Virus record (IMG/VR): IMGVR_UViG_3300006930_000010
Coordinates: 1 to 62,282 of that record
Length of the DNA: 62,282 nt
Source: a virus
Lineage: Duplodnaviria > Caudoviricetes
Direction: 5' to 3' (one strand)
Part shown: piece by piece, positions 1 through 62,282 of the stretch
Position numbering within the stretch: position 1 is the first letter of the stretch
How the letters are laid out: each line of letters opens with the position of its first letter
Notes under the pieces: generated by a model
Seen by the model: only the letters and a program-made list of their open reading frames with translations
Databases searched by the model: none
Told to the model about the DNA's origin: nothing
Translations under genes and position numbers: made by a program

Positions 1-387
1 AGTAACCAATCAGATCCAAAATAGATCCACAAAGAACCACGAATTTCTGCGGGTCTTATTCATTTGGATCTTTGGTTGTCATCGAAATTTTGTTTTTTAA
101 TATTAGTTTGGGACACCAGAATTCAAGATTGATAAGATAGAAAACCCTGGTACACCACGTTTTTTGTATTAAGTACTAAGAACCAATTATTTTCAGGATA
201 ACAATATAACAACCATTCAACCAAATATGTATAACCCCTGATTTTACGTGGTTCTCTTTGGTTATTTTTTGGATCTGAGAGGATTGTGATTACGTACACA
301 GTAACCATTTTCTCTAATTGATGATTACCAATTTTGAGTTTCTCACGGAACTAGCCTCTAGTCTTGTGTATTCTTTTAATTCCCCAG

Positions 388-416
388 TTGACTTTTGTTA
401 TAATCCATAGTATAAT
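388..416 (+). promoter_or_regulatory. sigma-A-type promoter
   Basis: TTGACT-17bp-TATAAT upstream of AGGAG RBS and ATG 438. Confidence 0.8.
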
Positions 417-437
417 AAGAATAAAAAGGAGTTATTT

Positions 438-1247
438 ATGAACAACTTAAACACATTTACCTATCTAGAAGATCCAGATCAACCAAATGATGCTCTATGG
501 CAGAAGTCCTTTAAGATAATGCAGGAGAGAGGTGTCATACCACAACCAATAGATCCTGAGGATCCATTCTCAGTTGATTATGAACCACATTGGATTATCT
601 CTGAGGCACTACTACAGTCAGGTATTTACGTACCCGGCATGCACGGGAAGACCCTGGGAGTTCGTAAACCGAGGAACATAATCTACTTGTTATGTCATCC
701 AGAAGCAAACAGCAGAGGGAGCAAGATCATACAATGTTGTGGTGAACCAAATTGTGTTAACCCAGCACACATGTATGTAGTGAGCAATAAGTTGAAGGCT
801 TACGACCAACTTTATTCATTCATAACAGATGAAGAGTGGACGTTGATCCGAGGTGAGATGTTAGTGCTTGAAGTTAGAAAGGCCATGTCCGAGCAGTTGG
901 TGCATGAGGCGGCGAAGGAAGGAAAGAGCATTCAAAGAGCCACACAGGCATTTGAGTTCTTCAATGGTACTAAAGATCAAATATTCACTAGAGCGGTATA
1001 CCGACACGCTAAGAATATACCAAGTATGGAGGGAACCGAGACAATCGTACCAGTGTTGGAACATCTACAGTTACTTACAGTCTATGGTGAAATGAGTAAA
1101 CCGGCAAGAATGTTAGTTGAACAAATACTCTCGATGGAGCCTCCTAAAAACTATGAGGGTAATAGAGTGACTGATGCACTACACTTTGTATCTGACTGGT
1201 GTGGAGAGGAAGGAATGAAGGAGGCACTACAATGTTTAAGTGTTTGA
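438..1247 (+). CDS. hypothetical protein with HNH/His-Me-finger-like Zn loop
   Basis: 269 aa ORF with RBS; CCGEPNCVNPAHM resembles the CxNxxCVNPxHL loop of HNH homing endonucleases. Confidence 0.55.
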   Translation: MNNLNTFTYLEDPDQPNDALWQKSFKIMQERGVIPQPIDPEDPFSVDYEPHWIISEALLQSGIYVPGMHGKTLGVRKPRNIIYLLCHPEANSRGSKIIQCCGEPNCVNPAHMYVVSNKLKAYDQLYSFITDEEWTLIRGEMLVLEVRKAMSEQLVHEAAKEGKSIQRATQAFEFFNGTKDQIFTRAVYRHAKNIPSMEGTETIVPVLEHLQLLTVYGEMSKPARMLVEQILSMEPPKNYEGNRVTDALHFVSDWCGEEGMKEALQCLSV

Positions 1248-1402
1248 CCTGCAAAAGACTAATGACAATAGATCCACTTTGCGACCACTGTCGGCACCTG
1301 TCGGAGAAAACAATTCGTAAATTTACAAGCCACTATGCGCCAGATAAGGAACTAATCAAACAGCGAAAGGAGAAACTTAATGAGCTCATACACAATAGTT
1401 AA
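1232..1402 (+). CDS. small CxxC zinc-finger protein
   Basis: MFKCLTC...CDHC; GGAGG RBS before ATG 1232. Confidence 0.6.
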   Translation: MFKCLTCKRLMTIDPLCDHCRHLSEKTIRKFTSHYAPDKELIKQRKEKLNELIHNS

Positions 1403-1631
1403 GACCGGCAACCTATGGTTTGCTATCCACGAAGATCTCATCGATGAGAACGGCAATCTGAAACGAGAAGTTAACGCAGTCGAAGGTATGGCCGACGAAC
1501 ACAAAGCAATCGTCGAAGGCCGAGTGTGGCGAATGGAACGTTACGAGGAGTTGAAGGCAGCTAATCCAGAGATGGATCAGGTTGCTTTGACCCTGCAGGT
1601 ATTCGAAGAAAGTTTGAGGTTAGGGATATGA
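1380..1631 (+). CDS. hypothetical protein
   Basis: AAGGAG RBS, overlapping-gene chain. Confidence 0.7.
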   Translation: MSSYTIVKTGNLWFAIHEDLIDENGNLKREVNAVEGMADEHKAIVEGRVWRMERYEELKAANPEMDQVALTLQVFEESLRLGI

Positions 1632-1915
1632 GTAATCCACGCTGTCGTATATGTTTACATGCAATCAAGAAGTATACAGAACAACCATGCAACCGATGTA
1701 TATTCAATCCGAACGTGATTGGATACACAACATATTCCTTTGAGGAAGTACCGAGGGTAAATAGCGAACGCCGACTGTGGCGATGTATCTATAAAGACAC
1801 GCACACGTATGTAATCGCGCTAAACATTGATGAAGTAAAGGAACTACTAAATATTAAGGATGATCGGTTCGCTATCATTGAGCCGATGACATTCGAAGAA
1901 TCGAGGGTATTATGA
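1628..1915 (+). CDS. hypothetical Cys-rich protein
   Basis: ATGA overlap, CxxC pairs. Confidence 0.65.
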   Translation: MSNPRCRICLHAIKKYTEQPCNRCIFNPNVIGYTTYSFEEVPRVNSERRLWRCIYKDTHTYVIALNIDEVKELLNIKDDRFAIIEPMTFEESRVL

Positions 1916-2103
1916 GAATATATCATTTCGAGTTTGCAGGAGAAGCATTAGGTGGTTCAGCTGTGGTATTAGCTGAGCACGCCACCGGCGCTAAGAATTT
2001 CCTGATGGCGACACATCCAAACCTGCATGGTGTTGAGTTGGTCAAGATTGAGGAAATGAAACCACTACCGATGGAGGTGCACTTTTGGGACGGAGACTAC
2101 TAG
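1912..2103 (+). CDS. hypothetical protein
   Basis: ATGA overlap, GAGG RBS. Confidence 0.65.
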   Translation: MRIYHFEFAGEALGGSAVVLAEHATGAKNFLMATHPNLHGVELVKIEEMKPLPMEVHFWDGDY

Positions 2104-2267
2104 ATTGGATAGTGGACTTCTGGGTAATAGCAATTACCTGGGATCATCAAGAAGTTATGAGGTATATCCACATTAGAGAAGGACAAAAGCTCCGCGAGAA
2201 GCAGCTTCGCCAGAAACGCTAACCATGGTACTCGAACCTAACCCTGTGTCGAATTTCAAATCCCATG

Positions 2268-2296
2268 TTGACATTTCTTTCGTTTCATAGTATAAT
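2268..2296 (+). promoter_or_regulatory. sigma-A promoter
   Basis: perfect TTGACA-17bp-TATAAT. Confidence 0.85.
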
Positions 2297-2337
2297 AAGG
2301 GCAACAAAAGAAATAAATAAACTTTGTGGAGGTACTC

Positions 2338-2634
2338 ATGAAACAAACTACAATTTCCCCAGCAGCGGTGGCCAAGATTGATACACTAGATCAATTGTTA
2401 CAACACACCTATCAGATGACGAAACGTCTGATTGATGCAATGGAGTTAGACCAGTGTAAGAACTTATTCACAGACCTACAACGACGAATCGAACACATCT
2501 ATGTGAAAGTGAATATGCCTGGTGTGAGACCGAATGACTTTAGTGCTCTGATGAGTGGTCTGAAGAAGTTGGAAGTGATTTATGGGTACTTCTTTGATAG
2601 AATGAACCAAACAACGTTTATGGAGGTGCGCTGA
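2338..2634 (+). CDS. hypothetical protein
   Basis: GGAGGT RBS before ATG 2338 (MKQTT). Confidence 0.7.
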   Translation: MKQTTISPAAVAKIDTLDQLLQHTYQMTKRLIDAMELDQCKNLFTDLQRRIEHIYVKVNMPGVRPNDFSALMSGLKKLEVIYGYFFDRMNQTTFMEVR

Positions 2635-2678
2635 GCTTGGCATCGCCAAGTGAAGCACTCAATTAGGAGGTGAGATAG

Positions 2679-2978
2679 ATGTTAGGTAGAAGACAATACG
2701 CAGTTATGCAAGTCGCATCTGATAATGTTCAGCATACTACAAAAGAACTGTTGGAAGGAGCAGCTCGAATAGAGATTGAACATGATTGGCCCAAAGCCGG
2801 ACAGGCACAGCATTATCTTCGAGATCGTGGAGATTGCTTTTGGAGAACAGATACGCAGTACGTATTGACAATACTAGTTGGACGAGGACTACTGAAACGA
2901 ATGAAGGTTGGTTACTATAGAATAACCAGAAAGGGCACAGATGAATACAACAGAGCAAATGCGAACAGAAATAAGTAA
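2679..2978 (+). CDS. hypothetical protein, possible winged-helix
   Basis: AGGAGG RBS; C-terminal LxxxGLLKRxxxGYYRITxKG wing-like motif. Confidence 0.6.
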   Translation: MLGRRQYAVMQVASDNVQHTTKELLEGAARIEIEHDWPKAGQAQHYLRDRGDCFWRTDTQYVLTILVGRGLLKRMKVGYYRITRKGTDEYNRANANRNK

Positions 2979-2993
2979 GGTATACGGCAAGAA

Positions 2994-3371
2994 GTGGAAG
3001 CAGAAGTGTCTCAAGATGACAACAGAACAAGTTGTAGCGATTTACAAATCATTCCAGAAAAGAGGATTAGTATTATGAAAGCGATAGTTGCACTAAGTAA
3101 AGAGGAGTTCACACATTTTCAAACTATACAAAACAGTTTGTATAGCAAGATTCAGGGGCACAACATGGACGAGCTGATTACATACACAAGACGATCAGGA
3201 TATGCACACTACAAGTTTGAAGGGATGTATACAGACAAACTAGTAGAACTGTTAGGTAGAGAACCATTACCTAACGAGATCATTATGCTGGTTGATGGAG
3301 GATTCAGTCACTTTGGAGCAGAATGTCACATTAGTGGACACACATTCAGCGGAAAGGTGAATACAGACTGA
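2994..3371 (+). CDS. hypothetical protein (start may be ATG 3075)
   Basis: ORF track; AGAGGA RBS before internal MKAIV. Confidence 0.6.
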   Translation: MEAEVSQDDNRTSCSDLQIIPEKRISIMKAIVALSKEEFTHFQTIQNSLYSKIQGHNMDELITYTRRSGYAHYKFEGMYTDKLVELLGREPLPNEIIMLVDGGFSHFGAECHISGHTFSGKVNTD

Positions 3372-3402
3372 TGTATGCGCATAGTAAAAAGAGCATTATC
3401 AT

Positions 3403-3633
3403 ATGTGCCTGTATCATAGGTGCATACCTACTGTTGAGGTTGCTACTATGATGAAGGAGATATATTATTTCACATTCGGTTGTGGACAACCACATGAAGG
3501 CTGGTGTCAACCAATACTAGCAGAAGATGGTCAAGTGGCTAGAGCTAAGATGGTTGAGCTGTATGGGAACAAGTGGTCCTTTCAGTATAATGAACCACCT
3601 ACGGAGAAACAAATGATGCTAATGGAGGCGTAA
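3403..3633 (+). CDS. hypothetical protein
   Basis: YYFTFGCG...ARAKMVELYGNKWSFQY small phage-type protein; start probably at MMKE. Confidence 0.6.
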   Translation: MCLYHRCIPTVEVATMMKEIYYFTFGCGQPHEGWCQPILAEDGQVARAKMVELYGNKWSFQYNEPPTEKQMMLMEA

Positions 3634-3634
3634 A

Positions 3635-3835
3635 ATGAGTAAATGTGCTAGCTGTACTGTCCAGCATAAGGCAGACCGCGGTAATAACAGTTATCGTGAG
3701 GAGTGTGAAGGAATCTACCAGGGACCAGATTGTGTGGACACCCTGATAAGACTGGCTTTTGACCAACGACAAGAACTCAAACAGTGGCGTGCAGCTACAT
3801 ATAAAGCAAGGGGGAAGAAGAATGGGAAAGTATGA
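3635..3835 (+). CDS. hypothetical Cys-containing protein
   Basis: GGAGG RBS. Confidence 0.6.
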   Translation: MSKCASCTVQHKADRGNNSYREECEGIYQGPDCVDTLIRLAFDQRQELKQWRAATYKARGKKNGKV

Positions 3836-4892
3836 ATTAAGCCTAACACCAGACTATGTACCTGATTGGACGATAGTTGAGGCAGTTAGAGAGTTCTATC
3901 AGAACGCTATCGACCAAGGTGAGATGTTTCACTACTACGAACCTGATATGGAGACCCTAACAATCGGTAACAAGAACGCTGTATTAACAGCTAATACGTT
4001 ATTGCTTGGTGGAACAACTAAAGCTGGTGACGAGGGTAAGATTGGAAAGTTCGGTGAAGGATACAAGATAGCAACGCTAGTAGCTCTCAGAACTGGTCAT
4101 CCGGTAACGTTCTTTAACTACGGTAAGAAGGAAGTATGGAGACCTCGATTTGTCGAGTCTAGACGATACGGTACCAAGATACTAACATTCTTCACTGAGA
4201 AGTTTACTTGGACTACTCCTCCTGATAATCATCTAACGATCACGATTGACAATGTGACCCTGGAAGATTATGCTCAGATTAAAGAAGGTGTTCTGTTCTT
4301 ACAAAATCAAGGACCAGTACACAGCACCCAGTTTGGTGATATTCTACTAAGTCCAGAGCAGGCAGGTCGACTATACGTTGAAGGTTTGTTTGTATCACTC
4401 AGTGAGCTAACCAGAGGATATAACATTAAGGCTAGTCATGTGAAACTAGACAGAGACCGAAAGATGATTGACTCCTTCGATGCTAAGTGGATATCTGCTC
4501 AGATGTGGATTGATTCTAAATCACCCGACATAATAGAGCTGATCAATGATAAGTGTGTAGATGTTGAGTACGCTGGGAACTTTAAGTTCCGAGTAGATGC
4601 AGACATTGTTGATACCGTACATGACCAGTTCAGAGAAGAGCACGGAGACAAAGCGATACCATTTAGACGACAAGATCAGTTGGCCTCTATCATGGAAGAG
4701 TATGAAGATGCAGTACCAGTGCATGTTACGGAAACACAATATGAACTACTGACTGTGTCTAATTCATACAGCATTACAGCTACCCCAAAGGAACAAGTAT
4801 CGCAGGAGGATCGATTAGAAGCTTGGCTAGACAAAATAGGAGATAGATTGACAGAGGACGAAGTTAATGAGTTGCTTGATATATTCGGATGA
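3822..4892 (+). CDS. GHKL/HATPase-domain ATP-binding protein
   Basis: EAVREFYQNAID (N box), GGTTK...IGKFGEGYK (G boxes); start MGKYEL. Confidence 0.75.
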   Translation: MGKYELSLTPDYVPDWTIVEAVREFYQNAIDQGEMFHYYEPDMETLTIGNKNAVLTANTLLLGGTTKAGDEGKIGKFGEGYKIATLVALRTGHPVTFFNYGKKEVWRPRFVESRRYGTKILTFFTEKFTWTTPPDNHLTITIDNVTLEDYAQIKEGVLFLQNQGPVHSTQFGDILLSPEQAGRLYVEGLFVSLSELTRGYNIKASHVKLDRDRKMIDSFDAKWISAQMWIDSKSPDIIELINDKCVDVEYAGNFKFRVDADIVDTVHDQFREEHGDKAIPFRRQDQLASIMEEYEDAVPVHVTETQYELLTVSNSYSITATPKEQVSQEDRLEAWLDKIGDRLTEDEVNELLDIFG

Positions 4893-5103
4893 AGTAGTAA
4901 AGGAAGAGGCTAAAATGTACTTGTTAGGACAGTCTATGAGAGACATATCTAAAGAAACTGGAGCGTGTCTCTCCTCTGTCCACCATCACTTAGCTCACAG
5001 GCTAAAGGATATTTCATATGCTGAGTTCGCAAAGGTCGAGACTCTTCGACATACAAATTGTACTCAGTGGATAAAGGAGCAACGAGATGCCGCCAAAGTG
5101 TAG
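4867..5103 (+). CDS. SpoIIID-like HTH transcription regulator
   Basis: SMRDISKETGACLSSVHHHLAHRLKDIS parallels SpoIIID TVRxxAKxFGVSKSTVHKDLxERL. Confidence 0.6.
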   Translation: MSCLIYSDEVVKEEAKMYLLGQSMRDISKETGACLSSVHHHLAHRLKDISYAEFAKVETLRHTNCTQWIKEQRDAAKV

Positions 5104-5196
5104 ATATTGTGGTTCATACCACACCAAGATGAAGACGTATTTGTTGGAAGGCAAGATAGTTCTTGTGATGTATTGTGAAGATTGTAGGAGGATGTT

Positions 5197-5448
5197 ATGA
5201 ATTGCGATGGACAATGTAACCCAAAGGGTAAAGAACCGTGTACGAAGGAATGTAAGGAGATAAAAGTTGATACGATCAGAGCTGAATCGTGTGCAGCACT
5301 AGATAAGAAGCTAACAGAGTCACTTAACAACGGCTGGGAGATCATTGGTGATATTAGAACAGTACACTTACCTAGATGTACTACACCGATAGTCCATTAT
5401 GTAACATTACGAAAGGAGGTCACATATAATGCAGCAGGCAAGATGTAA
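5197..5448 (+). CDS. hypothetical protein
   Basis: AGGAGG RBS. Confidence 0.65.
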   Translation: MNCDGQCNPKGKEPCTKECKEIKVDTIRAESCAALDKKLTESLNNGWEIIGDIRTVHLPRCTTPIVHYVTLRKEVTYNAAGKM

Positions 5449-5653
5449 GTCACTACTTAAAGTAGATATTCCAGAACATCCATACGCTAAGTTCCAGTGT
5501 GATCTGGGATTCGAATGGGATTGTGTAAACTGTGGAGAGTTTGAACCAGAGTATTGTATATTATCAAAAGGAGACCCTTGTGAATACAAGGAGGCAGGTG
5601 ACTGTACACTGACCGGTGAAACTTGTGTACCGGTAGGGAGGACTGAGGAATGA
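5429..5653 (+). CDS. Cys-rich hypothetical protein
   Basis: AAGGAGG RBS, 8 Cys. Confidence 0.6.
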   Translation: MQQARCKSLLKVDIPEHPYAKFQCDLGFEWDCVNCGEFEPEYCILSKGDPCEYKEAGDCTLTGETCVPVGRTEE

Positions 5654-5814
5654 TAAAGTGTAACTATTGTGGTAGCGACGCTCGCTACTGGACCAAGCAT
5701 GATGATACAATCGTTTGTGTTTGCGAGAAGTGTAAAGAGGGTAGATGTCATAAAGGTATGATAGTACCAATAGTATTGGTGGTGAGTCTGTTATGTCTGA
5801 CTGTCCTCATCTAG
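5650..5814 (+). CDS. small Zn-ribbon plus C-terminal TM protein (not in ORF track)
   Basis: own translation: MIKCNYCGSDARYWTKHDDTIVCVCEKCKEGRCHKGMIVPIVLVVSLLCLTVLI; ATGA overlap. Confidence 0.55.
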   Translation: MIKCNYCGSDARYWTKHDDTIVCVCEKCKEGRCHKGMIVPIVLVVSLLCLTVLI

Positions 5815-5996
5815 ACTATCGATGTAGACCCAAAGGGGACAAACTAGTCCCCTTCTGTATAAAGCAACAAAGATTCATGACACACCTACGATCGCTAGGC
5901 TGTAAGACTGACGCTTTTAGCGAGAATGTGTGTAAGGAGGAAAACAATGAGATGCGACCGATGTCACAAGAAGGTAGTGAACACGATCACAACTAG
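5793..5996 (+). CDS. hypothetical Cys-rich protein
   Basis: ORF track, co-oriented chain. Confidence 0.5.
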   Translation: MSDCPHLDYRCRPKGDKLVPFCIKQQRFMTHLRSLGCKTDAFSENVCKEENNEMRPMSQEGSEHDHN

Positions 5997-6156
5997 TATC
6001 CCTAATTATGCAATGGAGACGTTTCCAGAGTTCATTGATGATGGAGAGGTTAATGAGGTACTCGTCGTGATCGGTGGAAGTCCAAAGACGTTATGTTACG
6101 ACTGCTATGTCGTTGTGTGTGATAAGATGAGAGAGGTAATCAATGAGCTATCATAA
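5947..6156 (+). CDS. CxxC...CxxC zinc-finger protein
   Basis: AAGGAGG RBS before MRCDRC; LCYDC. Confidence 0.6.
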   Translation: MRCDRCHKKVVNTITTSIPNYAMETFPEFIDDGEVNEVLVVIGGSPKTLCYDCYVVVCDKMREVINELS

Positions 6157-6334
6157 ACCATGTATGAACCTGGTGTCTATGTACAAGGATCGAGATGCGA
6201 TCCATATGTGTACAAAAACAAGAACGAGAGTGCAGAAAGTTGCAATCTGCGGATGTCTGTCGGATTTAGGAGGAACCCATGACTGCTACTGCACCATGGA
6301 GATGTTGGAGGAATTAGATGGAAACAATAAATAA
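6143..6334 (+). CDS. Cys-rich hypothetical protein
   Basis: GAGGT RBS. Confidence 0.55.
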
Positions 6335-6455
6335 GACGAGTCGGTTTGCCGCATTGAGAAAACCCTACAAGGCACCAAAGAAGATTGGACGTAATGATCC
6401 ATGTCCATGTGGAAGCGGTAAGAAGTATAAGAAATGCTGTCTTGCACACGATTAA
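6318..6455 (+). CDS. stand-alone SEC-C motif microprotein (not in ORF track)
   Basis: own translation [45 protein letters not shown]; GGAGG RBS at 6307. Confidence 0.8.
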
Positions 6456-6637
6456 CATATTATAAGATGACTAACGGAGTAATCTGGCCAGTATGTACAC
6501 ATCCAGATTATATGAGTTATCTATTGACAGAAGCTCTATGTCACCAGGACCACGAAAATAGAAAGGAGTGCTATGAGCATTCGAGAATGGTTGATTTGGA
6601 AGGCCTTCCAACCACACAAGAGGGGGAGGGAAAATAA
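6434..6637 (+). CDS. hypothetical protein
   Basis: ORF track, overlapping chain. Confidence 0.45.
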
Positions 6638-6785
6638 GAGCGCTACCGCAGCTCAGAATACGCTGGACCGCTTTTATGCAGACTGCAACAAGTGCGAGCA
6701 TAGAACTAAGAACTTCTACAAAGAGGAGCCATGCAAGACTTGCACTGATTCAGTAAACCCAACAAATATGTACACACCTATATAG
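6573..6785 (+). CDS. hypothetical CxxC protein
   Basis: AAGGAG RBS; CNKC, CKTC. Confidence 0.55.
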   Translation: MSIREWLIWKAFQPHKRGRENKSATAAQNTLDRFYADCNKCEHRTKNFYKEEPCKTCTDSVNPTNMYTPI

Positions 6786-6809
6786 GGCGCGAAAGCGTCC
6801 TTTTCTTTT
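6784..6809 (+). terminator. intrinsic terminator
   Basis: AGGGCGC-GAAA-GCGTCCT then T-rich tract. Confidence 0.75.
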
Positions 6810-7078
6810 ACCCTGCCGTCGCCCGAGCTGCCTTCGGAATCGACACAACGCGCTCAACTAAATTGACGGGGAGAAAATTCAAGGTCCAGGCTCCGACTTG
6901 TTGGAAAGAGTTTAATCTATCGTCCGGCGAAGCTGAATCCGGGCGGTCGAGCTCTGAATACACTTTAGATGGCTAAAGCAACTAAAGCCCTATAAAACGA
7001 CCGGCGCGTGCTGCCGTTCGAGTTTCGTGCCGTAAATGCTACAACTGGTACAACCCCTGGGAGCCCAACGTCGAACAA

Positions 7079-7103
7079 AGAAAAAGCACCATATAGGTGC
7101 TTT
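7079..7103 (-). terminator. intrinsic terminator for primase operon
   Basis: AAAGCACC-ATATA-GGTGCTTT with A tract on + strand. Confidence 0.65.
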
Positions 7104-9390
7104 AACTACAGTGTAGTGCTACGTTCATATCATACGAGATCTGAGCATCGAAGTCAGTAACCTCCTTCATCCTTACATCTAAGAAGAATAGCTGACTCTT
7201 CCACCCACTGGAGGTTTTCGCTCTCAGTGACTTCTTTGGATATAAACCATGTAATCGAGTAACGAACTCCTGCTGTCCAACACTCTTCATTCCAGCCTCA
7301 TTACACCATTCTTTATACGTCAGGTATACCGCTTTGGCTAATAGTGAGGTTTTATACGAACTCTCAAGGACTGGCGAGGGCTCCAAACAAGAATCGGCAA
7401 ACGCAAGTACATTATCATTATCACGTCTGTATGACTCTTTAGCATCAATCATAGCCTGACCCATCGTCCACTCACCTGTGGCGTTGAGTCTGATAAGTCC
7501 TTCAACTGCCCACGATAGTAAAGCTGATCGACCATCCTCACTCATCATTGTACCAATCAGGTTGGTATAGTAGCTGGTATCAGGTTTAAACTGTCTTGGA
7601 AAGTGAACAACCTGCATACGAGAATACCAACCATGTGTTTTATCAGCCGTTCTTGGTAACTTGTTCGCTGAGAATAGTAACTTACAAACAGGAACGAAGT
7701 CGAACTCCTTACCACCTTTGTACTCAGCTCTAACTCGGTCACCAGCAATGATTTGCTTAAGTGTACCAGTCTTGTCTAAATAAGTAGAGTCTATATCTGA
7801 GCACACTACCAACAACTTATCGATAATACATGAGGAACCAAATCGAGAACTTAGAGCTGTCGGTGTTGTTACGATTGAGCTCTTTGCAAACAATATGTTG
7901 ACTATATCTAGGAATAGTGACTTACCATTGGCACCCTCACCATGTAGGAATACAGCAGTTCTCATCTTACACGAAGGAAGTAGTGCATATCCTATGTACT
8001 CCTGAAGGAACATAATAGTCTCATCATCAGGTAACCAAGATTTTAGTGCCTCCTGCCACATTTTAGCTGCTGGGCTCTGACTTGCATCAGGATTCCACGT
8101 AGCTTCAATCATAGCCGTATGTCTGTACTCATGAGACCATGGAACTAACTCTTGATCCTTCCACTTTAAAACTCCATTTGGAAGTGCAATAGCATCTGTA
8201 TACTGGTTATCTCCTAGATTAAGATCAGCTCCATCTCCATACCGATTAATACTACGAATGATCATCTGCTTATAAACTTCTATGATCTTCTGCATTGTAG
8301 CTAATGAAGCATCTAGATCTGCTATAAAAGCACTTAGCTCTGTATAAGCTATCTCATCCTCAAGCATAATCCAAGGTCCTTGAGCTGTTGTCGTTCTGTA
8401 CATCTTACCTTTGGTCTGATTGTATATCCAGAAGACACCTGTATTGTTTAGTTTAGCTTCAAACAGTTCTGCTAATGCCAATGGATGGAGTTCTTGTCTA
8501 CGTCGTTGTGTTTGTAACATCTTTTGATGTTTCTGCATCTCTGATTCGTAGATAGACTCAACCATAGCACTAATTTCTCCCTCAGTGAGTGGAGGTTTGC
8601 AGAATATAATATTCTGTTGCATAGCTGTCTGTTTGATGACATCCTTACTGATGGTTCGTTTAGCGCATAATGATCCAACAAATCGAGTCATATGATCACT
8701 ACGACCACCCTCAAAGCTCGTATTGTTAAACTCTTCAAGTACCACTGGTGTACTTAATTTTACTCCGTCTGTCGCCCATGGAAGGTCTTCTGCCTGATCT
8801 TGAACCTGTACCAGTTGTACGATCCAATCTGGGGCCATCGCCAGGTCACATTCAAAGGGAGCATGTCCATCCATCCAGGTATAAGTTCTACCAGAGTGAT
8901 GTACTGATGGTGGTAAAACTGTCTGCTGACCGTGAGCAATAAAAGCTAACTCCTCATGTCCTTCAGACCATGCGATCTTATTCTTCTTTGTCTTTAGACC
9001 ATCAGGTAGCATGTACAACAATCGTCTACCATTACCTGATGTAAATTCCCACGTAGCTGGAACTTTATGATCTTTACTGACCTGCTGAAACGTTTCTTCT
9101 CCTAGCTCACCATCGATATCTACTCCAACGAGATTCCAATTATCGGTTTGACCTAAGACAAGACCTATGTTGATGTATCTATTGGAATTGAACCACTCCT
9201 CTAGATCGTCTTCATCCGTACTTTTATGTTGTGTCCATTGTTTCAGTATAGGTGCCTTACCAGGAGACTGACATCGCTCCTTATGGTTATCAGAACACCC
9301 ACGATGATTATGAGAGCATAATGGAATGATAGGAAGATCAAAGTTTAAATAGGAGTAAGCTGCATCTTTTATCTCTTCATAACTATTCAT
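7102..9390 (-). CDS. bifunctional primase-polymerase / D5-like SF3 helicase
   Basis: N-terminal Prim-Pol (NIGLVLG, VDID, PPSVH), PriCT-like region, Walker A GEGANGKS, C-terminal D5-type domain. Confidence 0.9.
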   Translation of the reverse strand: MNSYEEIKDAAYSYLNFDLPIIPLCSHNHRGCSDNHKERCQSPGKAPILKQWTQHKSTDEDDLEEWFNSNRYINIGLVLGQTDNWNLVGVDIDGELGEETFQQVSKDHKVPATWEFTSGNGRRLLYMLPDGLKTKKNKIAWSEGHEELAFIAHGQQTVLPPSVHHSGRTYTWMDGHAPFECDLAMAPDWIVQLVQVQDQAEDLPWATDGVKLSTPVVLEEFNNTSFEGGRSDHMTRFVGSLCAKRTISKDVIKQTAMQQNIIFCKPPLTEGEISAMVESIYESEMQKHQKMLQTQRRRQELHPLALAELFEAKLNNTGVFWIYNQTKGKMYRTTTAQGPWIMLEDEIAYTELSAFIADLDASLATMQKIIEVYKQMIIRSINRYGDGADLNLGDNQYTDAIALPNGVLKWKDQELVPWSHEYRHTAMIEATWNPDASQSPAAKMWQEALKSWLPDDETIMFLQEYIGYALLPSCKMRTAVFLHGEGANGKSLFLDIVNILFAKSSIVTTPTALSSRFGSSCIIDKLLVVCSDIDSTYLDKTGTLKQIIAGDRVRAEYKGGKEFDFVPVCKLLFSANKLPRTADKTHGWYSRMQVVHFPRQFKPDTSYYTNLIGTMMSEDGRSALLSWAVEGLIRLNATGEWTMGQAMIDAKESYRRDNDNVLAFADSCLEPSPVLESSYKTSLLAKAVYLTYKEWCNEAGMKSVGQQEFVTRLHGLYPKKSLRAKTSSGWKSQLFFLDVRMKEVTDFDAQISYDMNVALHCS

Positions 9391-9398
9391 AGACTCTC

Positions 9399-10436
9399 CT
9401 AACCTATCTGATCATATAGTGTGCATTCGTACGCGTTTTTATCTGGATGAAAGTCTGCAAAGTTTGCATGTCTGTAACTACCATCCTCAGTTTTCTCCAT
9501 AGCTTTGATTTTAATAACCTGACCAATATAGGAATCTGGTGAGGTAGTCATATTTAATCTAAGTTCTTCTTTAAGACCAGTAACACTCCCCACCACAACA
9601 AGATTACCAGCAGCATCATACTTGCCAATCTGGATAGACCCAATAAGTCCCATAGCATAGTGTTTGGTAAGGGGTACATCACCTTCCCAATAAGGCCAGC
9701 TATCCAAGTTGATACCTGTGTACTTTTTGGTTGCAGGAAGAAATCCCATAATGACAACATCATCTGTTAACTCCGCTTTTAGTTTGATTTGATTCCACAT
9801 TGGACGAGATCCAGGCACATATAGTCCGCTCTTGGACTTTAAAACGATACCCTCGAGCCCACGATCAATAATAGACTGAAATGCTTCTGCAGGATCCTCT
9901 TCGACACACTCGTGCATATCATTAAGGATGAGACTTTCATAACCACGTAGTTCGCTCTTGAATAGCTCCTCTAATAAAGCTCGACGTTTCAAAAAGGGAA
10001 CTCCAGTTAACCAAGTACCATCTGGATCACGAATCATATCATAGACCCAATACTGTAAGAAGCCCTTCTGGGTCTGCTTAGATATCGCCTCTGCTGGATT
10101 CTTAGTTCCCATAATCGAATTGACCTGGTTAGACTTCCAACCCATACGATAAGCTTCACCATCGAGGATCATTCTAGACCCCTGTTTGGTTAGTGGTTCT
10201 GATATCTGAGGAACATGCATTGTCTTTTCTCCTGGCCAGCCAGTCACAGTAGATATTACATTACTGAACTGTCGTCCACCGATGGACATAAGACTAATAC
10301 CATCAAGTTTCTCTTCCCAGATATACTCAGATGAGTGCATACATGCTGCCAGTTTAGATACATGTGACTTCTTCTTAGGATCGATCTTACATGGCTTCAT
10401 AATGTTCAGTGGTGAGGTAAAAGGATATACTAACAT
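9399..10436 (-). CDS. ATP-dependent DNA ligase
   Basis: EEKLDG adenylation motif, LDGE, EGIVLK, KLK. Confidence 0.9.
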   Translation of the reverse strand: MLVYPFTSPLNIMKPCKIDPKKKSHVSKLAACMHSSEYIWEEKLDGISLMSIGGRQFSNVISTVTGWPGEKTMHVPQISEPLTKQGSRMILDGEAYRMGWKSNQVNSIMGTKNPAEAISKQTQKGFLQYWVYDMIRDPDGTWLTGVPFLKRRALLEELFKSELRGYESLILNDMHECVEEDPAEAFQSIIDRGLEGIVLKSKSGLYVPGSRPMWNQIKLKAELTDDVVIMGFLPATKKYTGINLDSWPYWEGDVPLTKHYAMGLIGSIQIGKYDAAGNLVVVGSVTGLKEELRLNMTTSPDSYIGQVIKIKAMEKTEDGSYRHANFADFHPDKNAYECTLYDQIG

Positions 10437-10437
10437 A

Positions 10438-10647
10438 TTACACCTCTACCATTTCTAGTGCTACAAGTCTAGCGTACTCTTCTGAATCAATTAAATCAAC
10501 CAGAGGAGTTTCCATTTGCATCAACTTATGTATCGATAAGATGATAATGGTTTTCTGTTTTAACTGAGTCTGAGCTGTCTTTTGTTTTAACTCCCAAAAG
10601 AACTCATCAGTGACTTCCGCGATTACTCTTTTCATAGTGTCCTCCAA
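10438..10647 (-). CDS. small hypothetical protein, possible ribbon-helix-helix
   Basis: GGAGG before MKRVIAEV; beta-then-helix pattern. Confidence 0.55.
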   Translation of the reverse strand: MEDTMKRVIAEVTDEFFWELKQKTAQTQLKQKTIIILSIHKLMQMETPLVDLIDSEEYARLVALEMVEV

Positions 10648-10665
10648 ATATTAAATTCTACATAT

Positions 10666-10694
10666 ATTATCTCATATTTTTATACAAATGTCAA
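10666..10694 (-). promoter_or_regulatory. leftward sigma-A-like promoter
   Basis: TTGACA-17bp-GATAAT on - strand. Confidence 0.65.
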
Positions 10695-10809
10695 CGCTGA
10701 ATTTAAGTTACTTTATTCGTATCAATGCCAAAACGAAGAGAAAATTTCACACGCAAGCCCACAAGTGATGACGCTGGCTAAAGAATAGTAAAATATTTTA
10801 TTTTCCCTG

Positions 10810-10937
10810 TTGACAAATATTTGAATCTATTGTATAATATAGTAGAAGTTAACAATTAATTTGTTACTCACATACAAAATATTTCTTCTATTATTTTTAA
10901 AATACATGTTGACATTTTTATCTATTTAATGTATAAT
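10810..10937 (+). promoter_or_regulatory. two tandem sigma-A promoters
   Basis: TTGACA-17-TATAAT at 10810-10838 and 10909-10937. Confidence 0.85.
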
Positions 10938-10985
10938 TAAAGTAGGTTAAAGATCAAATATGCACATAAGAGAGGAAATATACTT

Positions 10986-11822
10986 ATGGAAGAGTACACA
11001 ACAAAAGAGCTCAAAGAGTACGCAGAACAAAATAATATTGATCTGCAAGGTGCTAAAAAGAAGGCTGATATACTAGCCGCAATTGAAAAGTCTAAGGAGG
11101 ACAAACAAATGAATGAAGAAATGTTAGGCCAAGAAGTAGCAGAAGATGTACCCGCAGAGGTAGAAGCAGTACAGTATAAGTTGGATGATGGAACAGATTG
11201 TTCACGATCAGCTTACATTCGACAGGAATTCCAGAAAGACCGTAGTCGTCAAGACATTGGTAAAGAACTGGGCCTTAAATATTACATCGTATATTCAGCA
11301 ACAGCAAATATGTTCAACGCAGCTCACCCAGAAAATGGTGGAAGCGGATCAGCCGGTAAGGGTAGTGTTTTAGTACCTAAAGTGAATGCAGATCTGGCAT
11401 TCGTTGATGCAGAAGGCAACGTTGTTGAAACTGAAGAGTTAGCAGCTACCATGCCACGAGCAGAGTTAATGAGAGAGTTAGCTACCGCAGGCGTTGATCG
11501 AGCCAAACTGAAAGATTACTTCCAAGTACCATATGCAACTGTATATGCCGCTACCAAAGAGGTATTCGACAACGGCAGTGGAGAAAAGCGAACACGAAAA
11601 ACAATCACTCATCCTGAAACTGGCGAAGAAATGAATCGAGCAGATTACATCAGAGAATTATACGCTGATGGCGAAGGTCTGACCCGTCGAGACATTGCTA
11701 AGAAGCTGACACAGATGACTGATGACCTGGTTGATTACGCTACCGTTTGGGCAGCTACTAAACCAGTTAAGGCTGAAGAAGAAGTGGAAGTAGAAGCCAC
11801 AGAACCAGTAGAAGAAGCGTAA
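10986..11822 (+). CDS. DNA-binding protein: Rho_N/HeH-like N-terminus plus three HTH-like repeats
   Basis: YTTKELKEYAEQNNIDLQGAKKKADILAAI; repeats RS/AxxxRxx...YxxVY/WxAT x3. Confidence 0.65.
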   Translation: MEEYTTKELKEYAEQNNIDLQGAKKKADILAAIEKSKEDKQMNEEMLGQEVAEDVPAEVEAVQYKLDDGTDCSRSAYIRQEFQKDRSRQDIGKELGLKYYIVYSATANMFNAAHPENGGSGSAGKGSVLVPKVNADLAFVDAEGNVVETEELAATMPRAELMRELATAGVDRAKLKDYFQVPYATVYAATKEVFDNGSGEKRTRKTITHPETGEEMNRADYIRELYADGEGLTRRDIAKKLTQMTDDLVDYATVWAATKPVKAEEEVEVEATEPVEEA

Positions 11823-11831
11823 TAGGAATTC

Positions 11832-11860
11832 AGGGCACTCAACAGAGTGTCCTTTATTTT
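11832..11860 (+). terminator. intrinsic terminator
   Basis: AGGGCACTC-AACA-GAGTGTCCT-TTATTTT. Confidence 0.65.
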
Positions 11861-11894
11861 AGGTAAGAACGACGAGATTTGAAGGAGGGAAGTT

Positions 11895-12488
11895 ATGGCA
11901 AGACCAGATAAGTACAAAACGATCAATGGAGTGGAACATAAAAGATGCAGTACGTGTGGAGAATACTTTGAAAAGCATCACTTTAGTTCAAGACGAGCCA
12001 GTCCTGATGGATTGGGATACAGTTGTAAGGTATGTGAACGGAAGACCGCTAAGGCATCATACAAAAAGGGAACGCAAAAGAAGAAGTCAGCTACACGATA
12101 TCAAGAGAACAAAGAAGAGTACAATGAACGAGCAAAGAAGAGATATGCAGAGAAGAAGGAAGAGATCCTGGCTCAACAAGCTGCTTGGAGATCAACCAAA
12201 AAGGGCAAACAGATCATGAGTGAAGCTGGAGCTCGAAGAAGACAACGAATACTAGATCAGACACCAAATGGTCGAGATTATGTAGTAGAGGAGATCATAC
12301 TTCGAGACTCAGTCGACGGCGTATGTATATGTCAAATATGTGGAGATCCAATTGATCCAGACCTTCATGATATGCAAATAGATCATATCATTACTATTGC
12401 ATCAGGTGGATCGGATACACGAGATAATGTAAGATGTACACACAAAACTTGTAACTTAACAAGACCAAAGGATGGGAAAGACCTATGA
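11895..12488 (+). CDS. HNH endonuclease
   Basis: CQICG...IDHII...GG.D..DNVRCTHKTCN; N-terminal CxxC pair. Confidence 0.85.
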   Translation: MARPDKYKTINGVEHKRCSTCGEYFEKHHFSSRRASPDGLGYSCKVCERKTAKASYKKGTQKKKSATRYQENKEEYNERAKKRYAEKKEEILAQQAAWRSTKKGKQIMSEAGARRRQRILDQTPNGRDYVVEEIILRDSVDGVCICQICGDPIDPDLHDMQIDHIITIASGGSDTRDNVRCTHKTCNLTRPKDGKDL

Positions 12489-12748
12489 GTAACCTAGTGA
12501 GAATACACCCTCGAGATGAGGACAGAATTGAACATGTGCGTTTGGAAAAGAAGGGAGACTCACAACTCCTTGATATTAATTGTAGCACAGGAACTCTTGT
12601 AGAGCTGATTGAAGCAAGTATTCAATCGATACAAGAGACTCCTCTATGTCCACAAGAACTACAGATCCTAAATGCTTGTCTAACACGAGCACATGAGAAT
12701 ATGGCTCGACTAATTACAGCGACCTCAAATTGGGGCGGGTATTCATGA
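12485..12748 (+). CDS. hypothetical protein
   Basis: ATGA overlap. Confidence 0.6.
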   Translation: MSNLVRIHPRDEDRIEHVRLEKKGDSQLLDINCSTGTLVELIEASIQSIQETPLCPQELQILNACLTRAHENMARLITATSNWGGYS

Positions 12749-13227
12749 CGTTCGAAGAGCTCTTAAAAAGAAAGGGACGTGAAAATTTTGATTCGGATCA
12801 GACAATATTGTGTTTGGATCCGGGTCACACTACTGGTGTGGCTTTGTTTAAAACGAGCGCCCTGCACTCATGCGAACAAGTGAGTACCATAGTTGAGGAT
12901 AAGAAAGGTCACAGACTTCTCTGGACTCATCTCGATGATCTATTTGAACGAACTCAACCAGATGTAGTCGTATGTGAGGATTATAGAGTGTATCAACAAA
13001 AGCTCGAATCTCACGCATTCAGTCCAGTCTTAACACTAAGGCTAATTGGAGCTATCGATTATATCTGTCATACAAAAGGAATACCCATCACATATCAAAT
13101 GGCGACTACAGCCAAAGGGTTCTGTACTGATAAGAAGTTACAGGACTGGGACTATTGGCAATCTGGCTTAAAACACTCGAGGGATGCTATCCGCCACGGA
13201 TGTTATTATTTATTGTTTCATAAATAG
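12730..13227 (+). CDS. RuvC-like Holliday junction resolvase
   Basis: LCLDPGHTTG, VVCED, HSRDA acidic catalytic set. Confidence 0.75.
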   Translation: MGRVFMTFEELLKRKGRENFDSDQTILCLDPGHTTGVALFKTSALHSCEQVSTIVEDKKGHRLLWTHLDDLFERTQPDVVVCEDYRVYQQKLESHAFSPVLTLRLIGAIDYICHTKGIPITYQMATTAKGFCTDKKLQDWDYWQSGLKHSRDAIRHGCYYLLFHK

Positions 13228-13236
13228 GAGGAAGAA

Positions 13237-14199
13237 ATGAAGATTATAAAAGCACAGGCACAGTTGTTAGAACAGCGGACTAGATTAGGATTAGTTGAAG
13301 CTTGCGGTCGTATCTGTTACAAATCAGAAGATCGGATTGGACCAGGGACGGCAGCTAAATTTGTTAGTGGCCTTATAAAAGCACAACACGATGCTATGAT
13401 TGAACATGCCACGTATACGATACACGTTCCAATAGACGATATTCGTACGGAGGATCTCACACATGGATCATTCTTAGTGTATGACGTTAGTGATACATCA
13501 GATTCAGTCATCGTATCAGGAAATGTTAGAGCCTGGAGAAACTACTTCAAGTATTGTATCACCTGGGGGCTTGGATGTGAATTCCTTTTAGATGCGCTAT
13601 GCACAGAAGATGTAGAGGCGTACTCAGTCTTCTTTGGTGATTTATTCCCTGACTATATACCACTCGATGATGTTGATGAGGATCTGAGAAATACATTTGT
13701 TATGGACGAAGACCAAGTCAAGGCTCACTTCTATAATGACTCAGAAGCACGCAAGCGTCACATATTCAGAACAATTATGATGAGAACCGACCGAGGAGTT
13801 ACTCACGAACTCGTACGACATAGACCCGCTAGCTTCGCTCAAGAGTCAACTCGCTACTGTAATTACAGCGGACATATGGAATTCATCCTACCATCGTTCT
13901 GGGATGTACAAGCAGAGGGTATTGACTGTGACGAACGAGCCAAAAGACAAGCTTGTTTTGAAACTTGGTATGCAGCTGTATCTGATGCAAATGAGAGCTA
14001 TAAAACTCTTATTGCGAGGGGAGCAAAACCACAGGAAGCTCGATCAGTCCTACCGAACTCATTGAAGACTGATATTGTAGTTACAGCTAGTATGGAGGAG
14101 TGGGATCATATTATTGAGCTAAGAACAGCTCCTTCAGCGCATCCACAGATTCAAGATGTTATTAATATGAGCAAGGAGCTACTATATGGACAAGCTTGA
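13237..14199 (+). CDS. thyX: FAD-dependent thymidylate synthase
   Basis: THELVRHRPASFAQESTRY motif; ARSVLPN; AHPQI. Confidence 0.95.
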   Translation: MKIIKAQAQLLEQRTRLGLVEACGRICYKSEDRIGPGTAAKFVSGLIKAQHDAMIEHATYTIHVPIDDIRTEDLTHGSFLVYDVSDTSDSVIVSGNVRAWRNYFKYCITWGLGCEFLLDALCTEDVEAYSVFFGDLFPDYIPLDDVDEDLRNTFVMDEDQVKAHFYNDSEARKRHIFRTIMMRTDRGVTHELVRHRPASFAQESTRYCNYSGHMEFILPSFWDVQAEGIDCDERAKRQACFETWYAAVSDANESYKTLIARGAKPQEARSVLPNSLKTDIVVTASMEEWDHIIELRTAPSAHPQIQDVINMSKELLYGQA

Positions 14200-15118
14200 A
14201 TTAAAAGCACTTGAGGTTGGAGCTACCGTAAGAGGTGAGCTAGCTGTTACTAAAGCAGAGAAGAAGACTGCACGAAATGGTGCATACGCGATGTTAACAC
14301 TAACAGATGGTGAATTATCGATTGTTGGCAAACGTTGGCAATATGATGATGAACTACCAAAGGTTGGTGAGGTTCTATTTATCATTGCAACAGTCGATGA
14401 GTATCGAGGAACCAAAGGAGTTAACATATCACGATGGAGAGCTGGAGAACTACCAGCTGAAGAGTTCACAGTCAAGGGACCCGTTGATATCAAAGTGTTA
14501 CGAGAACAACTAGTGGACACAATTGAACTTATTCAGGATGGGACGTATAAGGCGGTCGTAACCGAGCTGTTTAGACTTTACACCAACAAATGGTACACTC
14601 AACCAGCTGCTATGGGAGTACATCACAACTATGTAGGAGGACTACTTCAGCATACAATGGAAGTTGTAACGATTGCGATGGCACAGGCTGTTGCTTTAGA
14701 AGCTACATCAGGTATCCTGGTAGACATGAACTTATTGATTGCTGGAGCGCTCCTACACGATATTGGTAAAGTATATACATATGAGTTTCAAGGAGCTGCG
14801 ATAGAGATGACGACTGAGGGTAAATTGTTGGAGCATATTACAATAGGAACTCATATGATACTCCGTTATGATACTGACAACTCCTGTGCAGCGCATAATC
14901 GTAAGGTGCATAAGTTAGCACATTGTGTAGCTGCTCATCATGGTAATCTAGAATGGGGAAGTCCAATACTAGCAGTGATGCCAGAGGCAATGATGATTCA
15001 TTATGCAGATCAGATTAGTGCCAAGAGTGCTATGATGAATACTGCCCGAAAGCAGACTACTAATGAGTGGACTGATAAACAGTACCAGTTGGGTGTGAGT
15101 ATCTATAATGGAGCCTGA
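14186..15118 (+). CDS. YhaM-like OB-fold/HD 3'-5' exonuclease
   Basis: PAAMGVHHNYVGGLLQHT, LLHDIGK, HHG, ADQISA. Confidence 0.85.
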   Translation: MDKLELKALEVGATVRGELAVTKAEKKTARNGAYAMLTLTDGELSIVGKRWQYDDELPKVGEVLFIIATVDEYRGTKGVNISRWRAGELPAEEFTVKGPVDIKVLREQLVDTIELIQDGTYKAVVTELFRLYTNKWYTQPAAMGVHHNYVGGLLQHTMEVVTIAMAQAVALEATSGILVDMNLLIAGALLHDIGKVYTYEFQGAAIEMTTEGKLLEHITIGTHMILRYDTDNSCAAHNRKVHKLAHCVAAHHGNLEWGSPILAVMPEAMMIHYADQISAKSAMMNTARKQTTNEWTDKQYQLGVSIYNGA

Positions 15119-15229
15119 AACACTAATTAGATTCATCTGGAGCCTGATACCAAAAGAAGACAGTGGAGTCACTTTAGACGAGTTTACTGAGTACGAAGAA
15201 GTAGAAGATTTACAAATAACCGATTAGAT

Positions 15230-15251
15230 AGGAAGCCTTAGGGCTTCCTTT
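15230..15251 (+). terminator. intrinsic terminator
   Basis: AGGAAGCC-TTAG-GGCTTCCT-TT. Confidence 0.6.
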
Positions 15252-15273
15252 ACCTGGTGCAAGGAGGGTTAAT

Positions 15274-15411
15274 ATGAGAAAAGAAGATGATTGGTTTCCA
15301 CAGAAGAAGAAGTGGACAACCCAAAGTTATATTTGTTGTTTTGTTCGTTGGAGTTGTATTTGGCTTATGATCGGAATTGGTATTATCTATTTCTTTGGTG
15401 ACCAGCTATGA
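15274..15411 (+). CDS. small membrane protein (not in ORF track)
   Basis: AAGGAGG RBS; MRKEDDW...WLMIGIGIIYFFGDQL; ATGA overlap with helicase. Confidence 0.55.
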   Translation: MRKEDDWFPQKKKWTTQSYICCFVRWSCIWLMIGIGIIYFFGDQL

Positions 15412-16805
15412 AAGAATTTACACTACGACCGTATCAGGTCGACGATATTGCATTTATGACTAAACATAAACGAGTTCTAAATGCTAATGAGCCAGGCCTG
15501 GGAAAGACTCTAGAGACGCTAACAGCAATTAATAATTTGCCTCCAGGTAAGACACTTATCATTAGTCCCAAGATGGCGACTGGTGTGTGGCAATTTGAGG
15601 CAATGCAATGGTATGGTTGGGAAGGCGAAAGAGTTACCGGAGAGTTCTCAAAGGTGCAACGAAATGAGATTAGACGAGAATTCGATCGTTCAAACATGCA
15701 TTTTATGATGATTAATTTCGCCATGATAGAAGAAACTCAAACTTGGCGTTCAGAGTGGAATACTATTGTAGTAGATGAAGCTCACCTAGGTGGATTACTT
15801 AGTTATAAGTCGAACACCTTCAAGCTGATGCAGAGATTCAAATGTAATCATCTGTTTCTACTGACAGGAACACCAGTCAGACGCGATCCAGGTGATCTCT
15901 ATCCTATGCTACATCTATTACATCCTAAGCGATTTAGAGACTACTGGCCATTTGTGAATAAGTATTGTCATGTCATACAGGGACAATTTGGAAAAGAGAT
16001 CATGGGTATACCTAAGAAGCCAGGAGAGTTTAAAGCAATGCTGGATGAGTACATGGTAAGACACAAGAAGAAGGACGTACTTACAGATCTACCAGATAAA
16101 ATTAGACAGCCCGTACCAGTTGAGATGGAAGGAAAGCAACTAGCTGCCTATCATGAACTGTTAGAGGAAATGATGTTAGAACTTGATGATGGTGATGTAT
16201 TACTAACTCCGAATAGACTTACTCAAGATTTAAGACTCAGACAACTTCTAGTTTGTCCTAGAATCATTGGAATAGAAGATGATGGTATTGCCTTACGTAC
16301 TATGTGTGATTATCTTATACCTGAAGAGTTCGCTAGTGGTCGATCGATTGCAATAGGTACGCCATTTAGAACTGCAGTACCATTTGTAGAAGCAGCTCTA
16401 CGCAAGGCGTTTCCAAAGGCTCATCTTGAATTCATACACGGTCAGATGAAGGAGACAGCTCAGGAAGTAGCTCAGAGATTCCAGGAGCATAAAAGTAAGG
16501 AAAAAATCTTGATCTATACGATCAAGTCTGGAGCATCTTGGACAGCACATGCAGCTAGTACAGGTTTTATGCTTGGATACGAATGGTCATGTACTGATCA
16601 GATTCAGGCTGAAGATCGAATCCATCGTATTGGACAGACCGAGACTGTTTTCTGGAAGTATCTACTACATAAGGGAACTATCGATGAGGCAGTTATGAAT
16701 CGACTAGATGAGAAGACGATGAGCACTACTTGGATTTTAACCCCTAAGGAGATTCAGGATAAACTTAATGCCTTACGGGAAGAATATCTATCGAAAAATA
16801 AATAA
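15408..16805 (+). CDS. SNF2-family DEAH helicase
   Basis: EPGLGKT, VVDEAH, LTGTP, QAEDRIHRIGQ. Confidence 0.9.
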   Translation: MKEFTLRPYQVDDIAFMTKHKRVLNANEPGLGKTLETLTAINNLPPGKTLIISPKMATGVWQFEAMQWYGWEGERVTGEFSKVQRNEIRREFDRSNMHFMMINFAMIEETQTWRSEWNTIVVDEAHLGGLLSYKSNTFKLMQRFKCNHLFLLTGTPVRRDPGDLYPMLHLLHPKRFRDYWPFVNKYCHVIQGQFGKEIMGIPKKPGEFKAMLDEYMVRHKKKDVLTDLPDKIRQPVPVEMEGKQLAAYHELLEEMMLELDDGDVLLTPNRLTQDLRLRQLLVCPRIIGIEDDGIALRTMCDYLIPEEFASGRSIAIGTPFRTAVPFVEAALRKAFPKAHLEFIHGQMKETAQEVAQRFQEHKSKEKILIYTIKSGASWTAHAASTGFMLGYEWSCTDQIQAEDRIHRIGQTETVFWKYLLHKGTIDEAVMNRLDEKTMSTTWILTPKEIQDKLNALREEYLSKNK

Positions 16806-16814
16806 TTTTCCCCG

Positions 16815-16843
16815 TTGAAGGTAACTTAAATTTGTAGTATAAT
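16815..16843 (+). promoter_or_regulatory. sigma-A-like promoter
   Basis: TTGAAG-17-TATAAT. Confidence 0.65.
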
Positions 16844-16873
16844 AAAAGAGTAAATAAGATATGGAGGTAAACA

Positions 16874-18166
16874 ATGAAGAGGGGTTTATGTAAACAGAGT
16901 GAGATAGCACTGCATACTCACGATAGTATCAGCTATAAACGGTGCAGACGAAAGTGGGGATTCTCAAGTCCCTTTAGAATGCATCTACAACCAAAACCAA
17001 GTGTTTTTGGGTCTAATCAACATCTATGGTTTGGAAGTGGGTTTCACTTCGCCTTAGAAGACTATCATGGGTTAAATCGGTTTGGTCATCCACTGAATGC
17101 TTTTCAAGCATATGTAGAGGCTCATGAACCAGAGGAGCTACCAGCACAGATTGATGATCTGATCCCTATGGGAGAAGCAATGCTCAACTACTATGTTGAG
17201 TGGGAAAGAAATCATTGCAATTGGAAGACCGTATACGTTGATGGAAAACCATTAGTCGAGGTTCAGTTTTCATTAGTCTTGGAACCACTCTGCTATTACA
17301 CATTTGAAGATAATGTATACACTGCAGTTGAGCAAGAAGATGGATCGTTCTTATATGTCAGTAGTGAAACTGGTGAGTTGTTCAGTGGAGAGGAACTAAC
17401 CCTATATCAGGCGGAAAGACATGAAATTGTATTCCATGGTACACTCGACCGAGTTGTTGAAGATGAAAATGGAGCCTGGTGGATACTAGACTACAAGACA
17501 GCAAAAGCAGTAGACACGGGTAAACTGGCACTTGATCCTCAAATCAGTAAATACTGTTGGGCAGCTGAACAATGGCTGGAACATGAAATTGAAGGTATGT
17601 TATACATTCAGTGTTCTAAGAGTCCTCCAAAACCACCAAAGATGACGACCAAGGGTATTAGTACAGACAAGAGACAAAGAACCACGTACTCATTATATAA
17701 GCAGGCGATACTCGATGAATATGGAAGTGTGACAAATGCACCAGCAGCGGTAGTTAGCATGCTTAATGACCTAGCGGATGTCGAGACTGAAAATGGTAAT
17801 GCATTTGTTCGATATGATTGGGTGCCACGAAACGAACATGCCAAGATGGAGACGTATATGAATATCCTGGCAGAAGGTAGAGAGATTCTTAATCCTGATC
17901 TACCATTATATCCGAATCCGACAAAGGATTGTTCGTGGGACTGTCCCTTCCAAGATATATGTTTAGCTATGGAAGAGGGAGCAGATTGGAAGTTCTATCT
18001 TGAAGATTTCGAGAAACGTCCAGAGACTATGGACAATGAAGTTAGAGCTTGGGAAAAGCGTATGTACAAGACGTATCCAAAATTGTTTCCAGAAGAGTAC
18101 AAGCAATACTGTACAGATAGTGCTGATAGCCTAGAAGAGTTCATTGCAGCAGGAGAACTACTATGA
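16874..18166 (+). CDS. PD-(D/E)XK exonuclease (RecB/Cas4-like)
   Basis: GTLDRV...ILDYKT, QISKY, N-terminal C plus C-terminal CxWxCPFxxxC. Confidence 0.85.
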   Translation: MKRGLCKQSEIALHTHDSISYKRCRRKWGFSSPFRMHLQPKPSVFGSNQHLWFGSGFHFALEDYHGLNRFGHPLNAFQAYVEAHEPEELPAQIDDLIPMGEAMLNYYVEWERNHCNWKTVYVDGKPLVEVQFSLVLEPLCYYTFEDNVYTAVEQEDGSFLYVSSETGELFSGEELTLYQAERHEIVFHGTLDRVVEDENGAWWILDYKTAKAVDTGKLALDPQISKYCWAAEQWLEHEIEGMLYIQCSKSPPKPPKMTTKGISTDKRQRTTYSLYKQAILDEYGSVTNAPAAVVSMLNDLADVETENGNAFVRYDWVPRNEHAKMETYMNILAEGREILNPDLPLYPNPTKDCSWDCPFQDICLAMEEGADWKFYLEDFEKRPETMDNEVRAWEKRMYKTYPKLFPEEYKQYCTDSADSLEEFIAAGELL

Positions 18167-18315
18167 ATACAGCAATGATATTAGTATGTGTTGTGTTCGC
18201 GTTTCTTACTATCGTGAGTGGTATGGGTAAGGATATTGATAAGTTCAGTCGAGTATTATACACATTAGTTGGTGTTGGCTTTATCTTAGTAGCCGTTTGG
18301 CTAGTAACAAATTAG
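18163..18315 (+). CDS. small two-TM protein (not in ORF track)
   Basis: MNTAMILVCVVFAFLTIVSG...LVGVGFILVAVWLVTN; ATGA overlap, AGGAG RBS. Confidence 0.6.
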   Translation: MNTAMILVCVVFAFLTIVSGMGKDIDKFSRVLYTLVGVGFILVAVWLVTN

Positions 18316-18324
18316 GAGGAAGAA

Positions 18325-19260
18325 ATGGCAGAAGAGCGAAAGAGTGCGCAACCGGTTTATGGATTTAAGAAAAGAGGAGATCGAAAGCGGGATAGTAACT
18401 TCATTGGAGCTATCTACGGAGACTTCGGTTCAGGAAAAACCTATCTCGCAGGTACCATTGAGGAGGTAGTTCAGAAACAGAATGTAGACGAACCAACTGC
18501 ATTAATCCCTCCCGATGGGATGACAATACGATTCGCAACGTTGTTCGCAAACGCAGAGCAGGGTGATGAAGGGCTACCAGTTGAGTTTACGGAAATCATA
18601 ATCAAGGATATCTACACATATAAGGACTTCAGTCATATGTATGACTTCTTGAAACTGCATTGTCGATACGTAGCTGCACAAGACATGAAAAGTTTAGTCA
18701 CAATTCAGAGTAAGTATTTTGGTATTCCAGAGGATCAGATGACTGAGATTTGGATCTTTAGAGCTGTCATCATTGATAGTCTTACCGAAATACAGAAGTA
18801 TTGTGTGTACCAGTTGATTGGATTGTCGCAGGATACGAAGTTGGACGAAGAGCCGGACTATATGCAGATGCGACAGTGGGGTACCGCTCTTGAGATGGTC
18901 TTATTAATGATTCGTAACTTTAGAGCGCTTCCGATGTACAAGATCTTTATCATACAACAGATGGAAGACACTGACGATAAAAAGAAGCTATTCTTCCGAC
19001 CAGCTCTACAGGGTCAGGCAAAGTCAAGTATTTTAGGATTCTTTGATTTTGTTGGGTATTATAATATGGCTGTTAAGGAAGACAGTATACTACGGCGACT
19101 CTTCCTCCTACCAGTTGGACCCTTTAAGGCAAAGCATCGATTTGAGAGCTTCAAGTACAACTCTATTGATAATCCACGTATGGCCGACTTAGTGAAGCAC
19201 AAGCTAGGAGTGTTACCACCTACGCCTAATGTTAATGTGAATCGAGCCACGAAAAAATAA
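18325..19260 (+). CDS. Sak4-like AAA ATPase / recombinase
   Basis: IYGDFGSGKT, IIDSLTE, DFVGY; lies between exonuclease and SSB. Confidence 0.75.
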   Translation: MAEERKSAQPVYGFKKRGDRKRDSNFIGAIYGDFGSGKTYLAGTIEEVVQKQNVDEPTALIPPDGMTIRFATLFANAEQGDEGLPVEFTEIIIKDIYTYKDFSHMYDFLKLHCRYVAAQDMKSLVTIQSKYFGIPEDQMTEIWIFRAVIIDSLTEIQKYCVYQLIGLSQDTKLDEEPDYMQMRQWGTALEMVLLMIRNFRALPMYKIFIIQQMEDTDDKKKLFFRPALQGQAKSSILGFFDFVGYYNMAVKEDSILRRLFLLPVGPFKAKHRFESFKYNSIDNPRMADLVKHKLGVLPPTPNVNVNRATKK

Positions 19261-19284
19261 TTTAAAATACACCACAAGTCCCCG

Positions 19285-19313
19285 TTGACTAATATTAAAT
19301 TTTATAGTATAAT
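19285..19313 (+). promoter_or_regulatory. sigma-A promoter
   Basis: TTGACT-17-TATAAT. Confidence 0.8.
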
Positions 19314-19319
19314 AAAGGA

Positions 19320-19535
19320 GTCAATTAAGTAAATATTGCTTTCTACATATGGCGCATGTAGAAAGCAAGCTTAATTGCAAGCAGCCATCCACACAACAGT
19401 ATTAACTACTTTTGAACATCGGATTGAGCCTCCATATGTATATAGGATGGTTGCTTGGAGTTAAGCTCCAACGAGATGCACGTAATGCACGGAGGAGGAT
19501 GGGTAGGGTGCTGGCGAGTAGCAATGTGCTACAAG
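19320..19535 (+). ncRNA. candidate structured leader or ncRNA
   Basis: about 220 nt between promoter and RBS with long stems (19322-19377; 19378-19390 pairing with 19445-19457). Confidence 0.4.
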
Positions 19536-19544
19536 AGGAGTAAC

Positions 19545-19979
19545 ATGTCTTACGAAGCAGAAAACGCGAACTTGGTATTGAACCTGGATGAAGTGAGTGA
19601 AAAGGTTGCATTTGAGTGTTTACCTAAAGGACAGTATGAAGCCATCGTAGATGATTGTTCATACGGAGATTCCAAAAAGGGTGCTCCAATGATTACCTGG
19701 AAGTTCAAAATTGACGATCCAGAGTTCGGTAAGAGAACAATGTTCTACTACAACGTGCTGAATCAACCATTTGGTCTATCTGCACTCAAGTCCACGTTAA
19801 TCAACTTAGGCATTGAAATCGATTGGTCTAACTTCAAACCACAAGAGTTCGCTGATATGGGAGATGCTATTGGCCTTCCACTTAAAATCGAACTTGGTAT
19901 TCAGAAGTACGAGGGAGAGAAACGTAACACAGTTAAGAAAACCTTCCCATCAGGTGAAGGCACCTCTTTCATGGACTAA
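19545..19979 (+). CDS. DUF669-like single-stranded DNA-binding protein
   Basis: GAGGAG RBS, MSYEAEN; LPKGQYEAIV...SKKGAPMITWKF...YEGEKRNTV. Confidence 0.7.
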   Translation: MSYEAENANLVLNLDEVSEKVAFECLPKGQYEAIVDDCSYGDSKKGAPMITWKFKIDDPEFGKRTMFYYNVLNQPFGLSALKSTLINLGIEIDWSNFKPQEFADMGDAIGLPLKIELGIQKYEGEKRNTVKKTFPSGEGTSFMD

Positions 19980-19988
19980 AATTGGTTT

Positions 19989-20009
19989 GGGGCCTTCGGG
20001 CCCCGTTTT
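19989..20009 (+). terminator. hairpin / terminator
   Basis: GGGGCC-TTCG-GGCCCC-GTTTT. Confidence 0.65.
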
Positions 20010-20024
20010 AACAAAGGAGGATTT

Positions 20025-20483
20025 ATGAACGTTACTGCAACAAAGGAGTTCACTTGGGATTGTGCCCATATGTTATCAGGGCATGAGGGGCTGTGCAAGA
20101 ATCTGCACGGTCATACATATAAATTAGAAGTTACGGTAGCTCGAGATAGAGGAGACTTGCAACCACTAGGACCTGCTGAGGGCATGGTGATAGACTTCAA
20201 AGAGCTTAAGGAGGTAGTAGTTCATGGGATTGTAAATCCACTAGATCATGCTACTATTATTTTTGGTCTTTCACAGGACCCCTTCGAGCGAGCCTTAGTA
20301 CAGTTGCTGCTAGAGCACGATAAGAAGATTGTGATCTTAGACTATCGACCAACAGCAGAGAATATGGTCAAGGAGTTCTTTCGCCTAATGCAATTTGAGC
20401 TTGCGGAAAAACAAGCAATGTACCATGTGGTGAAGATGAGATTATATGAGACACCAACTAGTTATGCAGAAGTCACTGAGTAG
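20025..20483 (+). CDS. queD: 6-carboxy-5,6,7,8-tetrahydropterin synthase
   Basis: CAH...CKNLHGHTY, GMVIDF, LDH, PTAEN, ETPTS. Confidence 0.92.
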   Translation: MNVTATKEFTWDCAHMLSGHEGLCKNLHGHTYKLEVTVARDRGDLQPLGPAEGMVIDFKELKEVVVHGIVNPLDHATIIFGLSQDPFERALVQLLLEHDKKIVILDYRPTAENMVKEFFRLMQFELAEKQAMYHVVKMRLYETPTSYAEVTE

Positions 20484-20688
20484 CATACTAGATTTAACAG
20501 TCCGAGAGCTATTACAGCAGAATCAGTGTGTATATATCAATGAAGAGGGACATGGAACCGGTCAACTATTCTTGGATGGTTCCAGAGTGACTAAGTTAGT
20601 TGAAGTACATATTGATGCGGCTACAGACACGTTTACAGCAGTGAAGCTGCAAGTAACAACAAAAACGAAGACGGAGGAAGTAATATGA
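20446..20688 (+). CDS. hypothetical protein
   Basis: fills the gap between queD and queE. Confidence 0.5.
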   Translation: MRHQLVMQKSLSSILDLTVRELLQQNQCVYINEEGHGTGQLFLDGSRVTKLVEVHIDAATDTFTAVKLQVTTKTKTEEVI

Positions 20689-21275
20689 CCTATCCGGTAA
20701 TGGAAGTCTTTGGATCTATCCAAGGAGAAGGAGCAATGATGGGTATGCCCGTCAATTTCATACGTCTAGCTGGATGTAATCTAGCATGTGAGTGGTGTGA
20801 CACAAAGGAATCATGGAACGCTACAGCTGATGATATGTCAGTTGAGGATATTGTAGCATTATGCAACTATCCAATTGTAGTTATCACTGGTGGAGAACCA
20901 TGCATTCATGACCTAACTGAATTACGAGAGGCTCTACAGGCTGAAGAAAAGCTAGTTTGTATTGAAACAAATGGTACACTTCCAACTGGTGAGGGTTTCG
21001 ACTGGGTTGTGTGCTCACCTAAACCACCTGAGTATTTAATACATGGTCAGTGTTGGTTTAACGAGTTGAAGTATGTTGTCGATGAAGACTTTAATGTCGA
21101 CTGTATTCCAGAAGAGCAAAAGAAAACCTGCGGATCTGTGTGGTTACAACCTTGTGATTATGGAGACGATAAGGATAAGACACAAAAGTCAATGCAACGT
21201 GCTATGGATTTGGTTCTTACTGCTGGTTATTTACGAATGGGTGTGCAGCTGCATAAGTTGCTCGGAGTTAAATAA
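20685..21275 (+). CDS. queE: 7-carboxy-7-deazaguanine synthase (radical SAM)
   Basis: SIQGEG, GCNLACEWCDT, TGGEP, IETNG, QLHK. Confidence 0.93.
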   Translation: MTYPVMEVFGSIQGEGAMMGMPVNFIRLAGCNLACEWCDTKESWNATADDMSVEDIVALCNYPIVVITGGEPCIHDLTELREALQAEEKLVCIETNGTLPTGEGFDWVVCSPKPPEYLIHGQCWFNELKYVVDEDFNVDCIPEEQKKTCGSVWLQPCDYGDDKDKTQKSMQRAMDLVLTAGYLRMGVQLHKLLGVK

Positions 21276-21277
21276 GT

Positions 21278-21517
21278 ATGAAGGCAAGTAAGGCACAAAA
21301 AGTACAACAGATGGAAACTTGGTTAATCGGTCGCGATATACAGTTTAAGAGTTTACAGAATGGACACATACAAATATTCGATCCAAGAACACAGGAGCTT
21401 AAATATCAGATGTGGGTTACCACTGAGAAGTTAAAAGAGCATAATCCAGGTGGAGAAGAAAAGGTGTGGATCGGACTTGCCGCAATACAGAACAAACTGA
21501 GGAGAGAGTATGAATAG
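21278..21517 (+). CDS. hypothetical protein
   Basis: ORF inside que operon. Confidence 0.6.
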   Translation: MKASKAQKVQQMETWLIGRDIQFKSLQNGHIQIFDPRTQELKYQMWVTTEKLKEHNPGGEEKVWIGLAAIQNKLRREYE

Positions 21518-22112
21518 CAAAAAGAAGAGACGACTGATGGAGGATGAGGTGGTTGGCGGACGAGCCAACCTCGTGTACGAGATATTGAAGACCATTCCGA
21601 AAGAGGACAGAGATCGTGCTGGTTTAGGAGACACACCTCTTCGAGTAGGATCTATGTATGACGAACTGTTTAGCGGATACCTACAGGACCCGAAAGAGAT
21701 TCTCGAGGACGCTATGTTTGTTGATGAAGGAAAAAAGAATGTTGTGTTAGTTAAAGATATACCATTCTATAGTACCTGTGAGCATCATATGATGCCATTC
21801 TTTGGAACTGTTACGATTGCCTATATTCCACAAGATGGTCGAATTGTTGGACTAAGTAAGTTAGCTCGACTAGTTGATGTGTTTGCCAGACGACTGCAAG
21901 TACAAGAACGTATTGGACAGCAGATTATGGATACGCTCAAAGAAGTAATGAATCCATTCGGTGCTGCTGTTATTATCAAAGCAAGACACACTTGTATGGA
22001 AGCTCGTGGAGTTAATAAAGTTGGAGCATATACGGTTACATCTACTCTGGATGGAGTGTTCTTTCTGGACGACAAAGCTCGTGATGAGCTATTCCAGTTA
22101 ATGCAGATATGA
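21510..22112 (+). CDS. folE: GTP cyclohydrolase I
   Basis: TPLRV, CEHHMMPF, GLSKLAR, RRLQVQER, HTCMEARG. Confidence 0.95.
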   Translation: MNSKKKRRLMEDEVVGGRANLVYEILKTIPKEDRDRAGLGDTPLRVGSMYDELFSGYLQDPKEILEDAMFVDEGKKNVVLVKDIPFYSTCEHHMMPFFGTVTIAYIPQDGRIVGLSKLARLVDVFARRLQVQERIGQQIMDTLKEVMNPFGAAVIIKARHTCMEARGVNKVGAYTVTSTLDGVFFLDDKARDELFQLMQI

Positions 22113-22453
22113 AGTCGATTGTAGTTAAAGCTCGGAAAGAGCTAATTCATCGATATGTTGACGCACCAGACGAAGTGTCCTTTCTAAGGGAGTGGCATCG
22201 TCATGAACTGCATATCGAGATGGAAGTTGACGTAAAACATTCTGATCGTGAGATTGAGTTCATCATGATTAAGAGAGAGCTGCAGTACCAATTGGATTTC
22301 AACATTAAGCTGATTAACGTTGAGAAGTCGTGTGAAATGATTGCTCAGGAAATCGCAGAGATATTTGCGATCAAACATCCAGGTCGAAAGATCAAAGTGA
22401 GTGTGTACGAAGATGGTGAGAATGGTGGAATTTACTACCATGGATTCAAATAG
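22109..22453 (+). CDS. QueD-like T-fold protein, candidate CDG decarboxylase (DpdL-like)
   Basis: LREWHRHEL (LxxxHRHx), DREIEF, SCEMIA, EDGENG; lacks the QueD CxxxHGH. Confidence 0.6.
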   Translation: MKSIVVKARKELIHRYVDAPDEVSFLREWHRHELHIEMEVDVKHSDREIEFIMIKRELQYQLDFNIKLINVEKSCEMIAQEIAEIFAIKHPGRKIKVSVYEDGENGGIYYHGFK

Positions 22454-22462
22454 GGGGAACTA

Positions 22463-23104
22463 ATGATTAATATAACAGATTATACAACACAAGCACTGAT
22501 GACAGTGAAAGATCATACATCAAAAGAGATGGCGATCGCTGACTGGGCCTTAGGATTAGGTGGTGAAACTGGAGAGGTTATCGAACTACTATCCTCTGGT
22601 GAACCTAATAAGATGGAATTAGCTAAGGAGCTAGGTGATATCCTATGGTACACGATCGCACTAGCAAATGAAGTAAATATAAACTTCCCATCTAATGCGT
22701 TTGAGGAATTAGATATCTTTGTGAATCGAAGTCATTGTACCACCTGTTTGACGGATACTAATCCCAGACAAACCGCCGTGTTGTCCATTATGACGAACAC
22801 GTGTGCAGCTCAGGAAAAAATGAAACATGCCATCATGCACAAAGAAGGATATGAAGGTAACAGCATTGAGGGAAAACTCAGTAATATTTTAGCAGGTATT
22901 GCGACAGTAGCCAAGCACTCTGGATTTACCTTATATAATGTAGCTGAACTCAATGCCGCAAAACTGGCCCATCGTTACAACGTAAAGAATGGAGGTCAGT
23001 ATTCAGTTGCGGCTAGTGCTGATAGACATGCGACTGAATCTAAGTTTGAAGATACAGCAGAGTTTAAGGCACTGTATCAAGCTATCACAGGCCTGGTATG
23101 CTAA
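22463..23104 (+). CDS. MazG-like NTP pyrophosphohydrolase
   Basis: LGLGGETGEVIE...KELGDILWY; N..KLAHRY. Confidence 0.8.
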   Translation: MINITDYTTQALMTVKDHTSKEMAIADWALGLGGETGEVIELLSSGEPNKMELAKELGDILWYTIALANEVNINFPSNAFEELDIFVNRSHCTTCLTDTNPRQTAVLSIMTNTCAAQEKMKHAIMHKEGYEGNSIEGKLSNILAGIATVAKHSGFTLYNVAELNAAKLAHRYNVKNGGQYSVAASADRHATESKFEDTAEFKALYQAITGLVC

Positions 23105-23625
23105 AGATCATTGTAGAGGGTATTGATAATGTAGGTAAGAGTACTATTGCTGGTCGTTTGGCTAAGCATTACCGCTTACCTTTATATCACGCAGAACGAC
23201 TAGATCGTGATCATATGATGCGAATTGTCACAGATGATATTATCAAGTGTGGACTGATGGACAAGGGCATTATCTTTGATCGATACTACACATCGGACAT
23301 TGTATATGAACCCCTGATGAAACATCAACCGTCACCGTTAGCTGAGCATATGGATGTTCTCTTGTCTAGATTGGACGAGATGGAATTCATTTATATCACC
23401 CTAGTGTGTACTCCAGCAGTAACGATTCAACGTTATGAGGAGTTGGGTGATGAGCTACAGAGTTTGAATACTATATTAGCTGCCGCTGATGGATATAAAA
23501 AATTGCATCGACTGATGAGCTGTAATAAGATTCTATTTGACGTATCCGAGCGGGATGTAGATTCAAATGTACGTATCTTAATTGAACTTATTGATCAACT
23601 GAAAACAGAAAGAGGTATAGAATGA
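23098..23625 (+). CDS. dNMP (thymidylate-like) kinase
   Basis: IIVEGIDNVGKST P-loop, FDRYYTSDIVY. Confidence 0.8.
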   Translation: MLKIIVEGIDNVGKSTIAGRLAKHYRLPLYHAERLDRDHMMRIVTDDIIKCGLMDKGIIFDRYYTSDIVYEPLMKHQPSPLAEHMDVLLSRLDEMEFIYITLVCTPAVTIQRYEELGDELQSLNTILAAADGYKKLHRLMSCNKILFDVSERDVDSNVRILIELIDQLKTERGIE

Positions 23626-24407
23626 AAGTAGCAACAATTCTTCCAACCCCCCTACTAGGCCAGGAACCTGCAACTGACTACAACATGTGTTTGTTTCATA
23701 TGGTTCGAGATAATGAGGAGTACGCAAAGTACTTTAGAACACTACGAGATCAAGGTAAGTTTGTTATCATGGATAACGGAGCCGCTGAGGGAGTTAATCC
23801 ATCTCCTGCTGAGCTGGCTGCTGTGTATAAGAAAGTACAACCCTCTGAGATCGTATTACCAGACATCGTATATGATAAAGAAGAAACTCTTCGAAGAACC
23901 AAAGAAGCATATATTCAGTTCTGTGACGAATTTATGCATCAACGATATCAGTTCATGGCCGTTCCTCAAGGTGAAACATTTCATGAGTGGCTGTCTTGTA
24001 TGACTGAGATGATGCAACAAAGACACATCACTACTATTGGAGTGTCTAAGTTCGTTACTCCGAAGTACCAGGAGGAGATGGGTAAGGGTACAAACGTTCG
24101 TTTAGAGTGCGTTGATGCCATTATTACTGAAGCAGCACGTCTTGGTGTTGCAATGCAGATCCATCTATTAGGTTGCTGGGATAATCCAGCAGAGGTTGGA
24201 GAGATTGACAGAGCCTTTGGAGATCGAGTACGAGGTACAGACTCCGCCATCGCTTATGTTTATACTCGAGCAGGCAAAATATACACACCAGATATCAACA
24301 GACCGGACAATACAGAAATTGACTTTAACCACGGTAGCACTGGTAAGGGTGACGTAGGTCTGCTTCAGCAGAATATGAACTCCTGGATAAAGTATTGCCA
24401 GGCATAA
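23622..24407 (+). CDS. TGT-fold protein, candidate DpdA-type 7-deazaguanine transglycosylase
   Basis: MDNGAAE, VLPD, MAVPQG, IHLLG, GTDS motif order mirrors TGT barrel; located in que cluster. Confidence 0.6.
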   Translation: MKVATILPTPLLGQEPATDYNMCLFHMVRDNEEYAKYFRTLRDQGKFVIMDNGAAEGVNPSPAELAAVYKKVQPSEIVLPDIVYDKEETLRRTKEAYIQFCDEFMHQRYQFMAVPQGETFHEWLSCMTEMMQQRHITTIGVSKFVTPKYQEEMGKGTNVRLECVDAIITEAARLGVAMQIHLLGCWDNPAEVGEIDRAFGDRVRGTDSAIAYVYTRAGKIYTPDINRPDNTEIDFNHGSTGKGDVGLLQQNMNSWIKYCQA

Positions 24408-24413
24408 TAAGTT

Positions 24414-24446
24414 GGAGAGCGTATATAATTGCGCTCTCTTTACTTT
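24414..24446 (+). terminator. possible intrinsic terminator
   Basis: GGAGAGCG...CGCTCTCT then T-rich tract. Confidence 0.5.
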
Positions 24447-24475
24447 ATTTATAACGACGAGAGAGGAACAATACT

Positions 24476-26932
24476 ATGATTAGAAATGAAATGGGGAGAT
24501 TAGAAATGTCTCCATTACCTCCCGTGAAGAAAGCAAAGATCGTGATTATCGGTGAGTTTCCAAATGCTACCGAAATTAGAGAGGGACAGTACTTCATCAG
24601 TGATGGAGCAGATGTTTTACGGAAAACGTTAAGTCAATGTGGAATCTTGATTGAAGACTGCTATTTTACTGTAGCTTGTCCTTATTTAATGAGTAAGAAG
24701 AATAAAGTAATTCCACCAGAAAGATATCAGAGAGAACGTAATCGGCTACTACAGGAAATTAAAGATAGTGGAGCTACCCTAGTTATGCCTTTGGGTGCAT
24801 TTACAACTTGTGTTCTACTTAACAAGAAGGCACTACCAATTACTAGAGTATTGGGTAACCAATTAGATATAGCGGAATTACCTGGGGTATCAATTATACC
24901 TCAATATCATCCAGCTGTGTTGATGCACAATCCTGGTCAGTATAAGGTATTTCAGAATGTTATTAACACAGTAGCACAAGCTTACCTAGGACAGACATTA
25001 GATGCTGGAATCACTCAATGGTCATACTGCGAGTCTAGAGAAGAACTGAAGCAGCTGATTGAGGATGTACAGAAGCGACCATGGGTATCTGCCGATATTG
25101 AGACCACTCCAATTGGACATACGCCTGTACTTATATGGAATCTAGGAATACAGATCGCAAAGAATGTATCTAAGGTAGTGACGAGAGAAGCTATGGTGTT
25201 CCATCCAGACCTAATTAGACAATTATTCAGCCTTCCCACCTTGTGGGTTTGGCATCATGGTAAGTATGATACAACAGTATGGCATAATGCAGGATTTACT
25301 GAGGCCAGACTAGATCATGACACAATGTATCAACACTATTGCCTCAATGAAACAAATGGTACTCATAGCTTGGGTAAGTGTTCTACGGTATATCTTGGAG
25401 CTGATGAATATAAGAGTGAGATGAACTCACAGTTCAAATTCATTACGACTGAAGAAGAGTATTATAAACACAAAGACGCGTTATGTGCTCGTGTGGCAAT
25501 AGATGCCGACTACACAGGTCAGCTATTTGAAGTATTCAAACCTATGATTGAGAACGAACCTGATTTCGTAAAGCTCTACAATAAGATATTGATGCCAGCT
25601 GCCAACTTTCTACGCAAAGTAGAAATGCGAGGTATGAAGATCGATAGAGAGTATCTATTGAGTCGAGTACCATATTATGAGTCTGAAATCGAAGAGATGA
25701 CAACCGCGATCCAGGATGCAGCTTCTACGTTTTGGAATCAAGAGGCCTATCGAGAACAAACTGGAGCTAAGACCGCATCCGATGTATTTAAACCTACCAG
25801 TGTCAAGCAACTAGCTTGGTTGATCTATGATCGACTCAAGCTTAAACCCAAGTTACGAGGGGCTCCAAAAAGAGGTACGGGTGAGGAGGTACTTGAGTCT
25901 ATCGAGAACCCACCAGAGTTCATATTGCGTATTTTAGACCTTAGAAAGATCAAGAAGGAGTTTGCGACTTATGTTATGAGCTATCTCAAGTGTGCTGATA
26001 CTGATGACATTGTGCATCCGACATTCAACTTACATATTACCGCAACAGGACGACTGAGTTGTGTTGAGCCTAATGTACAGAATGTACCAAGTGGTAAGGC
26101 AGAAGTACGAGACTCTTTTGTTCCTAGAGGACCTGGTCGAGTATTGATGGAGGTGGATTATTCTGGAGCTGAGTTACGAGTTCTAGCTTATCTATCTAAC
26201 GACAAGAAGCTTACAGAGGCACTTGTTAATGGTGACCTACATAGTGAGGTTGCTGTAAGTATCTTTGGTGATGCATACACAAATGGTACTTCTCAAGAAA
26301 TGAAGAACCTGCGAGGAAAAGCTAAGACTGTAAACTTTGGTATTGCATATGGTCGAGGAGCTGGAGATCTATCGAACACATTTGATGTGACGAAGGAAGA
26401 AGCTCAACGCTGGATTGATACTTGGGCTCTTATGTATACAGACGCCTGGGCTTATCTACAATCATGTGAGGATGCTGTACGTCGAGGTGAAACATTAACA
26501 ACTCTGTTTGGACGTCATCGACGATTTGGTTTGATTCATCAAGGGAATATTAAGTCACTGTCAAACGAGGCTAAGAACTTCCGAGTTCAGAGTATCTCAT
26601 CAGACAATACACTACTGGCAGCTATGGAAGCAGATTCAACACTCGAGTACACATACGACGCATACATTATTAATTTAATCCATGACTCTGTGTTAATTGA
26701 TTGTCCTGCCGATCCAGCTACAGTGAAAGCGATCGCATCCTATATGATGAAGGTGATGGTGGAAACGCCTATTAAAGAATATAATTGTACAGTCCCATTC
26801 CACTCAGATGTTGATATCGGAGCTCGTTGGGGTTCTCTAGCATCCTACGATGTCGACACAGAAACAGTAAACTACAAGAAAGAGGAGTTCAGCTATTCAG
26901 ACTGGATTCAATCAAAAGGTGTGTCCTTCTAG
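24476..26932 (+). CDS. polA: family A DNA polymerase with N-terminal UDG-like domain and 3'-5' exonuclease
   Basis: GEFPN...HPA UDG-like; DIET exo; ATGRLS, DYSGAELR, KTVNFGIAYG, IHDS. Confidence 0.93.
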   Translation: MIRNEMGRLEMSPLPPVKKAKIVIIGEFPNATEIREGQYFISDGADVLRKTLSQCGILIEDCYFTVACPYLMSKKNKVIPPERYQRERNRLLQEIKDSGATLVMPLGAFTTCVLLNKKALPITRVLGNQLDIAELPGVSIIPQYHPAVLMHNPGQYKVFQNVINTVAQAYLGQTLDAGITQWSYCESREELKQLIEDVQKRPWVSADIETTPIGHTPVLIWNLGIQIAKNVSKVVTREAMVFHPDLIRQLFSLPTLWVWHHGKYDTTVWHNAGFTEARLDHDTMYQHYCLNETNGTHSLGKCSTVYLGADEYKSEMNSQFKFITTEEEYYKHKDALCARVAIDADYTGQLFEVFKPMIENEPDFVKLYNKILMPAANFLRKVEMRGMKIDREYLLSRVPYYESEIEEMTTAIQDAASTFWNQEAYREQTGAKTASDVFKPTSVKQLAWLIYDRLKLKPKLRGAPKRGTGEEVLESIENPPEFILRILDLRKIKKEFATYVMSYLKCADTDDIVHPTFNLHITATGRLSCVEPNVQNVPSGKAEVRDSFVPRGPGRVLMEVDYSGAELRVLAYLSNDKKLTEALVNGDLHSEVAVSIFGDAYTNGTSQEMKNLRGKAKTVNFGIAYGRGAGDLSNTFDVTKEEAQRWIDTWALMYTDAWAYLQSCEDAVRRGETLTTLFGRHRRFGLIHQGNIKSLSNEAKNFRVQSISSDNTLLAAMEADSTLEYTYDAYIINLIHDSVLIDCPADPATVKAIASYMMKVMVETPIKEYNCTVPFHSDVDIGARWGSLASYDVDTETVNYKKEEFSYSDWIQSKGVSF

Positions 26933-26971
26933 CAAGAAGTGTCATATAAATTTATACTGTAGGAGGTATGT

Positions 26972-28747
26972 ATGTTAAGCAGCAAGACGTTGGTCGAGGA
27001 TTACGTACGAGGACATGACTGGAGAGTCAAAGAAAATGCTAGTACCCCATTTAGTTATGGGGCACTAGGGAAGTACATCTTAAGTGAAGTACAAAAAGAT
27101 TATTGGTTGCGTGAGGTGTACACTCCAAACATTGTAGACGCCTACCGTGATGGATCATTGCACATTCATGATCTAGGTGGATTAACCATCTACTGTTGTG
27201 GTTACTCACTAAAGTTAATACTATTGTGGGGAGTTAAGGGAGTAGGTAATATACCTACGTCGGCACCAGCAAAACACTTTGCAGCCGTAATTAACCAGTT
27301 AGTGAATCTAACTTCTGTTTTTCAGAACGAGATTATGGGAGCTGTAGCCTTTAGTTCTGTCGATACTTTACTAGCACCATTCATTAAGGAGGATGAATTA
27401 ACTTACGCAGAGGTACGACAAAATGTTCAAAACTTTGTGTTCAGTATCAACAGTAATAGCAGAGCTGGGGCTGAGCCAGCATTCAGTAATATAACGTTGG
27501 ATCTAACTCCCCCAGCCGATCTACTTAATGAGAAGGTTATCGTTGGTGGGAAAATGTTAGATTATACCTACAAGGAATGCCAACGAGAAATGGATATGTT
27601 TAATAAAGCATTCTACGAAGTCATGATCGAAGGTGATTTCGACGAAGTACCATTTGCGTATCCAATTCCAACATACAACATACACAAACGGTTTGACTGG
27701 GATAACAAAAACAACGAACTCCTATGGGAGATGACAGGTAAGTATGGAACACCATATTTCGCCAACTTCGGACCTCATAGTGATATGGACCCAGCGGATG
27801 CGAGATCTATGTGTTGTAGATTGAGACTAGACAAACGAGAACTACTAAGACGTGGTGGTGGTTTATTTGGTGCTGGAGATAGTACAGGCTCGATCGGTGT
27901 GGTTACACTTGATCTACCTAGATTTGGTTACTGTGCAAAGAGCAAGCAACAATTCTTTGGTGACTTAGAGTACTTCATGGATATAGCAAGAGACTCGTTA
28001 GAGATCAAGCGAACCTATCTTGAGGATGAGATCTTAGGTAAGGACCTACTACCAGCATTTAGTACGTATGTTGGGACTCTGCGGAGCCACTTCAGTACCA
28101 TTGGTTATGTGGGTATGAATGAAATGTGCTTGAACCTATTGGGGTATGACATCGTAGATCCAAGAGGTAAGGAGTTCAGTCTCGAAGTCTTAGAATTCAT
28201 GAGAGAGAAGTTACGAGAGTATCAAGAGCAGACAGGTAATCTATACAACCTAGAGGCCACTCCGGCTGAGAGTACTTGCTATCGATTGGCCTTAAAGGAT
28301 CGTAAGATGTTCCCAGGCATCATTACTCAGGGAACTGAGGAAGCTCCATACTACACTAATAGTTGTCATATGCCTGCATCAAGTATGCATACGATACAGC
28401 AGATAACCGAACATCAGGAAGAGCTACAAGCCTTGCATACTGGAGGGACGGTTATCCATTATTTCCTAGATGGACCTATCCCTGCAGCGGCAGCCAAGAA
28501 AATAGTGCAAACGGTTATTGCACAGTCAGCAACCCCCTATATTAGCTTGTCACCGGTAAATTGCTTCTGCCCAGAACATGGTATGTTAGCTGCTACCTAT
28601 GATGAGTGCCCGCACTGTGGAGTTCGAACTGAGAAGTATCAAAGAATTACTGGGTACCGAAGAAACGTAGATTTGTTCAATCCCGGTAAGGCTTCAGAGT
28701 TTAAAGACAGAGTTCAGATGAAAGTTTTGAAAGATGATAACATTTAA
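26972..28747 (+). CDS. nrdD: class III anaerobic ribonucleotide reductase (no ATP cone)
   Basis: HIHDL, MCCRL, EATPAES, YYTNS, CxxH...CPHC, RITGY glycyl-radical motif. Confidence 0.92.
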   Translation: MLSSKTLVEDYVRGHDWRVKENASTPFSYGALGKYILSEVQKDYWLREVYTPNIVDAYRDGSLHIHDLGGLTIYCCGYSLKLILLWGVKGVGNIPTSAPAKHFAAVINQLVNLTSVFQNEIMGAVAFSSVDTLLAPFIKEDELTYAEVRQNVQNFVFSINSNSRAGAEPAFSNITLDLTPPADLLNEKVIVGGKMLDYTYKECQREMDMFNKAFYEVMIEGDFDEVPFAYPIPTYNIHKRFDWDNKNNELLWEMTGKYGTPYFANFGPHSDMDPADARSMCCRLRLDKRELLRRGGGLFGAGDSTGSIGVVTLDLPRFGYCAKSKQQFFGDLEYFMDIARDSLEIKRTYLEDEILGKDLLPAFSTYVGTLRSHFSTIGYVGMNEMCLNLLGYDIVDPRGKEFSLEVLEFMREKLREYQEQTGNLYNLEATPAESTCYRLALKDRKMFPGIITQGTEEAPYYTNSCHMPASSMHTIQQITEHQEELQALHTGGTVIHYFLDGPIPAAAAKKIVQTVIAQSATPYISLSPVNCFCPEHGMLAATYDECPHCGVRTEKYQRITGYRRNVDLFNPGKASEFKDRVQMKVLKDDNI

Positions 28748-29186
28748 GGGTATTGAGGAAGAAAGACTAGGAGAGGCTCCATTCATTGGAGCCCTCCTCC
28801 TGGCTGCAGATTGCTTTGGTAGCTGTCCTGGATGCTTTAACCAGCACATCAAAACATTGCCTGATGTTACAATGACGGCAGATGAGATATTAGATCAGGT
28901 AGCTCAGAATCCTCTTCATGAGGGTATTATCTTTGGAGGATTAGAGTGGACTGAGCAACCGGCAGACCTTCTATTCCTTATTGGAAAGGCGATGGCTCGT
29001 AAGTACCAGGTGATGTTATACACTAGCCGGACTGAGCAAGAGTTGTTTAAAGAGATTCCAGATCTAAAGGGAGTTCCAATGTGGATCAAATTTGGTGCCT
29101 ACGACGAATCACGTAGAGTATATGATTATGCTAGCTATGGAGTTCTGCTGGCGTCAGGTAATCAATATATCAAGTATTGTAAATAG
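28734..29186 (+). CDS. nrdG: anaerobic RNR activating enzyme
   Basis: CFGSCPGCFN radical SAM motif, ASGNQ, follows nrdD. Confidence 0.8.
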   Translation: MITFKGIEEERLGEAPFIGALLLAADCFGSCPGCFNQHIKTLPDVTMTADEILDQVAQNPLHEGIIFGGLEWTEQPADLLFLIGKAMARKYQVMLYTSRTEQELFKEIPDLKGVPMWIKFGAYDESRRVYDYASYGVLLASGNQYIKYCK

Positions 29187-29208
29187 ACGATAATAGTAAT
29201 GAATAAAC

Positions 29209-29247
29209 AAAAAGAACCGCATATTATAGCGGTTCTTTTCTTTGTTT
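29209..29247. terminator. bidirectional terminator between convergent operons
   Basis: AAAAGAACCGC-ATATTATA-GCGGTTCTTTT. Confidence 0.75.
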
Positions 29248-29364
29248 CGGAAAGTGTGAAAAATCTCGTGCGTGAATTGGAACCTAGTTGGCTCCTTTAT
29301 TTTTTGAATTAAAAAGCACCCTTTCGAGTGCTTAATGGCCATTTTATTTAGTTCGCAATTTTGA

Positions 29365-30866
29365 TCAATCAGGAATAAATGTAATATATTTATTCATATT
29401 TGCAAGCTCAGTCGTTGTAAATTCTGCTCCGCTCATATTTTTTATAGCAATTTGCACGTGAGTCGCCTCAGCATTGGATATCCGATGGCTAGCTGCCCAT
29501 GCCGGAGTATTATTTAAATATCCAGTTGTATATCCTGTTCCTGCATTGTAGACCGGATTTTTAAGCAAATACACTGCAATATTGTGCTTGCTCGCATCAT
29601 TTACTGTAAATATTCCCGGCTTATATGCTCCAAATGTGTCTTTTAACATTCTGCATCTAGCCGCTATCGCGGAGTAGTTGATAACCGGTGTATCTGGAAC
29701 GATAGTGCCTAATTCCCAAACATAGTTAGTTTTCTGTGTAACGTTCGCGCCCATGTAATTTTTGATGAACTCATGAATTTTATATGCGATAATTTCATGC
29801 CCTTTGTTGTTCGGGTGTACTCCATCTGCATCATAGAAATATGCGGTATTGCATATGCTATTCCACGGTTTCAAATTGCTTTTGTGGTACAAATCTAAAA
29901 ACGGAATTGAATAATGATTGCACACATTTATAATCGCTTGACAGTACGGCTCAAACCACCCATTCCCCCATGATGCTCCGTTGTTTGGGGATGGATAGCT
30001 TGCGTTTGCCAATCTCGGAGTAGATATAATCCATCCAATTGGCTTATGGGGATATTTTGCGATTATTTTCTGAATTGTGGAATGCAGAGCTCCATATTGG
30101 CTTGCTGTTGCGACACTATCTGTAAAACTCCCAACCGGAAAAGTGGAACCGATTCCCCCATCATTCATATTCCCCATGATCAGTATCATATCAAAATCTT
30201 CGTAGTTGATATCCCACGTGTCAATTCTAGTGTAAATTCCCGGAGTACCCCCGTTTGCTCGAATTAACCCAGTTGCAGATTTTCCATCGTTCACAATTGT
30301 ACAGCCTAACCAATCTGCTAAATATGAGTGCCATTTTTTGTGGCTGTGCCAGCGGTGTCAGTTATGCTGTCACCTGTAACTAATATTTTCAATCCGCTGA
30401 ATTCTCTAATTTGAGGAGTAAGAACACTTTTAATATCTATATTTGTACTATTTATTGACGTTTGTACTGAATTGTATCCATCGTCACCAGTCCCACCAAA
30501 AGACCAATTACTGCCAGTCCATCGATAATTTCCAGCTGGACTAACCCCATTCCCATCGGAACAATAATAATAGTCACCTATATTATTGCCGGTTGTCATG
30601 GTTTGCAATTGTGCCCAAGTTTTCACGCCATCTTTTGCGGTTAGCCCATTTAGAATCTCAGATTGATTCGCTTTTTCAGCCAATTGCGTATCAATTTCAT
30701 TAATTTTTTCACCCAGAGTGACCTTGCCTTTTCGGGACTCAATGATCTCCTCCGCTAGAGCTGTGCTCTCTGTCCCTGGATGTTCGTGTTGTGCCAACCC
30801 GTACTCATTTCCATCTTCGTCCCGAATACCTGCCATAACTAATATTGGTTCTCTAAACTTTTCCAT
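29365..30866 (-). pseudogene. SGNH/GDSL hydrolase virion-associated protein split by a frameshift (ORFs 30318-30866 and 29365-30294)
   Basis: GDSIT at end of first ORF; GNMND and DGVHP in second; one extra A at A6 (30334-30339) joins them. Confidence 0.75.
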
Positions 30867-30874
30867 AATTCCTC

Positions 30875-32290
30875 CTATTCACTTACCTGACAATGTACAA
30901 AACTCATATCTTCATATTCAATTGTCTTCATTCCCTCTTCTTGACAGATCACCGCGAACTCATGGACAGACAGACCATTAGCAGAATGCACAGTAACATC
31001 TGCAGCAAGTCCGAGCATATGTTGTGAATCGGGAACACCTCCTACATCAGCATTCAACTGAGGACAGCGAACACCGGAACTGATGTTTAAGCCAAAGCCA
31101 ACTCGTACACGTACTCTTTCTAAACGAGCTACCAGATTAGCACTTATATCAACTGGAAAGCCATCACAATAACCTGGACCTCCATCGAATGCACACTCGC
31201 AAGCAAACTCCCAACGATTAAAATGTTCAGTCATTTGTTCGTGATGGCGATCCACTGATGGAGCCACTGGATCTGGGATTACGGTAGGCTCGGTTGGATG
31301 TACGGGAGCTGGTGGCTGCTCATCAAACATCAGAGCAAATGTTATCGGTCCAATAATACCATCAACGGACAATCCATGATCGGCCTGAAATCGCTTTACT
31401 GCATCGATAGTTTCCATCCCGGACTGACCTAGCCGGCCGTCTACTCCAACTGGATAACCAATGGTACACAAACGCCGCTGTACAGCAGTTATCTGACCAC
31501 ATAGTTTACTCCATGTGAGCGATCCGGGTATACCATCAACCTCAATACCATATGCATTCTGAGCTCCTCTGACCACAGCAGCAGTTTGATTCCCCATAAC
31601 ACCATCAACCTCAGGTTGTCCAAAGTTGAGAAAGCCAAGTGTACGTTGTAGTTCCTCAACACTAAAGCATTCAGCATCACCATCGGGTTGTGATATGGCT
31701 TCGTCTAAGGAGACGGGTCTACTCACGACAGTACCATTTGAATAATTAGTGTAACCAACATTAACGTCGACCGTTCGAGGTATGCCGGTAACCCAACCCT
31801 CTTCAGTCTCCTGCCATAGATCTACTTTATGTTCAAAACTACAGTAATCATAATACTGAGCACACCACGTACTAAAGTCTTTGATTAGCTCCCAAGTGAA
31901 TCTACGTAGGTTATAGAGACCAGCATAAATACCACCTCGGTAGCCAGCAGCCTCTACCATGCGACAAAATGTAACAGCTACATTATCAATATCTCCATTC
32001 ATAGATTCGCCTTCCATATCTACATATAGGGGCCAGATCAATGAGTAGGGTCTACATACATCTATTGCAAAATTAGCTTCTTGCTGAGCTCCGGCGACGT
32101 CTAATGAATCCATGTAATGATATGCTCCAGCTGGGAGACCTACACTAGCAGCTCCCTGCATGTGTGAATCAAACATACTATCCTTTTCGAGACCCTGACT
32201 GCACTTAGCAATAATGGCCTCGACGCCTGCAGCTTTCACTGCAGGCCAGTCAACCTGTCTTTGACAGTAACTTAAGTCGAGGATCTTCAT
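30875..32290 (-). CDS. endolysin: GH25 muramidase + PG-binding repeats + M15-type peptidase
   Basis: LDLS..Q, GAYHY, VDME; DGIxGxxT repeats; SSGVRC...SQHMLGLAAD...FVH. Confidence 0.9.
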   Translation of the reverse strand: MKILDLSYCQRQVDWPAVKAAGVEAIIAKCSQGLEKDSMFDSHMQGAASVGLPAGAYHYMDSLDVAGAQQEANFAIDVCRPYSLIWPLYVDMEGESMNGDIDNVAVTFCRMVEAAGYRGGIYAGLYNLRRFTWELIKDFSTWCAQYYDYCSFEHKVDLWQETEEGWVTGIPRTVDVNVGYTNYSNGTVVSRPVSLDEAISQPDGDAECFSVEELQRTLGFLNFGQPEVDGVMGNQTAAVVRGAQNAYGIEVDGIPGSLTWSKLCGQITAVQRRLCTIGYPVGVDGRLGQSGMETIDAVKRFQADHGLSVDGIIGPITFALMFDEQPPAPVHPTEPTVIPDPVAPSVDRHHEQMTEHFNRWEFACECAFDGGPGYCDGFPVDISANLVARLERVRVRVGFGLNISSGVRCPQLNADVGGVPDSQHMLGLAADVTVHSANGLSVHEFAVICQEEGMKTIEYEDMSFVHCQVSE

Positions 32291-32291
32291 A

Positions 32292-32495
32292 TTACTGTTT
32301 GCCCGGTAGATTGCTAGCACTCATTAGAACGCATACTACTGCAGACAGTGCAGTGGCTGAGGCAACTACAAACCAATTAACTTCATTGATAAGTGCGGTA
32401 CTGCCAATAACACCTAAGGCAGTCTGTGCCATAGTTCTTACCGTTTTAACTGCCGTATCCTTTAAATAGGTTTTCATTTGTTCACTCATAATCAT
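32292..32495 (-). CDS. holin (r1t-like)
   Basis: KTVRTMAQTALGVIG...VNW...two TM; directly upstream of lysin. Confidence 0.8.
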   Translation of the reverse strand: MIMSEQMKTYLKDTAVKTVRTMAQTALGVIGSTALINEVNWFVVASATALSAVVCVLMSASNLPGKQ

Positions 32496-32973
32496 ACTCC
32501 TTCGTAATTTTAATTTTTAATTTCTTCGCCTGGTAATACAGCGTGTCACCTGTTCCATTACCGTCCAGGTTATTGTAGGCTGTATGCAGGAATGTTAGGT
32601 TCTCCAAGGCCGCGGTACTTATCTCACCTTTATCAATGTAATGTTCACATGCTTGGAATAGGCGATCTCTTAGTATGGCCCGCTGGCCCTCAATCATGGA
32701 ATCCATCACAACAATCTTCTCTTCTTGTCGGGTACTAACCTCTTCAATACGCTTTGTAAGCGCTCCACAGGCTTCTTCTTGGCTGCTATAGATTTTTTCT
32801 ACCTCCTCTCGGAACTCTTCGCAGCGATCATCAATTGTTTGCTGGATGGCTACATGTGGCGCTCCAAATAGAAAACGCCAAAGTTTCAACCATCCATCCC
32901 ATATCTTGTTCCCGAAGGTTAAGAAAGTCAGCACCCCAGCGACCACCGCAACTACAACTTGATATTGTTCCAA
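32482..32973 (-). CDS. lysis-module membrane protein
   Basis: N-terminal TM, coiled coil, LRDRL...YNNLDGNG motif common beside Firmicute phage holins. Confidence 0.6.
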   Translation of the reverse strand: MEQYQVVVAVVAGVLTFLTFGNKIWDGWLKLWRFLFGAPHVAIQQTIDDRCEEFREEVEKIYSSQEEACGALTKRIEEVSTRQEEKIVVMDSMIEGQRAILRDRLFQACEHYIDKGEISTAALENLTFLHTAYNNLDGNGTGDTLYYQAKKLKIKITKEYDYE

Positions 32974-33023
32974 TAGATACCTCCTGATGTCATATTATCT
33001 ATGTTAAAGCTACAAGCTTTGTT

Positions 33024-34517
33024 TTATGCCCATGTCAGATCGTATGTGACTCTAAGTACCTGTCCGGCAGTCTTTACTACCGGTGTATCTAAATTACAAA
33101 TACTGAATAGTGTACGTCTAGCAAAGCCTAGCTCCAAATAATTATAACAGCTAGTATAATTGTAGCTAGCACAATTCAAAAGGCATGTTGGGCGTGTGCC
33201 AAAATTCAGCATAGGGGATAGTGCAGTAAAGTCAGTACCTGCAGCCACAAGTGGATTCGCATTCAGTACTATAGAGTTACCATCATCTGAAGTAAACAAT
33301 TCTAAGTGTCTATTGCATGCATACGCTTGGTTATTAGAGTACCATGAGAGATAATTATAATCACACGCATAGTCACCTTCTACTGTTCGATAAGTTAGTA
33401 TATTTCTGTTCCATCCATAGATATAACCAGCTGCCGGTAGGTTAGGCACAGCTATGCTACTATACGTATTAGCTACTGTATCTACAGCATACAGTACGGG
33501 TATGCTAGTCGCAAGCGTGCCATTCATAGAGCTAAGTATTATGAATTTTCCACATAAGCCCCAATCATAGATAGTTACACCATTTACGCAACTTACCTCG
33601 GTTATAGATGTGGTTAGTAAAGACGTTTTGTCTACATATGCTATAGCTCTATTACCAGTTGGAGCAGTCCCAAAGATAATGTATTGATTTTCATCAGCAT
33701 CGTCTACAACCTTAAAAACATCTGAGAAGCCTGATGCTGCAACAAGTTGCTTAGTTACATTAGTCCATAGTGGTCCAGCAGTAGCCCCTAACTTTATTTT
33801 TGAACGTGTTACCATATGCGCCCCAGCCTGCGAGTAGGCGAAGTCGCTATTATCTAATATAGAGGCTACCCTCCTGCCTCCTTCGAAGGCCCCTACACTT
33901 GGTGAGTACCCACTACATACATTTGGTATGCTGGCTTTGCTGGTATCACTATTACCAAATGAGAAATTAATTACATTAGATGCAACCTGTGTCATTCTTT
34001 TACTGACTGTGTTGTCACAATACTCACGAGTAGTTAAGCATGCAGAGGCTATAGTGCCGTTAGCTGTGTTAGCTGCAAAGTCCCACACCATGCGTATACC
34101 TCGCTTTGTGCCCTGCTCGTTTAAGATGTCTACAGCAGATACTAACGAACCTTTTGTAGCTGTTGGAGTAGCTACAGTACTACCTGCAAAAGCTAGAGGT
34201 ACCTTGCGACTAACATAACCATTATTTGCGGCGCTTTTTGCCTCATTAAATAGCACAAGGCCAAACGTGCTTGGAGCTAACAAGTTATCAGTCCCCAGAA
34301 ACTTAGGTGCTATAGCTTGCACACTGCCCTGGTAAGGTCCACCAGACGTATTATACAGATTAACTAGATCCTGTAGGAAATCCGTTAACGGTGGTAGTAC
34401 TACATTATCTTTTTCTTGCGTGGCTAGCACTGTTCCGCTAGCGTTTAAAACATCAAATTTTACGTGTCCTTGCATTTGTTCCTCCTTATGAAACGGTACT
34501 TCCCATACCATCGACAA
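33024..34517 (-). CDS. tail/baseplate-associated protein
   Basis: beta-rich; WDFAANTANGTI and PVVKTAGQVLRVTYDL motifs; tail module. Confidence 0.6.
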   Translation of the reverse strand: MSMVWEVPFHKEEQMQGHVKFDVLNASGTVLATQEKDNVVLPPLTDFLQDLVNLYNTSGGPYQGSVQAIAPKFLGTDNLLAPSTFGLVLFNEAKSAANNGYVSRKVPLAFAGSTVATPTATKGSLVSAVDILNEQGTKRGIRMVWDFAANTANGTIASACLTTREYCDNTVSKRMTQVASNVINFSFGNSDTSKASIPNVCSGYSPSVGAFEGGRRVASILDNSDFAYSQAGAHMVTRSKIKLGATAGPLWTNVTKQLVAASGFSDVFKVVDDADENQYIIFGTAPTGNRAIAYVDKTSLLTTSITEVSCVNGVTIYDWGLCGKFIILSSMNGTLATSIPVLYAVDTVANTYSSIAVPNLPAAGYIYGWNRNILTYRTVEGDYACDYNYLSWYSNNQAYACNRHLELFTSDDGNSIVLNANPLVAAGTDFTALSPMLNFGTRPTCLLNCASYNYTSCYNYLELGFARRTLFSICNLDTPVVKTAGQVLRVTYDLTWA

Positions 34518-34833
34518 AAGCTAGTATGGGTACGTCAAAATAATTTGTAGGGGCGGTTTCTATAACCTGTTCTAGTACGGTAGAGTAATCGATAATAGCG
34601 TCAAAAGATGCATCCGCGGTGATATACTGCTCCGATAACGTAGGAAGAGTCTCTGTGTATATCATTGCCTCAGAAACACTTCCAGACTTAACTGTTGCAA
34701 TACCTGCCACTATCTCTTCAATCTGCGGTGTCGTTTTAGACACAGCAACCAGACCATTTTTTGCTTCAATAGCAGCCTTTGCGTCTATAAGTCCCTGTGC
34801 TAGTCTTGTGTTCTGTTCACTGAATATACTCAT
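34486..34833 (-). CDS. tail-associated hypothetical protein
   Basis: position, KAAIEAK motif. Confidence 0.55.
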   Translation of the reverse strand: MSIFSEQNTRLAQGLIDAKAAIEAKNGLVAVSKTTPQIEEIVAGIATVKSGSVSEAMIYTETLPTLSEQYITADASFDAIIDYSTVLEQVIETAPTNYFDVPILAFVDGMGSTVS

Positions 34834-35981
34834 TACGCACCTCCGTTCATTATAATTAAGAATGTAGTTAGATCGGATTCGTAAGCACCTTTTAATGTGT
34901 CTAGCTCACTCATCTTAGTTGTAAGACCCACAACATCAGATATTACATGTGTATGTCCATCTGCTGAAGCACCTCCAGGAGCTTTAGCCTTTAATACTAA
35001 CCAATTGGCTAGCACTGTAGGAGCGTCTGCTATTAGAATATAGGACTGCTCATCATCTGCTCTTATAGCCACGTCACCACGTTGGGCATCAAGAGCAAGC
35101 ATCGCAGCTTCGTTGGCTACTGGCCAAGTATCATTGATGGCTAGTGCTGGTAGTAGATTAATTCTTAGCTTTCCATTAGTATCAATCAGAGTACCATTGA
35201 TTATTGATGTGATCTCAGCCGTGTGAGTGTGATCAATAGGAGCTACGAATTTACCTTCCCTAGTAAAGATTCCATACTTATCAGACCCAGCCAATACCCT
35301 TAAATTACTAAATGTGGGTGTTGAGGATGTATCTGTAGTGGATAGTAGCACCTTGACCCATAAGTATTTCTTAGTTATTGGATTAGTGATGAGACTACTA
35401 TTTGTTTGCACCTGCCAATCACCCTCTGTCGGGGCTGTAATTGTATCTGTGAGAGCTGTCTTAACGGCGACAGTCGCTCCTGTTTGATCCCACTGTAGAG
35501 TTATAGAAGTCTCACTGCTCACATCAATAGGTTGACTGATATAGCTACCAGCTGCTTTGTATGTCGGCCCAGAAGCCTCAATGAATCGCACACCGGAGAT
35601 TAGATAGTATCCAGAATTTATTGTACTTTTGGGTTTAATTCTCACGTAAGAGCAAGTTATTTTTGTTAGTGTGGTGTCCTGCCAAGAGTCTGCTATATTA
35701 ACAGCCACACCGGTAGCCCAGGAAGCCCAGTTCACATTATCAGTAGAGTACAATAAGTCAAAAGTAGCAGGCACATAGGCGGCTAACACTGAAAGTCTAA
35801 CCCCCTCTAATTTTTTGCTACCTCCAAGGGCTAGGTCAATATAGTAGTCTCCAGACTTATCAGTAGTAATCCAGTGTGTGCTATGGTCTTCATCTAATAC
35901 ATTACTAGCTCTATAAAAATCAATTTGATAGGCATGTGTATTGTTAGCTACAGCAGTTACTGGTGTTATATAGTTAGCCAT
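34833..35981 (-). CDS. tail fibre-like protein with discoidin (F5/8)-like domain
   Basis: ASNVLD...W...IDL...YSTDNVNW...YVRI; HTH tail-fibre repeats; GDVAIR. Confidence 0.65.
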   Translation of the reverse strand: MANYITPVTAVANNTHAYQIDFYRASNVLDEDHSTHWITTDKSGDYYIDLALGGSKKLEGVRLSVLAAYVPATFDLLYSTDNVNWASWATGVAVNIADSWQDTTLTKITCSYVRIKPKSTINSGYYLISGVRFIEASGPTYKAAGSYISQPIDVSSETSITLQWDQTGATVAVKTALTDTITAPTEGDWQVQTNSSLITNPITKKYLWVKVLLSTTDTSSTPTFSNLRVLAGSDKYGIFTREGKFVAPIDHTHTAEITSIINGTLIDTNGKLRINLLPALAINDTWPVANEAAMLALDAQRGDVAIRADDEQSYILIADAPTVLANWLVLKAKAPGGASADGHTHVISDVVGLTTKMSELDTLKGAYESDLTTFLIIMNGGA

Positions 35982-36298
35982 TACACTACCTCACTTAATT
36001 TCAATATACCAGAGGCGAGAGTTAAGTCAACCTTAGTGCCTGTGGTAAAATCTTCGGTTCTTAAGATAGTTTGCTCAGTTATCCCACCAACCAGCCCAAC
36101 CATATTAGTTTTTGATGCTGAATCGTATACGGCAAGTCCACCAGCTGCTTGACCATCAATCCAATCCATGTAAACTGGTAAGGTTTGGGTGTCACCTTCA
36201 ACCATTACATTCTTGCCAGCGGCATTCTGAAGAGTGCCAAAGAACTGCGTGTTATCCTTTATCTTATGCATTACTTCATGTATACCTTTCCGATACAA
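35981..36298 (-). CDS. tail-associated hypothetical protein
   Basis: operon position. Confidence 0.55.
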   Translation of the reverse strand: MYRKGIHEVMHKIKDNTQFFGTLQNAAGKNVMVEGDTQTLPVYMDWIDGQAAGGLAVYDSASKTNMVGLVGGITEQTILRTEDFTTGTKVDLTLASGILKLSEVV

Positions 36299-37107
36299 GC
36301 AACTGCGAAAGAAACTTCCATGTTGTTCATATCAATATGTCGCGGCGTCGCGAGTATTGTAACATCGTTTTCATCTACAACGTTGCACACTGGCTTATAG
36401 CCTAAACCGTGGTTGATGTACCAGGTGGATGCAGGGGTATCTTGCGAGAACATCTTCGAGTTTGCAATCTGCGCTAACGCTTCCTGTGTAACAGTAGGAA
36501 CCATTTCGATACCGTCTGGATACCAAGACTCAGCGGCGCTGATAGTAAGGTCGTATACCTCAGTGTCTTCACTTATCTTATCTACATCAAGATATCCAAA
36601 CATCGTCACCTCATACGTACCAGGTGGGGGTGCGATTACGGTAACCGTGAGATCATACGTGACATACTCCGTTGCAAGGTACCCATTTCGGATAACTATC
36701 CGGAAGCATTCATATTGTATGTCCTCATCGCTGGGCTGTGTGATTGCAAATGTTAACTGTCTATTTGCTTTTGTCACTGTGAAGGTTGGTGGTGTGTATT
36801 TAACCTTACGATCGTTGATTGGTATAACTACAATATTTCTATTCTCGTGTAGTGTATGATACCATCCATACGCCCCCATGCCAGGAAAGGATTTAATTCC
36901 AAACCTGGCCACTGCTTTGGACGTTATCCGTCTTTTCTCAGTCTGCCATTGTAGATCTGTGTACACATCTAATGGTGGCTCACAGCTTCTATTTTCCAAT
37001 CTGTTATTTTTCAGATAATAATCTATAAGCGTATTATCTGGTTCATGTCCTTGGTTGCCGATATTGGTATCAGCTCTCAGTGGTACTTCCGTAAATATAA
37101 GTTCCAT
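36271..37107 (-). CDS. tail-associated protein
   Basis: C-terminal Q.TPASTWYINHGLG.KP motif. Confidence 0.6.
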   Translation of the reverse strand: MELIFTEVPLRADTNIGNQGHEPDNTLIDYYLKNNRLENRSCEPPLDVYTDLQWQTEKRRITSKAVARFGIKSFPGMGAYGWYHTLHENRNIVVIPINDRKVKYTPPTFTVTKANRQLTFAITQPSDEDIQYECFRIVIRNGYLATEYVTYDLTVTVIAPPPGTYEVTMFGYLDVDKISEDTEVYDLTISAAESWYPDGIEMVPTVTQEALAQIANSKMFSQDTPASTWYINHGLGYKPVCNVVDENDVTILATPRHIDMNNMEVSFAVACIGKVYMK

Positions 37108-37115
37108 GTTCCCTC

Positions 37116-38588
37116 CTATCTAGAAAATGTAAAGCCAACATCCATTTTTATTGTCCGTCTATTGTTCTTAAACGGGTATTGTATGTCGTAGTCTACCTCA
37201 ACCACACTATCTACAGGTGGTGGCGTATTAAATGTAATACTTGGTTCATAATAACCAAAGGCAGGAACTAATTCATGTTCACTAAGACTAGGTGATATAA
37301 ATCTACCAGTGTTATTAGTCAGATGGTCACAGCTAATCCTCCAATACCTGGCAGTTACCTCGTCAAACATCTTTGGCACATTAGATTTAGCAAATTCAAA
37401 TGTAGTGTACGTGGTCCATGTGATATTGTCAGTAGAGTATTGCAGTCTGGTGTTATTATCATAGTTACTTGTACCTGGTGATAATACAAAGTTGACTTTC
37501 TGAGGCACACCAAAGTCCCATACTGTAGGATGATCTTTAATAATGATGGACGTAACGTCGCCCCACCTCATGGACGGATAGGTGGGTAGCGGGCAGTAAG
37601 TTTTAGTATCAGCATTATTAAATGATACTATATGCTTTCTCTGCGTACTAGCATAATTCTGGCAAAAGTCTTTGGCATTGTATGGCTTAAATGTGTAATC
37701 TACACCCTCTGTCTTTAATACCCCATCAATGTAAACTTTCTGTGTACCTGCTTTACAGCTGGGGGTTTTAATATCAAAATATCTATTTGTCCCGTCTCCT
37801 ACCCCTACCTGATACTTACCAAACGCTCTACTTGGAAATACTTCAGGCGTAACCTTGATCATACCAATACCCTCAATTAGAAAGCCAGCGATTTCAAAAC
37901 CATTACCATTATTCCAGTCGTTAAATGTTGTATAATTTAGTTCTATTGTTGCACTAACTACTCCAGCAGACACTATAAAAGCTTTACCAATATAGAAATA
38001 ACCATTTCTAATACCTAATTCGTACTCCTCCGGTTCACGTAGTAGTGCATACACATTAGCGTAGTTATTGGAGTACTGTACTGGACCATACAGCCAGCTC
38101 CAATTAGCAGCAAAGAAAGTTGTGCCCTCATCTGGATGCGGCGTGCTAAAGAAAGAGTAGCGTAGTATCGCAGTAATATACAGTATATCTGTAGCAGTTT
38201 TATTAATCGCAATCGGATTACCTTCGCTATCAGCGAACATAGCATGTGTAGCTAAGGAGTCTCTACTACCTATACCAAGTTCAGTTAAGTTACCAACACA
38301 CTGCTCTGCAGGTATAGACAGTGTCATGGTCCATATAAGCTGATCCTTTGCTTGTGATACGGTTATTGAGGATGTCCCAGACCACAACCAGGTAAACAAT
38401 GAAGTGTCTGTAGGTGAGGGAGTACCGCTACCTATTCCTATGTTAATGGAACTACTTGGAGTTCTACCCATCAGTAAACCGTCATAAGCCTTATTTGTCA
38501 CTACATTATGAAAAGTTAATTCCTGTTTTGTTTTACCCGTCTGTGCGTCTACTAAGCACAAGTGGTACTCATTTTTTGTTTTTTGCAT
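37116..38588 (-). CDS. tail / receptor-binding protein, copy B
   Basis: paralog of 40695-42230; discoidin-like YSTD..TW...ARYWRI. Confidence 0.7.
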   Translation of the reverse strand: MQKTKNEYHLCLVDAQTGKTKQELTFHNVVTNKAYDGLLMGRTPSSSINIGIGSGTPSPTDTSLFTWLWSGTSSITVSQAKDQLIWTMTLSIPAEQCVGNLTELGIGSRDSLATHAMFADSEGNPIAINKTATDILYITAILRYSFFSTPHPDEGTTFFAANWSWLYGPVQYSNNYANVYALLREPEEYELGIRNGYFYIGKAFIVSAGVVSATIELNYTTFNDWNNGNGFEIAGFLIEGIGMIKVTPEVFPSRAFGKYQVGVGDGTNRYFDIKTPSCKAGTQKVYIDGVLKTEGVDYTFKPYNAKDFCQNYASTQRKHIVSFNNADTKTYCPLPTYPSMRWGDVTSIIIKDHPTVWDFGVPQKVNFVLSPGTSNYDNNTRLQYSTDNITWTTYTTFEFAKSNVPKMFDEVTARYWRISCDHLTNNTGRFISPSLSEHELVPAFGYYEPSITFNTPPPVDSVVEVDYDIQYPFKNNRRTIKMDVGFTFSR

Positions 38589-38598
38589 TACTCTCCTC

Positions 38599-40686
38599 CT
38601 ATATTGGCGTGTCTCCTATCAGGATATAGTCTGTAATAACTACACTAGCACTAGCCTGTGCCGTTGTTAGCTCTACTGCTTCTGACGGAGCAACTCTTGT
38701 AATCTCTTGTATGGTTAAGTATGTAATTGGATGCACGTGAGCATCATTGTTAGTGGTCAACGATACCTCATCTGTAGGCTTCTGTGCTCTGATATAAACA
38801 TTGCATATCTGTTTTGGTATTGTTCGCCAAAACAGGCTATTGGCCTTATACTTAATCAGTGGCACACTTGTGATGGTTATAATTAGAGGCCCTAAGGTAT
38901 CCACTACATCAGTTAGTGTTACAACTATACTATTATCAATTGCGACAAGACTAGCTACACTATATTGCTTACTAGGTGTAGCTGCCAACACAAAACGTTC
39001 TGCATTATTTGACACTCTAATAGGCACATTGAAATTAATCTTAAACTGACTCTGTGAGACAATCTCATTGGATAAGATACTTAATGTAGTCTCAGCAATG
39101 ACTGCCTCGTAATCATAATTGGCTACTGTGATACTATCCATAGCAGGTAAGATTACTAAGCTACTACCCTCAGGTGGAGAGGTAATAAACTTTTCTGTGA
39201 TGTTTAAGTAAGTAGTTACAGCTACATGTGCTGTTTCTTTGTGTGTACTTAGATAGAACAATTCAGGTCTAACACTCTGCCCTACGTAGCCTCTGTTGCT
39301 TACAAACCATTTAGTATTACTGCCTATACACACTCGGTAATCATTTAGTCTGGCGGACATGATTAATGTGTTGTTACTTCCAAACTGGTCTATTGTTCGT
39401 TCAGCTGACCATAACATGCTGCCAGTTAGATTAGATCTGCCTAGATTCTTATAGTATACTATTCCTGACTTAATGTAACTACATATAATGCCATGATCAT
39501 ACTGTATCTCAGGAGCATAATTATAACCCATGCAAGCACTAAGGTAAGAAACACCTTCTGCTAATAAAAACTTGGTAGTTTCATCTGGACCTTTTTGATC
39601 CCATAATCTACCAGTGCTATCTATCCACATTACGTGTGGCACATTCTCTGTTTCTAACGTGAACCCAATCGCGGCATCTCTTAGGATCCAGAGACCATGA
39701 AACTCAATACATGCCATCATGGCATCTTGAATTATATACTCTGGATTCCACGCCACTGCAACTTCTTCGTTATACGGTCTGCTACGCACTAATGCTTTTC
39801 CTTCATCAATACAGACAGCCCAGATCTCAGATGGCTTTGTTTCCTCGGGAAGCTGCTTCAGTGTGAGATCATATAATTCATAACCAACATCCATAATTCT
39901 GGTTGCCATGTAGCCACCATCAATGGTGTATAGTACACCCCTAGTTTCTACTGTAATAGTACCAGTCTTAACTTGGGCTGTAACTACGTAATTGTGAATT
40001 CCAATCTTCCGTTTAAGGTATGAGTGTGGCACGCCTACACTATTTCTACCTCGCTCAACTGTGAACTCTATTGGAGTGTATAGCTCCTGAATCTCATTAT
40101 CAAATATTCTGAGTACAACTACTGAGTCTTCACTGGCCGTACAGTTAATCTGCAGGTGTCCTTGTAGATCAGCGTTCTTACTTAGCTTCATTGATATGAT
40201 ACTGATTGTGCATTCCTCTTGACCTATTTGAAATTCCAAGGTGTTGTAGTCATACAGCAATTTCGGAATCTCTTGCTTCACACCATCAATAACTTCTGTA
40301 AAGTCTTCCGACACTGGGGCGAGTAGTGAATACTCACTTATGACTAATCCTTCAGTGGAGGAAACTACAAATTGTAATTCCTTAAAGTCTCCCTCAGGCA
40401 CAAGCAACTCAGTCTTGAGTATACCGTTACCTGTATCCACCACTGGTACGTAATGAGATACGACTGTTCCATCAGTGTATTCAACTAAGAGCTCAGCTTT
40501 ATCAGCTGAGCCATAAGTTTCTGCGATGAGTACCAGTAGTAGTCCATCTGGCATGGTGTCGAGGTTTGCAATTTTCAGTGCCGCCGTGCCGTGCGCCTCA
40601 AGCGTTATGGATGAGCTGGTAAGACTTGCATTATCTACAATCCAGTCTGCAGGCACGTGAGATAGTAAATCATTTCCATACGCCAT
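38599..40686 (-). CDS. tail/baseplate protein, copy B
   Basis: paralog of 42211-44295. Confidence 0.7.
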   Translation of the reverse strand: MAYGNDLLSHVPADWIVDNASLTSSSITLEAHGTAALKIANLDTMPDGLLLVLIAETYGSADKAELLVEYTDGTVVSHYVPVVDTGNGILKTELLVPEGDFKELQFVVSSTEGLVISEYSLLAPVSEDFTEVIDGVKQEIPKLLYDYNTLEFQIGQEECTISIISMKLSKNADLQGHLQINCTASEDSVVVLRIFDNEIQELYTPIEFTVERGRNSVGVPHSYLKRKIGIHNYVVTAQVKTGTITVETRGVLYTIDGGYMATRIMDVGYELYDLTLKQLPEETKPSEIWAVCIDEGKALVRSRPYNEEVAVAWNPEYIIQDAMMACIEFHGLWILRDAAIGFTLETENVPHVMWIDSTGRLWDQKGPDETTKFLLAEGVSYLSACMGYNYAPEIQYDHGIICSYIKSGIVYYKNLGRSNLTGSMLWSAERTIDQFGSNNTLIMSARLNDYRVCIGSNTKWFVSNRGYVGQSVRPELFYLSTHKETAHVAVTTYLNITEKFITSPPEGSSLVILPAMDSITVANYDYEAVIAETTLSILSNEIVSQSQFKINFNVPIRVSNNAERFVLAATPSKQYSVASLVAIDNSIVVTLTDVVDTLGPLIITITSVPLIKYKANSLFWRTIPKQICNVYIRAQKPTDEVSLTTNNDAHVHPITYLTIQEITRVAPSEAVELTTAQASASVVITDYILIGDTPI

Positions 40687-40694
40687 GGCGCCTC

Positions 40695-42230
40695 CTATCC
40701 TACATTGAACTCGTACGTGTACCCAGCAGAGATGGTATATCTGTCATTCTTAAATGGATACTTAAGGCTATACTCTATTTCTACTACATCGTTAACTCCT
40801 GGTGCAACAGTAAAGACTATACTAGGCTTATAATAGCCAAACAGCAATGCGTAACCCTTAAGTCCAGTACTACTATAATATGGGTATGTAGCAGCATTGC
40901 CAGTGATTCTCCAATATCTAGCAGTAACCTCAGGAAATACCACGGGTGTATCTACAGCCAAACCGGTCACTGGCGTAAATACAGCCCAAGTAGTGCCATC
41001 GGTGGAGTACTCTATTTTTACATTATTTGACTCTTTTTGGTAATGCTGACCATCTACTGAACTAACTATTACAGCATTCACAGTCTTAGCTTGTAAGAAA
41101 TCAAAAACAACAGGCAGCGGTGTTGTTTTATACTGATCCCAATTATATACTGATGGGTAGAAGGGTCCTCCCATGTAGTCCCAAGAGTAATGACTAGAGC
41201 CTTCTGGAGGGTATGAAGCTAACGTTCTATCCCCACTTAGCCAGTTCTGCATAAAATCTTTTACGTTGTAGGGGTAAAAGGTGTAATCCACTCCTTCAGT
41301 CTTTAACACACTATTTATGTATACCTTTTGTGTGCCTTCCTTACAGCTGGGTGTTTTGATGTGAAACTCTTTATTTGTGCCATCTCCTACTCCTACCTGA
41401 TACTTGGGAAATGGTGCTGGAGGAAATGATGTCTCAGTTATGTTAAATGCGCCAAGCCCAGCAATAAAGAGTGAGCGTATTTCCCATCCCAGATGTCCAT
41501 CACCATTATTATACAGTAGTTTTAATCCCTGTCTATTGGCCACACCGTCTAATGTTGTGCCAGTGGCTGTGTCTGAGTTAGCGTTTACCTTTGTCTGACG
41601 CTCGTCATACTTACTAGCAGCATACATAGAAAAGCCTGCGTACATTCCGCCATAGTTACCAATTAAGTTATTAAATAGTGCACACTTGTCTCCTGGGCAC
41701 ATAAATACCTCTGTGCCTTCTTTTGGATGCTGAATATGTGTGTACACATACTGTACTGTGACCGTTACATTTAATATGTCTGTTGCTGTTTTGTTTATTA
41801 CTATAGGATTACCTTCAGCATCAGTAAATAATGCAGACGTTAACAATGTGTCTGATCGTGAATTCCAACTACCGTATTGACCAAGATAACAGCTAGTCAG
41901 TGCCCCATTTGCTTGACTGGCTGCAACTGTCAATTTTAAAACACGTTTAGCTGTTGGATAAGTTACAGTTAATACATTAGATGCTCCAGATAACCCCTCA
42001 GAAGCGTCTGTAACATACCGCCAAATTATACCTGTAGCTGTACCTAGAGAAATCGTGTTTGGGATATAGAACGCTCCCTTTTTCATATTCTCTATCACGG
42101 CACTTAATACAGTGTTGTGACATTCTACTGTTTGTTTTACTTCACCAGTCTGACTGTCAACAAGTTCAAACTGATAGTTATTTTTTATTTGTATCATATT
42201 AGAATCCTTTCTAGAGTGGAAAATCACCAA
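40695..42230 (-). CDS. tail / receptor-binding protein, copy A
   Basis: shares GNPI.INKTATDIL, KYQVGVGDGTN, KTEGVDYTF with 37116-38588. Confidence 0.7.
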   Translation of the reverse strand: MVIFHSRKDSNMIQIKNNYQFELVDSQTGEVKQTVECHNTVLSAVIENMKKGAFYIPNTISLGTATGIIWRYVTDASEGLSGASNVLTVTYPTAKRVLKLTVAASQANGALTSCYLGQYGSWNSRSDTLLTSALFTDAEGNPIVINKTATDILNVTVTVQYVYTHIQHPKEGTEVFMCPGDKCALFNNLIGNYGGMYAGFSMYAASKYDERQTKVNANSDTATGTTLDGVANRQGLKLLYNNGDGHLGWEIRSLFIAGLGAFNITETSFPPAPFPKYQVGVGDGTNKEFHIKTPSCKEGTQKVYINSVLKTEGVDYTFYPYNVKDFMQNWLSGDRTLASYPPEGSSHYSWDYMGGPFYPSVYNWDQYKTTPLPVVFDFLQAKTVNAVIVSSVDGQHYQKESNNVKIEYSTDGTTWAVFTPVTGLAVDTPVVFPEVTARYWRITGNAATYPYYSSTGLKGYALLFGYYKPSIVFTVAPGVNDVVEIEYSLKYPFKNDRYTISAGYTYEFNVG

Positions 42231-44295
42231 CTAATGTAGCATCTATGGTAGTAATGTTAGCTACTGTGTGTGTTAGTATGAAAGTGTCAGTTGCTACCAA
42301 AGCATCCATATCTACATATGCTGTCGTGGTGATTGGCAGCAAACTGGCAGCAGCGGTAGTAAGACTAAATAGCTCTCTTACAGTCATAACAGGGTTGCCT
42401 ACGGATACACTCATACTTGGCACAGGCAGAATAAAGTCATTGTATGCGACATAACGTACAGCAGTGTTACCCCTGAATGCCACGGTAACAGTATCCATAA
42501 CACTTATAGTGTCCGCTATTGTTAGAGTTACTACTGCCCCCATGAGGCTTACATCTACTACTGTGCATAACCCAGAAGCTTTATAGACTTTAAAGTTATT
42601 AGCATAGTGTTCACTTAGAAGCAAAGGATGTGAGCAGGTTAGTTCAATAGTAAATGGGGAAGACCACAAATAACTAGTAATACTAAAGGATGTGATAGTT
42701 GGAGTCTCTGTCCCATACCACAAAATATTAAGGGGATTATCTGTTGGGACTTCAGCAACACTAAATACCTCATTACTGTTAATGGATATATCTTTTATTT
42801 CAGTTATTGTGAATGGCTGCAGTGCTGCCTGTTTCATACCTAAATAGAACCTCTCAGGTTTAATAGATTGCCCAACATAGCCACGAGCACTTACAAGCCA
42901 CTGAGACTTACTATTTACAGCATTAATAACGGTTCTGTAATCATTGAGCCTAGCTACCATAACATCCGTATTGCCAGAGCCCAGTACTACAAGTTCTCTT
43001 TCAGCGCTCCACACCAAGGTGCCTACCATATCTTGCCTACATAAATTTTTATAATAGACTTTACCATCTTTGATGTAGGTGCATACAACACCTTGATCGT
43101 ACTGTATATCAGGAGCAAAGTTATAACTCATACATAAGGATATGTCTGACACGCTAGCAGCCATTTGAAACTTAGTAGTAACATCTGAGCCTCGCTGAGA
43201 CCACAGCACATTAGTAGCGTCCCTCCACACCACAAACGGTACCTCTTCCGTCTCTAATGTAAATCCCTGCTCGCCATCTCGTAGAATCCACAATCCGTGA
43301 AACTCTATACAAGCCTGTATAGCATCCTCTATAATATATACTGGTTCCCACGCGATCGCTACTTCTTCATTAAGAATGCGTTTTCGCACTAAGGCTTTTC
43401 CATCATCTATGCACACTGCATAAATTTCAGATGGATCTTGCTCCGTTGGTAACTGCTTAATTGTTAAGTCATACAACTCATAACCCACATCGACTACTCG
43501 TGTAGCTAAGTAGCCACCATCTATTGTATACAGAAAGCCTCGAGTCTCAACCGTCAGGGTACCTGTTCTTGTTTGCATCGTAACTAAGAAGTTATGAATG
43601 CCGATCTTACGTTTAAGATACGAATGAGGTATACCAACCGAGTTTCGTCCTCTCTTGACAACATATTCGATAGGGGAGTATAGCTCTTGTATCTCATTAT
43701 CAAATATACGAATGACTACAACTGAATTTTCTGAGGCTGTGAAGTTAATCTGTAGATGTCCTTGTAGGTCTCCATTCTTTGAGAGTCTAGCCGATATCAT
43801 TCCGACAGTACACTCTTCTTGACCGACTTGAAACTCTAAGGTATTATAATCCCAAAGTAGCTTAGGAATCTCTTGCTTGACACCATTGATGACCTCAGTG
43901 AAATCCGCAGACACTGGAGTATTAAGAGACCACTCTGTAATGGTTAATCCTTCTTTGGAGCTGACCTTGAATGTAAAAGATACATAGGACTCTTCAGGGA
44001 AATCAATTATAGTTGTGTAGATACCATTGCCGGTGTCTACTAACGGTAACTGATGTGCCACTACTGTGTTGTCATCGAGTACCCCGATAACATCCACTCT
44101 ATTACCCAGTATCCCTAATGTGGTGGTAACAATAGTAACTTCTGCCGTCTCTGGTAGCTTCTCCGTATCCTCAAGTTTAATGCTATAAAGAGCTGAACCA
44201 TTAGCTTGGAGTACCATTGTGGTGTTAGTTAGTGATCCATTTTCGACGACCCAATCTGCAGGAATACTGGATAATATGCTTTTTCCATATGCCAT
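42211..44295 (-). CDS. tail/baseplate protein, copy A
   Basis: shares near-identical central block with 38599-40686. Confidence 0.7.
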   Translation of the reverse strand: MAYGKSILSSIPADWVVENGSLTNTTMVLQANGSALYSIKLEDTEKLPETAEVTIVTTTLGILGNRVDVIGVLDDNTVVAHQLPLVDTGNGIYTTIIDFPEESYVSFTFKVSSKEGLTITEWSLNTPVSADFTEVINGVKQEIPKLLWDYNTLEFQVGQEECTVGMISARLSKNGDLQGHLQINFTASENSVVVIRIFDNEIQELYSPIEYVVKRGRNSVGIPHSYLKRKIGIHNFLVTMQTRTGTLTVETRGFLYTIDGGYLATRVVDVGYELYDLTIKQLPTEQDPSEIYAVCIDDGKALVRKRILNEEVAIAWEPVYIIEDAIQACIEFHGLWILRDGEQGFTLETEEVPFVVWRDATNVLWSQRGSDVTTKFQMAASVSDISLCMSYNFAPDIQYDQGVVCTYIKDGKVYYKNLCRQDMVGTLVWSAERELVVLGSGNTDVMVARLNDYRTVINAVNSKSQWLVSARGYVGQSIKPERFYLGMKQAALQPFTITEIKDISINSNEVFSVAEVPTDNPLNILWYGTETPTITSFSITSYLWSSPFTIELTCSHPLLLSEHYANNFKVYKASGLCTVVDVSLMGAVVTLTIADTISVMDTVTVAFRGNTAVRYVAYNDFILPVPSMSVSVGNPVMTVRELFSLTTAAASLLPITTTAYVDMDALVATDTFILTHTVANITTIDATLVGDFPL

Positions 44296-44296
44296 A

Positions 44297-45622
44297 CTAT
44301 CCCTCCAGTATCAATGCATTTAGCAGTGTTAACTTACTCGTTAGACCACCTGAGTATTCATACGTGTGTCTCTGCACGATCCCAGTATACTTCAACTTGT
44401 ACTTCTTACTGTCTACATATACCTTGTCTCCGATAGACAGCAGCGGGTTACCTCGAACTGTTAGTTCAATGGTCGGAAGTGGATTGTTTACAAACTTCTT
44501 CATTAACTCTTGATACTTGGTAGCATACGCTGCGTTCTGAATAAAGAGACTTTCTAGCTTCAATGGGTTATTGCACATTTCAGCTAATACGGTAGCAACG
44601 GTCTCAACTACGATTCCTCGTACATTAATATCACAATCCATCTGTGCTCCATCATTCTGTACGGTTAATACGATATCTTTGGTTGTTGCCTCATACTGAT
44701 TGATCTTGAGCATATTTGGTTTTGCTGTAGTCTTAATCCCGGTAACGGTTAATAGTGGTGTTTTACTGAATGAGACGGTATCTAGTACCTTAGTCCCAGC
44801 ACCAACTGGTACTCCTTTCAAATCTACAACTGTCTGTTGTTCGGACAATTGATGAGTATGATAAATTAACTGTACCCCATCATAGGTTTTCAACACTGAT
44901 TGAGTTAGCTTAATATCATTGATCTGATCACTATCAGTGATAGTGGCTACTATGGCTCCATTACCCAAGAAGGGTTTCACCACGATCTTACCATTTTTGT
45001 CTGTTGTGCAATAAGCCACTGCAGCTCTTACTAATTCCTGTAATAGCACCCGTGGTTTATCATTTGCATACGTAAAGTTGAGTTCTTCGATCAATAGATC
45101 GCTTACTTCTGCGGTAAATCCAAGAGCAGTAAAGATTTGTTCGAAAAAGTTAATGAACGATTGATTACGAGTGACTGGTATATTCGGTTGAGGAAGTCTA
45201 AACAACTTTTGCAACTCATCCGCGGCGGTTATATCTGCTGTAGTCCCAGCACTGGGAGCAGACCAGTTCGTAACATAGAATACTCCTAATGGATCCCAAT
45301 CAACTGTATCATCATTTGGTTTAATAAACACCTTAAGGGGTAGATCTAATATCATCTTACCATAGTAGGGGCTAGTCGTATTTGCTGGGTTAAACATTCC
45401 GTTCTGGCTGAACAGAGTAATGTCAACCTCATTAGCTGATATAGCTCCTAATGGATTTGCATCTTCAGCTCCGGACTCCTCTAGTCCAGAACAGGTCATG
45501 AGATAATTGGATCGAGTTACAACCAGAGGTGGATTAGATAGACCATCAAAGTAGATTTCTACTTTAAGGAGGAGGTTCCTACTAGTTGCATTGTAATCAT
45601 CGTTTGTTGATCTTCTAGCCAT
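44297..45622 (-). CDS. tail hub / Tal-like protein
   Basis: PLGVFYV..W; VRGNPLLSIGD; after TMP and Dit-position gene. Confidence 0.65.
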   Translation of the reverse strand: MARRSTNDDYNATSRNLLLKVEIYFDGLSNPPLVVTRSNYLMTCSGLEESGAEDANPLGAISANEVDITLFSQNGMFNPANTTSPYYGKMILDLPLKVFIKPNDDTVDWDPLGVFYVTNWSAPSAGTTADITAADELQKLFRLPQPNIPVTRNQSFINFFEQIFTALGFTAEVSDLLIEELNFTYANDKPRVLLQELVRAAVAYCTTDKNGKIVVKPFLGNGAIVATITDSDQINDIKLTQSVLKTYDGVQLIYHTHQLSEQQTVVDLKGVPVGAGTKVLDTVSFSKTPLLTVTGIKTTAKPNMLKINQYEATTKDIVLTVQNDGAQMDCDINVRGIVVETVATVLAEMCNNPLKLESLFIQNAAYATKYQELMKKFVNNPLPTIELTVRGNPLLSIGDKVYVDSKKYKLKYTGIVQRHTYEYSGGLTSKLTLLNALILEG

Positions 45623-45630
45623 ACATCCTC

Positions 45631-45987
45631 CTACCTTTCTATAAGATTAAAGTTAACACCCTTCCAAACCCAATTGGAAGATACTCCAGCTCTATGCAAT
45701 TCTGATGGAATAGATCCAACATAAACTTCAGCTGTTTTGCTAGTTCCATTTTCGAGATAGCCCAACGTGAAGAATAGAGCAGCACTCTCCCAGATAACAT
45801 CAAGTATTGTATCTAGGTCGTGTCCTGTAATAGCATCATAGGTGAAATAAAATTTTCGTTTCTGAGCTATTAGATCACCAGCCATTGAAGCGTCTGCTAG
45901 ACGCTCCAAGGTAGTGATATTGTATCTTTCTTTTTTGAAGGTGGTAGGGTTCTTAATAGCAGTACCATTGATTGTAAAGTTTGCCAT
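45631..45987 (-). CDS. distal tail-like protein
   Basis: immediately after TMP; ends NFNLIER. Confidence 0.6.
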   Translation of the reverse strand: MANFTINGTAIKNPTTFKKERYNITTLERLADASMAGDLIAQKRKFYFTYDAITGHDLDTILDVIWESAALFFTLGYLENGTSKTAEVYVGSIPSELHRAGVSSNWVWKGVNFNLIER

Positions 45988-45989
45988 AC

Positions 45990-48900
45990 TTACCCCTTCC
46001 TAGCATCCTCTGCTAGTTGAATCACTTGCATCTTGCGATTAAGTTCTTTCAGACCCTTATCATCAGCAATCAATGTGCCTACGTATAAAGGTTGCTTCTG
46101 TTCTTGATTGTTTGAATTGCCTGCCATCATAGGAGCTAGTACAGCTGTTAAGCCATTAGCTACGGCATCCACGAATGGTTGCATTGCACTATTGTTCTCC
46201 AATGGAATAATGGCTTCCGCTTTATTACCCTCAGCAAAGTTGGCCATATGCTCTCGATTGAATACACCACCGGTAGCATGACCGATGCCAGCAGAGGAAC
46301 CAAGTGATGAGGTTACCGAATAGGATCCAGAGCTGCTTGAGCTGAATACTGATGATATGGCAGACACAGCTGCTTGAGCAGTATCAACCAATCCTTGCAC
46401 TAGGCTTGCTGCCTGTCCAATCCAGCCTGCGATAGCATTGTAGATTCCAGCACCGAAGTTGTAGAATCCATTGATGACGCCTGCCCACCAGCCATTAAAC
46501 ATACCTGATAGCTGTCCACACCATCCGGAGAATGCTCCAGCAGCCTGTGCTATCCAACTACCAATGGTACCTAGAACACTACCTGCCCATCCAGCAAAGC
46601 CTCCAATGATACTTCCAAACCAACCACTAAACTGTCCACCAGTACTTCCGATCCAACCACCAATGGCTCCAATCGTTCCACCAATCCAACCACCTAGCTG
46701 TCCTAGTATGTTTGAAAAGAAGTTCGTAAAGCCCGTTGCGTTGTTAGCAAACCAGGTTGTGAAGCTCGTAAATGTGTTTGTGATCCAAGTTGTAATGTTA
46801 GTCCAAGCTGTGGTTAAGAATGTAATCAAGCCGGTTCCGATATTAGTAAAGAATGTTGTAAACCCAGTCCACAAGTTTGTCATCCAAGTTGTGAATCCTG
46901 TAAACGTATTAGTACACCAGGTTGTTATGTTCGTCCATGCTGTCGTTAGGAATGTGACCAATCCTGTACTTACATTCGTAAAGAATGTAGTAAAGCCAGT
47001 CCATACATTTAAGAAGAATGTAGTGAAGCCTAAGTTTACTCCATCTCGCCAGTTAACGAATGCAGTTCCTGCATCATTACACCAACCCATGATAGTTTCA
47101 CCAACACCAGCTCGCCAATTCACAAATGCGGTTCCGGTTTCTTCACACCAGCCCATAATTGCTGGACCAGTTGTGTTTCTGAAGTTTTCTACGTTTGTGC
47201 CAAAGTTAGCAAAGAATGAAGCTATCGTGCCAGTAACATCGACTCCGAAGAGTGCTCCGATACCGTCGATCAGTGGCTTGAGTAATCCAGTCCATAGAAT
47301 CTGGAGTGGGACTAACACAGCAGAGAATGCTACAGCAAAGCTGGCTTTCAACCAGTCGAAGATTCTTTCTGCCATAGACTCCTTATCATCGAAAGTCCAC
47401 GCGTCAGTGATCATCTTCCACCAACCAGCAGGTATAGCTGCTAGCTCAGTTACTGTTCTGTCCCAGAAGACTCCAAGTACAGAACCTACTAAGTCTCCAA
47501 TAGCAATACCAATTATAGCTCCTAAAGGCCCTCCGACAAGACCACCTATGATACCACCTAAGGTGCCTAGTATGAGTTGTCCCCATCCAGCATTTTCCAA
47601 CGCAGATGGTGATAACTTGAATATCTCTCGAATTTTCTCAGCCCACTGAGCTGCTATCGTACCTACAACTAGGTCTACAATAGCTCCTACAATCGCTCCC
47701 TTGAGTAGTCCTTTGAAGCCGTTCTTAAGTGCTGTAAATAATCCTACGTCCTCTATACCAGCCTTGAATACGGCACCAATTCCTGCCATCCCATCTTTAA
47801 AGCCGCCCTCCATAAACTCTCGGACAATCGCTGCTACAGCAAACTTGATATCTGCCCAGCCTGCAGCGCCCAATAGCTTTATGATACCAGTTCCGATACC
47901 ACCTAGTACAGCTCCAAACCCGGTTAAGAACTCAACTGCAATAGTTTGCATATTGGACCAGCCAAATGCGTCTTTAAGTGGTCCCCAGAAGAAGTCATTA
48001 ATCAATTGGAAGAAGTTCTTACCCAACAGTGCGTTCTTAAGTGATTCCCAGATATTACCTACATACTCTGTAAAGTCTGGAGTCTCTGGAGTAGTGACCT
48101 CTGGAAGGCCAATATCAGGTACCTTTGGAACCTCAATACCTGGTACAGTTTCTCCTCCGGTTTCGTCTGGGTTGGTGAGTTTGAATACTTCGTCAAAAGC
48201 AAATAGACTTTTAGCTGCCTTGGCCGCATTACCTGTACTATCTGCTAGATTACTCATATTGTCATTTGTGGTATCTAGAGCTTGGTTGAACTTAGTTAAG
48301 TCAGCCGCTCTTTGTTTCGTCTCTGGCATCAATATTTGCTTATAGTCAACTCCACCTAATGATAAGAAGGAGCCGTACAGACCAGCTATCGAAGCTCGTA
48401 GACGTTCACTTGCTCCCGTAAGAGCAATCAATAGACCAATACCTAAGGCGAAGACCGCCCACACTGGATGTAAAGCAATCCAGGATAGAGCTGTACCTAA
48501 ACCACCGATAACGGTAGACATGCCCTTTACTAGGGTGGTTACCAATGCAGCAAGTAGCATCTGAGTCTTATACATCATCCAGGCTCCCGCAGCAGCGAGT
48601 ACCATGGTGGTGAGAACTTGTACAATTTGCGTGTTCGACGCTAGCATACTTAGCAAACTAATTACCGTCCCAGTTACCGCATTGATGATTGGTAGCACCG
48701 CATTCAGAGCTCTCATGATCGGTACGATCATCTGCCCTAAGATCTGCATCCCGAGAGTTAATCCAGTCTTAAGTACTGACCAGAGACTCATCAAGTTGAC
48801 AATTAGCAGTTTTACTTCATTACGGAACTCTGGAGGAATTAAAGCTTCGAACACTCCGCCAATGCCACCTATATCAAAGGCAGCTCGTAATTTATCCATA

Positions 48901-49754
48901 CCATCCCCAACGATAGCTAGGGCATCATGAATTTGATCAAACAGCGGTGTGAATATACCAGAGAAAAGCATAAGAGCGTTATCTTTGATATTACTGATAA
49001 TACCTGTAGTCGTTTGTGCTGACTGAGCTAGAGAAGATCCAAATCGTTCATTGATACCATCAACTAGAGCATTAATTGCTGTACTTGCTGGTATTGCTTG
49101 ATCTCCTATCTCAGCAATCTGTTCAGAAGTCAATCCTAACTTTTCCCTCAGGATATCGTACACTGGGATTCCGGCTTCTGCAAGCTGTCTTAGCTCCTCG
49201 TTCATGAGCTTGCCCTTTGTGTAGATCTGCCCCAAGGCTCTGGATATTGGCTCAATGGCTTCTGGCTTATTCTGTACTGTTGAGGCAGCCAAGACGCCTT
49301 GCATAACGTACATTACATTTTGGTACTGTATACCATAAGCAAGCAGCCTTTTAGACGCAGCTTCTGCCTCACTAAATGAGAAAGGCGTAATAGCGGAGAA
49401 GTCTTTTAATACATTAATAAACTCCTGTGCTAGTGCCGTACTCCCAAAAAGGTTTGAGTAGATCATATCTGCATATTCTAGACTCTTGCTGAATTCCCAT
49501 ACAGCATTTATTGATTGTTTGATGGCTCCCAATCCTGCATAAAATACTTGCGATAGCAAGATACCCTGTACAATACGAGCGACATCTTTGAATTGAAACT
49601 TGGCGTCCTTGATAGGAGCAACCATGTTATTTTTGATCTTCTCATGCATGTCAGTAGAGAATTGCTGTACGGATGCGGAAGCGCTCTTTAGTCCATTTCT
49701 AAGTCCTGATGTGTCTAATCGCAGTCTAGCTGTTAGATCTGCAAATCTAGCCAT
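45990..49754 (-). CDS. tape measure protein
   Basis: 1254 aa; TPFS...GKLMNEELRQLAEAGIP tape-measure domain; W/F-periodic repeats. Confidence 0.93.
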   Translation of the reverse strand: MARFADLTARLRLDTSGLRNGLKSASASVQQFSTDMHEKIKNNMVAPIKDAKFQFKDVARIVQGILLSQVFYAGLGAIKQSINAVWEFSKSLEYADMIYSNLFGSTALAQEFINVLKDFSAITPFSFSEAEAASKRLLAYGIQYQNVMYVMQGVLAASTVQNKPEAIEPISRALGQIYTKGKLMNEELRQLAEAGIPVYDILREKLGLTSEQIAEIGDQAIPASTAINALVDGINERFGSSLAQSAQTTTGIISNIKDNALMLFSGIFTPLFDQIHDALAIVGDGMDKLRAAFDIGGIGGVFEALIPPEFRNEVKLLIVNLMSLWSVLKTGLTLGMQILGQMIVPIMRALNAVLPIINAVTGTVISLLSMLASNTQIVQVLTTMVLAAAGAWMMYKTQMLLAALVTTLVKGMSTVIGGLGTALSWIALHPVWAVFALGIGLLIALTGASERLRASIAGLYGSFLSLGGVDYKQILMPETKQRAADLTKFNQALDTTNDNMSNLADSTGNAAKAAKSLFAFDEVFKLTNPDETGGETVPGIEVPKVPDIGLPEVTTPETPDFTEYVGNIWESLKNALLGKNFFQLINDFFWGPLKDAFGWSNMQTIAVEFLTGFGAVLGGIGTGIIKLLGAAGWADIKFAVAAIVREFMEGGFKDGMAGIGAVFKAGIEDVGLFTALKNGFKGLLKGAIVGAIVDLVVGTIAAQWAEKIREIFKLSPSALENAGWGQLILGTLGGIIGGLVGGPLGAIIGIAIGDLVGSVLGVFWDRTVTELAAIPAGWWKMITDAWTFDDKESMAERIFDWLKASFAVAFSAVLVPLQILWTGLLKPLIDGIGALFGVDVTGTIASFFANFGTNVENFRNTTGPAIMGWCEETGTAFVNWRAGVGETIMGWCNDAGTAFVNWRDGVNLGFTTFFLNVWTGFTTFFTNVSTGLVTFLTTAWTNITTWCTNTFTGFTTWMTNLWTGFTTFFTNIGTGLITFLTTAWTNITTWITNTFTSFTTWFANNATGFTNFFSNILGQLGGWIGGTIGAIGGWIGSTGGQFSGWFGSIIGGFAGWAGSVLGTIGSWIAQAAGAFSGWCGQLSGMFNGWWAGVINGFYNFGAGIYNAIAGWIGQAASLVQGLVDTAQAAVSAISSVFSSSSSGSYSVTSSLGSSAGIGHATGGVFNREHMANFAEGNKAEAIIPLENNSAMQPFVDAVANGLTAVLAPMMAGNSNNQEQKQPLYVGTLIADDKGLKELNRKMQVIQLAEDARKG

Positions 49755-49768
49755 ACTTTACCTCCTAA

Positions 49769-50337
49769 CTACCAACCGCTAAGTTGGTCAATGTACCCGA
49801 CAGAGTCATCTCTTTCAGGAGCCTCACCACTTTCAAGTTGCTTCACATATATGTGTACATCCATCTGTGCCTTAAAGAATCGGGGTGTGAGGTTCCAAAT
49901 TTCATTGTCCCGATAACCGAGAGCAACTCGTCCTATATAAAGAATATAGGGCCAGTCCCACTCATCCTTTTTGAAAGGATCTATTTCGGGACGGTTACGT
50001 TTGGGTCTAGTGCCTTAAGAGGTTCTGGTGCTGGCATATCCTGCTCCAGTACTTCTCCTAATGTATCTACTAGGTCTTGCATATATCTCATATCAATAAG
50101 ATTACCGACCTGTTTTTCTGTCAATGCTGGTTCCTCATGAAGCAACCCAGCCCAGATAATTGATCGAAGAGCTTTCATACTATTCTCCTTTTCCAGCTTA
50201 TCGAAAGCAGCGTCAATAGAACCGTACGAGTCTTCTAATTCAGCGAACGAGTTGAGCGTGAATTTTAAATCACGCTCAATCCCGTCGCTTAATGTCAGTT
50301 TGATATCATTTCTCTTTACATCAGCGACTTTAGCCAT
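49769..50337 (-). CDS. tail assembly chaperone pair (G at 49981-50337; GT by -1 frameshift to 49769)
   Basis: slippery C CCA AAC at 49999-50005; -1 frame open as ...WDWPYILYIG...WNLTPRFF...W stop. Confidence 0.75.
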
Positions 50338-50346
50338 TACTTCCTC

Positions 50347-50955
50347 CTAAGGTGTAGGTGTTGCGTTAGGCATCATAACACTGGTAAACCAGTCTGCAAT
50401 GATGTCCGCATCAGCCGTAGCAAATTCTTGATCAATTTCATACTTCCAGGGCTTCTTGGCCACACCGTCAACCGTAATGGGGAAGATTAAACTAGCAAAC
50501 TGACCCTTGATGGTATCAGACTGGAAGTTAATGCTATCACCTTTGGTTTCGTTGGTGTCTTCTGGGTCAGAGAACCGACCTTTGTATAACCAGACATATT
50601 TGTATGTTCCGTTAGACTTAAGTGTTCTAAAGCCAATAGCTACCCATGGTGGAGTATCATTAGCAGCAGATACGAGTCCACCATTAGTATCAATTTTATG
50701 ACCTAATAGGTCAGCTTTGATCTGGGTATCTAAGCTGTTCTTTTGAATTTCAACCTCGATCTTACCCAAGGTTGCTGCTGTATCTCCAGGACCATCGTCG
50801 AAGAACGCAGTCTCCATTGATGCGTTAGGATTAATGTTAAGACTCATGACACCTGGAGCTTTTTTAATCGTTCCATAGGTAGGAGCAGCTAATGCTGTAT
50901 CCTCAGCCGTCATAAGTGCATAAACTAGGTTATCACAACCTATTCTCATTGCCAT
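50347..50955 (-). CDS. major tail protein (phi13-like)
   Basis: PPWVAIGFR...YVWLYKGRF...TKGDSINFQ. Confidence 0.85.
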   Translation of the reverse strand: MAMRIGCDNLVYALMTAEDTALAAPTYGTIKKAPGVMSLNINPNASMETAFFDDGPGDTAATLGKIEVEIQKNSLDTQIKADLLGHKIDTNGGLVSAANDTPPWVAIGFRTLKSNGTYKYVWLYKGRFSDPEDTNETKGDSINFQSDTIKGQFASLIFPITVDGVAKKPWKYEIDQEFATADADIIADWFTSVMMPNATPTP

Positions 50956-50968
50956 GTAAAGTTCCTCC

Positions 50969-51352
50969 TTAATTAATGTTTGTGGTTATACCACAATTGA
51001 ATGCAAATATAGTTCTATGCTTTTCGTCGACATCAATCTTAATGGGTGTGTTTCTCATTGCTATTAAGCAAGTCTTACCACCCAAGGTGATCATCAGTTC
51101 TTCTTTATGCATAGATCTGTAGATGTTCCAGATTTTTGTTTTCGCTACAGCTGCCTTCTTTGCCCTTACCGTAACCTGTACAGATCGGACACTCATGTCA
51201 GTAAATGCTGCAACTGGAGTACCATTGTATTCGTATACGGCTACGAGCTCGTCCGGCGATACAGGTGATGTATCTTTAAAGATATCTGTATCCTTGACAG
51301 TAGCGTAGCCTGCTACTATAATGTAGTCAATGATTGCCTCGAGCAGATCCAT
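50969..51352 (-). CDS. tail terminator
   Basis: VQVTVRA; position before MTP. Confidence 0.65.
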   Translation of the reverse strand: MDLLEAIIDYIIVAGYATVKDTDIFKDTSPVSPDELVAVYEYNGTPVAAFTDMSVRSVQVTVRAKKAAVAKTKIWNIYRSMHKEELMITLGGKTCLIAMRNTPIKIDVDEKHRTIFAFNCGITTNIN

Positions 51353-51353
51353 G

Positions 51354-51758
51354 TCACCCTCCTAACCAGCCTAGGAATTGGTCACTCAACTTTGTGAAGA
51401 AGGAGTCTGAGTGATTATTCACTGGGTCTTCTAGAAACTTAGCTTTTCCAACTGGATGCTTAACATCCAATCGTTCATGTACGGCTACCATATACTCTTC
51501 AGTTAATTCTTTTGACTTCTCGTTATTCTGAACATTAGGTCCACCGTATCCAAACACCACAGTGGTACCTTCTTGTTCTATGAAAGCAGAGTCAGCGAGG
51601 GCACCAGTTTCTCTTGGTACCTCTTCTAGACTCTCCTTCATGATTTCTTGGGCTGCCTGCAGACTATATTTTCGGCTCTTCGCTTCTACGTCTGCTTCAA
51701 TTCGTCCACAATACTTTGTGAATTCTTTTACGCCGTCAATCTGTATATCCAATTTCAT
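51354..51758 (-). CDS. HK97 gp10-like neck protein
   Basis: VPRETGALADS, VHE, AKFLE. Confidence 0.75.
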   Translation of the reverse strand: MKLDIQIDGVKEFTKYCGRIEADVEAKSRKYSLQAAQEIMKESLEEVPRETGALADSAFIEQEGTTVVFGYGGPNVQNNEKSKELTEEYMVAVHERLDVKHPVGKAKFLEDPVNNHSDSFFTKLSDQFLGWLGG

Positions 51759-52078
51759 ATCATCACCTGGATCAGTTCATACCCATTACCGAGCGACGGA
51801 TAGGGGATAACCGCCTGTACTGTGGCTCTGGATATGAAGTCTGTTGCGACTTCGTCCTGGTCATGTATCTTTGATAGATATTTGGCGTCCATTATAATGG
51901 CAGTGTTTACTTGTACTTCTGTTCCCTCTCTATTAGTTATTACTTTATAGCTAGGAACACTATACCCTTTCAGCACCTCAGGAGCAGCCCAAGTGCCGTC
52001 TCCGTCAACCTCTCCGGTTTTCTTCCACCAGGTGATATCCTGCTTCATACGTTTGCGAACTTGCGCATCCATTAGCAA
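51755..52078 (-). CDS. head-closure protein
   Basis: position and size. Confidence 0.55.
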   Translation of the reverse strand: MLMDAQVRKRMKQDITWWKKTGEVDGDGTWAAPEVLKGYSVPSYKVITNREGTEVQVNTAIIMDAKYLSKIHDQDEVATDFISRATVQAVIPYPSLGNGYELIQVMI

Positions 52079-52440
52079 CCACCGTCGTCATCCATCATAC
52101 CAACCTGAAAGATCGGTACTCCTAGATCTGCCATTTGTGGAATTGTGTTTTTGATCGACTGATCGAATTTCATCTCAGCATACAGCTGTTTATACTGTTT
52201 ATACCGCTGAGACGCAGTTACCGATTCAGGTCCGATCTTATAATCGCATTCTCCTGCATACTTAGTAACTAAGTATTTCACACACACGAGGGCTGCGTAC
52301 TCTACCGTATCGTTCGTTCCTAGAAATGCATTGATCTCCTCATTCGATAACTTGGGGTCATCGACGTCAGTATCAGCAATCAGGAATCTAACCATACTCA
52401 AGTCATCCGCATTCGGATTTCCTGTATACGTCCAAGACAT
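52072..52440 (-). CDS. head-tail adaptor
   Basis: VRFLIADT...LSNEEI motif. Confidence 0.65.
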   Translation of the reverse strand: MSWTYTGNPNADDLSMVRFLIADTDVDDPKLSNEEINAFLGTNDTVEYAALVCVKYLVTKYAGECDYKIGPESVTASQRYKQYKQLYAEMKFDQSIKNTIPQMADLGVPIFQVGMMDDDGGC

Positions 52441-52450
52441 AAGTCACCTC

Positions 52451-52819
52451 CTACTTCGTAGTTGGTTTCTTTACTGCAGACTGCACCACTTTGGGAGCTA
52501 CCTTTGGAGCAACTTTCGGAGCTACTACCGGAGGAGATTCCACTTCGGCTACTTCTTCTTTTATCGGCTCTCTGCCACTTAGAAGGTAGATTTGTGGATC
52601 TAATTTGGCCTGAGTCCGGGCTTCAAGGTAGTCTAGCCAATTTGCATTGACTTTATCCTGTCCAGGGATGAACTCGATGACATCTCTATCAACCAGTCGC
52701 GATCTAAACAACTTGATCTCAGTAGGATCCTTGATAAGGTCTCCTACTAGATATACAACGCCATGAGCTTTGAATGGTCGGCGAACTACGAAGAGCCCGC
52801 CATCCGTTCCCAAATACAT
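52451..52819 (-). CDS. hypothetical head-associated protein
   Basis: after MCP; VAPK repeats. Confidence 0.6.
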   Translation of the reverse strand: MYLGTDGGLFVVRRPFKAHGVVYLVGDLIKDPTEIKLFRSRLVDRDVIEFIPGQDKVNANWLDYLEARTQAKLDPQIYLLSGREPIKEEVAEVESPPVVAPKVAPKVAPKVVQSAVKKPTTK

Positions 52820-53796
52820 TAGGCTACAATGTCCTTAAAGAAGACGCCTAGATCAGCAGCTACTTTACGCATGTCGAAAGCCATTTCTCCCTCAACACGT
52901 TCTGTATCCATTCCCAACCAAGGCATAGGAATTCGTACAACTCGGTTACCGTAAGCGCCAGCGCCCTTAAGTCCCTTCCAAGCGAAGATGTAACCAGCGG
53001 ATGGTTTCTTCAAGCCAGGACGTTTTTCAGAATAACACAGTAATGCATGTTTACCCATTACAAACTGAGTAGCTTCGGTTGCACCCTTAGCGGCAGTATT
53101 GTAAATAGCATTTGCTACATACACATTTTCAACTTCGAACAGCTGAGCAAGTAGGTCAATAGAAGCAATACCCTTCTGTGTGTATTTGATTCTATCTAAT
53201 ACGTCTGGATGTTCTAACAGAGCATCTTTGGCGTATGGGCTAAGTACCAGTGTGTTTGGTCTGTAGCCAGTGCCCTCACTCATCTTGGTAGATTCGAACT
53301 TGATAACCTTAACTGGATCAGATGTAGCTGAATCCCATTGTAAAGTTTGACCAGCGGTAGGACCAGAAGCCACACCTTGTACGTCTTTACCCCAGATACT
53401 AGGACCAAAGAAGTTAGTAGCCCAAAGGACTTCTCGTTTGATCAACAGCTTACCGGAAATGAATTCGGTAGCGTCAATGTCTGGTGTTAATGGATCATCA
53501 GAGTTCACACGATCTTGCTCGTTAATGTCTTTGTGGAAAGCGTGTACACGGCAGAAGTATGGTTCTGATTGTTCAATGTTGTAGTCGCCCCCAGCCGATT
53601 CTGTTCCGGCGGCTCGTTCTGCAGCCTCATCCCGTAAGAAGTCTCCTCTGTTGTAGATGAAGTACAAGTCAGATTGTTTCTGTACAGGAATGATTGGGAA
53701 TACTCTATCTGCGATAAAGTTTGAAGCATCCTGCATGTACGCTACCGAGATATTGGTTAGCGCTCTGTCAATATGGATCTGTTGTCTTGTTGGCAT
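52819..53796 (-). CDS. major capsid protein
   Basis: LTNISVAY...FIADRVFP, RPNTLVL; position. Confidence 0.85.
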   Translation of the reverse strand: MPTRQQIHIDRALTNISVAYMQDASNFIADRVFPIIPVQKQSDLYFIYNRGDFLRDEAAERAAGTESAGGDYNIEQSEPYFCRVHAFHKDINEQDRVNSDDPLTPDIDATEFISGKLLIKREVLWATNFFGPSIWGKDVQGVASGPTAGQTLQWDSATSDPVKVIKFESTKMSEGTGYRPNTLVLSPYAKDALLEHPDVLDRIKYTQKGIASIDLLAQLFEVENVYVANAIYNTAAKGATEATQFVMGKHALLCYSEKRPGLKKPSAGYIFAWKGLKGAGAYGNRVVRIPMPWLGMDTERVEGEMAFDMRKVAADLGVFFKDIVA

Positions 53797-53809
53797 CCTT
53801 TAATCCTCC

Positions 53810-54157
53810 TTATTTCAATAGAATACTGCCAATAGAGTTAGCAGCTCCACCAACCAAGCAAATCCCTAAGGACTTTCCTGTGTTCAGTGGGATAGCTAAT
53901 CCTGCAGCATTGCTCTCTACTTCTTGCCCTGCGGTTAAAGTAGCACCGATGGTGATAAATGATACACCATTTGTCATAACTCGTGTAGGTTCTCCTACGA
54001 TACCTGGGATCTGGATGACTCCAGCGGCTGCTACGCCTGCCCCAGCTAAAGCTAACTTACCGTTAGCGTCAACAACACCAAATTTATGCTTATTAGCGTC
54101 CATAGTGGTAGCTGGCATTAATGTGATCGCTTGTCCTGGTTGTTCGAATGCTTTCAT
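53810..54157 (-). CDS. capsid decoration/cement protein
   Basis: small Gly/Ala-rich beta protein before MCP. Confidence 0.65.
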   Translation of the reverse strand: MKAFEQPGQAITLMPATTMDANKHKFGVVDANGKLALAGAGVAAAGVIQIPGIVGEPTRVMTNGVSFITIGATLTAGQEVESNAAGLAIPLNTGKSLGICLVGGAANSIGSILLK

Positions 54158-54169
54158 CTAAATTCCTCC

Positions 54170-54958
54170 TTATGATCTCAGCGCGTCTACATAGGTTTTA
54201 TATAGAGCAGGCTGTTGTTCCATGACCATCTCGATGGCCTTCTCTTTAGAGATATTACCTTTGACTACTAATGAGTCCGCAGTTTTCTCAATCGTGGCCC
54301 AAGCAGCGTCAGCATCACTGCCAGTTGCTCCAGTTCCACCGGTTCCTACTTCTTTAAAGGCATTTCCTTTTTCAATCAGAACATTTACTGATTTCAAGAT
54401 GTCCATGACTTTGTCGACAGCACCGTCAATGCTCTTAACGCTCTTCAGTAGCTCAACTACCTTAACGTCAGCTTCAGGTACAAAAGCAACTTCTTTAGCT
54501 TTCGCTACGAATTCTACTGCTTCTGCATTTTCCTGCATTTTCTGAATAGCCACTTCAGCAGCTTTGGTTTTTGCAATGTTACTTTCTAACAGTGCGCGGA
54601 TAGCTGGATCCAAGTCGGTGCTTTTCAGAATTTCTTCAGCTGACTTGTTTTCAGTCTTAACCTCCAATTGAGCTTTAAGCTTGGCTACTTCACCCTCTGC
54701 GGCTAACGCTTTGGCTTCTGCGGTTTCTAGATCGGTCTTAGGTACTAAACCTTCTGGAACTTCTGCTTTGGCTTTAGTGATAGCTTCGTTTACTAGAGTC
54801 TGTTGATCTTCTGGCAAACTTTTTACAATTGTTTCAAAATCCATAATACTCCCTCCTTCTTGGGTCTTTCTTTTGTAGAGTTTAATATGAGCATCACTAC
54901 ATGAACCTTCGTCCACAAGTGCTACTTTTGTAATGATGAGGTCTAACAACTTAGTCAT
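54170..54958 (-). CDS. scaffold protein
   Basis: VALVD N-terminus, long acidic helical body. Confidence 0.65.
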   Translation of the reverse strand: MTKLLDLIITKVALVDEGSCSDAHIKLYKRKTQEGGSIMDFETIVKSLPEDQQTLVNEAITKAKAEVPEGLVPKTDLETAEAKALAAEGEVAKLKAQLEVKTENKSAEEILKSTDLDPAIRALLESNIAKTKAAEVAIQKMQENAEAVEFVAKAKEVAFVPEADVKVVELLKSVKSIDGAVDKVMDILKSVNVLIEKGNAFKEVGTGGTGATGSDADAAWATIEKTADSLVVKGNISKEKAIEMVMEQQPALYKTYVDALRS

Positions 54959-55361
54959 TGACTACCTCCTGCCTTTTGGCGGTTCCCTCAATAGAGAACA
55001 TTTTATACACACCACTCTTGACTTTTTGATAAGCAACACGATCGTCGATCTTGAAACCTACCCACCAGCCCTCAGGTACAATCCCTTCTGGGATTCCCAT
55101 TGTGGCCATCTTGGCTTTTGTAAACATCACAGATTCAACCAAAGCACCATTAACTGAGTTGGGAGCGTGCATGTCATTAGACTCTCTAAAGTCTAAATTA
55201 AACTTATACACGGCAGTTTCTAAGGTTTCTGGATCTATAATATCTCCTTGCCAATCAAGAGGGTAACTACCAGTGGCGTCCTTCGCAACCGATGCCCATC
55301 CAAAGACTAGTTGTTCATCGTCATTCGACTTTGCTATCTTCAGGCTTTGCTGGTTTTCCAT
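54951..55361 (-). CDS. XkdF-like putative prohead protease
   Basis: LVFGWASV, DMH, VES, WWVGFK, FSIEG. Confidence 0.75.
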   Translation of the reverse strand: MENQQSLKIAKSNDDEQLVFGWASVAKDATGSYPLDWQGDIIDPETLETAVYKFNLDFRESNDMHAPNSVNGALVESVMFTKAKMATMGIPEGIVPEGWWVGFKIDDRVAYQKVKSGVYKMFSIEGTAKRQEVVND

Positions 55362-56736
55362 CTACTGGTACCTCCTTTTCATTTGGTAATCCTGTCTGAA
55401 CAAGTGGTGGATTTTCTGCCAGCTCTAAAGCCGACTCCAGCCCCTTATCATAAATCTTTTGTTTCAGTTCGAGCACCTCTGCAGCATTTGCTGGCATGGA
55501 TGATACCTTACGGATATACTCTTCCAATGCTGGGTCTTTCACATTCATACCTACGCTAGACATTGAGGTTAACATTTTCGATAACTGCTCTAAATCCGGT
55601 GTTTCAACTTCATCTGGCTTGATCGTGGGGTAGTTGTCTACCTCCCAATTATTCATTTCCAGTAGTCGTGGTATCTCTTGTGTATTGACCACTCCAGCTA
55701 TAATAGCTAACAATGTTTCCAATGAAGCACAAAGCAAACTTTTCTTAACATCGGCTAACGCAAATGATCCTACTTTATCTGCTCCCAACATGACGATATC
55801 AGCGAGTAACGTAATGGCTATTCGTTGATCATATCTGTTTAGTATCTCATTGGTATCGAACTGCCTCTGTGACCCTGTGCTTAGAAGTTTTAGTTCCCAA
55901 CCAAACGGGTACACAACGCCCTCTGACTGGTCTCTCCGGATGTTCTTGACGAGTTGCTCTGATAGGTTCTTCAATACAACCATCTCAGGATCTGTGGCTT
56001 CCCAAATATTCACACCTTCTGGTGGAATCAATACAGGCAAACCAGCAAGATCTCGTTCAATCCCGATACCCTCTATCTCCTCAATCCTCTTTTTAAAGAA
56101 CCAAGGTCGATATGCATTTCTCAGAAGGGATCTGCCGTAGGGGTTACCAAATTCGTTTTCAGTCTTGAAGTGCAAGGCTTTTTCGATTGGGATCCGTCGA
56201 ATCCTGTAATCTGGTGCAGCCTGCTGCAACAAAGCTAGTATTTCTCCATTCTCTTGGTCGATATCCCAACCATAACACGTTAATTGTGATCGTCCTGGAA
56301 GCTTGCGCCAACCAATCTTACCGTCCTTAAACTTACTGTTTAGTCGTTTATCTCTGTTTCGACCAGCTCTGATCTTGTATACCACCTCGTGATAACTCCA
56401 ACCAAAGACCAACGAGGTTAACACCTCTCCAATAAAGTCGCCCCAGCTGGACTCCATATCGTCCATACATGTCTGTATAAACTCTGCAGCCTCTAAATCT
56501 GTTGCAGATCCACCTCCCGGAACAACCTGCCACATTACACGTCTTACTAATTGCTTCGACATGTATACAATAGCCCCGATAGTAGGATCGTTCTTAGACA
56601 TCTCCTCAAACACCTTGCCAGCCTGTGGCCAGTTTAGTTGAGGTATAAAGTCATTTCGAACAAAATCTCCACTGAAGTCGAATCCAGCAATACCATACTC
56701 AGATAGAACCTTCTCTACTCGCTCTTCTTCGTTCAC
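55321..56736 (-). CDS. portal protein
   Basis: FGWSYHEVVY, NPYGRSLLR, GSFAL; follows TerL. Confidence 0.85.
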   Translation of the reverse strand: MNEEERVEKVLSEYGIAGFDFSGDFVRNDFIPQLNWPQAGKVFEEMSKNDPTIGAIVYMSKQLVRRVMWQVVPGGGSATDLEAAEFIQTCMDDMESSWGDFIGEVLTSLVFGWSYHEVVYKIRAGRNRDKRLNSKFKDGKIGWRKLPGRSQLTCYGWDIDQENGEILALLQQAAPDYRIRRIPIEKALHFKTENEFGNPYGRSLLRNAYRPWFFKKRIEEIEGIGIERDLAGLPVLIPPEGVNIWEATDPEMVVLKNLSEQLVKNIRRDQSEGVVYPFGWELKLLSTGSQRQFDTNEILNRYDQRIAITLLADIVMLGADKVGSFALADVKKSLLCASLETLLAIIAGVVNTQEIPRLLEMNNWEVDNYPTIKPDEVETPDLEQLSKMLTSMSSVGMNVKDPALEEYIRKVSSMPANAAEVLELKQKIYDKGLESALELAENPPLVQTGLPNEKEVPVDGKPAKPEDSKVE

Positions 56737-56759
56737 AATTGTTTCACCTCCTTCCCCTA

Positions 56760-58178
56760 TTAACCGTAGTACGAAGCCTCATCCCAGTAACTGACCTGCT
56801 CTCCAACTATTGTTGGGAACTGACCCGTGTAACTTGGTGTTGATGATAATACTGCGATGGCTCCTGATAGAGCATCGATGATATCATCGTGCGATCCACC
56901 AGGAAAACTCTCTGCTTCATTAAAGAATTCCACAATATTCGGACATGTACTTAGAATCTTAATTCTCTGCTTAGCTGCCAATGCACTTACTGGATTGGCT
57001 CGTTCCACTTTATTACCAGAACTTCTAATACCTGTAAACTTATATCCTTTGAATACATTGTCCTCATAGTGTTTAAGAGCTATAATCCCCGAACTACCCG
57101 GTTCTTGTTCCATACAGATCGGAACCTTTTTGCCATCACTCATAGCCACCTGCTTTTGGTCAACTTGAGTTTCTCCTGGAGCTTTTCTAACTCGGAAGAT
57201 GTCCTCTATGTAGTATATTCCACGATAGTGACTTACTTTAATCCCTACGGTGTAATCTGGATCTGCACTCTTACGTTTTCTCTTAGCAACTTCTGGATCA
57301 GTAGCGGCCATATCCCAATATCGAACAGTTTGTCGGTACGGAGGTAGCATATCTACTGCCTGAAACCACTCTCTTTTGAACATATTCCCCTTACGGACAA
57401 TAGTCCAAACACCATCTCGTAGACGGGCTCGAGTAACTGGATCAAGAACTTCCAGCATTTCTCGGTATTCATCTGCATCTAGGTAAGGGTTATCGTCCAT
57501 ACCGGCAGGAACGAACAATACACCAGGCTTTTTCGTCTCTGGATTAACAAATCTGTTATATACCCAGATACCCTGATCATCATCTGGTGGATTTGACGTT
57601 CCTCTTACCTTTATTGGGATGTCTACGCCCTTTAATCGACGTAGTCGTGAGAATATATACTTATAGTTGGTCTCGGACATATGTACGAGCTCATCAAATC
57701 CTGCATACTGGTACTCACCACCCTGGTAATTGTACTTGTCGTTCTCATTTTCCAGATAACCGAACTGTAATACCGATACTGTATCAGTATGTCGTCCATA
57801 TCGTTCGATGAATTCGAACTTACGATCCTTCTCACGCCATACAACGTTGTCAAATCGAGATAACCACTCTTTAGCTCTGTCGATGAGAGCTCCCGGTTTT
57901 ACTAAATCAGCAAATGTCTGCCTAAACAGTATCGCCGAATACCCTTTCACGTCGCTATATTGCAACGCATCCATAAGTAACGCGTCTGATTTACCGCCAC
58001 CAGCGGAGCCCCCAAAGAATGCTTCCCTACACTGTAGGTTCATAAATACCTGTTGTTTCGGTGTTGGAGTATGTAAACTATACTTTAAGCTCTTAGGCTC
58101 TAGCATCGTCAACATTTCTCGTATTTGCTTTCCGTTCAGTTGGTGGATTTTGTTCCAATCAATGTTGGCTTCCATCAT
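56760..58178 (-). CDS. terminase large subunit
   Basis: GGSAGGGKS, FDEL, SNP, WDMA, HDDIIDA. Confidence 0.93.
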   Translation of the reverse strand: MMEANIDWNKIHQLNGKQIREMLTMLEPKSLKYSLHTPTPKQQVFMNLQCREAFFGGSAGGGKSDALLMDALQYSDVKGYSAILFRQTFADLVKPGALIDRAKEWLSRFDNVVWREKDRKFEFIERYGRHTDTVSVLQFGYLENENDKYNYQGGEYQYAGFDELVHMSETNYKYIFSRLRRLKGVDIPIKVRGTSNPPDDDQGIWVYNRFVNPETKKPGVLFVPAGMDDNPYLDADEYREMLEVLDPVTRARLRDGVWTIVRKGNMFKREWFQAVDMLPPYRQTVRYWDMAATDPEVAKRKRKSADPDYTVGIKVSHYRGIYYIEDIFRVRKAPGETQVDQKQVAMSDGKKVPICMEQEPGSSGIIALKHYEDNVFKGYKFTGIRSSGNKVERANPVSALAAKQRIKILSTCPNIVEFFNEAESFPGGSHDDIIDALSGAIAVLSSTPSYTGQFPTIVGEQVSYWDEASYYG

Positions 58179-59028
58179 CTATCACCTCAGCTTCTACAAT
58201 CTCAACTTCTGCCTCAGGCTCGATTAGTCCCAACTTGTTCATAACGTTTAATACCTGCGACAGTCTTGTCTTGTCTTCTTCTAGCTTCCCAGTTACTAGC
58301 TGAGGAGCTTCTCCAGATCCTCCACTAACGGCACCCACATTGTTCTGAATATTCAGAATTTGTCGTGGAGCACCTCTGCCTTCCATAGAAGCCATACCAG
58401 TGGAGGCTCTTTCTAGCTTTACAGCCACGTCTAACATTTGCATTGCAACTTTAGGTGTCAGTAAATCTTCGTGTTCGAGGAGATATTTAGAACTGATTCG
58501 GTACAACTGTTCTGCTGTAGTAGCATGTCTATGTTCTATTTCAGCTCGTCTGAGTTCTAATTGTTCTTGTCTTTCCTGCTCTACGTAATTATCATAGGCT
58601 GTGACTCTTGCCTGCCAATGATAAGCCTGTCGGATAATCTCGACATGCTTGACTGCACTACCGACTTCCGCAGCGAGCTTAAATACTGCTCGTGATTCCT
58701 TCGTTGTGCGCATATTACGATAACGTTTAAACAGTCCATAGAACTCTATGGGTTCTCCATCCATGTGTTCCCAGATCGGGATTCCTTCGATGGTGGGCAG
58801 ACCCTCCAGATAACTTATCGGAAGGACTGCCCCCTCGGGAGGATTGTCTAATAGGTCATCTATGGGGGTGCGGAAGCCCGTCGCTAACAGAGCTTGAGGA
58901 TTGACCAATGACGTTGGACGTCCATATGTATCCAAAGGTTGCGCGTTCTGTAATTGTCCAACATATCTTTTCAGTGTGGACATCATATCGACATAAGGTT
59001 GATCCCATTTCGCTAATTCTGTTGCCAT
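58159..59028 (-). CDS. hypothetical protein, candidate terminase small subunit
   Basis: GAGGAG RBS before MATEL; upstream of TerL; FKRYRNM...WQARVTAYD. Confidence 0.55.
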   Translation of the reverse strand: MATELAKWDQPYVDMMSTLKRYVGQLQNAQPLDTYGRPTSLVNPQALLATGFRTPIDDLLDNPPEGAVLPISYLEGLPTIEGIPIWEHMDGEPIEFYGLFKRYRNMRTTKESRAVFKLAAEVGSAVKHVEIIRQAYHWQARVTAYDNYVEQERQEQLELRRAEIEHRHATTAEQLYRISSKYLLEHEDLLTPKVAMQMLDVAVKLERASTGMASMEGRGAPRQILNIQNNVGAVSGGSGEAPQLVTGKLEEDKTRLSQVLNVMNKLGLIEPEAEVEIVEAEVIDDGSQH

Positions 59029-59063
59029 TGTTGATTTCTCCTCTCCCAAGATCCTATATTAAC

Positions 59064-59092
59064 ATTATCCTATATTCGTCGAAATAAGTCAA
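59064..59092 (-). promoter_or_regulatory. promoter for structural operon
   Basis: TTGACT-17-GATAAT on - strand. Confidence 0.6.
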
Positions 59093-59532
59093 CGATTATC
59101 CCAATTATTTTTATTATCTCTACGCGTGCCGGCGACGCTATCTATGCACGGTACAGGCACCTTCGATCCTAGTTGCCCAAAGAAACCTCGAGTGAGGTCG
59201 ACCTACGGCCTACCTCCCTGAGTACCATTTGTTGAGGGCCCACTGGCGTAGCTAGCTTCCGGCGGCTGTGTCTGGGACCTATGATCCCAACAGTCCATGG
59301 ACATTTGTACATGGTATTAGACTGCGACCGCGCAGTTTATTTCTCACGACCGCGGGAGCGGGTGCAAAGCTATCTTCCTGGTCTAGCGTTAGCCTCATAT
59401 GCTGCGCATATTCGGAATGGGTGCAAAGCTATCAGCTTGTCTCGGCTGACCTCATGCGTTTCACGCATTCGGGTGGGATCACTGAGATGCGGTATGTTAT
59501 GACGGGAGAGTGGGAAAGCAACTTACTGCACC

Positions 59533-59582
59533 ACTTTATTAGTTTAAAGTGGTTTTGCTTTATTAGTTTAATGTGGTAAAGT
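59533..59582. repeat. two copies of 26-bp quasi-palindrome (left boundary of island)
   Basis: ACTTTATTAGTTTAAAGTGGTTTTGC, GCTTTATTAGTTTAATGTGGTAAAGT. Confidence 0.75.
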
Positions 59583-59791
59583 ATTTATATTAATTTAGTA
59601 TGATTGATTAGATAGTAGTTTAGTATGAATTAATTGATAGTTGTTTAGTATGTTTTAATTTATATTAATTTAGTATGATTAATATTATATTAGTTTGATA
59701 TGTGATATAGTATAGTAGTATAGTATGATATAATATATATAGTATAGTAGTATGGTATATAGTATAGTATATAGATATGTTATATATGATA

Positions 59792-59870
59792 GGGGTATAT
59801 AGGGGGGGTATATAGGGTATATATGTGGGGGGTATATAGGGGGGTATATAGATGGGTGTATATAGGGGGG
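59792..59870 (+). repeat. G-run/TATATA repeat, potential G-quadruplex
   Basis: seven G3-G7 runs separated by TATATA-like linkers. Confidence 0.8.
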
Positions 59871-59891
59871 AAAATAAAGTTAAAATAATAG

Positions 59892-59920
59892 TTGATTTAT
59901 AGTAGTAGTTAATGTATAAT
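59892..59920 (+). promoter_or_regulatory. C-free sigma-A-type promoter P1
   Basis: TTGATT-17-TATAAT. Confidence 0.8.
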
Positions 59921-59953
59921 ATAATTAAGAAATAAATAAATGAGAGGTTTGAA

Positions 59954-60199
59954 ATGAAGTTTAATAATTTTAAAGATGTTGAGAAGTATTTAGGATATGA
60001 GTTAGATTATGAGTATGATTTAGATGAAGTTGTTGGTGGTAATGATTATTATGTATATGAAGATGGAGAGTTTGAAGATATGATAATGGTTGTAAATGAT
60101 TGTTATTATTGGGTGGTAATAAGAGATGATGAAGTTAGATTTGTGTTAGAGGATGATGAGATTGAAAGAAAGATAATAGAGGATATATTGGGATTATAA
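59954..60199 (+). CDS. acidic early protein (no A/P/T/Q/H)
   Basis: GAGG RBS, own promoter, paralog of 61121-61378. Confidence 0.85.
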   Translation: MKFNNFKDVEKYLGYELDYEYDLDEVVGGNDYYVYEDGEFEDMIMVVNDCYYWVVIRDDEVRFVLEDDEIERKIIEDILGL

Positions 60200-60243
60200 G
60201 ATTAGGGTGGGTGGGTGGGAATAATAAATAATTAAAATAGTAG

Positions 60244-60272
60244 TTGATATATAGTAGTATTTGTAGTATAAT
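60244..60272 (+). promoter_or_regulatory. C-free promoter P2
   Basis: TTGATA-17-TATAAT. Confidence 0.8.
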
Positions 60273-60306
60273 ATAATTAAGAAATAAATAAATGGAGGTT
60301 TTAGAA

Positions 60307-60696
60307 ATGAAGTTTAAGAATGATGTAGTAAATGTAGAGTTTGATTTGGTAGAGTTGTTTGTGAAGAATTTGAATAATGAGAAGAGTAAAGTTGTAAGAT
60401 GTAAGAGTAAGAGTGAAGTTTTTAGAGTGTTGTATGATTTGGGAATGGATGTAAGTGAGATTAGTAGAGAAGGAGGGTGTCATTTTAGTTTTGTGTATGG
60501 AGTAGTGAGTAAAGGTTGTAAGATGAGAGAGAAAAAGAGTGGTAGTAAGAGTGATGTGATTAGAAAGATGGTATTGGAAGGAAAGAGTTGTGGTGAGATT
60601 AGTAAAGAGTTGAATAGTAATTATAGTTTTGTGTTTAGTGTTGTTAAGAAGTATAAGAATAGTGATGAGTATAAGAAAGTAGAAAAAGTGATTTAA
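60307..60696 (+). CDS. tandem HTH-repeat DNA-binding protein
   Basis: GGAGG RBS; two SKS..(F/I)R.....G....EIS.E....(F/Y)SFV repeats. Confidence 0.85.
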   Translation: MKFKNDVVNVEFDLVELFVKNLNNEKSKVVRCKSKSEVFRVLYDLGMDVSEISREGGCHFSFVYGVVSKGCKMREKKSGSKSDVIRKMVLEGKSCGEISKELNSNYSFVFSVVKKYKNSDEYKKVEKVI

Positions 60697-60706
60697 TAGA
60701 AGATAG

Positions 60707-60746
60707 AAAATAATTATTATGTAGAGATATGTAATAATTATTTTTT
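60707..60746 (+). terminator. C-free hairpin terminator
   Basis: 17-bp stem with 2 G-U pairs, GAGA loop, U tract. Confidence 0.7.
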
Positions 60747-60756
60747 AATTTAATTG

Positions 60757-60785
60757 TTGTTTTTTATTGGTGTTTATGTTATAAT
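60757..60785 (+). promoter_or_regulatory. C-free promoter P3
   Basis: TTGTTT-17-TATAAT with TG extended -10. Confidence 0.7.
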
Positions 60786-60819
60786 ATAATTAATAAATAA
60801 ATTATAGGAGGTTATGGTT

Positions 60820-60984
60820 ATGGATGTTAATAAGTTATTGGTGTTATTGGATGAAGATGTAAATGTGGATGATGTGTTGTTAGGATTGGATGATAATGAA
60901 AAATATTGTGTGTTAAATTTGATGTTGGTGTTTGATAAGTTAGATGGTAAGTTTGAGTTAATATTTAATAGTATTGATAAGTAA
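60820..60984 (+). CDS. small acidic protein (not in ORF track)
   Basis: AGGAGG RBS; MDVNKLLVLLDEDVNVDDVLLGLDDNEKYCVLNLMLVFDKLDGKFELIFNSIDK. Confidence 0.75.
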   Translation: MDVNKLLVLLDEDVNVDDVLLGLDDNEKYCVLNLMLVFDKLDGKFELIFNSIDK

Positions 60985-60996
60985 TAAGTAATAGTT

Positions 60997-61050
60997 ATAA
61001 ATAAAGATTAATTAATAGTTAGGAATAATTATTAATTAATTTTTATTTAT
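60997..61050 (+). terminator. C-free hairpin terminator
   Basis: 25-bp stem with 2 G-U pairs, GGAA loop. Confidence 0.7.
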
Positions 61051-61057
61051 TTAATAG

Positions 61058-61086
61058 TTGATTTATAGTATGAGTTGTGGTATAAT
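61058..61086 (+). promoter_or_regulatory. C-free promoter P4
   Basis: TTGATT-17-TATAAT with TG extended -10. Confidence 0.8.
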
Positions 61087-61120
61087 ATAATTAAGAAGTA
61101 AATAAATAGGAGGTTTAGAG

Positions 61121-61378
61121 ATGGAGTTTTTTAGTTTAGATGAGTATTTGAGTTTTGTGGAATTAGATGGTGAAGTAAGTGATGAGTTAAGAAAGAAGTG
61201 GTTAGATAGAATAAATGGGAGGAAAGTGTATATAAATGTAGATGGTGATGTTGAGAATGTGATAGTAGTATTAGATGATAATGAGTATTATTGGGGAATA
61301 GAGAGTAAGAATGATGTAAGATTTGTTGAGATTGAGAAAGAGTTGATTGATGAGTGGAAAGAGAATGATTTAATATAA
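61121..61378 (+). CDS. acidic early protein (no A/P/T/Q/H)
   Basis: AGGAGG RBS; paralog of 59954-60199. Confidence 0.85.
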   Translation: MEFFSLDEYLSFVELDGEVSDELRKKWLDRINGRKVYINVDGDVENVIVVLDDNEYYWGIESKNDVRFVEIEKELIDEWKENDLI

Positions 61379-61404
61379 ATAATTAAATTTTTATTAAATA
61401 GTTG

Positions 61405-61433
61405 TTGTGTTTTAATAGGAATTGTAGTATAAT
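61405..61433 (+). promoter_or_regulatory. C-free promoter P5
   Basis: TTGTGT-17-TATAAT. Confidence 0.65.
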
Positions 61434-61463
61434 AAGTATATAGAAAGATATGAGGTGAAAGAA

Positions 61464-61646
61464 ATGAATGATGTGATTAGAAAGTTGTTTGAAGATGATT
61501 TGGAAGAAAGTGGTTTGAGTTTTGAAGAATATGTTGAAGAAGGAAATATGGATTTGAGTTTTATGAATATTGTGAGAGATGGAATTGATGAAGAAGTTGA
61601 AGATGAAGTTGTTGTGAAAGTTTGGAATGAGTTTAAGTTAAGATAA
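61464..61646 (+). CDS. small highly acidic protein
   Basis: GAGGTG RBS before ATG 61464; D/E-rich. Confidence 0.8.
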   Translation: MNDVIRKLFEDDLEESGLSFEEYVEEGNMDLSFMNIVRDGIDEEVEDEVVVKVWNEFKLR

Positions 61647-61669
61647 ATAGTTAAATATGAATTGATATG

Positions 61670-61717
61670 AATAAGAATTAATTAATAGTTAGAAATAATT
61701 ATTAATTAATTTTTATT
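61670..61717 (+). terminator. C-free hairpin terminator
   Basis: 22-bp stem with 2 G-U pairs, GAAA loop; near copy of 60997-61050. Confidence 0.7.
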
Positions 61718-61862
61718 TGTTGTTAGGAATAATTATTAATTAGGATGAGTTGGGTAGTTAGGAATAAGTTTTAATTAAGAATTGTTATTAGTTAGGAATT
61801 AAATGAATTTTAAATTGATTTAATTATTTGTTAGGAATGATTAGGAATTAAGAATGATTGTT

Positions 61863-62073
61863 ACTTTAGTAGTTTAAAGTGGTAAAGTGGAGTGGGTCAC
61901 TTTACTAGTTTAAAGTGATAAAGTTAACTAGGTTAACTTTAGTAGTTTAACGTGGTAAAGTGTTTGGGTCTATATTAGTATATTATGATATAAGGATTAC
62001 CCTATGGAACTTTACCACTTTAACGTGGCAAAGTGCGACTGGGTCCTACTTTACCAGTTTAACGTGCTAAAGT
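61863..62073. repeat. five copies of 26-bp quasi-palindrome (right boundary of island)
   Basis: starts 61863, 61899, 61936, 62009, 62048; idealised palindrome ACTTTACCACTTTAAAGTGGTAAAGT. Confidence 0.85.
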
Positions 62074-62129
62074 AGAAGCTCGGTCCTAGGGACGGCACTT
62101 CGTGCCCCTGAATAAATATAAATACACTG

Positions 62130-62158
62130 TTGACTTTCTCTTTAAGACGTAGTATAAT
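62130..62158 (+). promoter_or_regulatory. sigma-A promoter
   Basis: TTGACT-17-TATAAT. Confidence 0.75.
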
Positions 62159-62193
62159 AAGAGTATCAAATAAAGAAAGAGAGTGTGAGTCAA

Positions 62194-62282
62194 ATGAACA
62201 CATTGTTGATTAACAAAATTAAGAAGTTGTACAAAGAAAAAGTGAAAGTTCAAGAGTTCGTAGCATCGTTAGATGATGTAGA
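62194..62282 (+). CDS. partial ORF running off the window
   Basis: MNTLLINKIKKLYKEKVKVQEFVASLDDV after promoter. Confidence 0.55.
   Translation, partial: MNTLLINKIKKLYKEKVKVQEFVASLDDV

Follow-up and report, generated by a model that had tools for sequence, protein, structure and literature searches.

How can five genes, together with their promoters and terminators, be written almost entirely without cytosine? The window analyzed here, a stretch of 62,282 nt from a Caudoviricetes genome whose source record is linear and 95% complete, poses this question close to its right end. As the initial annotation stated, positions 59559-61863 of the + strand hold one C in 2305 nt (A 859, C 1, G 575, T 870), and our counts put the rest of the window at about 20% C. 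The two longest C-free runs of the window, 60482-61863 (1382 nt) and 59559-60480 (922 nt), are separated by the C at 60481; the third-longest spans 49 nt, and the longest A-free, G-free and T-free runs are 30, 50 and 28 nt, respectively. At ~20% background C, a probability of 0.8^2305 excludes a chance origin of the tract. The depletion is strand-specific and does not extend to G, and A+T amounts to about 73%.

Organization of the C-free tract

Arrays of a 21-nt repeat (seven matches compared to zero expected) delimit the tract exactly. On the left, two hairpin-forming copies of this iteron (59533-59577, + strand; two hairpins, -18.4 kcal/mol, z -3.8) include the final C 5′ of the tract at 59558, and on the right five further copies, direct and inverted (61863-62068, +; -32.3 kcal/mol, z -5.5), include the first C 3′ of the tract at 61864. 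The C-free upstream flank (59558-59757, +) is a tandem array of 25-nt period, in which six 75-nt copies overlap, each shifted by 25 nt, and is followed by G runs alternating with TATATA (59792-59876, +), with a G-quadruplex-type motif at 59792-59817. The C-free 3′ flank (61723-61848, +) carries five copies of TTAGGAAT; six of the eight genomic copies of this element fall inside the tract.

Between the flanks lie five monocistronic units on the + strand, each with a sigma-70-type promoter, a GGAGG-type ribosome binding site (RBS) and an ORF, followed by an A-U-only hairpin terminator or a G-quadruplex motif. ORF, motif and folding analyses thus bear out the earlier claim of five genes with intact promoters, RBSs and ORFs. 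Unit 1 (59892-60199) combines the promoter TTGATT-17-TATAAT (59892-59921) with gene 1 (59954-60199); folding analysis found no hairpin terminator after this gene, and a G-quadruplex motif of four GGG runs with 1-nt loops (60205-60219, +) lies directly 3′ of its stop codon. Unit 2 (60244-60747) comprises TTGATA-17-TATAAT (60244-60273), gene 2 and an A-U-only hairpin terminator (60704-60747), and unit 3 (60757-61050) a promoter at about 60757-60785, gene 3 and a 25-bp A-U hairpin terminator (60997-61050; -20.9 kcal/mol, z -6.5). Unit 4 (61058-61378) has TTGATT-17-TATAAT with a TG (61058-61087) and gene 4 (61121-61378), and unit 5 (61405-61725) a promoter at about 61405-61433, gene 5 and an A-U hairpin terminator (61670-61717; -20.6 kcal/mol, z -5.2). 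Across the tract, 20-29-bp A-U stems and a G-quadruplex motif take the role that G-C hairpins have elsewhere. A 101-nt promoter-RBS unit is present in four copies plus a fifth.

The promoter class TTGAYW-N16-18-TATAATA occurs eight times in the genome compared to 0.08 times expected, always on the + strand. Position 5 of the -35 hexamer is C in all five promoters outside the tract and T in all three inside, and two weaker promoters inside the tract likewise lack C. The next promoter (62130-62159, +), which has TTGACT, precedes the first gene of normal composition (62197 onward). Since the same promoter class drives normal genes elsewhere, with its -35 C being T inside the tract, the tract is native to the phage. 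The lack of C covers non-coding flanks, -35 hexamers and terminators as well as ORFs; the 330 nt that precede the first strong promoter contain none, nor do about 150 nt past the last terminator.

The five ORFs have 81, 134 (129), 56, 85 and 63 (60) codons and contain 0-0.2% C, compared to 18.8% (sd 2.9, minimum 11.1%) in 81 other ORFs, and no ORF lies in between. Stop codons are expected at 12.3% for this composition, and the chance of each ORF being open is 2e-8 to 7e-4. Translation counts agree with the initial annotation: 15 amino acids and a single His make up the proteins, and Ala, Pro, Thr and Gln are absent. Gene 1 (81 aa, pI 4.05), whose protein matched only itself among 1.84 billion representatives, is an orphan and a paralogue of gene 4 (85 aa, pI 4.13), also an orphan, as is gene 5 (61455/61464-61646, +; 63/60 aa, pI 4.05; P0102). 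Database searches found no homologues of genes 1, 4 and 5 beyond themselves, and the protein of gene 3 (60814/60820-60984, +; 56/54 aa, pI 4.05) had no Pfam or PHROG match; altogether Pfam and PHROG assigned no family to four of the five proteins, and to gene 2 only weak helix-turn-helix (HTH) matches. Proteins identical to those of genes 1 and 4 are recorded on three contigs from three sources (JGI/IMG, Logan, ENA) that may stem from one sample, P0102 is likewise listed on three contigs, and a 66,032-nt contig encodes the same tract proteins. The cassette thus consists of four small acidic orphan proteins and one tandem-HTH protein with their own near-consensus sigma-70-type promoters, strong RBSs and terminators.

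Indirect evidence for selection against C in the gene 2 family

Gene 2 (60292-60696, +; likely start at the RBS-proximal ATG at 60307; pI 9.1), represented by the gene caller as the 129-aa P0098, encodes a predicted tandem-HTH DNA-binding protein. It has 91 homologues (of 95 candidates, E <= 0.01) and carries the two repeats of SKS-x3-R-x(8-10)-EI-x(6-7)-(H/N)YSFV-x-(G/S)V that mark this family, whose alignment has 13 invariant columns. The predicted structure (pLDDT 84.7) shows a small beta region and then two three-helix HTH units, a pair also present in the bipartite HTH domains of Tc3/SETMAR/IstA transposases and Mu Mor; fold matches to these were weak, with a best E of 0.056 and no TM above 0.32, Pfam HTH matches stayed below the cut-off, and gene 2 has no transposase or recombinase catalytic domain. 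The sole C of the tract at 60481 belongs to the CAT codon (60481-60483) for His64 of gene 2. This residue is part of a near-invariant motif and is kept in at least 90% of 38 aligned family members and in eight of ten low-C members.

The depletion recurs in homologous islands, the outcome on which the initial annotation had made its reading depend. In two related phages (L006 and G001), the gene 2 homologue has 1.1% C compared to a background of 16-25%. The 247-nt flank upstream of the low-C CDS contains no C in L006, and the flank in G001 has 4.7% C compared to about 25%; in the complete 60-kb genome of G001 this low-C tract is the only one. Depletion is graded among the relatives. L006 and G001 retain G-C terminator hairpins and some promoter Cs, and most Cs left in them lie past the stop codon, in the terminator. 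Repeats related to those of the tract sit upstream of both low-C genes. Another contig carries a low-C homologue of gene 2 that is 93% identical.

In a quick family tree, low-C proteins are scattered and require at least three changes. Columns with Ala, Thr or Pro in normal homologues carry Ser in low-C members (A>S 19, T>S 7), whereas C>T products are rare (A>V 1, T>I 0), and Val third positions show no T excess. The Ser replacements, the scattered distribution and the low C content of L006 and G001 point to selection rather than decay or artefact, as does the near-invariant His encoded with the single C. Purifying selection at the nucleotide level is thereby shown, though indirectly, to maintain the C-free state.

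A 7-deazaguanine cluster in the same genome

The premise of one earlier proposal, a modified genome, finds support in a phiST-type 7-deazaguanine cluster (20025-24407, +) next to PolA. Its genes start at 20025 (QueD), 20685 (QueE), 21510 (FolE), 22109 (DpdL-like), 22463 (MazG), 23098 (kinase-like) and 23622 (DpdA3-like), all on the + strand. This order is nearly that of Cellulophaga phage phiST, with MazG and DpdL swapped and the DpdL-like gene one gene ahead of the position of phiST gp040. FolE, QueD and QueE were recognized by Pfam (PF01227, 1.7e-64; PF01242, 6e-29; radical SAM), and a QueE-like phrog match reached 1.3e-40. QueC was not found in the genome, in keeping with a phiST-type system. 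DpdL has been described as a QueD paralogue in which LxxxHRHxF replaces CxxxHGH (PMC10516641), and the DpdL-like 114-aa protein reads L-R-E-W-H-R-H-E-L, with L rather than F at the final position. The putative DpdA3 (P0093) matches phiST 32601-33173 (gp042; E 1e-15, 28% identity over 74% of the query) and a "DNA guanine transglycosylase" of Flavobacterium phage immuto_2-6A (E 1e-5); the canonical TGT Pfam domain was not detected in it, as expected for the distant DpdA3 subfamily. The phiST family (DpdA3) is reported to replace all G (PMC10516641), and the genome studied here probably has its G replaced by 7-deazaguanine as well.

The initial annotation proposed to look for co-occurrence of such tracts with dpd genes. 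DpdL/DpdA3 homologues are encoded in both tract-bearing genomes of complete or almost complete length, but three of three complete phages with a putative-DpdA3 homologue (phiST, BSP7 and Youna2) have no such tract, and the association rests on one phage lineage.

A proposed constraint on the DNA duplex

As the best reading we propose, tentatively and at less than even confidence, a native pre-early cassette that is uncuttable and template-clean at the DNA level. The tract would be a putative immediate-early ("pre-early") host-takeover cassette, and, as looked for in such modules, it holds several small genes that each have a strong host-type promoter and RBS. The constraint would act on the duplex: with every G:C pair in one orientation, there is no room for sites whose recognition requires both G and C in the same strand, which excludes all G/C-containing palindromes and most type I/III sites. 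If 7-deazaguanine replaces G, the template strand of the tract would be without any modified base, and so out of reach of modification-directed nucleases or glycosylases, which could then make no double-strand break in the tract either. The cassette might thereby stay intact and transcribable while other incoming DNA is at risk, until its products act. The C-free strand can only be the sense strand, since G is needed there for any ATG/GTG/TTG start and for GGAGG.

This logic would parallel that of the first-step-transfer region of T5, where EcoRI and CRISPR are reported to act only on pre-early DNA, exposed before protective functions are made, and where the pre-early boundary (injection stop signal) consists of non-coding direct and inverted repeats and palindromes (10.1101/866236). 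Candidate counterparts of this boundary are the repeat arrays around the tract, which share no sequence with T5. Pfam and PHROG found no homologues of the T5 pre-early A1, A2 and dmp among the tract proteins. T5 avoids particular sites, whereas the tract drops a whole nucleotide. Several observations count for the DNA-level constraint: the C-free flanks, -35 hexamers and terminators give it DNA-level scope, the tract edges coincide with repeat and palindrome arrays, and G/C palindromes are not avoided elsewhere in the genome (GATC, 280 observed compared to 286 expected), as in T5. Unsubstituted 7-deazaguanine reportedly gives incomplete protection against type II enzymes (PMC4838386), and the DpdL/DpdA3 homologues of both complete or nearly complete tract-bearing genomes also fit. 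Among the further inferences of the initial annotation, the one that no palindromic restriction site with G/C can exist here draws indirect support from the C-free promoter hexamers and flanks and from the T5 precedent.

Others count against it. AT-only palindromes are not avoided in the tract, and two are enriched (ATTAAT, 14 compared to 5.9 expected; TAATTA, 19 compared to 6.0), and C-free type IIS or BREX-kind sites could still be present. The small terminase subunit gene (terS, 58159-59049, - strand) is divergent from the tract and separated from it by about 480 nt of normal-C DNA; TerL (Terminase_6; 56760-58178, -) and a Mu-type portal (55321-56736, -) are compatible with headful packaging, hence permuted ends, which likewise speaks against the proposal. 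So do the G-C terminator hairpins and promoter Cs kept in L006 and G001, the tract-free phages phiST, BSP7 and Youna2, and the single lineage behind the DpdA3 association. The flanks may be transcribed, given promoter-like sites upstream and possibly leaky A-U terminators, and in that case the DNA-level argument loses force. We also know of no defence that targets 7-deazaguanine DNA.

Alternative explanations

Possible, though doubtful, is a constraint on the RNA, in which transcripts and not DNA must be C-free. They might need no CTP for their synthesis, be completed even where viperin-like defences supply chain-terminating ddhCTP, escape endoribonucleases with C in their site (MazF/PemK-type toxins), avoid loading of Rho, which binds C-rich RNA, or be almost unstructured and ready for immediate translation. 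In line with this, tract mRNAs have folding energies of -0.07 to -0.13 kcal/mol per nt, weaker than those of all 40 other small ORFs compared (-0.236, sd 0.045), the near-absolute exclusion suits a cost per C, and the leftover Cs of L006 and G001 lie mostly past the stop codon, where a terminated chain would do no damage. The tract may also be one transcription domain between hairpin repeats. The sense strand is the C-free one in all three genomes despite inversion of the cassette relative to terS in the window, but this coupling is forced by start codons and RBSs under any hypothesis. The C-free -35 hexamers and flanks would require upstream promoters and read-through, zero C is not required by Rho or a single RNase motif, and the transcripts are G-rich, hence show no general NTP thrift. 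None of the defences invoked is known for the host.

Deamination is an unlikely cause. A heavily transcribed non-template strand would be exposed to spontaneous or enzymatic C>U changes, neutral Cs would become T, and selection for mutational robustness would clear the remainder. The strand specificity fits, as do the C>T differences between -35 hexamers inside and outside the tract, the doubled Val content (13.4% in tract proteins compared to 6.3%), the graded states among relatives and a UDG-superfamily domain in the polymerase. However, the changes of conserved Ala and Thr to Ser are transversions and do not yield Val or Ile, fourfold Val/Gly sites lack a T excess (Val GTT, 31% compared to 44% predicted), and the edges are sharp, with no intermediates among the 81 other ORFs and C-free flanks. 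Moreover, to our knowledge no DNA-deaminase defence acts against phages.

The initial annotation had suggested that host RNA polymerase is blocked by template 7-deazaguanine, so that the first genes need a G-free template. We consider this improbable: the phiST-type cluster with DpdA3 and DpdL here, the homologues in G001 and the full modification reported for DpdA3 phages (PMC10516641) speak for it, but the block itself is weakened on four counts. First, the RNA polymerases of B. subtilis and E. coli are reported to have read 7-deazaguanine templates "very efficiently" in vitro, the base being "fully tolerated", while bulkier groups inhibited initiation through the -35 G (PMC4838386), a G that the tract promoters keep on the non-template strand. 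Second, a search without positive control found no single-subunit RNA polymerase in the genome, so that transcription of all other genes, from templates with G, presumably falls to the host enzyme. Third, the same promoter class drives C-containing genes, and fourth, the three complete DpdA3-homologue phages are tract-free. In addition, the C-free state reaches past the parts taken to be transcribed.

Slightly less probable still is a replication origin, in which maximal GC skew and strong promoters would give persistent RNA:DNA hybrids that prime replication, with the flanking repeats as iterons for the tandem-HTH protein as initiator. Iteron arrays, high A+T, G runs, a site of divergent transcription, the related repeats 5′ of the low-C gene in L006 and G001 and the two-domain HTH protein encoded beside the repeats agree with this, but R-loops can form without C being wholly missing from 2.3 kb of coding DNA, and Pfam, PHROG and fold searches revealed no homology of gene 2 to known initiators. 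An artefact, be it a chimeric assembly, chemical conversion of the reads or spiked-in synthetic DNA, is hardly credible, given the intact ORFs, the promoter class and repeats common to the tract and adjoining normal DNA, the identical proteins from three sources, the 93%-identical low-C homologue and the same trait in related phages from other records, and because C>T conversion of normal genes would make stops and not yield Ala>Ser.

Relation to known systems and implications

The host-takeover module of Bacillus phage SPO1 sits in the terminal redundancy and, like the tract, has very small genes, mostly of unknown function, with their own strong early sigma-A-type promoters and RBSs. In contrast to the tract it is not known to be depleted of any base, and similarity and family searches found no sequence similarity between the two. 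Phage genomes avoid palindromic restriction sites through selection on sequence; here, one letter is gone from 2.3 kb of one strand while AT-only palindromes are kept, and no such avoidance is seen outside the tract. Synthetic G-less or C-less transcription cassettes and reduced-alphabet genes likewise give three-NTP transcripts and fewer amino acids, but these are laboratory constructs, whereas the tract is natural, conserved and multi-gene. Although phiST shares nearly the same gene order beside the polymerase gene, the accessible parts of the paper on its family mention no base-free tract (PMC10516641). Our literature searches found no description of such a tract and nothing comparable for natural genes, in agreement with the initial annotation.

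As a compositional constraint, the complete exclusion of one nucleotide from 2.3 kb of functional coding DNA with several genes is very strong. A strong selective agent must lie behind it, acting via C in the sense strand or G in the template; this agent could be restriction, modification-directed nucleases, nucleotide-analogue or nucleotide-depletion immunity, C-specific RNases and deaminases, and the cassette is a ready-made probe for identifying it. Three letters suffice for folded, presumably functional proteins, promoters, ribosome binding sites and terminators, and the tract offers parts for CTP-independent expression. We cautiously suggest, at less than even confidence, that a natural three-letter (A/G/T) expression system exists in some phages, complete from promoter to terminator and with working proteins that draw on 15 amino acids. 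It would have evolved more than once as a self-immune first-strike module, able to function under a host defence that targets C, be it in RNA or in single-stranded DNA, or the (modified) guanine of the template strand. If true, this would imply that hosts have an undescribed immunity against phages directed at C or G, or that 7-deazaguanine phages use an undescribed counter-strategy, and would link a rare DNA hypermodification, DpdA3-type 7-deazaguanine, to the design of early genes.

A 2.3-kb tract with a single cytosine

The + strand of the tract at 59559-61863 contains 859 A, 1 C, 575 G and 870 T, and the single C at 60481 divides it into C-free runs of 922 and 1382 nt. C makes up ~20% of the window outside the tract, where the longest C-free run is 49 nt; in the window as a whole, the absence of any other base extends to at most 50 nt. 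The tract carries five + strand ORFs (genes 1-5), the products of which use 15 amino acids plus one His; random triplets of tract composition would include 12.3% stop codons, so that the chance of each of the five frames being open is 2e-8 to 7e-4. The initial annotation, which had described an expression module of five genes with one cytosine, was right in all details checked. Among 86 non-overlapping ORFs the five tract genes have 0-0.2% C, whereas the other 81 stand at 18.8% (sd 2.9) with a minimum of 11.1%, indicating that there are no intermediates. In background genes, the share of C-containing codons is 60% for Leu, 60% for Arg and 69% for Ser.

Proteins encoded in the tract

The products of genes 1, 3, 4 and 5 have a pI of 4.05-4.13 and a net charge of -8 to -18. 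Genes 1 and 4 are paralogs (37% identity over 52 residues, E 2e-7), and genes 1, 4 and 5 returned only self-matches in protein collections with 1.8 and 5.8 billion entries. Neither Pfam nor PHROG gave a significant family for any of the five tract proteins, and a structural look-up of gene 4 in the ESM Atlas returned only neighbors with TM ≤0.55 that have no function in common.

The gene 2 product has a pI of 9.1 and 91 homologs, and consists of an internally duplicated HTH unit. Its AlphaFold2 model (38-sequence alignment, pLDDT 84.7) shows three short strands and two three-helix units, and Foldseek returned weak matches to bipartite HTH DNA-binding domains (best E 0.056), including a CRISPR-repeat-binding protein, SETMAR, IstA, Tc3 and Mu Mor. 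Gene 2 is most simply read as encoding a sequence-specific DNA-binding protein, and the repeats flanking the tract would be its candidate binding sites. The only C of the tract is the first base of the His64 codon of gene 2. This residue lies in the motif HYSFVYGV and is conserved in ≥90% of the aligned members as well as in 8 of the 10 low-C members, so that the C in a near-invariant His codon represents the sole exception, at a position where the protein needs a C-containing codon.

Promoters, terminators and boundary repeats

Each of the five genes has its own promoter and its own RBS. A 101-nt promoter-leader-RBS unit is present in four copies with 71-74% identity to the reference copy (families D2, D6 and D7), and a fifth, more diverged copy sits upstream of gene 5. 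The probable starts are the RBS-proximal ATGs at 60307 for gene 2 and 61464 for gene 5, in agreement with the recorded 129-aa and 60-aa forms. Genes 2, 3 and 5 end in terminators with 20-29-bp stems of A-U and G-U pairs only, followed by U runs (-16, -20.9 and -20.6 kcal/mol, respectively; z-scores -4.9 to -6.5). The region 3′ of gene 1 has a four-run G-quadruplex motif and no hairpin, and no obvious terminator was found 3′ of gene 4.

Upstream of the first promoter, 25-nt tandem repeats and a G-run array lie in a C-free stretch of 330 nt, and the last terminator is followed by ~150 C-free nt with five copies of TTAGGAAT. These five copies lie within 61723-61848 at a spacing of ~35 nt; the tract holds six of the eight copies in the genome, and another copy supplies the AGGA loop in the gene 3 terminator. 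Possible roles of the TTAGGAAT copies are as DNA operators or as the GGA motifs of a CsrA-sponge-like RNA. A 21-nt hairpin-forming repeat delimits the tract exactly: two copies form the left boundary and five the right one, and both orientations occur (seven matches found, none expected). The last C on the left of the tract and the first on its right each occupy position 2 in a copy of this repeat.

The 480 nt that separate terS from the tract (59050-59532) are non-coding DNA with normal to high G+C, in which the 15-nt repeat GGGTGCAAAGCTATC occurs at 59360-59374 and 59419-59433. This block may represent a packaging site or encode a structured RNA. Rfam gave no match at gathering score in the whole window, including this block, and no tRNA genes were found in the window. 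In L006, a related phage locus, a similar G+C-rich non-coding block (604-803) directly precedes the C-free flank.

Native origin of the tract

Promoters of the class TTGAYW-N16-18-TATAATA occur eight times in the genome (0.08 expected), every time on the + strand. Five of them (388, 2268, 10810, 19285 and 62130) lie outside the tract and carry TTGACT or TTGACA, and the three inside carry TTGATT or TTGATA. Thus, the -35 element always has a C outside the tract and never inside it, indicating that even this promoter position is altered in the tract. Two weaker promoters read from the tract sequence likewise have no C. Proteins identical to those of genes 1 and 4 are recorded on three contigs (JGI/IMG, Logan and ENA; longest 66,032 nt), and the gene 5 protein is also recorded on three contigs; that the tract is an artefact is very improbable. 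The 62,282 nt of the record relative to 66,032 nt correspond to its completeness estimate of 95%.

Low-C relatives and searches for similar tracts

The tract had no blastn match (distant mode) in 50,697 phage records, tblastn with gene 2 against the same records found none, and neither did a single-protein scan of IMG/VR with gene 2. Among 47 TerL-related loci of IMG/VR, only L006 has a 300-nt window with ≤6 C. Profile-guided scans for gene 2 relatives yielded three loci in IMG/VR, three in metagenomes and one in genomes, counting those confirmed by tblastn; many other pattern matches were not confirmed in this way. One of two motif patterns written in C-free codons found only G001, a related phage genome, and the second had no match. 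A full-text literature search returned no account of a natural coding tract that lacks one base, and passages of the 7-deazaguanine paper PMC10516641 make no mention of one.

In L006, the TerL of which is 62% identical to that of the window, the gene 2 homolog has 4 C in 372 nt (1.1% vs 16% background) and is preceded by 247 nt with no C; residual Cs are found in the -35 hexamer, leader and terminator. The complete record of G001 (60,447 nt, 53% G+C) shares synteny with the window, with protein identities of 23-59%. Its gene 2 homolog has 3 C in 285 nt (1.1% vs 25%), the upstream flank has 4.7% C, and there is no second low-C tract in the genome. The low-C gene has the same direction as terS in L006 and G001, whereas the cassette in the window is divergent from terS. 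Related repeats with the core AGTTT(T)AA..TGGT can be read from the upstream sequences of both relatives.

Across eight homolog loci (L006 and L051-L057), two have 1.1% C, two are intermediate (L051, 7.9%; L054, 10.7%) and four are near normal (L052, L055, L056 and L057). Sense-strand C amounts to 11-21% in further homologs from L004, L007 and L011 and in five G002 copies, which speaks against a property specific to the gene family. G002 (L076) is a phage fragment with a cluster of at least five tandem-HTH paralogs beside terS at 2475-7227, each of normal composition (13-21% sense C), and G001 carries a second gene 2 paralog of normal composition (L053, 7803-8366). Two gene 2 homologs absent from the window, P0008 and P0021 (Ala+Pro+Thr+Gln+His 24% and 14%), have the same contig statistics as the proteins of the window (three contigs, longest 66,032 nt). 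They are probably normal-composition paralogs in the same genome, probably encoded in the 3.75 kb missing from the window.

The TerL homolog of L006 (3458-5938) has 826 aa compared to 472 aa in the window; a large insertion that follows its Walker region resembles an intein or homing endonuclease. Directly upstream of terS, this locus also has a separate HNH-type ORF (1868-2308). The window itself has two HNH-type endonuclease genes (438-1247 and 11895-12488).

Selection on the C-free state

At the protein level, Ala+Pro+Thr+Gln+His account for ≤3% of residues in six of the 91 database homologs of gene 2, compared to 23.8% in normal window genes. Together with the homologs from the window, L006, G001 and P0101, these six give ten low members, which require five changes at best on a quick maximum-likelihood tree (IQ-TREE) in which many forks are unresolved; at least three changes are forced by well-supported branches. 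Compositional attraction would oppose, rather than create, this scatter.

At conserved columns with Ala, Thr or Pro in the normal-composition homologs, the low-C members show Ser in 26 cases (19 A>S and 7 T>S), and at conserved Pro columns they carry Cys, Val or Ile. Direct C>T products are rare at these columns (A>V 1, T>I 0), and fourfold Val and Gly sites show no T excess (Val GTT 31% vs 44% predicted by C>T replacement). The Ser substitutions and the lack of a T excess speak against passive C>T decay. Moreover, divergence of 26-29% among the promoter-RBS repeats has not introduced a single C. Avoidance at the level of amino acids or tRNAs was rejected since the non-coding DNA is C-free as well. 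General palindrome avoidance was likewise rejected, since neither the rest of the genome nor the AT-only palindromes of the tract, which are not avoided, show it: GATC occurs 280 times outside the tract (286 expected), and G/C palindromes are not avoided there. The sole clearly under-represented 4-nt palindrome outside the tract is CATG (193 vs 275 expected, 0.70, z -4.9).

Genome context and 7-deazaguanine genes

The window encodes terS, TerL (Terminase_6), a Mu-type portal and structural genes on the - strand, as well as a PrimPol-D5 helicase, ATP ligase, SNF2 helicase, PD-(D/E)XK nuclease and anaerobic RNR. The family A polymerase PolA (24476-26932) has an N-terminal uracil-DNA-glycosylase-superfamily domain (PF03167, 1.7e-11). 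The region 13237-15118 encodes a ThyX-like protein with an N-terminal extension of ~175 residues and, next to it in an overlapping frame, an HD-domain protein; the syntenic G001 lacks both, and the pair may represent a second nucleotide-level modification or salvage function.

Also encoded are QueD, QueE, FolE, a 114-aa QueD-like protein with a DpdL signature, MazG, a kinase-like protein and a 261-aa protein (putative DpdA3) that matches phiST gp042 (E 1e-15) and a protein of Flavobacterium phage immuto_2-6A annotated as a DNA guanine transglycosylase. In gene order, the window is nearly identical to the phiST cluster, from which it differs in swapped positions of MazG and DpdL. No QueC or canonical TGT was found in the window. 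According to PMC10516641, DpdA3 and DpdL without QueC go with complete G replacement, and phiST has 7-deaza-dG. The same configuration suggests that the virion DNA of the window phage probably carries 7-deazaguanine. G001 has homologs of QueD, QueE, DpdL and DpdA3, and FolE was not found; G003, which is 54% complete, has QueD, QueE, FolE and DpdL, and neither tract nor gene 2 homolog in that part. No single-subunit RNAP was found in the window or G001 by a search run without a positive control.

Possible reasons for the C-free state

Our results show a native, selected and recurrent C-free cassette of early type. The explanation that we rank first, if tentatively, places the demand on the DNA, which would form an 'uncuttable, template-clean' cassette. 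The C-free strand is the sense strand in every case. On a G-free sense strand, neither an ATG, GTG or TTG start nor GGAGG would be possible, so that one-way G:C pairs force the sense strand to be the C-free one; since it is forced anyway, its C-free state does not discriminate between the hypotheses. The lack of C in the -35 hexamers, in the flanks upstream (none in 330 nt here or in 247 nt of L006) and in the 3′ flank favors a DNA-level demand, although not conclusively. The cited precedent is the first-step-transfer DNA of T5: as described in passages of 10.1101/866236, EcoRI and CRISPR act on this pre-early DNA only, pre-early functions shield the remaining DNA, and the boundary is an array of repeats and palindromes. 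In addition, the introduction of PMC4838386 reports unsubstituted 7-deazaguanine as an exception that does not block type II enzymes. The whole tract could, however, be transcribed as a single domain with the hairpin repeats as its limits, given an extended -10-like site read from the sequence near 59726 and leakage at the A-U terminators.

A demand at the RNA level, according to which the transcripts themselves must be C-free, ranks second and appears doubtful, and deamination load is unlikely. Less likely again is the proposal of the initial annotation that host RNAP cannot read 7-deazaguanine in the template, so that early genes need a G-free one. The tract is associated with DpdA3 in two of two complete or near-complete genomes (the window and G001, both from one phage lineage), and DpdL is present in both. 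Four results speak against an unreadable template. 7-deazaguanine templates are fully tolerated by the RNAPs of B. subtilis and E. coli, and it is bulkier groups that inhibit, at initiation (PMC4838386); every other gene of the phage has template G and apparently relies on the host enzyme; normal genes are driven by the same promoter class; and the complete genomes of phiST, Bacillus phage BSP7 and Weizmannia phage Youna2, each with a homolog of the putative DpdA3, have no tract and no base-free run >83 nt. An R-loop origin is more improbable still.

The biological role of the cassette may prove to be a known one, namely pre-early anti-defense.

Follow-up and report, generated by a model that had tools for sequence, protein, structure and literature searches.

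An array of seven guanine runs lies within a 2.3 kb block of early genes from whose + strand cytosine is almost wholly excluded, and we tentatively favour, while giving it less than even confidence, the reading that this array and a second G-quadruplex (G4) motif in the same block act as structural punctuation at the level of RNA, in transcripts that are incapable of forming G-C hairpins. The array itself is real and not a chance feature, and the occurrence of a cytosine-free early module with a further G4 motif in its predicted transcript favours a role at the level of RNA or of duplex DNA over a G4 folded in DNA. An earlier note on this DNA had proposed the last of these, taking the tract to be a sensor of modification state or an R-loop/primer-forming element in a phage that lacks guanine N7; the premise about N7 is supported by homology and the chemistry of 7-deazaguanine on which it drew is borne out, while the two proposed functions have found no support. 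The window, by which we mean the whole stretch of DNA analysed (62,282 nt), is an entire IMG/VR virus record, linear and with an estimated completeness of 95%.

A block of early genes almost without cytosine

The features of the block and of its noncoding elements are as follows, in order along the + strand.

59559-61863, + strand: cytosine-free block, 2305 nt (A859, C1, G575, T870)
59587-59749, + strand: AT-rich 25-nt repeats, about six copies, C-free, directly upstream of the array
59724-59734, + strand: P0, a weak promoter candidate (TATGaTATAAT, extended -10 type, no -35 at proper spacing)
59792-59870, + strand: G-run array, seven G-runs with TATATA-type spacers, units of 9-15 nt
59892-59920, + strand: promoter P1 (TTGATT-17-TATAAT), with a GAGAGG ribosome-binding site and then ORF1 downstream
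59954-60199, + strand: ORF1, C-free gene for an acidic protein of 81 aa
60205-60219, + strand: (GGGT)3GGG, the sole other canonical G4 motif of the window
60244-60272, + strand: promoter P2 (TTGATA-17-TATAAT), paralogous to P1 and P4
60292-60696, + strand: ORF2, double helix-turn-helix (HTH) protein of 134 aa, from a family of 91 homologues
60481-60483, + strand: CAT codon for His64 of ORF2, with the single C of the block (60481)
60703-60746, + strand: A-U-only hairpin and T-run after ORF2, no G-C pairs, -19.8 kcal/mol, terminator-like
60814-60984, + strand: ORF3, 56 aa, C-free
60997-61050, + strand: A-U-only hairpin and T-run after ORF3, -23.3 kcal/mol
61121-61378, + strand: ORF4, 85 aa, C-free
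61455-61646, + strand: ORF5, 63 aa, C-free, start probably ATG 61464
61667-61718, + strand: A-U-only hairpin and T-run after ORF5, -24.0 kcal/mol

The block consists of C-free runs of 922 and 1382 nt, the next longest such run in the record being 49 nt, and the GC skew of positions 60001-62000 reaches 0.96. The exclusion extends to all 1033 nt of noncoding DNA, including the 395 nt before ORF1 in which the array lies, and to the proteins, the five ORFs encoding 419 residues drawn from 15 amino acids plus one His, with Pro, Thr, Ala and Gln absent from all five. That one residue, His64 of ORF2, is invariant among 21 aligned members of its family. GC-containing palindromes do not occur in the block, against 36.5 four-base palindromes per kb elsewhere. 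Reading frames at 59268-59579 were rejected as genes, their proteins being implausible and without a family match. Long natural sequences without one nucleotide are rare according to PMC6526412, and a full-text literature search, in which subscription journals were thinly covered, returned no account of C-free phage genes, nor, within the same scope, of phage G4 elements in 7-deazaguanine phages. The cytosine-free module thus appears to be undescribed in print.

No match to 57500-62282 was returned by megablast among 50,697 phage records. Contigs from two wastewater runs contain a relative of 60203-60699, at about 90% identity, that lacks 60700-61665 (ORF3-5), from which it follows that genes here come and go as cassettes; the substitutions listed for the two runs number 38 and 54 in total, and none of them is T>C, A>C or G>C. 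In the closest IMG/VR relative by TerL, L004 (62% identity), the HTH gene lies within a C-poor block of about 700 nt, with 1.1% C, while in more distant loci the C content is mildly low or normal. Neither a C-free nor a G-free run of at least 158 nt is found in any of three cultured phages with a DpdA3-like protein (phiST, BSP7 and Youna2), which for these three rules out C-free modules as a general trait of DpdA3 phages. From the sequence comparisons we conclude that, in this lineage, selection keeps cytosine off the + strand of the block.

The family of the ORF2 protein bears on the same question. Among 95 candidates, 91 homologues were recovered at E <= 0.001, and four of these 91 (P0003, P0004, P0080 and P0091), which are 46-93% identical to ORF2 in the alignment, likewise dispense with Pro, Thr, Ala and Gln and contain the conserved His only; two further homologues have at most three such residues, whose median share across the family is 13.8%. 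Where ordinary members read ..GKTPGEI.. and ..IAK.., the C-free members read ..GKSCGEI.. and ..ISR.., their changes being swaps for similar residues and not simple C-to-T decay. A single-protein search of viral contigs with ORF2 returned one weak locus, and alignment-based scans for the family returned two viral, seven metagenome and one genome locus, none of which has a C-free block or a G-only array. The count for the array at the HTH gene is zero of the 10 DNA loci, L004 included, although L004 alone has a G-rich, C-containing segment. Other loci have repeats of their own upstream of the HTH gene, of the GGGCGCCCAAC type in L054 and its kin, and in L053 three 22-nt repeats with AACCTA arrays. 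A separate scan for relatives by the pattern of promoter cassettes gave 14 AT-rich chance matches and no relatives.

The G-run array, the second G4 motif and the promoter cassettes

The seven runs of the array are of 4, 7, 3, 6, 6, 3 and 6 guanines, in the order GGGG TATATA GGGGGGG TATATA GGG TATATATGT GGGGGG TATATA GGGGGG TATATAGAT GGG TGTATATA GGGGGG, and Tandem Repeats Finder describes the region 59783-59870 as 7.0 copies of a 13-nt period with the consensus TATATATGGGGG. The last G (59870) is 21 nt upstream of the -35 hexamer of P1, which bears out the placement of seven G-runs about 20 bp before P1 in the earlier note. Such runs are exceptional, the window having 11 G-runs of at least five, and all four of those of at least six falling within the array. 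When the local 2305-nt block was subjected to mononucleotide shuffling, four or more G6 runs arose in 3/5000 shuffles, seven or more G3+ runs inside 79 nt in 1/5000, and both together in 0/5000. G4 motifs, taken as four or more runs of G3+ joined by loops of 1-7 nt, number two on the G strand across the window (59792-59817 and 60205-60219) and none on its C strand. The canonical motif thus spans only 59792-59817, and the entire array 59792-59870 fits if loops of up to 12 nt are allowed. G4Hunter gives scores of 1.73 for the array and 2.4 for (GGGT)3GGG, both above the cut-off of 1.5, and G-strand scores of at least 1.5 in 25-nt windows are confined to the array. As RNA, however, the array gains just 3.8 kcal/mol in the G4 model of ViennaRNA, because its loops are of at least 6 nt.

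The site of the array is as distinctive as its composition. It lies 743 bp upstream of the start of terS, at the divergent junction between late genes on the - strand and early genes on the + strand, where the record reaches the minimum of its cumulative GC skew. Rfam models gave no match at or close to threshold in 58900-62282; ylbH came nearest, with 19.7 bits where the gathering score is 50. Elsewhere, the exact 16-mer GGGGGTATATAGGGGG has 54 matches in viral contigs, a count that by itself carries no meaning, and 19 of these 54 exact-seed matches lie in TATATAGGGGG-type arrays (at least five runs of G4+ within 60 nt) in unrelated viral contigs, one of them between the gene of a Q-like regulator and terL.

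The second motif, (GGGT)3GGG, lies 6 nt past the ORF1 stop codon, with 24 nt between it and the -35 of P2, and is therefore predicted to be within the P1 transcript; the two G-tracts are similarly placed, at 21 and 24 nt, before the -35 elements of paralogous promoters. Folded as RNA in ViennaRNA it reaches about -36 kcal/mol with G4 energies and 0 without them, and no structure competes with it. In the wastewater relative, homology starts at 60203, 2 nt before the motif, the upstream sequence being unrelated, and the motif is spared by all 19 listed of the 20 substitutions in the relative's contig, so that at most one change is possible. An identical 15-mer occurs at transcript boundaries in four other viral contigs. 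In two of these (L140 and L143) there are four copies each, 4-8 nt before a GGAGG ribosome-binding site and start codon, in a third (L141) there is one copy directly after a TTGACA...TAAAAT promoter, and in the fourth (L139) one copy after terminator-type hairpins. Here, neither G-tract has a hairpin or a T-run at or after it, and neither qualifies as an intrinsic (Rho-independent) terminator.

Around these elements the block is organized as a series of cassettes, every ORF having its own TTGnnn-17-TATAAT promoter and GGAGG-type ribosome-binding site, with P1, P2 and P4 clearly paralogous. About six TATAAT hexamers are expected by chance in this composition, by arithmetic from base counts, and a consensus promoter scan found 28 sites against 21.2 +/- 5.2 in shuffles. 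A structured element precedes each promoter, the G-tracts standing before P1 and P2 and A-U hairpins before P3, P4 and P5, the last of these weaker. The hairpins are purely A-U because C-free RNA allows no G-C pair, and ORF1 alone is without one after it, (GGGT)3GGG being in that place. A GC hairpin before P6, considered as an equivalent of the G-tracts where C is allowed, was discarded, having only five pairs and a fold z-score of -1.3.

Outside the two tracts G-runs are scarce. The rest of the block has 7 runs of G3+ in 2202 nt against 22.6 +/- 3.8 in shuffled sequence, with 7 or fewer in 0/2000 shuffles. Within the ORFs there are six, against 14.1 +/- 2.4 with a uniform choice of synonymous C-free codons (0/5000) and 10.1 +/- 2.3 when codon order is shuffled (P = 0.052). 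The scarcity is suggestive but not conclusive, and GGG and AGG codons may be rare merely from AT-rich codon usage.

7-Deazaguanine genes and the readings of the G-tracts

Whether a G-tract can fold in the DNA of this phage depends on its guanines, and a gene set for 7-deazaguanine adjoins the gene for PolA.

20025-24407, + strand: 7-deazaguanine gene set, comprising the seven genes that follow
20025-20483: QueD (PF01242, E 6e-29)
20685-21275: QueE (phrog_2076, E 1.3e-40)
21510-22112: FolE (PF01227, E 1.7e-64)
22109-22453: DpdL-like protein, 114 aa, L-REW-HRH-E-L
22463-23104: MazG-like protein
23098-23625: kinase-like protein
23622-24407: DpdA3-like protein, 261 aa

The DpdA3-like protein has no Pfam TGT match but aligns with CGPG_00065 of Cellulophaga phage phiST (29% over 201 aa, E 3e-23). 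It also matches a gene of Flavobacterium phage immuto 2-6A that is annotated 'DNA guanine transglycosylase'. Between the DpdL-like protein and phiST CGPG_00067 the identity is 33% (E 1e-11), the motif of the former, L-x3-HRH-x-L, ending in L where the signature LxxxHRHxF has F. No QueC was found among 61 ORFs compared with PHROGs or 28 compared with Pfam, and roughly 3.6 kb of the genome presumably lies outside the window. According to Hutinet et al. 2023 (PMC10516641), CGPG_00065 is DpdA3 and CGPG_00067 is DpdL, a proposed CDG decarboxylase with the signature LxxxHRHxF; the DNA of phiST contains 302,000 dDG per million nucleotides and is reported as fully substituted, DpdA3 phages replace guanine completely, and the exchange by DpdA is thought to be post-replicative. 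The prediction that guanine N7 is missing from this phage is therefore backed by gene homology and by synteny with phiST, and 7-deazaguanine probably replaces G in its DNA. According to PMC3905856, 7-deazaguanine blocks Hoogsteen pairing and G4 folding, in agreement with the earlier statement that it abolishes G-quartets. Taken together, the FolE, QueD, QueE, DpdL-like and DpdA3-like homologies, the dDG measurements in phiST and this chemistry mean that the packaged DNA, if modified, would form no G-quartets.

With virion DNA that is probably of the 7-deazaguanine type, the working form of the G-tracts is most likely RNA. In the reading we favour, the tracts would be inert in the modified duplex and would work as RNA made from ordinary GTP. 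On a C-free strand, stable structure would be available only through long A-U hairpins or G-runs, and the module would be using both; the array would bound, on its upstream side, the first of the five paralogous early-promoter cassettes, and RNA G-quadruplexes at the cassette junctions would stop or insulate read-through, shield transcript ends from exonucleases, or do both. We infer that the array is transcribed, that the tracts fold in vivo and what the fold then does. What speaks for RNA punctuation is the structured element before every promoter cassette of the block, with the predicted RNA stability of (GGGT)3GGG, its retention in the wastewater relative, its recurrence at transcript boundaries in other viral contigs and the scarcity of G-runs elsewhere in the block; what speaks against it, in the case of the array, is that the array lies upstream of P1, that its long loops bring little gain in the RNA model, and that neither G-tract is followed by a U-run. 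Were P0 active, the array would be in its transcript. The C-free noncoding DNA before P1 speaks either for a transcript that begins further upstream or for a constraint at the level of DNA and, as these 395 nt are C-free while their transcription is only putative, the constraint may act on DNA and not on RNA.

It is possible, if on balance doubtful, that the array is instead a set of protein-binding repeats in duplex DNA, such as a pac or cos site for the terminase small subunit, the iterons of a replication origin beside AT-rich DNA that melts easily, or operators for an early regulator, of which the double-HTH protein of ORF2 would be an example, and that G-quartet chemistry is irrelevant to it. 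Much of the anatomy is in keeping with this, namely the position 743 bp from terS at the divergent late/early junction and the GC-skew minimum, the six or so AT-rich 25-nt repeats that precede the array, and the differing repeat arrays that relatives of the HTH gene carry at the equivalent place. The spacer TATATA is constant while the length of the G-runs varies, and this constancy, together with the TATATAGGGGG-type arrays of unrelated contigs (that between the Q-like gene and terL among them), fits duplex recognition better than a pure G4 role. Moreover, a FolE homologue was found in none of five array-bearing records searched, so arrays of this type exist without signs of deazaguanine. Against duplex binding, the units vary irregularly from 9 to 15 nt, a poor arrangement for proteins that bind cooperatively or in helical phase, and (GGGT)3GGG is left unexplained, being an archetypal minimal-loop G4 that recurs before ribosome-binding sites in other phages.

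A functionless origin is distinctly improbable. Here, a TATATA-Gn repeat would have expanded by slippage in an AT-rich spacer where C is forbidden, and would merely be tolerated. The irregular lengths of G-runs and spacers are what slippage would leave, and no homologous array has been recovered, although the wastewater contigs do not cover 59804-59916 and the evidence is otherwise that of the 10 HTH-gene loci without a G-only array. On the other side stand the strong depletion of G-runs elsewhere in the block (7, where 22.6 are expected), the near-equal distances of both tracts from paralogous -35 elements, and the retention of the second motif in a diverged relative.

The functions proposed in the earlier note fare worse still, and we regard it as very improbable that the tract is a DNA G4 that can fold only in new, unmodified DNA and reports to P1, or that its G-rich non-template strand stabilizes an R-loop to prime replication. 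In its favour, the prediction of modification holds by homology, and the post-replicative action of DpdA, as given in PMC10516641, would leave DNA transiently unmodified; the G-runs are also on the non-template strand for rightward transcription, beside very AT-rich DNA. There is, however, no sign of coupling between the tract and the activity of P1, only two of the family's five promoters have a G-tract while the other three do without one, and no association with deazaguanine genes emerged, whether among the three DpdA3-like phages or in the five array-bearing records searched for FolE. As an R-loop or primer element the tract is likewise unsupported, no established promoter reading into it, since the sole upstream candidate, P0, has no -35, and a DNA:RNA hybrid G4 being excluded on a modified template.

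Finally, it is highly doubtful that the opposite strand of the array, which as RNA would read (C3-7 UAUAUA)7 and be C-rich and free of G over about 80 nt, loads Rho to keep antisense transcription from the early module out of the late terS operon. In favour of this, antisense RNA taken over the whole block lacks G and has about 25% C while the sense RNA has no C and so would be invisible to Rho, the array's period of about 12-13 nt and length of about 80 nt match the RNA footprint of the Rho hexamer, and promoter-like sites occur on the - strand of the block at 60830-60801 and 60647-60620 (each with 11/12 positions). Against it, the promoter scan exceeds what shuffles give by only a narrow margin, the whole antisense RNA would already be a Rho substrate, so that a dedicated array seems unnecessary, and Rho may be missing from the host.

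Causes of the exclusion and comparison with known systems

The cytosine-free module is more remarkable than the tract it contains and, should the cause of the selection come to light, could prove to be something new in kind. Several causes may be suggested. A template strand without the modified base might leave the early genes readable at any modification state or under any attack on that base; Rho might be unable to load on the sense RNA while loading readily on the antisense; the transcripts might be immune to mRNA interferases with C in their sites, or to chain terminators that are CTP analogues and to shortage of CTP; or the first DNA to enter might be spared GC-containing palindromes. 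These ideas can be combined in a scheme that we consider unlikely, in which a 'boot' module with a G-free template and C-free RNA opens the infection of a fully 7-deazaguanine phage, punctuated by G4s and A-U hairpins and with the array as its entry gate. If this were true, the first genes would be readable whatever the modification state of the DNA, and would escape Rho loading, mRNA interferases of the ACA/UACAU type, CTP-analogue terminators and the excision of modified bases.

One strand does without a base for 2.3 kb, five proteins have given up four amino acids for it, and no substitution in the relatives creates a C. This points to a strong activity of host or phage that is aimed, as infection begins and in its first minutes, at cytosine in RNA or at guanine in the template strand. 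Naming that activity could reveal a principle of defence or counter-defence. If, in addition, the virion DNA does contain 7-deazaguanine, the phage is a natural control, in which conserved G4 motifs must act as RNA or as plain duplex.

The tract is a variant of known promoter-proximal G-tract or short-repeat elements, and parts of the present system can be set beside known ones. For the modification, the closest is the dDG system of phiST (FolE-QueD-QueE-DpdL-DpdA3), which has the same gene set in nearly the same order beside a DNA polymerase gene; phiST differs in having no C-free stretch of at least 158 nt, and in the present phage, which is uncultured, the modification is a prediction.

For the array, a counterpart is the G-run of human mitochondrial CSB II (G6AG8), where a G4 in the nascent RNA ends transcription and leaves a primer for replication. 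In both, promoters and AT-rich DNA lie close to G-runs of the non-template strand, and in both a quadruplex would need N7, but the phage array has seven runs with 6-nt spacers in place of one bipartite run, and the hybrid DNA:RNA quadruplex of CSB II could not form with the predicted 7-deazaguanine non-template strand of the phage. Sequences of the (GGGT)4 type form a parallel quadruplex with one-nucleotide loops, and 60205-60219 is exactly (GGGT)3GGG, placed between two early genes at a cassette boundary. It differs from the copies in L140 and L143 in that a complete promoter, P2, stands between the motif and the ribosome-binding site, where those contigs have a gap of 4-8 nt.

On a larger scale, genomes of the T7 type have arrays of short repeats and early DNA free of targets at their leading end, and T5 has its first-step-transfer region. 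The likeness lies in noncoding short tandem repeats followed by several strong host-type promoters and small early genes near packaging genes, and in a block without GC-containing palindromes; the difference is that in the present block one strand lacks a whole base for 2.3 kb, and the amino-acid alphabet is reduced with it. Strand bias that follows the direction of transcription is itself familiar from Szybalski's transcription-direction rule and purine loading, and a transcript without one nucleotide from the laboratory 'G-less cassette'. Natural purine loading is a mild bias, however, whereas the exclusion here is absolute, with 1 C in 2305 nt, and has cost five proteins their Pro, Thr, Ala and Gln.

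The C-free block and its flanks

The five small early genes of the phage (ORF1-ORF5) lie in a block almost devoid of C, which is bordered on both sides by repeated DNA; the features concerned are as follows.

59559-61863, + strand: C-free block, 2305 nt with a single C
59120-59520: GC-rich stretch, non-coding in appearance, between terS and the C-free block
59530-59580 and 61863-62070: inverted repeats of the ACTTTA..TAGTTTAAAGTG..TAAAGT type, on both sides of the C-free block
59587-59749: AT-rich repeats directly 5' of the array of seven G-runs, about six units of 25 nt with ATAGTAGTTTAGTATGATTAATTAG as consensus

Together, the five genes encode 419 residues without Pro, Thr, Ala or Gln, and the lone C of the block is part of the codon for an invariant His. 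None of the substitutions seen in relatives is a change to C.

The inverted repeats are present in two copies on the left and about five on the right, where a fold of -25.8 kcal/mol (z -6.0) is predicted for 61860-61935; they may serve as operators, as sites of recombination or as boundaries of the block. The AT-rich repeats are a possible unwinding or iteron region. The GC-rich stretch, which holds two copies of the direct repeat GGGTGCAAAGCTATC, has no Rfam match (best 19.7 bits versus a gathering score of 50) and a fold z-score of -1.9; GC-rich repeat segments occupy the equivalent place in two other contigs, L004 and L054.

Early genes as cassettes and the extent of the genome

In a relative of about 90% identity from wastewater contigs, position 60699 is joined straight to 61666, and this relative is therefore without ORF3-ORF5 (60700-61665 missing). 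The early genes thus behave as swappable cassettes, bounded by hairpin or G-tract elements. A public contig of 65,921 nt holds the window stretch in a placement that implies circular permutation, so that the record probably lacks about 3.6 kb of the genome, beyond the right end of the window. In this missing part, 44 nt of the helix-turn-helix gene (ORF2) occur a second time, followed by C-containing sequence. Among 185,579 species genomes, the only match to the helix-turn-helix family (L138, 863-1156) has a normal C content of 24.5%. The contig that carries it, 4 kb long, belongs to a MAG under the name Candidatus Lithacetigena glycinireducens, which is a weak hint as to the host group.

G-tract motifs in other viruses

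The (GGGT)3GGG motif, found in the window between ORF1 and the promoter P2, recurs in other phage contigs, either 4-8 nt 5' of ribosome-binding sites or at a promoter start site.

L140: copies at 1121, 3001, 3535 and 5276
L141: copy at 2447, reverse strand
L139: copy at 3001
L143: copy present

The first copy in L140 follows a 240-nt C-free stretch encoding a small hydrophobic peptide. Intergenic tandem arrays of TATATA-GGGGG-type units were found in seven unrelated viral contigs of 32 to 63% GC (around position 3001 of each of L080, L093, L066, L074, L072, L104 and L059), several of them close to contig ends and one with terL on one side and a Q-like regulator gene on the other. A search of five array-bearing records for FolE gave no homologue.

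A phiST-like 7-deazaguanine gene set

20025-24407: QueD, QueE, FolE, DpdL-like, MazG-like, kinase-like and DpdA3-like genes, with PolA adjoining

No QueC was seen with this set, which resembles that of the Cellulophaga phage phiST and, from its gene content, predicts DNA carrying dDG, the 7-deazaguanine modification of phiST.

Follow-up and report, generated by a model that had tools for sequence, protein, structure and literature searches.

Why would a phage write a group of adjoining genes with three of the four nucleotides, and why would it keep a single cytosine for one histidine codon? The question is raised by the right end of the window (the whole stretch of 62,282 bp analysed here, an entire virus record with a completeness score of 95%), where the plus strand of 59559-61863 contains only one C, at 60481, in 2,305 nt. 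Base counts for this island are A 859, C 1, G 575 and T 870, the plus strand being C-free from 59559 to 60480 and again from 60482 to 61863, and elsewhere in the whole window no base-lacking run of 150 nt or more was found. The genome has approximately 42% G+C, the island DNA 25% with a GC skew of +0.99, and one C in 2,305 nt of such a genome cannot be attributed to chance. The five open reading frames (ORFs) of the island comprise 409 codons, among which C occurs only in CAT at 60481-60483, codon 59 of the ORF at 60307-60696. The initial annotation had rightly placed the only C of the island in the first position of this His codon. The whole cassette of ORF1-5, including promoters, untranslated regions and terminators, is written with three nucleotides on the coding strand. 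The features of the locus are the following:

59533-59583, no strand assigned: left-edge pair of 26-bp near-palindromes, ACTTTA..AGTTTAA.GTGGTAAAGT, the second of which contains the C nearest to the island on this side (59558)
59559-61863, plus strand: C-free island with its single C; five small ORFs with a separate promoter and Shine-Dalgarno sequence for each
59954-60199, plus strand: island ORF1, 81 aa, pI 4.05, matching neither Pfam nor PHROG
60244-60272, plus strand: predicted sigma-70-type promoter, TTGATA, 17 nt, TATAAT (11/12), one of five homologous island promoters
60294-60298, plus strand: Shine-Dalgarno sequence GGAGG, 8 nt before the ATG
60307-60696, plus strand: coding sequence, 129 aa, pI 9.3, ATG at 60307 and TAA at 60694-60696; beta domain (aa 2-31) and two three-helix helix-turn-helix (HTH) units
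60406-60507, plus strand: HTH repeat 1 (aa 34-67), helices 35-45, 49-56 and 60-70
60481-60483, plus strand: CAT encoding His59, with the sole C of the island, directly before recognition helix 60-70
60544-60645, plus strand: HTH repeat 2 (aa 80-113), helices 81-90, 95-102 and 106-117
60704-60747, plus strand: terminator-like hairpin of A/T pairs only, 16-nt arms with 94% complementarity, then a T run
60820-60984, plus strand: island ORF3, 54 aa, pI 4.05, no family match
61121-61378, plus strand: island ORF4, 85 aa, pI 4.13, with a YYW..DVRFV stretch common to ORF1
61464-61646, plus strand: island ORF5, 60 aa, pI 4.05, no family match above cut-off
61863-62075, no strand assigned: right-edge group of five copies of the same 26-bp near-palindrome, the first of which contains the C that follows the island (61864)

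The HTH protein is the only basic island product, the other four having pI values of 4.05-4.13, and a database search for homologs of ORF4 returned ORF4 itself as the sole match. Although each gene has a separate promoter, an alignment of the five showed them to be homologous; a further promoter-like match (10/12) was located at 59695-59724, and the next promoter past the island, of the same class, contains C, as does its gene. The 2 + 5 flanking repeats are spaced by 24-73 nt, and the C content of the right-edge copies was, in order, 1, 2, 2, 6 and 5. In the predicted RNA fold the hairpin at 60704-60747 forms a 20-bp stem, and the mRNA was no more stably folded than shuffled sequences (z = -1.2). 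No tRNA genes were found in the window, and a single sub-threshold Rfam match lay outside the island. G/C-containing palindromes of 4, 6 or 8 bp were absent from the island, whereas the rest of the genome contained 2,135 and 679 in two counts, from whose density about 83 and 26 would be predicted for the island. A/T-only palindromes and C-free asymmetric sites were still present. Genome-wide palindrome avoidance was excluded, the median observed/expected ratios outside the island being normal at 0.93 and 0.92.

That this composition is an artefact (chemical C-to-T conversion, chimeric assembly or a miscall at 60481) we consider extremely improbable. The record is a metagenome assembly, and the two runs containing the whole stretch (X1 and X2, of equal depth and length) may be its source and are therefore not independent; no RNA run was listed as containing the stretch. 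Against an artefact, however, contigs from another assembler (Logan, 65,921 nt, depth 56) matched 59000-62282 with 0 differences, and a relative from another study with 85-95% identity carried 21 island substitutions, none of them to C (60481 lies outside the X3 pieces listed). A relative is without ORF3-5 and retains the HTH gene, with a joint from 60699 to 61666. Chemical conversion would moreover yield stop codons and other amino acids, whereas in the 25% G+C DNA of the island all five ORFs are intact and preceded by promoters and ribosome-binding sites. A one-off C-to-T hypermutation was ruled out by the replacements in the protein core, four out of five of which are no products of a C-to-T change. 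Two homologs from other assemblies (P0002 and P0003, with 94% and 61% identity) kept the His and had no other C-requiring residue. The C at 60481 is not a sequencing error: the second assembler called it at 56x, and these two homologs keep the residue.

C depletion of this gene also recurs in two other phages (L007 and G001), which together with the second assembler and the C-free relative bears out the earlier claim that C is selected against and not lost by artefact. Among 20 gene copies for which DNA was available, C made up at most 1.2% in three and 8-30% in the rest, and paralogs within one genome had 1.2% as against 28-30% C. The depleted state was reached in phages of 37%, 42% and 53% G+C. 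In L007 and G001 the depleted patch is the HTH gene alone (500-700 nt), its flanking repeats contain C, and depletion extends as far as a terminator hairpin of the ordinary G/C kind. Relative to terS, the depleted gene is directed away in the phage studied here and toward it in the other two. A conserved T7-like geometry, in which promoters at the leading end would face inward, was rejected because this orientation differs among the phages. Each of the three phages has clusters of similar repeats beside its depleted gene, and such clusters occur nowhere else in the two long records; as the repeat pattern was derived from these phages, its presence there is by construction, and only the clustering and the absence elsewhere count. 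The DNA of 59400-62282 had no match in the phage collection.

An AlphaFold2 model of the HTH protein (mean pLDDT 84.9, and 87-91 over the HTH blocks) predicted two three-helix units, so that the three-helix bundle with its recognition helix would be present twice, residues 59 and 105 each directly preceding a third helix. The two 34-aa repeats described initially are present at aa 34-67 and aa 80-113, as are the repeats quoted for the protein of 10986-11822. All Pfam HTH cut-offs were missed, the best matches being HTH_28 (PF13518, 17.1 bits as against 25), HTH_29 (PF13551, 15.7 as against 28.1) and HTH_23 (PF13384, 14.4 as against 24.6), each covering aa 93-124 only. PHROG matches were weak (phrog_12823, E 0.0012; phrog_26445, E 0.0036), and a protein atlas search returned only generic HTH clusters with scores of 0.87-0.90. 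The best PDB match by sequence was 2lvs_A (profile E 4.6e-6, both HTH units aligned), and the same structure ranked first in Foldseek (probability 0.96), followed by IstA, SETMAR and the bipartite DNA-binding domain of Tc3, all with weak E values of 0.02-0.12. 2LVS, named by its depositors as a CRISPR repeat binding protein, is thus the closest solved structure by sequence and fold, being likewise small with two three-helix HTH units and a linker. It differs in having 24% identity and a TM-score of about 0.3, the latter because the two units sit differently, in its lack of the N-terminal beta domain and in its biological setting. Tandem HTH units are also found in Tc1/mariner and IS21 transposases (Tc3 1U78, SETMAR 7S03, Sleeping Beauty PAI 6URS/2M8E, IstA 8Q4D), in whose bipartite domains a monomer reads one long asymmetric site; these matches were weak but consistent between sequence and fold. 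Unlike the transposases, the island protein is free-standing with 129 aa, has no catalytic domain and falls below the Pfam cut-offs. Judged by its model, there would be nothing unusual about the protein as a DNA binder.

The protein belongs to a large phage family, often with several copies per genome. Of 95 candidates, 91 were homologs at E <= 0.01 (range 6e-13 to 2e-65), and a profile search found 771 representatives at E <= 0.001, of which 238 were at <= 1e-10. The alignment of the island protein with its 91 homologs contains 30 invariant or nearly invariant columns, and the island protein shows full-length homology, the motif SKS..R..Y..G....EI and xHYSFVYGV / NSNYSFVFSV in its two repeats; many homologs carry precomputed HTH_23, HTH_28, HTH_29 and HTH_7 labels. 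A distant relative is encoded in the same window:

10986-11822, plus strand: distant paralog of normal composition, 278 aa, its N-terminus weakly matching SAP/Rho_N and followed by three HTH repeats

Pairwise BLASTP between the two proteins gave weak matches (E 0.003 and 0.009), and the homology that had been proposed was established by profile alignment of the two families (hhalign, 92 versus 51 sequences, probability 98.6%, E 1.2e-15, 99 columns), in which island repeats 1 and 2 pair with repeats 2 and 3 of the longer protein. The island protein has two repeats, no SAP/Rho_N-like head and a conserved core different from that of the three-repeat family, and on these alignments it is a relative and not a member of that family. 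Three protein clusters (P0001, P0008 and P0022) share the same longest contig of 66,032 nt, and an exact second match of 44 nt lies about 1.4 kb beyond the window end in the 65,921-nt contig and continues into the C-terminus of P0022. Going by these matches, the phage carries at least two more predicted copies of normal composition just past the window end, in addition to 10986-11822. Neither P0008 nor the shared 44-nt stretch matched viral contigs. A search for related loci with the family alignment found only three viral, four metagenome and one genome locus, and one of viral contigs with the island protein alone found none. In a quickly searched tree of the 92 members, poorly resolved with 50 of 89 branches open, C-free members stood at three or more places, though they may still share a single origin.

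The column of His59 is strongly conserved, with 85 H, 6 N and 1 V in the 92 members, which agrees with the idea that C was kept where the protein needs it; the counterpart in repeat 2, Asn105, is N in 90 of 92. The Asn codon is one base change from the His codon. In five of the 92 members exactly one residue requires C, and in all five this residue is His59. The share of C-requiring residues over 225 proteins was bimodal (16 at 0-4%, 1 at 4-6%, 208 at >= 6%), and 16 proteins had at most 3% (15 of the 225 plus the island protein), four of them with none. These 16 have, at the place of His59, 7 H, 3 C, 2 V, 2 R, 1 N and 1 K, and in the C-depleted copies the residue is R (AGA) for L007 and N (AAT) for L054. 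A strict need for His is therefore contradicted by the nine of 16 reduced-alphabet members that do without it, and by the nearness of Asn; the sequences suggest that His is preferred at position 59 but not indispensable. C-free coding of P0002, P0003, P0078 and P0090 is probable from their amino acids alone.

That the protein had been rewritten in a reduced alphabet, with Ala and Thr replaced, was upheld for five changes specific to this copy (A53S, T56G, T94S, P95C and A99S). The motifs YSFVYGV / YSFVFSV, however, which had been read as rewritten from YATVYAAT, are the consensus of the whole subfamily and occur also in members with 6-39% P/T/A/H/Q. Since only one of the 30 invariant or nearly invariant columns of the two-HTH subfamily requires C, compared with 10 of 46 in the three-repeat family (Fisher p 0.04), the idea is partly rescued at family level. 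Pairs of reduced-alphabet members differed at 46-55 positions with no C-requiring residue among them, whereas two normal members had 31 C-requiring residues among 55 differences; no P/T/A/Q was used by homologs with 49-55 differing aligned positions. We are highly confident, for all four points jointly, that 60307-60696 is a real gene, that its product has a two-HTH fold, that C is selected against and that the His is conserved.

Our overall account, to which we assign a probability of roughly 60%, is that of an early two-HTH gene in a cassette cleared of C, with a His kept by benefit over cost. The product would be a basic DNA binder with two tandem homeodomain-like HTH units behind a small beta domain, and by analogy with bipartite transposase or CRISPR-repeat-binding domains a monomer may recognise an asymmetric target spanning roughly 20-26 bp. 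Long-lasting selection would have cleared cytosine from the coding (non-template) strand, from signals as well as codons, and the protein would have adjusted to the 15 C-independent amino acids, with Ala going to Ser, Thr to Ser or Gly and Pro to Cys. His59 would cap the first recognition helix at its N-terminus and would have been kept because in this lineage it was worth more than the one C spent on it; the cost of C would therefore be paid per site and not be all-or-none. Other lineages would have become fully C-free at this place by Cys, Val, Arg, Asn or Lys. Aca proteins are anti-CRISPR-associated HTH repressors of phage anti-defence loci, usually with one HTH and dimeric. With about equal chances for and against, the island protein might be an early regulator of this type, which the setting resembles in a conserved small HTH gene beside variable, orphan, acidic, putative early and anti-defence proteins with very strong promoters; an operon-type Aca layout is contradicted by the separate promoter of each island gene. 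The targets of such a putative regulator would be the homologous early promoters, the 26-bp repeats bracketing the island, or both.

For the reason behind the exclusion, our leading guess is a tentative one: the cassette must be expressed first and survive, and would have been rendered proof against defence or termination by offering nothing to host barriers that depend on C or on G/C palindromes. The island contains no G/C palindromes in a genome of otherwise normal density, and the best precedent is restriction of first-entering DNA. For T5, one report describes EcoRI cutting and CRISPR acting only on first-step-transfer DNA, a DNA-binding A2 protein needed to bring in the remaining DNA, and a stop signal made up of a thicket of repeats and palindromes (10.1101/866236). 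The likeness would lie in a short leading pre-early cassette that includes a DNA-binding protein and ends in repeats; five near-palindromes directly follow the island at 61863-62075 and may or may not serve as such a stop region. Base exclusion is not reported for the T5 region. In some podophages restriction-modification motifs matter only in the first-injected region, and in Autographiviridae selection on this variable, anti-defence-rich DNA has removed one Type I motif (PMC12455610). In the island, by contrast, one strand lacks a nucleotide altogether, and with it all G/C-containing palindromes disappear together. Speaking against first entry, the assembly is circular or permuted (the contig start differs between X1 and X2), the depleted gene has the opposite orientation to terS here compared with L007 and G001, whose patches span just 500-700 nt between C-containing repeats, and A/T-only palindromes and C-free asymmetric sites are still found in the island. 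Both complete genomes also carry genes for 7-deazaguanine synthesis, and their DNA may already be protected. Selection on RNA is possible, though on the improbable side: transcripts would have to lack C, the HTH protein being simply needed first, in order to escape Rho, C-dependent endoribonucleases or ddhCTP-like chain terminators, or to be made under CTP scarcity. Rho loads on C-rich, G-poor RNA and needs C-rich rut sites, and the tolerance of one or a few C would fit a need for several C in Rho loading. That Rho limits expression from phage DNA has been described (PMC3526286). Depletion tracks the coding strand regardless of terS orientation, covers 5' untranslated regions and in this phage also the terminators, as A/U-only hairpins, and ends at the ordinary terminators of L007 and G001. 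However, C is absent also from the 130-330 nt that precede the first predicted promoter, DNA that should vary freely unless another promoter lies there (the 10/12 match at 59695-59724), and the C count is stricter than Rho avoidance requires. A man-made counterpart is the G-less cassette used for transcription in vitro, which yields RNA without one of the nucleotides and hence needs no supply of that NTP; it is non-coding and G-less, whereas the island is natural, coding and C-less.

A modified base is an unlikely reason but one for which the window itself encodes candidate genes:

20025-20483: QueD (PF01242, 6e-29)
20685-21275: QueE (QueE-like phrog_2076, 1.3e-40)
21510-22112: FolE (PF01227, 1.7e-64)

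If a 7-deazaguanine derivative replaced G in the virion, the host polymerase could transcribe the initial gene or genes even of fully modified incoming DNA, because the template strand of the cassette has no G except opposite 60481; equally unlikely, the cassette might be indifferent to its modification state. G001, which besides this phage is the one complete genome carrying a C-depleted copy, likewise has QueD and QueE, an association that rests on two genomes; published lists of 7-deazaguanine phages might include relatives. Against this reading, polymerases can read 7-deaza purines, whose Watson-Crick face is intact, neither QueC (PF06508) nor TGT/DpdA (PF01702) matched at E <= 1 in the window, which leaves about 3.6 kb of the genome outside and could let a divergent DpdA escape, and a literature search gave no link of 7-deazaguanine to early transcription. 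Quite unlikely is a mutational cause, in which C would be lost from the exposed non-template strand, spontaneously or through a host ssDNA cytosine deaminase, the C-free sequence being the mutation-proof end state of very strong transcription. The depleted strand is indeed the non-template one of genes with near-consensus promoters, 11 of the 21 changes in the relative are A/G transitions and none is T-to-C, and the phage polymerase has a UDG-like domain. However, four of the five core replacements are to Ser, Gly or Cys, which takes at least two changes, and not to Ile/Met, Leu/Phe or Val; untranscribed upstream DNA is depleted on the same strand only, the next gene and its promoter of the same class hold C, and the literature search found no anti-phage ssDNA cytosine deaminase. 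Least likely among these, in our view, is a replication origin with the repeats as iterons and the HTH protein as initiator, where R-loops or G-quadruplexes, formed by the A/T-rich DNA with its G confined to the non-template strand, would open or prime the origin. The 2 + 5 repeats stand beside 25% G+C DNA of extreme skew, the only two G-quadruplex motifs of the window (59792-59817 and 60205-60219) fall within the island, and in plasmid Rep proteins a two-domain monomer reads one iteron. Yet nothing ties the HTH protein to replication, primase-helicase and polymerase being encoded 7-27 kb away, the cumulative skew has no turn at the island, and an origin does not require the total exclusion of one base.

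Returning to the early cassette cleared of C, it might represent a distinct 'three-letter' class of phage genes, in which a first-expressed cassette with a constant two-HTH regulator has a C-free coding strand across deeply diverged phages; the odds for this appear even to us. Judged from its bimodal amino-acid composition, about 7% of the family may fall into the class. With the same even odds, the class would reflect an unrecognised barrier or requirement that reads C in the non-template strand or RNA, or G in the template. No earlier description of cytosine-free phage regions was found in a literature search that lay outside most subscription journals and supplementary files. What is unusual is not the DNA binder but that its gene, four neighbours and all signals are written with three nucleotides. 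The lone His codon provides a natural titration, which indicates a selective pressure that works site by site and whose strength can be gauged by a single conserved residue, and the island protein is a natural experiment in protein design with an amino-acid alphabet of 15-16 letters. If the cause were found, be it restriction, evasion of Rho or RNases, base modification or deamination, it would give a rule for how phages secure their very first gene expression and a simple compositional key to search metagenomes for leading regions and anti-defence genes. Should the three-letter class hold true, such islands could mark both the barrier and the earliest anti-defence genes that phages bring against it.

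The window record (62,282 bp, completeness score 95%) encodes terminase, capsid, primase-helicase and polymerase genes, and its island at 59559-61863 contains on the + strand one C in 2,305 nt, at 60481. Elsewhere in the window no run of 150 nt or more lacked any one base. The single C is base 1 of CAT, codon 59 of the ORF 60307-60696 (the HTH gene). This His codon was already singled out in the initial annotation; of the 409 codons in the five island ORFs, no other contains C. All five ORFs lie on the + strand, each preceded by its own promoter; these promoters are homologous (GTTGAT.., 17 nt, TATAATATAATTAAGAAATAAAT), and every ORF also has a GGAGG-type site. With a pI of 9.3 the HTH protein is basic; the remaining four island products are small and acidic (pI 4.05-4.13), and no relatives were found for them. 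The island features were as follows:

59558-59757: repeat of 25-nt period, six copies, ..TTTAGTATG.., C-free, upstream of the first island promoter
59783-59870: GGGGGGTATATAG repeats, C-free, upstream of the first island promoter
59792-59817: G-quadruplex motif 1, within G-run repeats before the first promoter
60205-60219: G-quadruplex motif 2, GGGTGGGTGGGTGGG, right after the ORF1 stop, a place where one would expect a terminator hairpin
60307-60696, + strand: HTH ORF, ATG at 60307, stop at 60694-60696, GGAGG 8 nt before the ATG
60704-60747, 60997-61050 and 61670-61717: A/T-only terminator-like hairpins, arms of 16-25 nt, 91-94% complementarity

The two G-quadruplex motifs are the only ones of the window on either strand. 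The A/T-pair hairpins look like a C-free substitute for G/C stems.

A second assembler produced a 65,921-nt contig of depth 56 (sequencing runs X1 and X2) in which 59000-62282 shows 0 differences. Both runs are possibly the source data and resemble a single data set, which makes this a test of the assembly and not of the sample. A relative from another study (run X3) was represented by pieces at 85-95% identity; in the listed pieces, which lie outside 60481, 21 of 21 island substitutions were among A, G and T, and the loose ends within the island were C-free. Two homologs from other source collections, P0002 (94% alignment identity) and P0003 (61%), carry the same His. On these three lines of evidence an artefact or a miscalled C was rejected, as had been argued from the sequence at the outset. 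In the X3 relative only 4 other letters stand between 60699 and 61666, so that ORF3-ORF5 are absent while the HTH gene is kept; accessory island genes therefore vary and the HTH gene is constant.

A word-indexed search yielded 91 homologs of the HTH protein among 95 candidates (E 2e-65 to 6e-13), and a profile search of 1.84 billion representatives found 771 at E <= 0.001, 238 at <= 1e-10 and 53 at <= 1e-30. An AlphaFold2 model from the 92-sequence alignment (mean pLDDT 84.9) showed strands within aa 2-21, then two units of three helices each, 35-45/49-56/60-70 and 81-90/95-102/106-117, with His59 and Asn105 each immediately preceding the third helix of its own unit. The 34-aa repeats first described were found at aa 34-67 and 80-113. 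The top solved match by sequence was 2lvs_A (E 4.6e-6, both units aligned), and the top fold matches were 2lvs ('CRISPR repeat binding protein'), IstA, SETMAR and the Tc3 bipartite DNA-binding domain, with weak E values (0.02-0.12), since the two units can move freely. The island protein fell below every Pfam HTH cut-off. We classify it as a bipartite HTH protein that stands alone and belongs to a phage family without a name, and the ORF is a real gene whose product, judged from alignment and model, is a putative DNA binder.

The initial annotation had proposed that this protein is a relative of the three-repeat protein at 10986-11822, whose quoted repeats were found in that protein. BLASTP between the two was marginal (E 0.003 and 0.009) and both weakly matched phrog_26445. 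Profile alignment (92 vs 51 sequences) established homology at 98.6% hhalign probability, E 1.2e-15 over 99 columns, pairing island repeats 1 and 2 with repeats 2 and 3 of the paralog, so the objection of no profile-level homology does not apply. It had further been claimed that the island repeats were rewritten from those of the paralog. Homologs are mostly of ordinary composition, with a median share of residues requiring C (P/T/A/H/Q) of 13.8%, and the YSFVYGV and YSFVFSV helices also occur in them; the motifs are therefore no local rewriting of YATVYAAT. The contrast held at the family level, where 1 of 30 invariant or nearly invariant columns needs C (His59) vs 10 of 46 in the three-repeat family (Fisher p 0.04). 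By alignment the family core is close to a C-free text in all members. At columns where members of normal composition mostly have a C-requiring residue, the island copy has A53S, T56G, T94S, P95C and A99S, and in the variable N- and C-termini T5N, A125V and E126 (members T or A). Only A125V matches a C-to-T change, which argues that the copy was adjusted by selection, and a single burst of deamination as its origin was rejected.

At position 59, 85 of the 92 alignment rows have H, 6 have N and 1 has V; the repeat 2 equivalent is N in 90. Five rows have exactly one C-requiring residue, and in each it is residue 59; they are the window protein, P0002, P0003, P0078 and P0090. These proteins contain no P/T/A/Q, and any two of them differ at 46-55 aligned positions, except that the window protein and P0002 are close (7 differences). 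Among 225 family proteins, some of which have no C-requiring residue, 15 have a share of <=3%, and their His place, assigned in the second set of proteins by motif pattern and not by alignment, holds H in 6, C in 3, V in 2, R in 2, N in 1 and K in 1. In two other C-depleted gene copies the codon is AGA (Arg, locus L007) and AAT (Asn, locus L054). The claim that C is kept where the protein needs it thus stands for the preference and not for strict need: His59 is strongly preferred and kept here at the cost of one C, yet replaceable. As His is kept in some C-depleted members and replaced in others, the price of C is graded.

Coding-strand C was <=1.2% in 3 of the 20 homologous copies with DNA (window 0.3%, L007 0.8%, L054 1.2%) and 8-30% in the remaining 17. 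L054 lies in G001, a 60,447-bp record of 52.7% G+C whose sole base-depleted patch (60,000 nt scanned), 1065-1575, comprises a promoter and the HTH gene immediately upstream of the terminase gene terS; two G001 paralogs of the depleted gene have 28-30% C. L007 has the same layout in a contig of 37% G+C, and was alone in having a depleted patch among 48 loci around related terminases. The C-requiring share was bimodal over the 225 proteins (16 at 0-4%, 1 at 4-6%, the remainder at >=6%). C-free members appear to fall in at least three places of a quick, poorly resolved tree, and a single origin is possible. Full-text literature, with most subscription journals outside its coverage, held no account of cytosine-free phage regions.

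The 65,921-nt contig spans the whole stretch and carries a second exact 44-nt match to 60613-60656, which encodes NSNYSFVFSVVKKY; therefore about 3.6 kb of the genome, which assembles as a 65.9-kb circle, lies outside the window. The second copy is about 1.4 kb past the window's end in the X1/X2 contigs, and its reading continues into the P0022 C-terminus; this paralog has normal composition. P0001 is identical to the 10986-11822 product, and one 66,032-nt contig is the longest in the clusters of P0001, P0008 and P0022 alike; P0008 and P0022 are not encoded elsewhere in the window. Two copies of normal composition, which share 58% and 52% alignment identity with the island one, seem to lie in the missing 3.6 kb. 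The exact copy hints at gene conversion between paralogs or common C-free ancestry.

Two plus five copies of a 26-bp near-palindrome flank the island, the farther ones richer in C. Using a pattern drawn up from the copies of all three phages themselves, related repeat clusters were found in L007 and G001, where they adjoin the depleted gene; elsewhere in the two long records there were none. On the way from the terS start to the island, 59100-59530 is G+C-rich, with only spurious-looking long ORFs, two copies of GGGTGCAAAGCTATC (59360 and 59419) and no Rfam match; a pac or cos site is conceivable here, as is an RNA. L007 (about 640-800) and L054 (about 3300-3420) likewise have a G+C-rich stretch ahead of their repeats. 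Upstream of the C-depleted gene of G001, L054 3424-3860 has three successive repeat families (5 copies of ..TAGTTTTAATTGGTG.., 4 of GGAATGTTCTGACTTT and 3-4 of GTTCTATTGTTAGTTAAGTGTT) and looks iteron-like. Small + strand ORFs run on from the island across the record ends (1-7000, 62130-62282), and the next promoter (62130-62158) is of the island class with C.

Elsewhere, 20025-22112 encodes clustered QueD (PTPS), a QueE-like radical SAM protein and GTP cyclohydrolase I of the 7-deazaguanine precursor pathway; QueC and TGT/DpdA had no match in the window. ThyX-like (176-aa N-terminal extension), HD-domain, MazG-like pyrophosphatase and dNMP-kinase-like proteins (13237-15118 and 22463-23625) could be there for a second modification of nucleotides or a change in their pool. 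A family A DNA polymerase with N-terminal uracil-DNA-glycosylase-like and 3'-5' exonuclease domains (24476-26932) is followed by an anaerobic ribonucleotide reductase (26972-28747), which suggests an anaerobic host. The family's one genome-collection match (L063 863-1156, a 4.1-kb contig of a MAG titled Candidatus Lithacetigena glycinireducens) and P0154, a three-repeat homolog with the NCBI name of a Syntrophomonadaceae MAG, weakly hint at a Bacillota host.

Selection against C on the coding strand reaches the non-coding parts, with His59 retained and the bipartite HTH protein conserved. The reading we rank first, tentatively (probability about 0.3), is that C is excluded to make a putative first cassette defence-proof. 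A strand without C can hold no G/C-containing palindrome, and the island had none of 4, 6 or 8 bp (about 83 and 26 expected at rest-of-genome density); the rest of the genome showed no palindrome avoidance. Among three-letter codes the C-less one alone retains ATG and GGAGG. There are precedents: PMC12455610 states that R-M motifs count only in the first-injected region, and 10.1101/866236 that in T5 the first-step-transfer DNA alone is open to EcoRI and CRISPR and that a DNA-binding protein and a repeat-rich stop signal are required. Against a defence-proof first cassette, the depleted gene varies in orientation to terS and the G001 and L007 patches are short. A C-less RNA evading Rho, RNases or CTP analogues seems slightly less probable. 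We consider a G-free template strand in a 7-deazaguanine-making phage unlikely, with FolE, QueD and QueE in the window and QueD and QueE in G001 in its favour and the lack of a DpdA or QueC match in the window against it; a deamination hazard is a little more doubtful still, and a replication origin the least likely.

Aca repressors stand beside variable anti-defence genes, and the proposed HTH regulator beside small island genes may be comparable. The HTH protein would bind DNA and regulate the putative early cassette, or might instead target the bracketing repeats. The fold of the protein is of an ordinary kind, whereas a gene cassette naturally coded in three nucleotides, a state that recurs in one gene family, is not.
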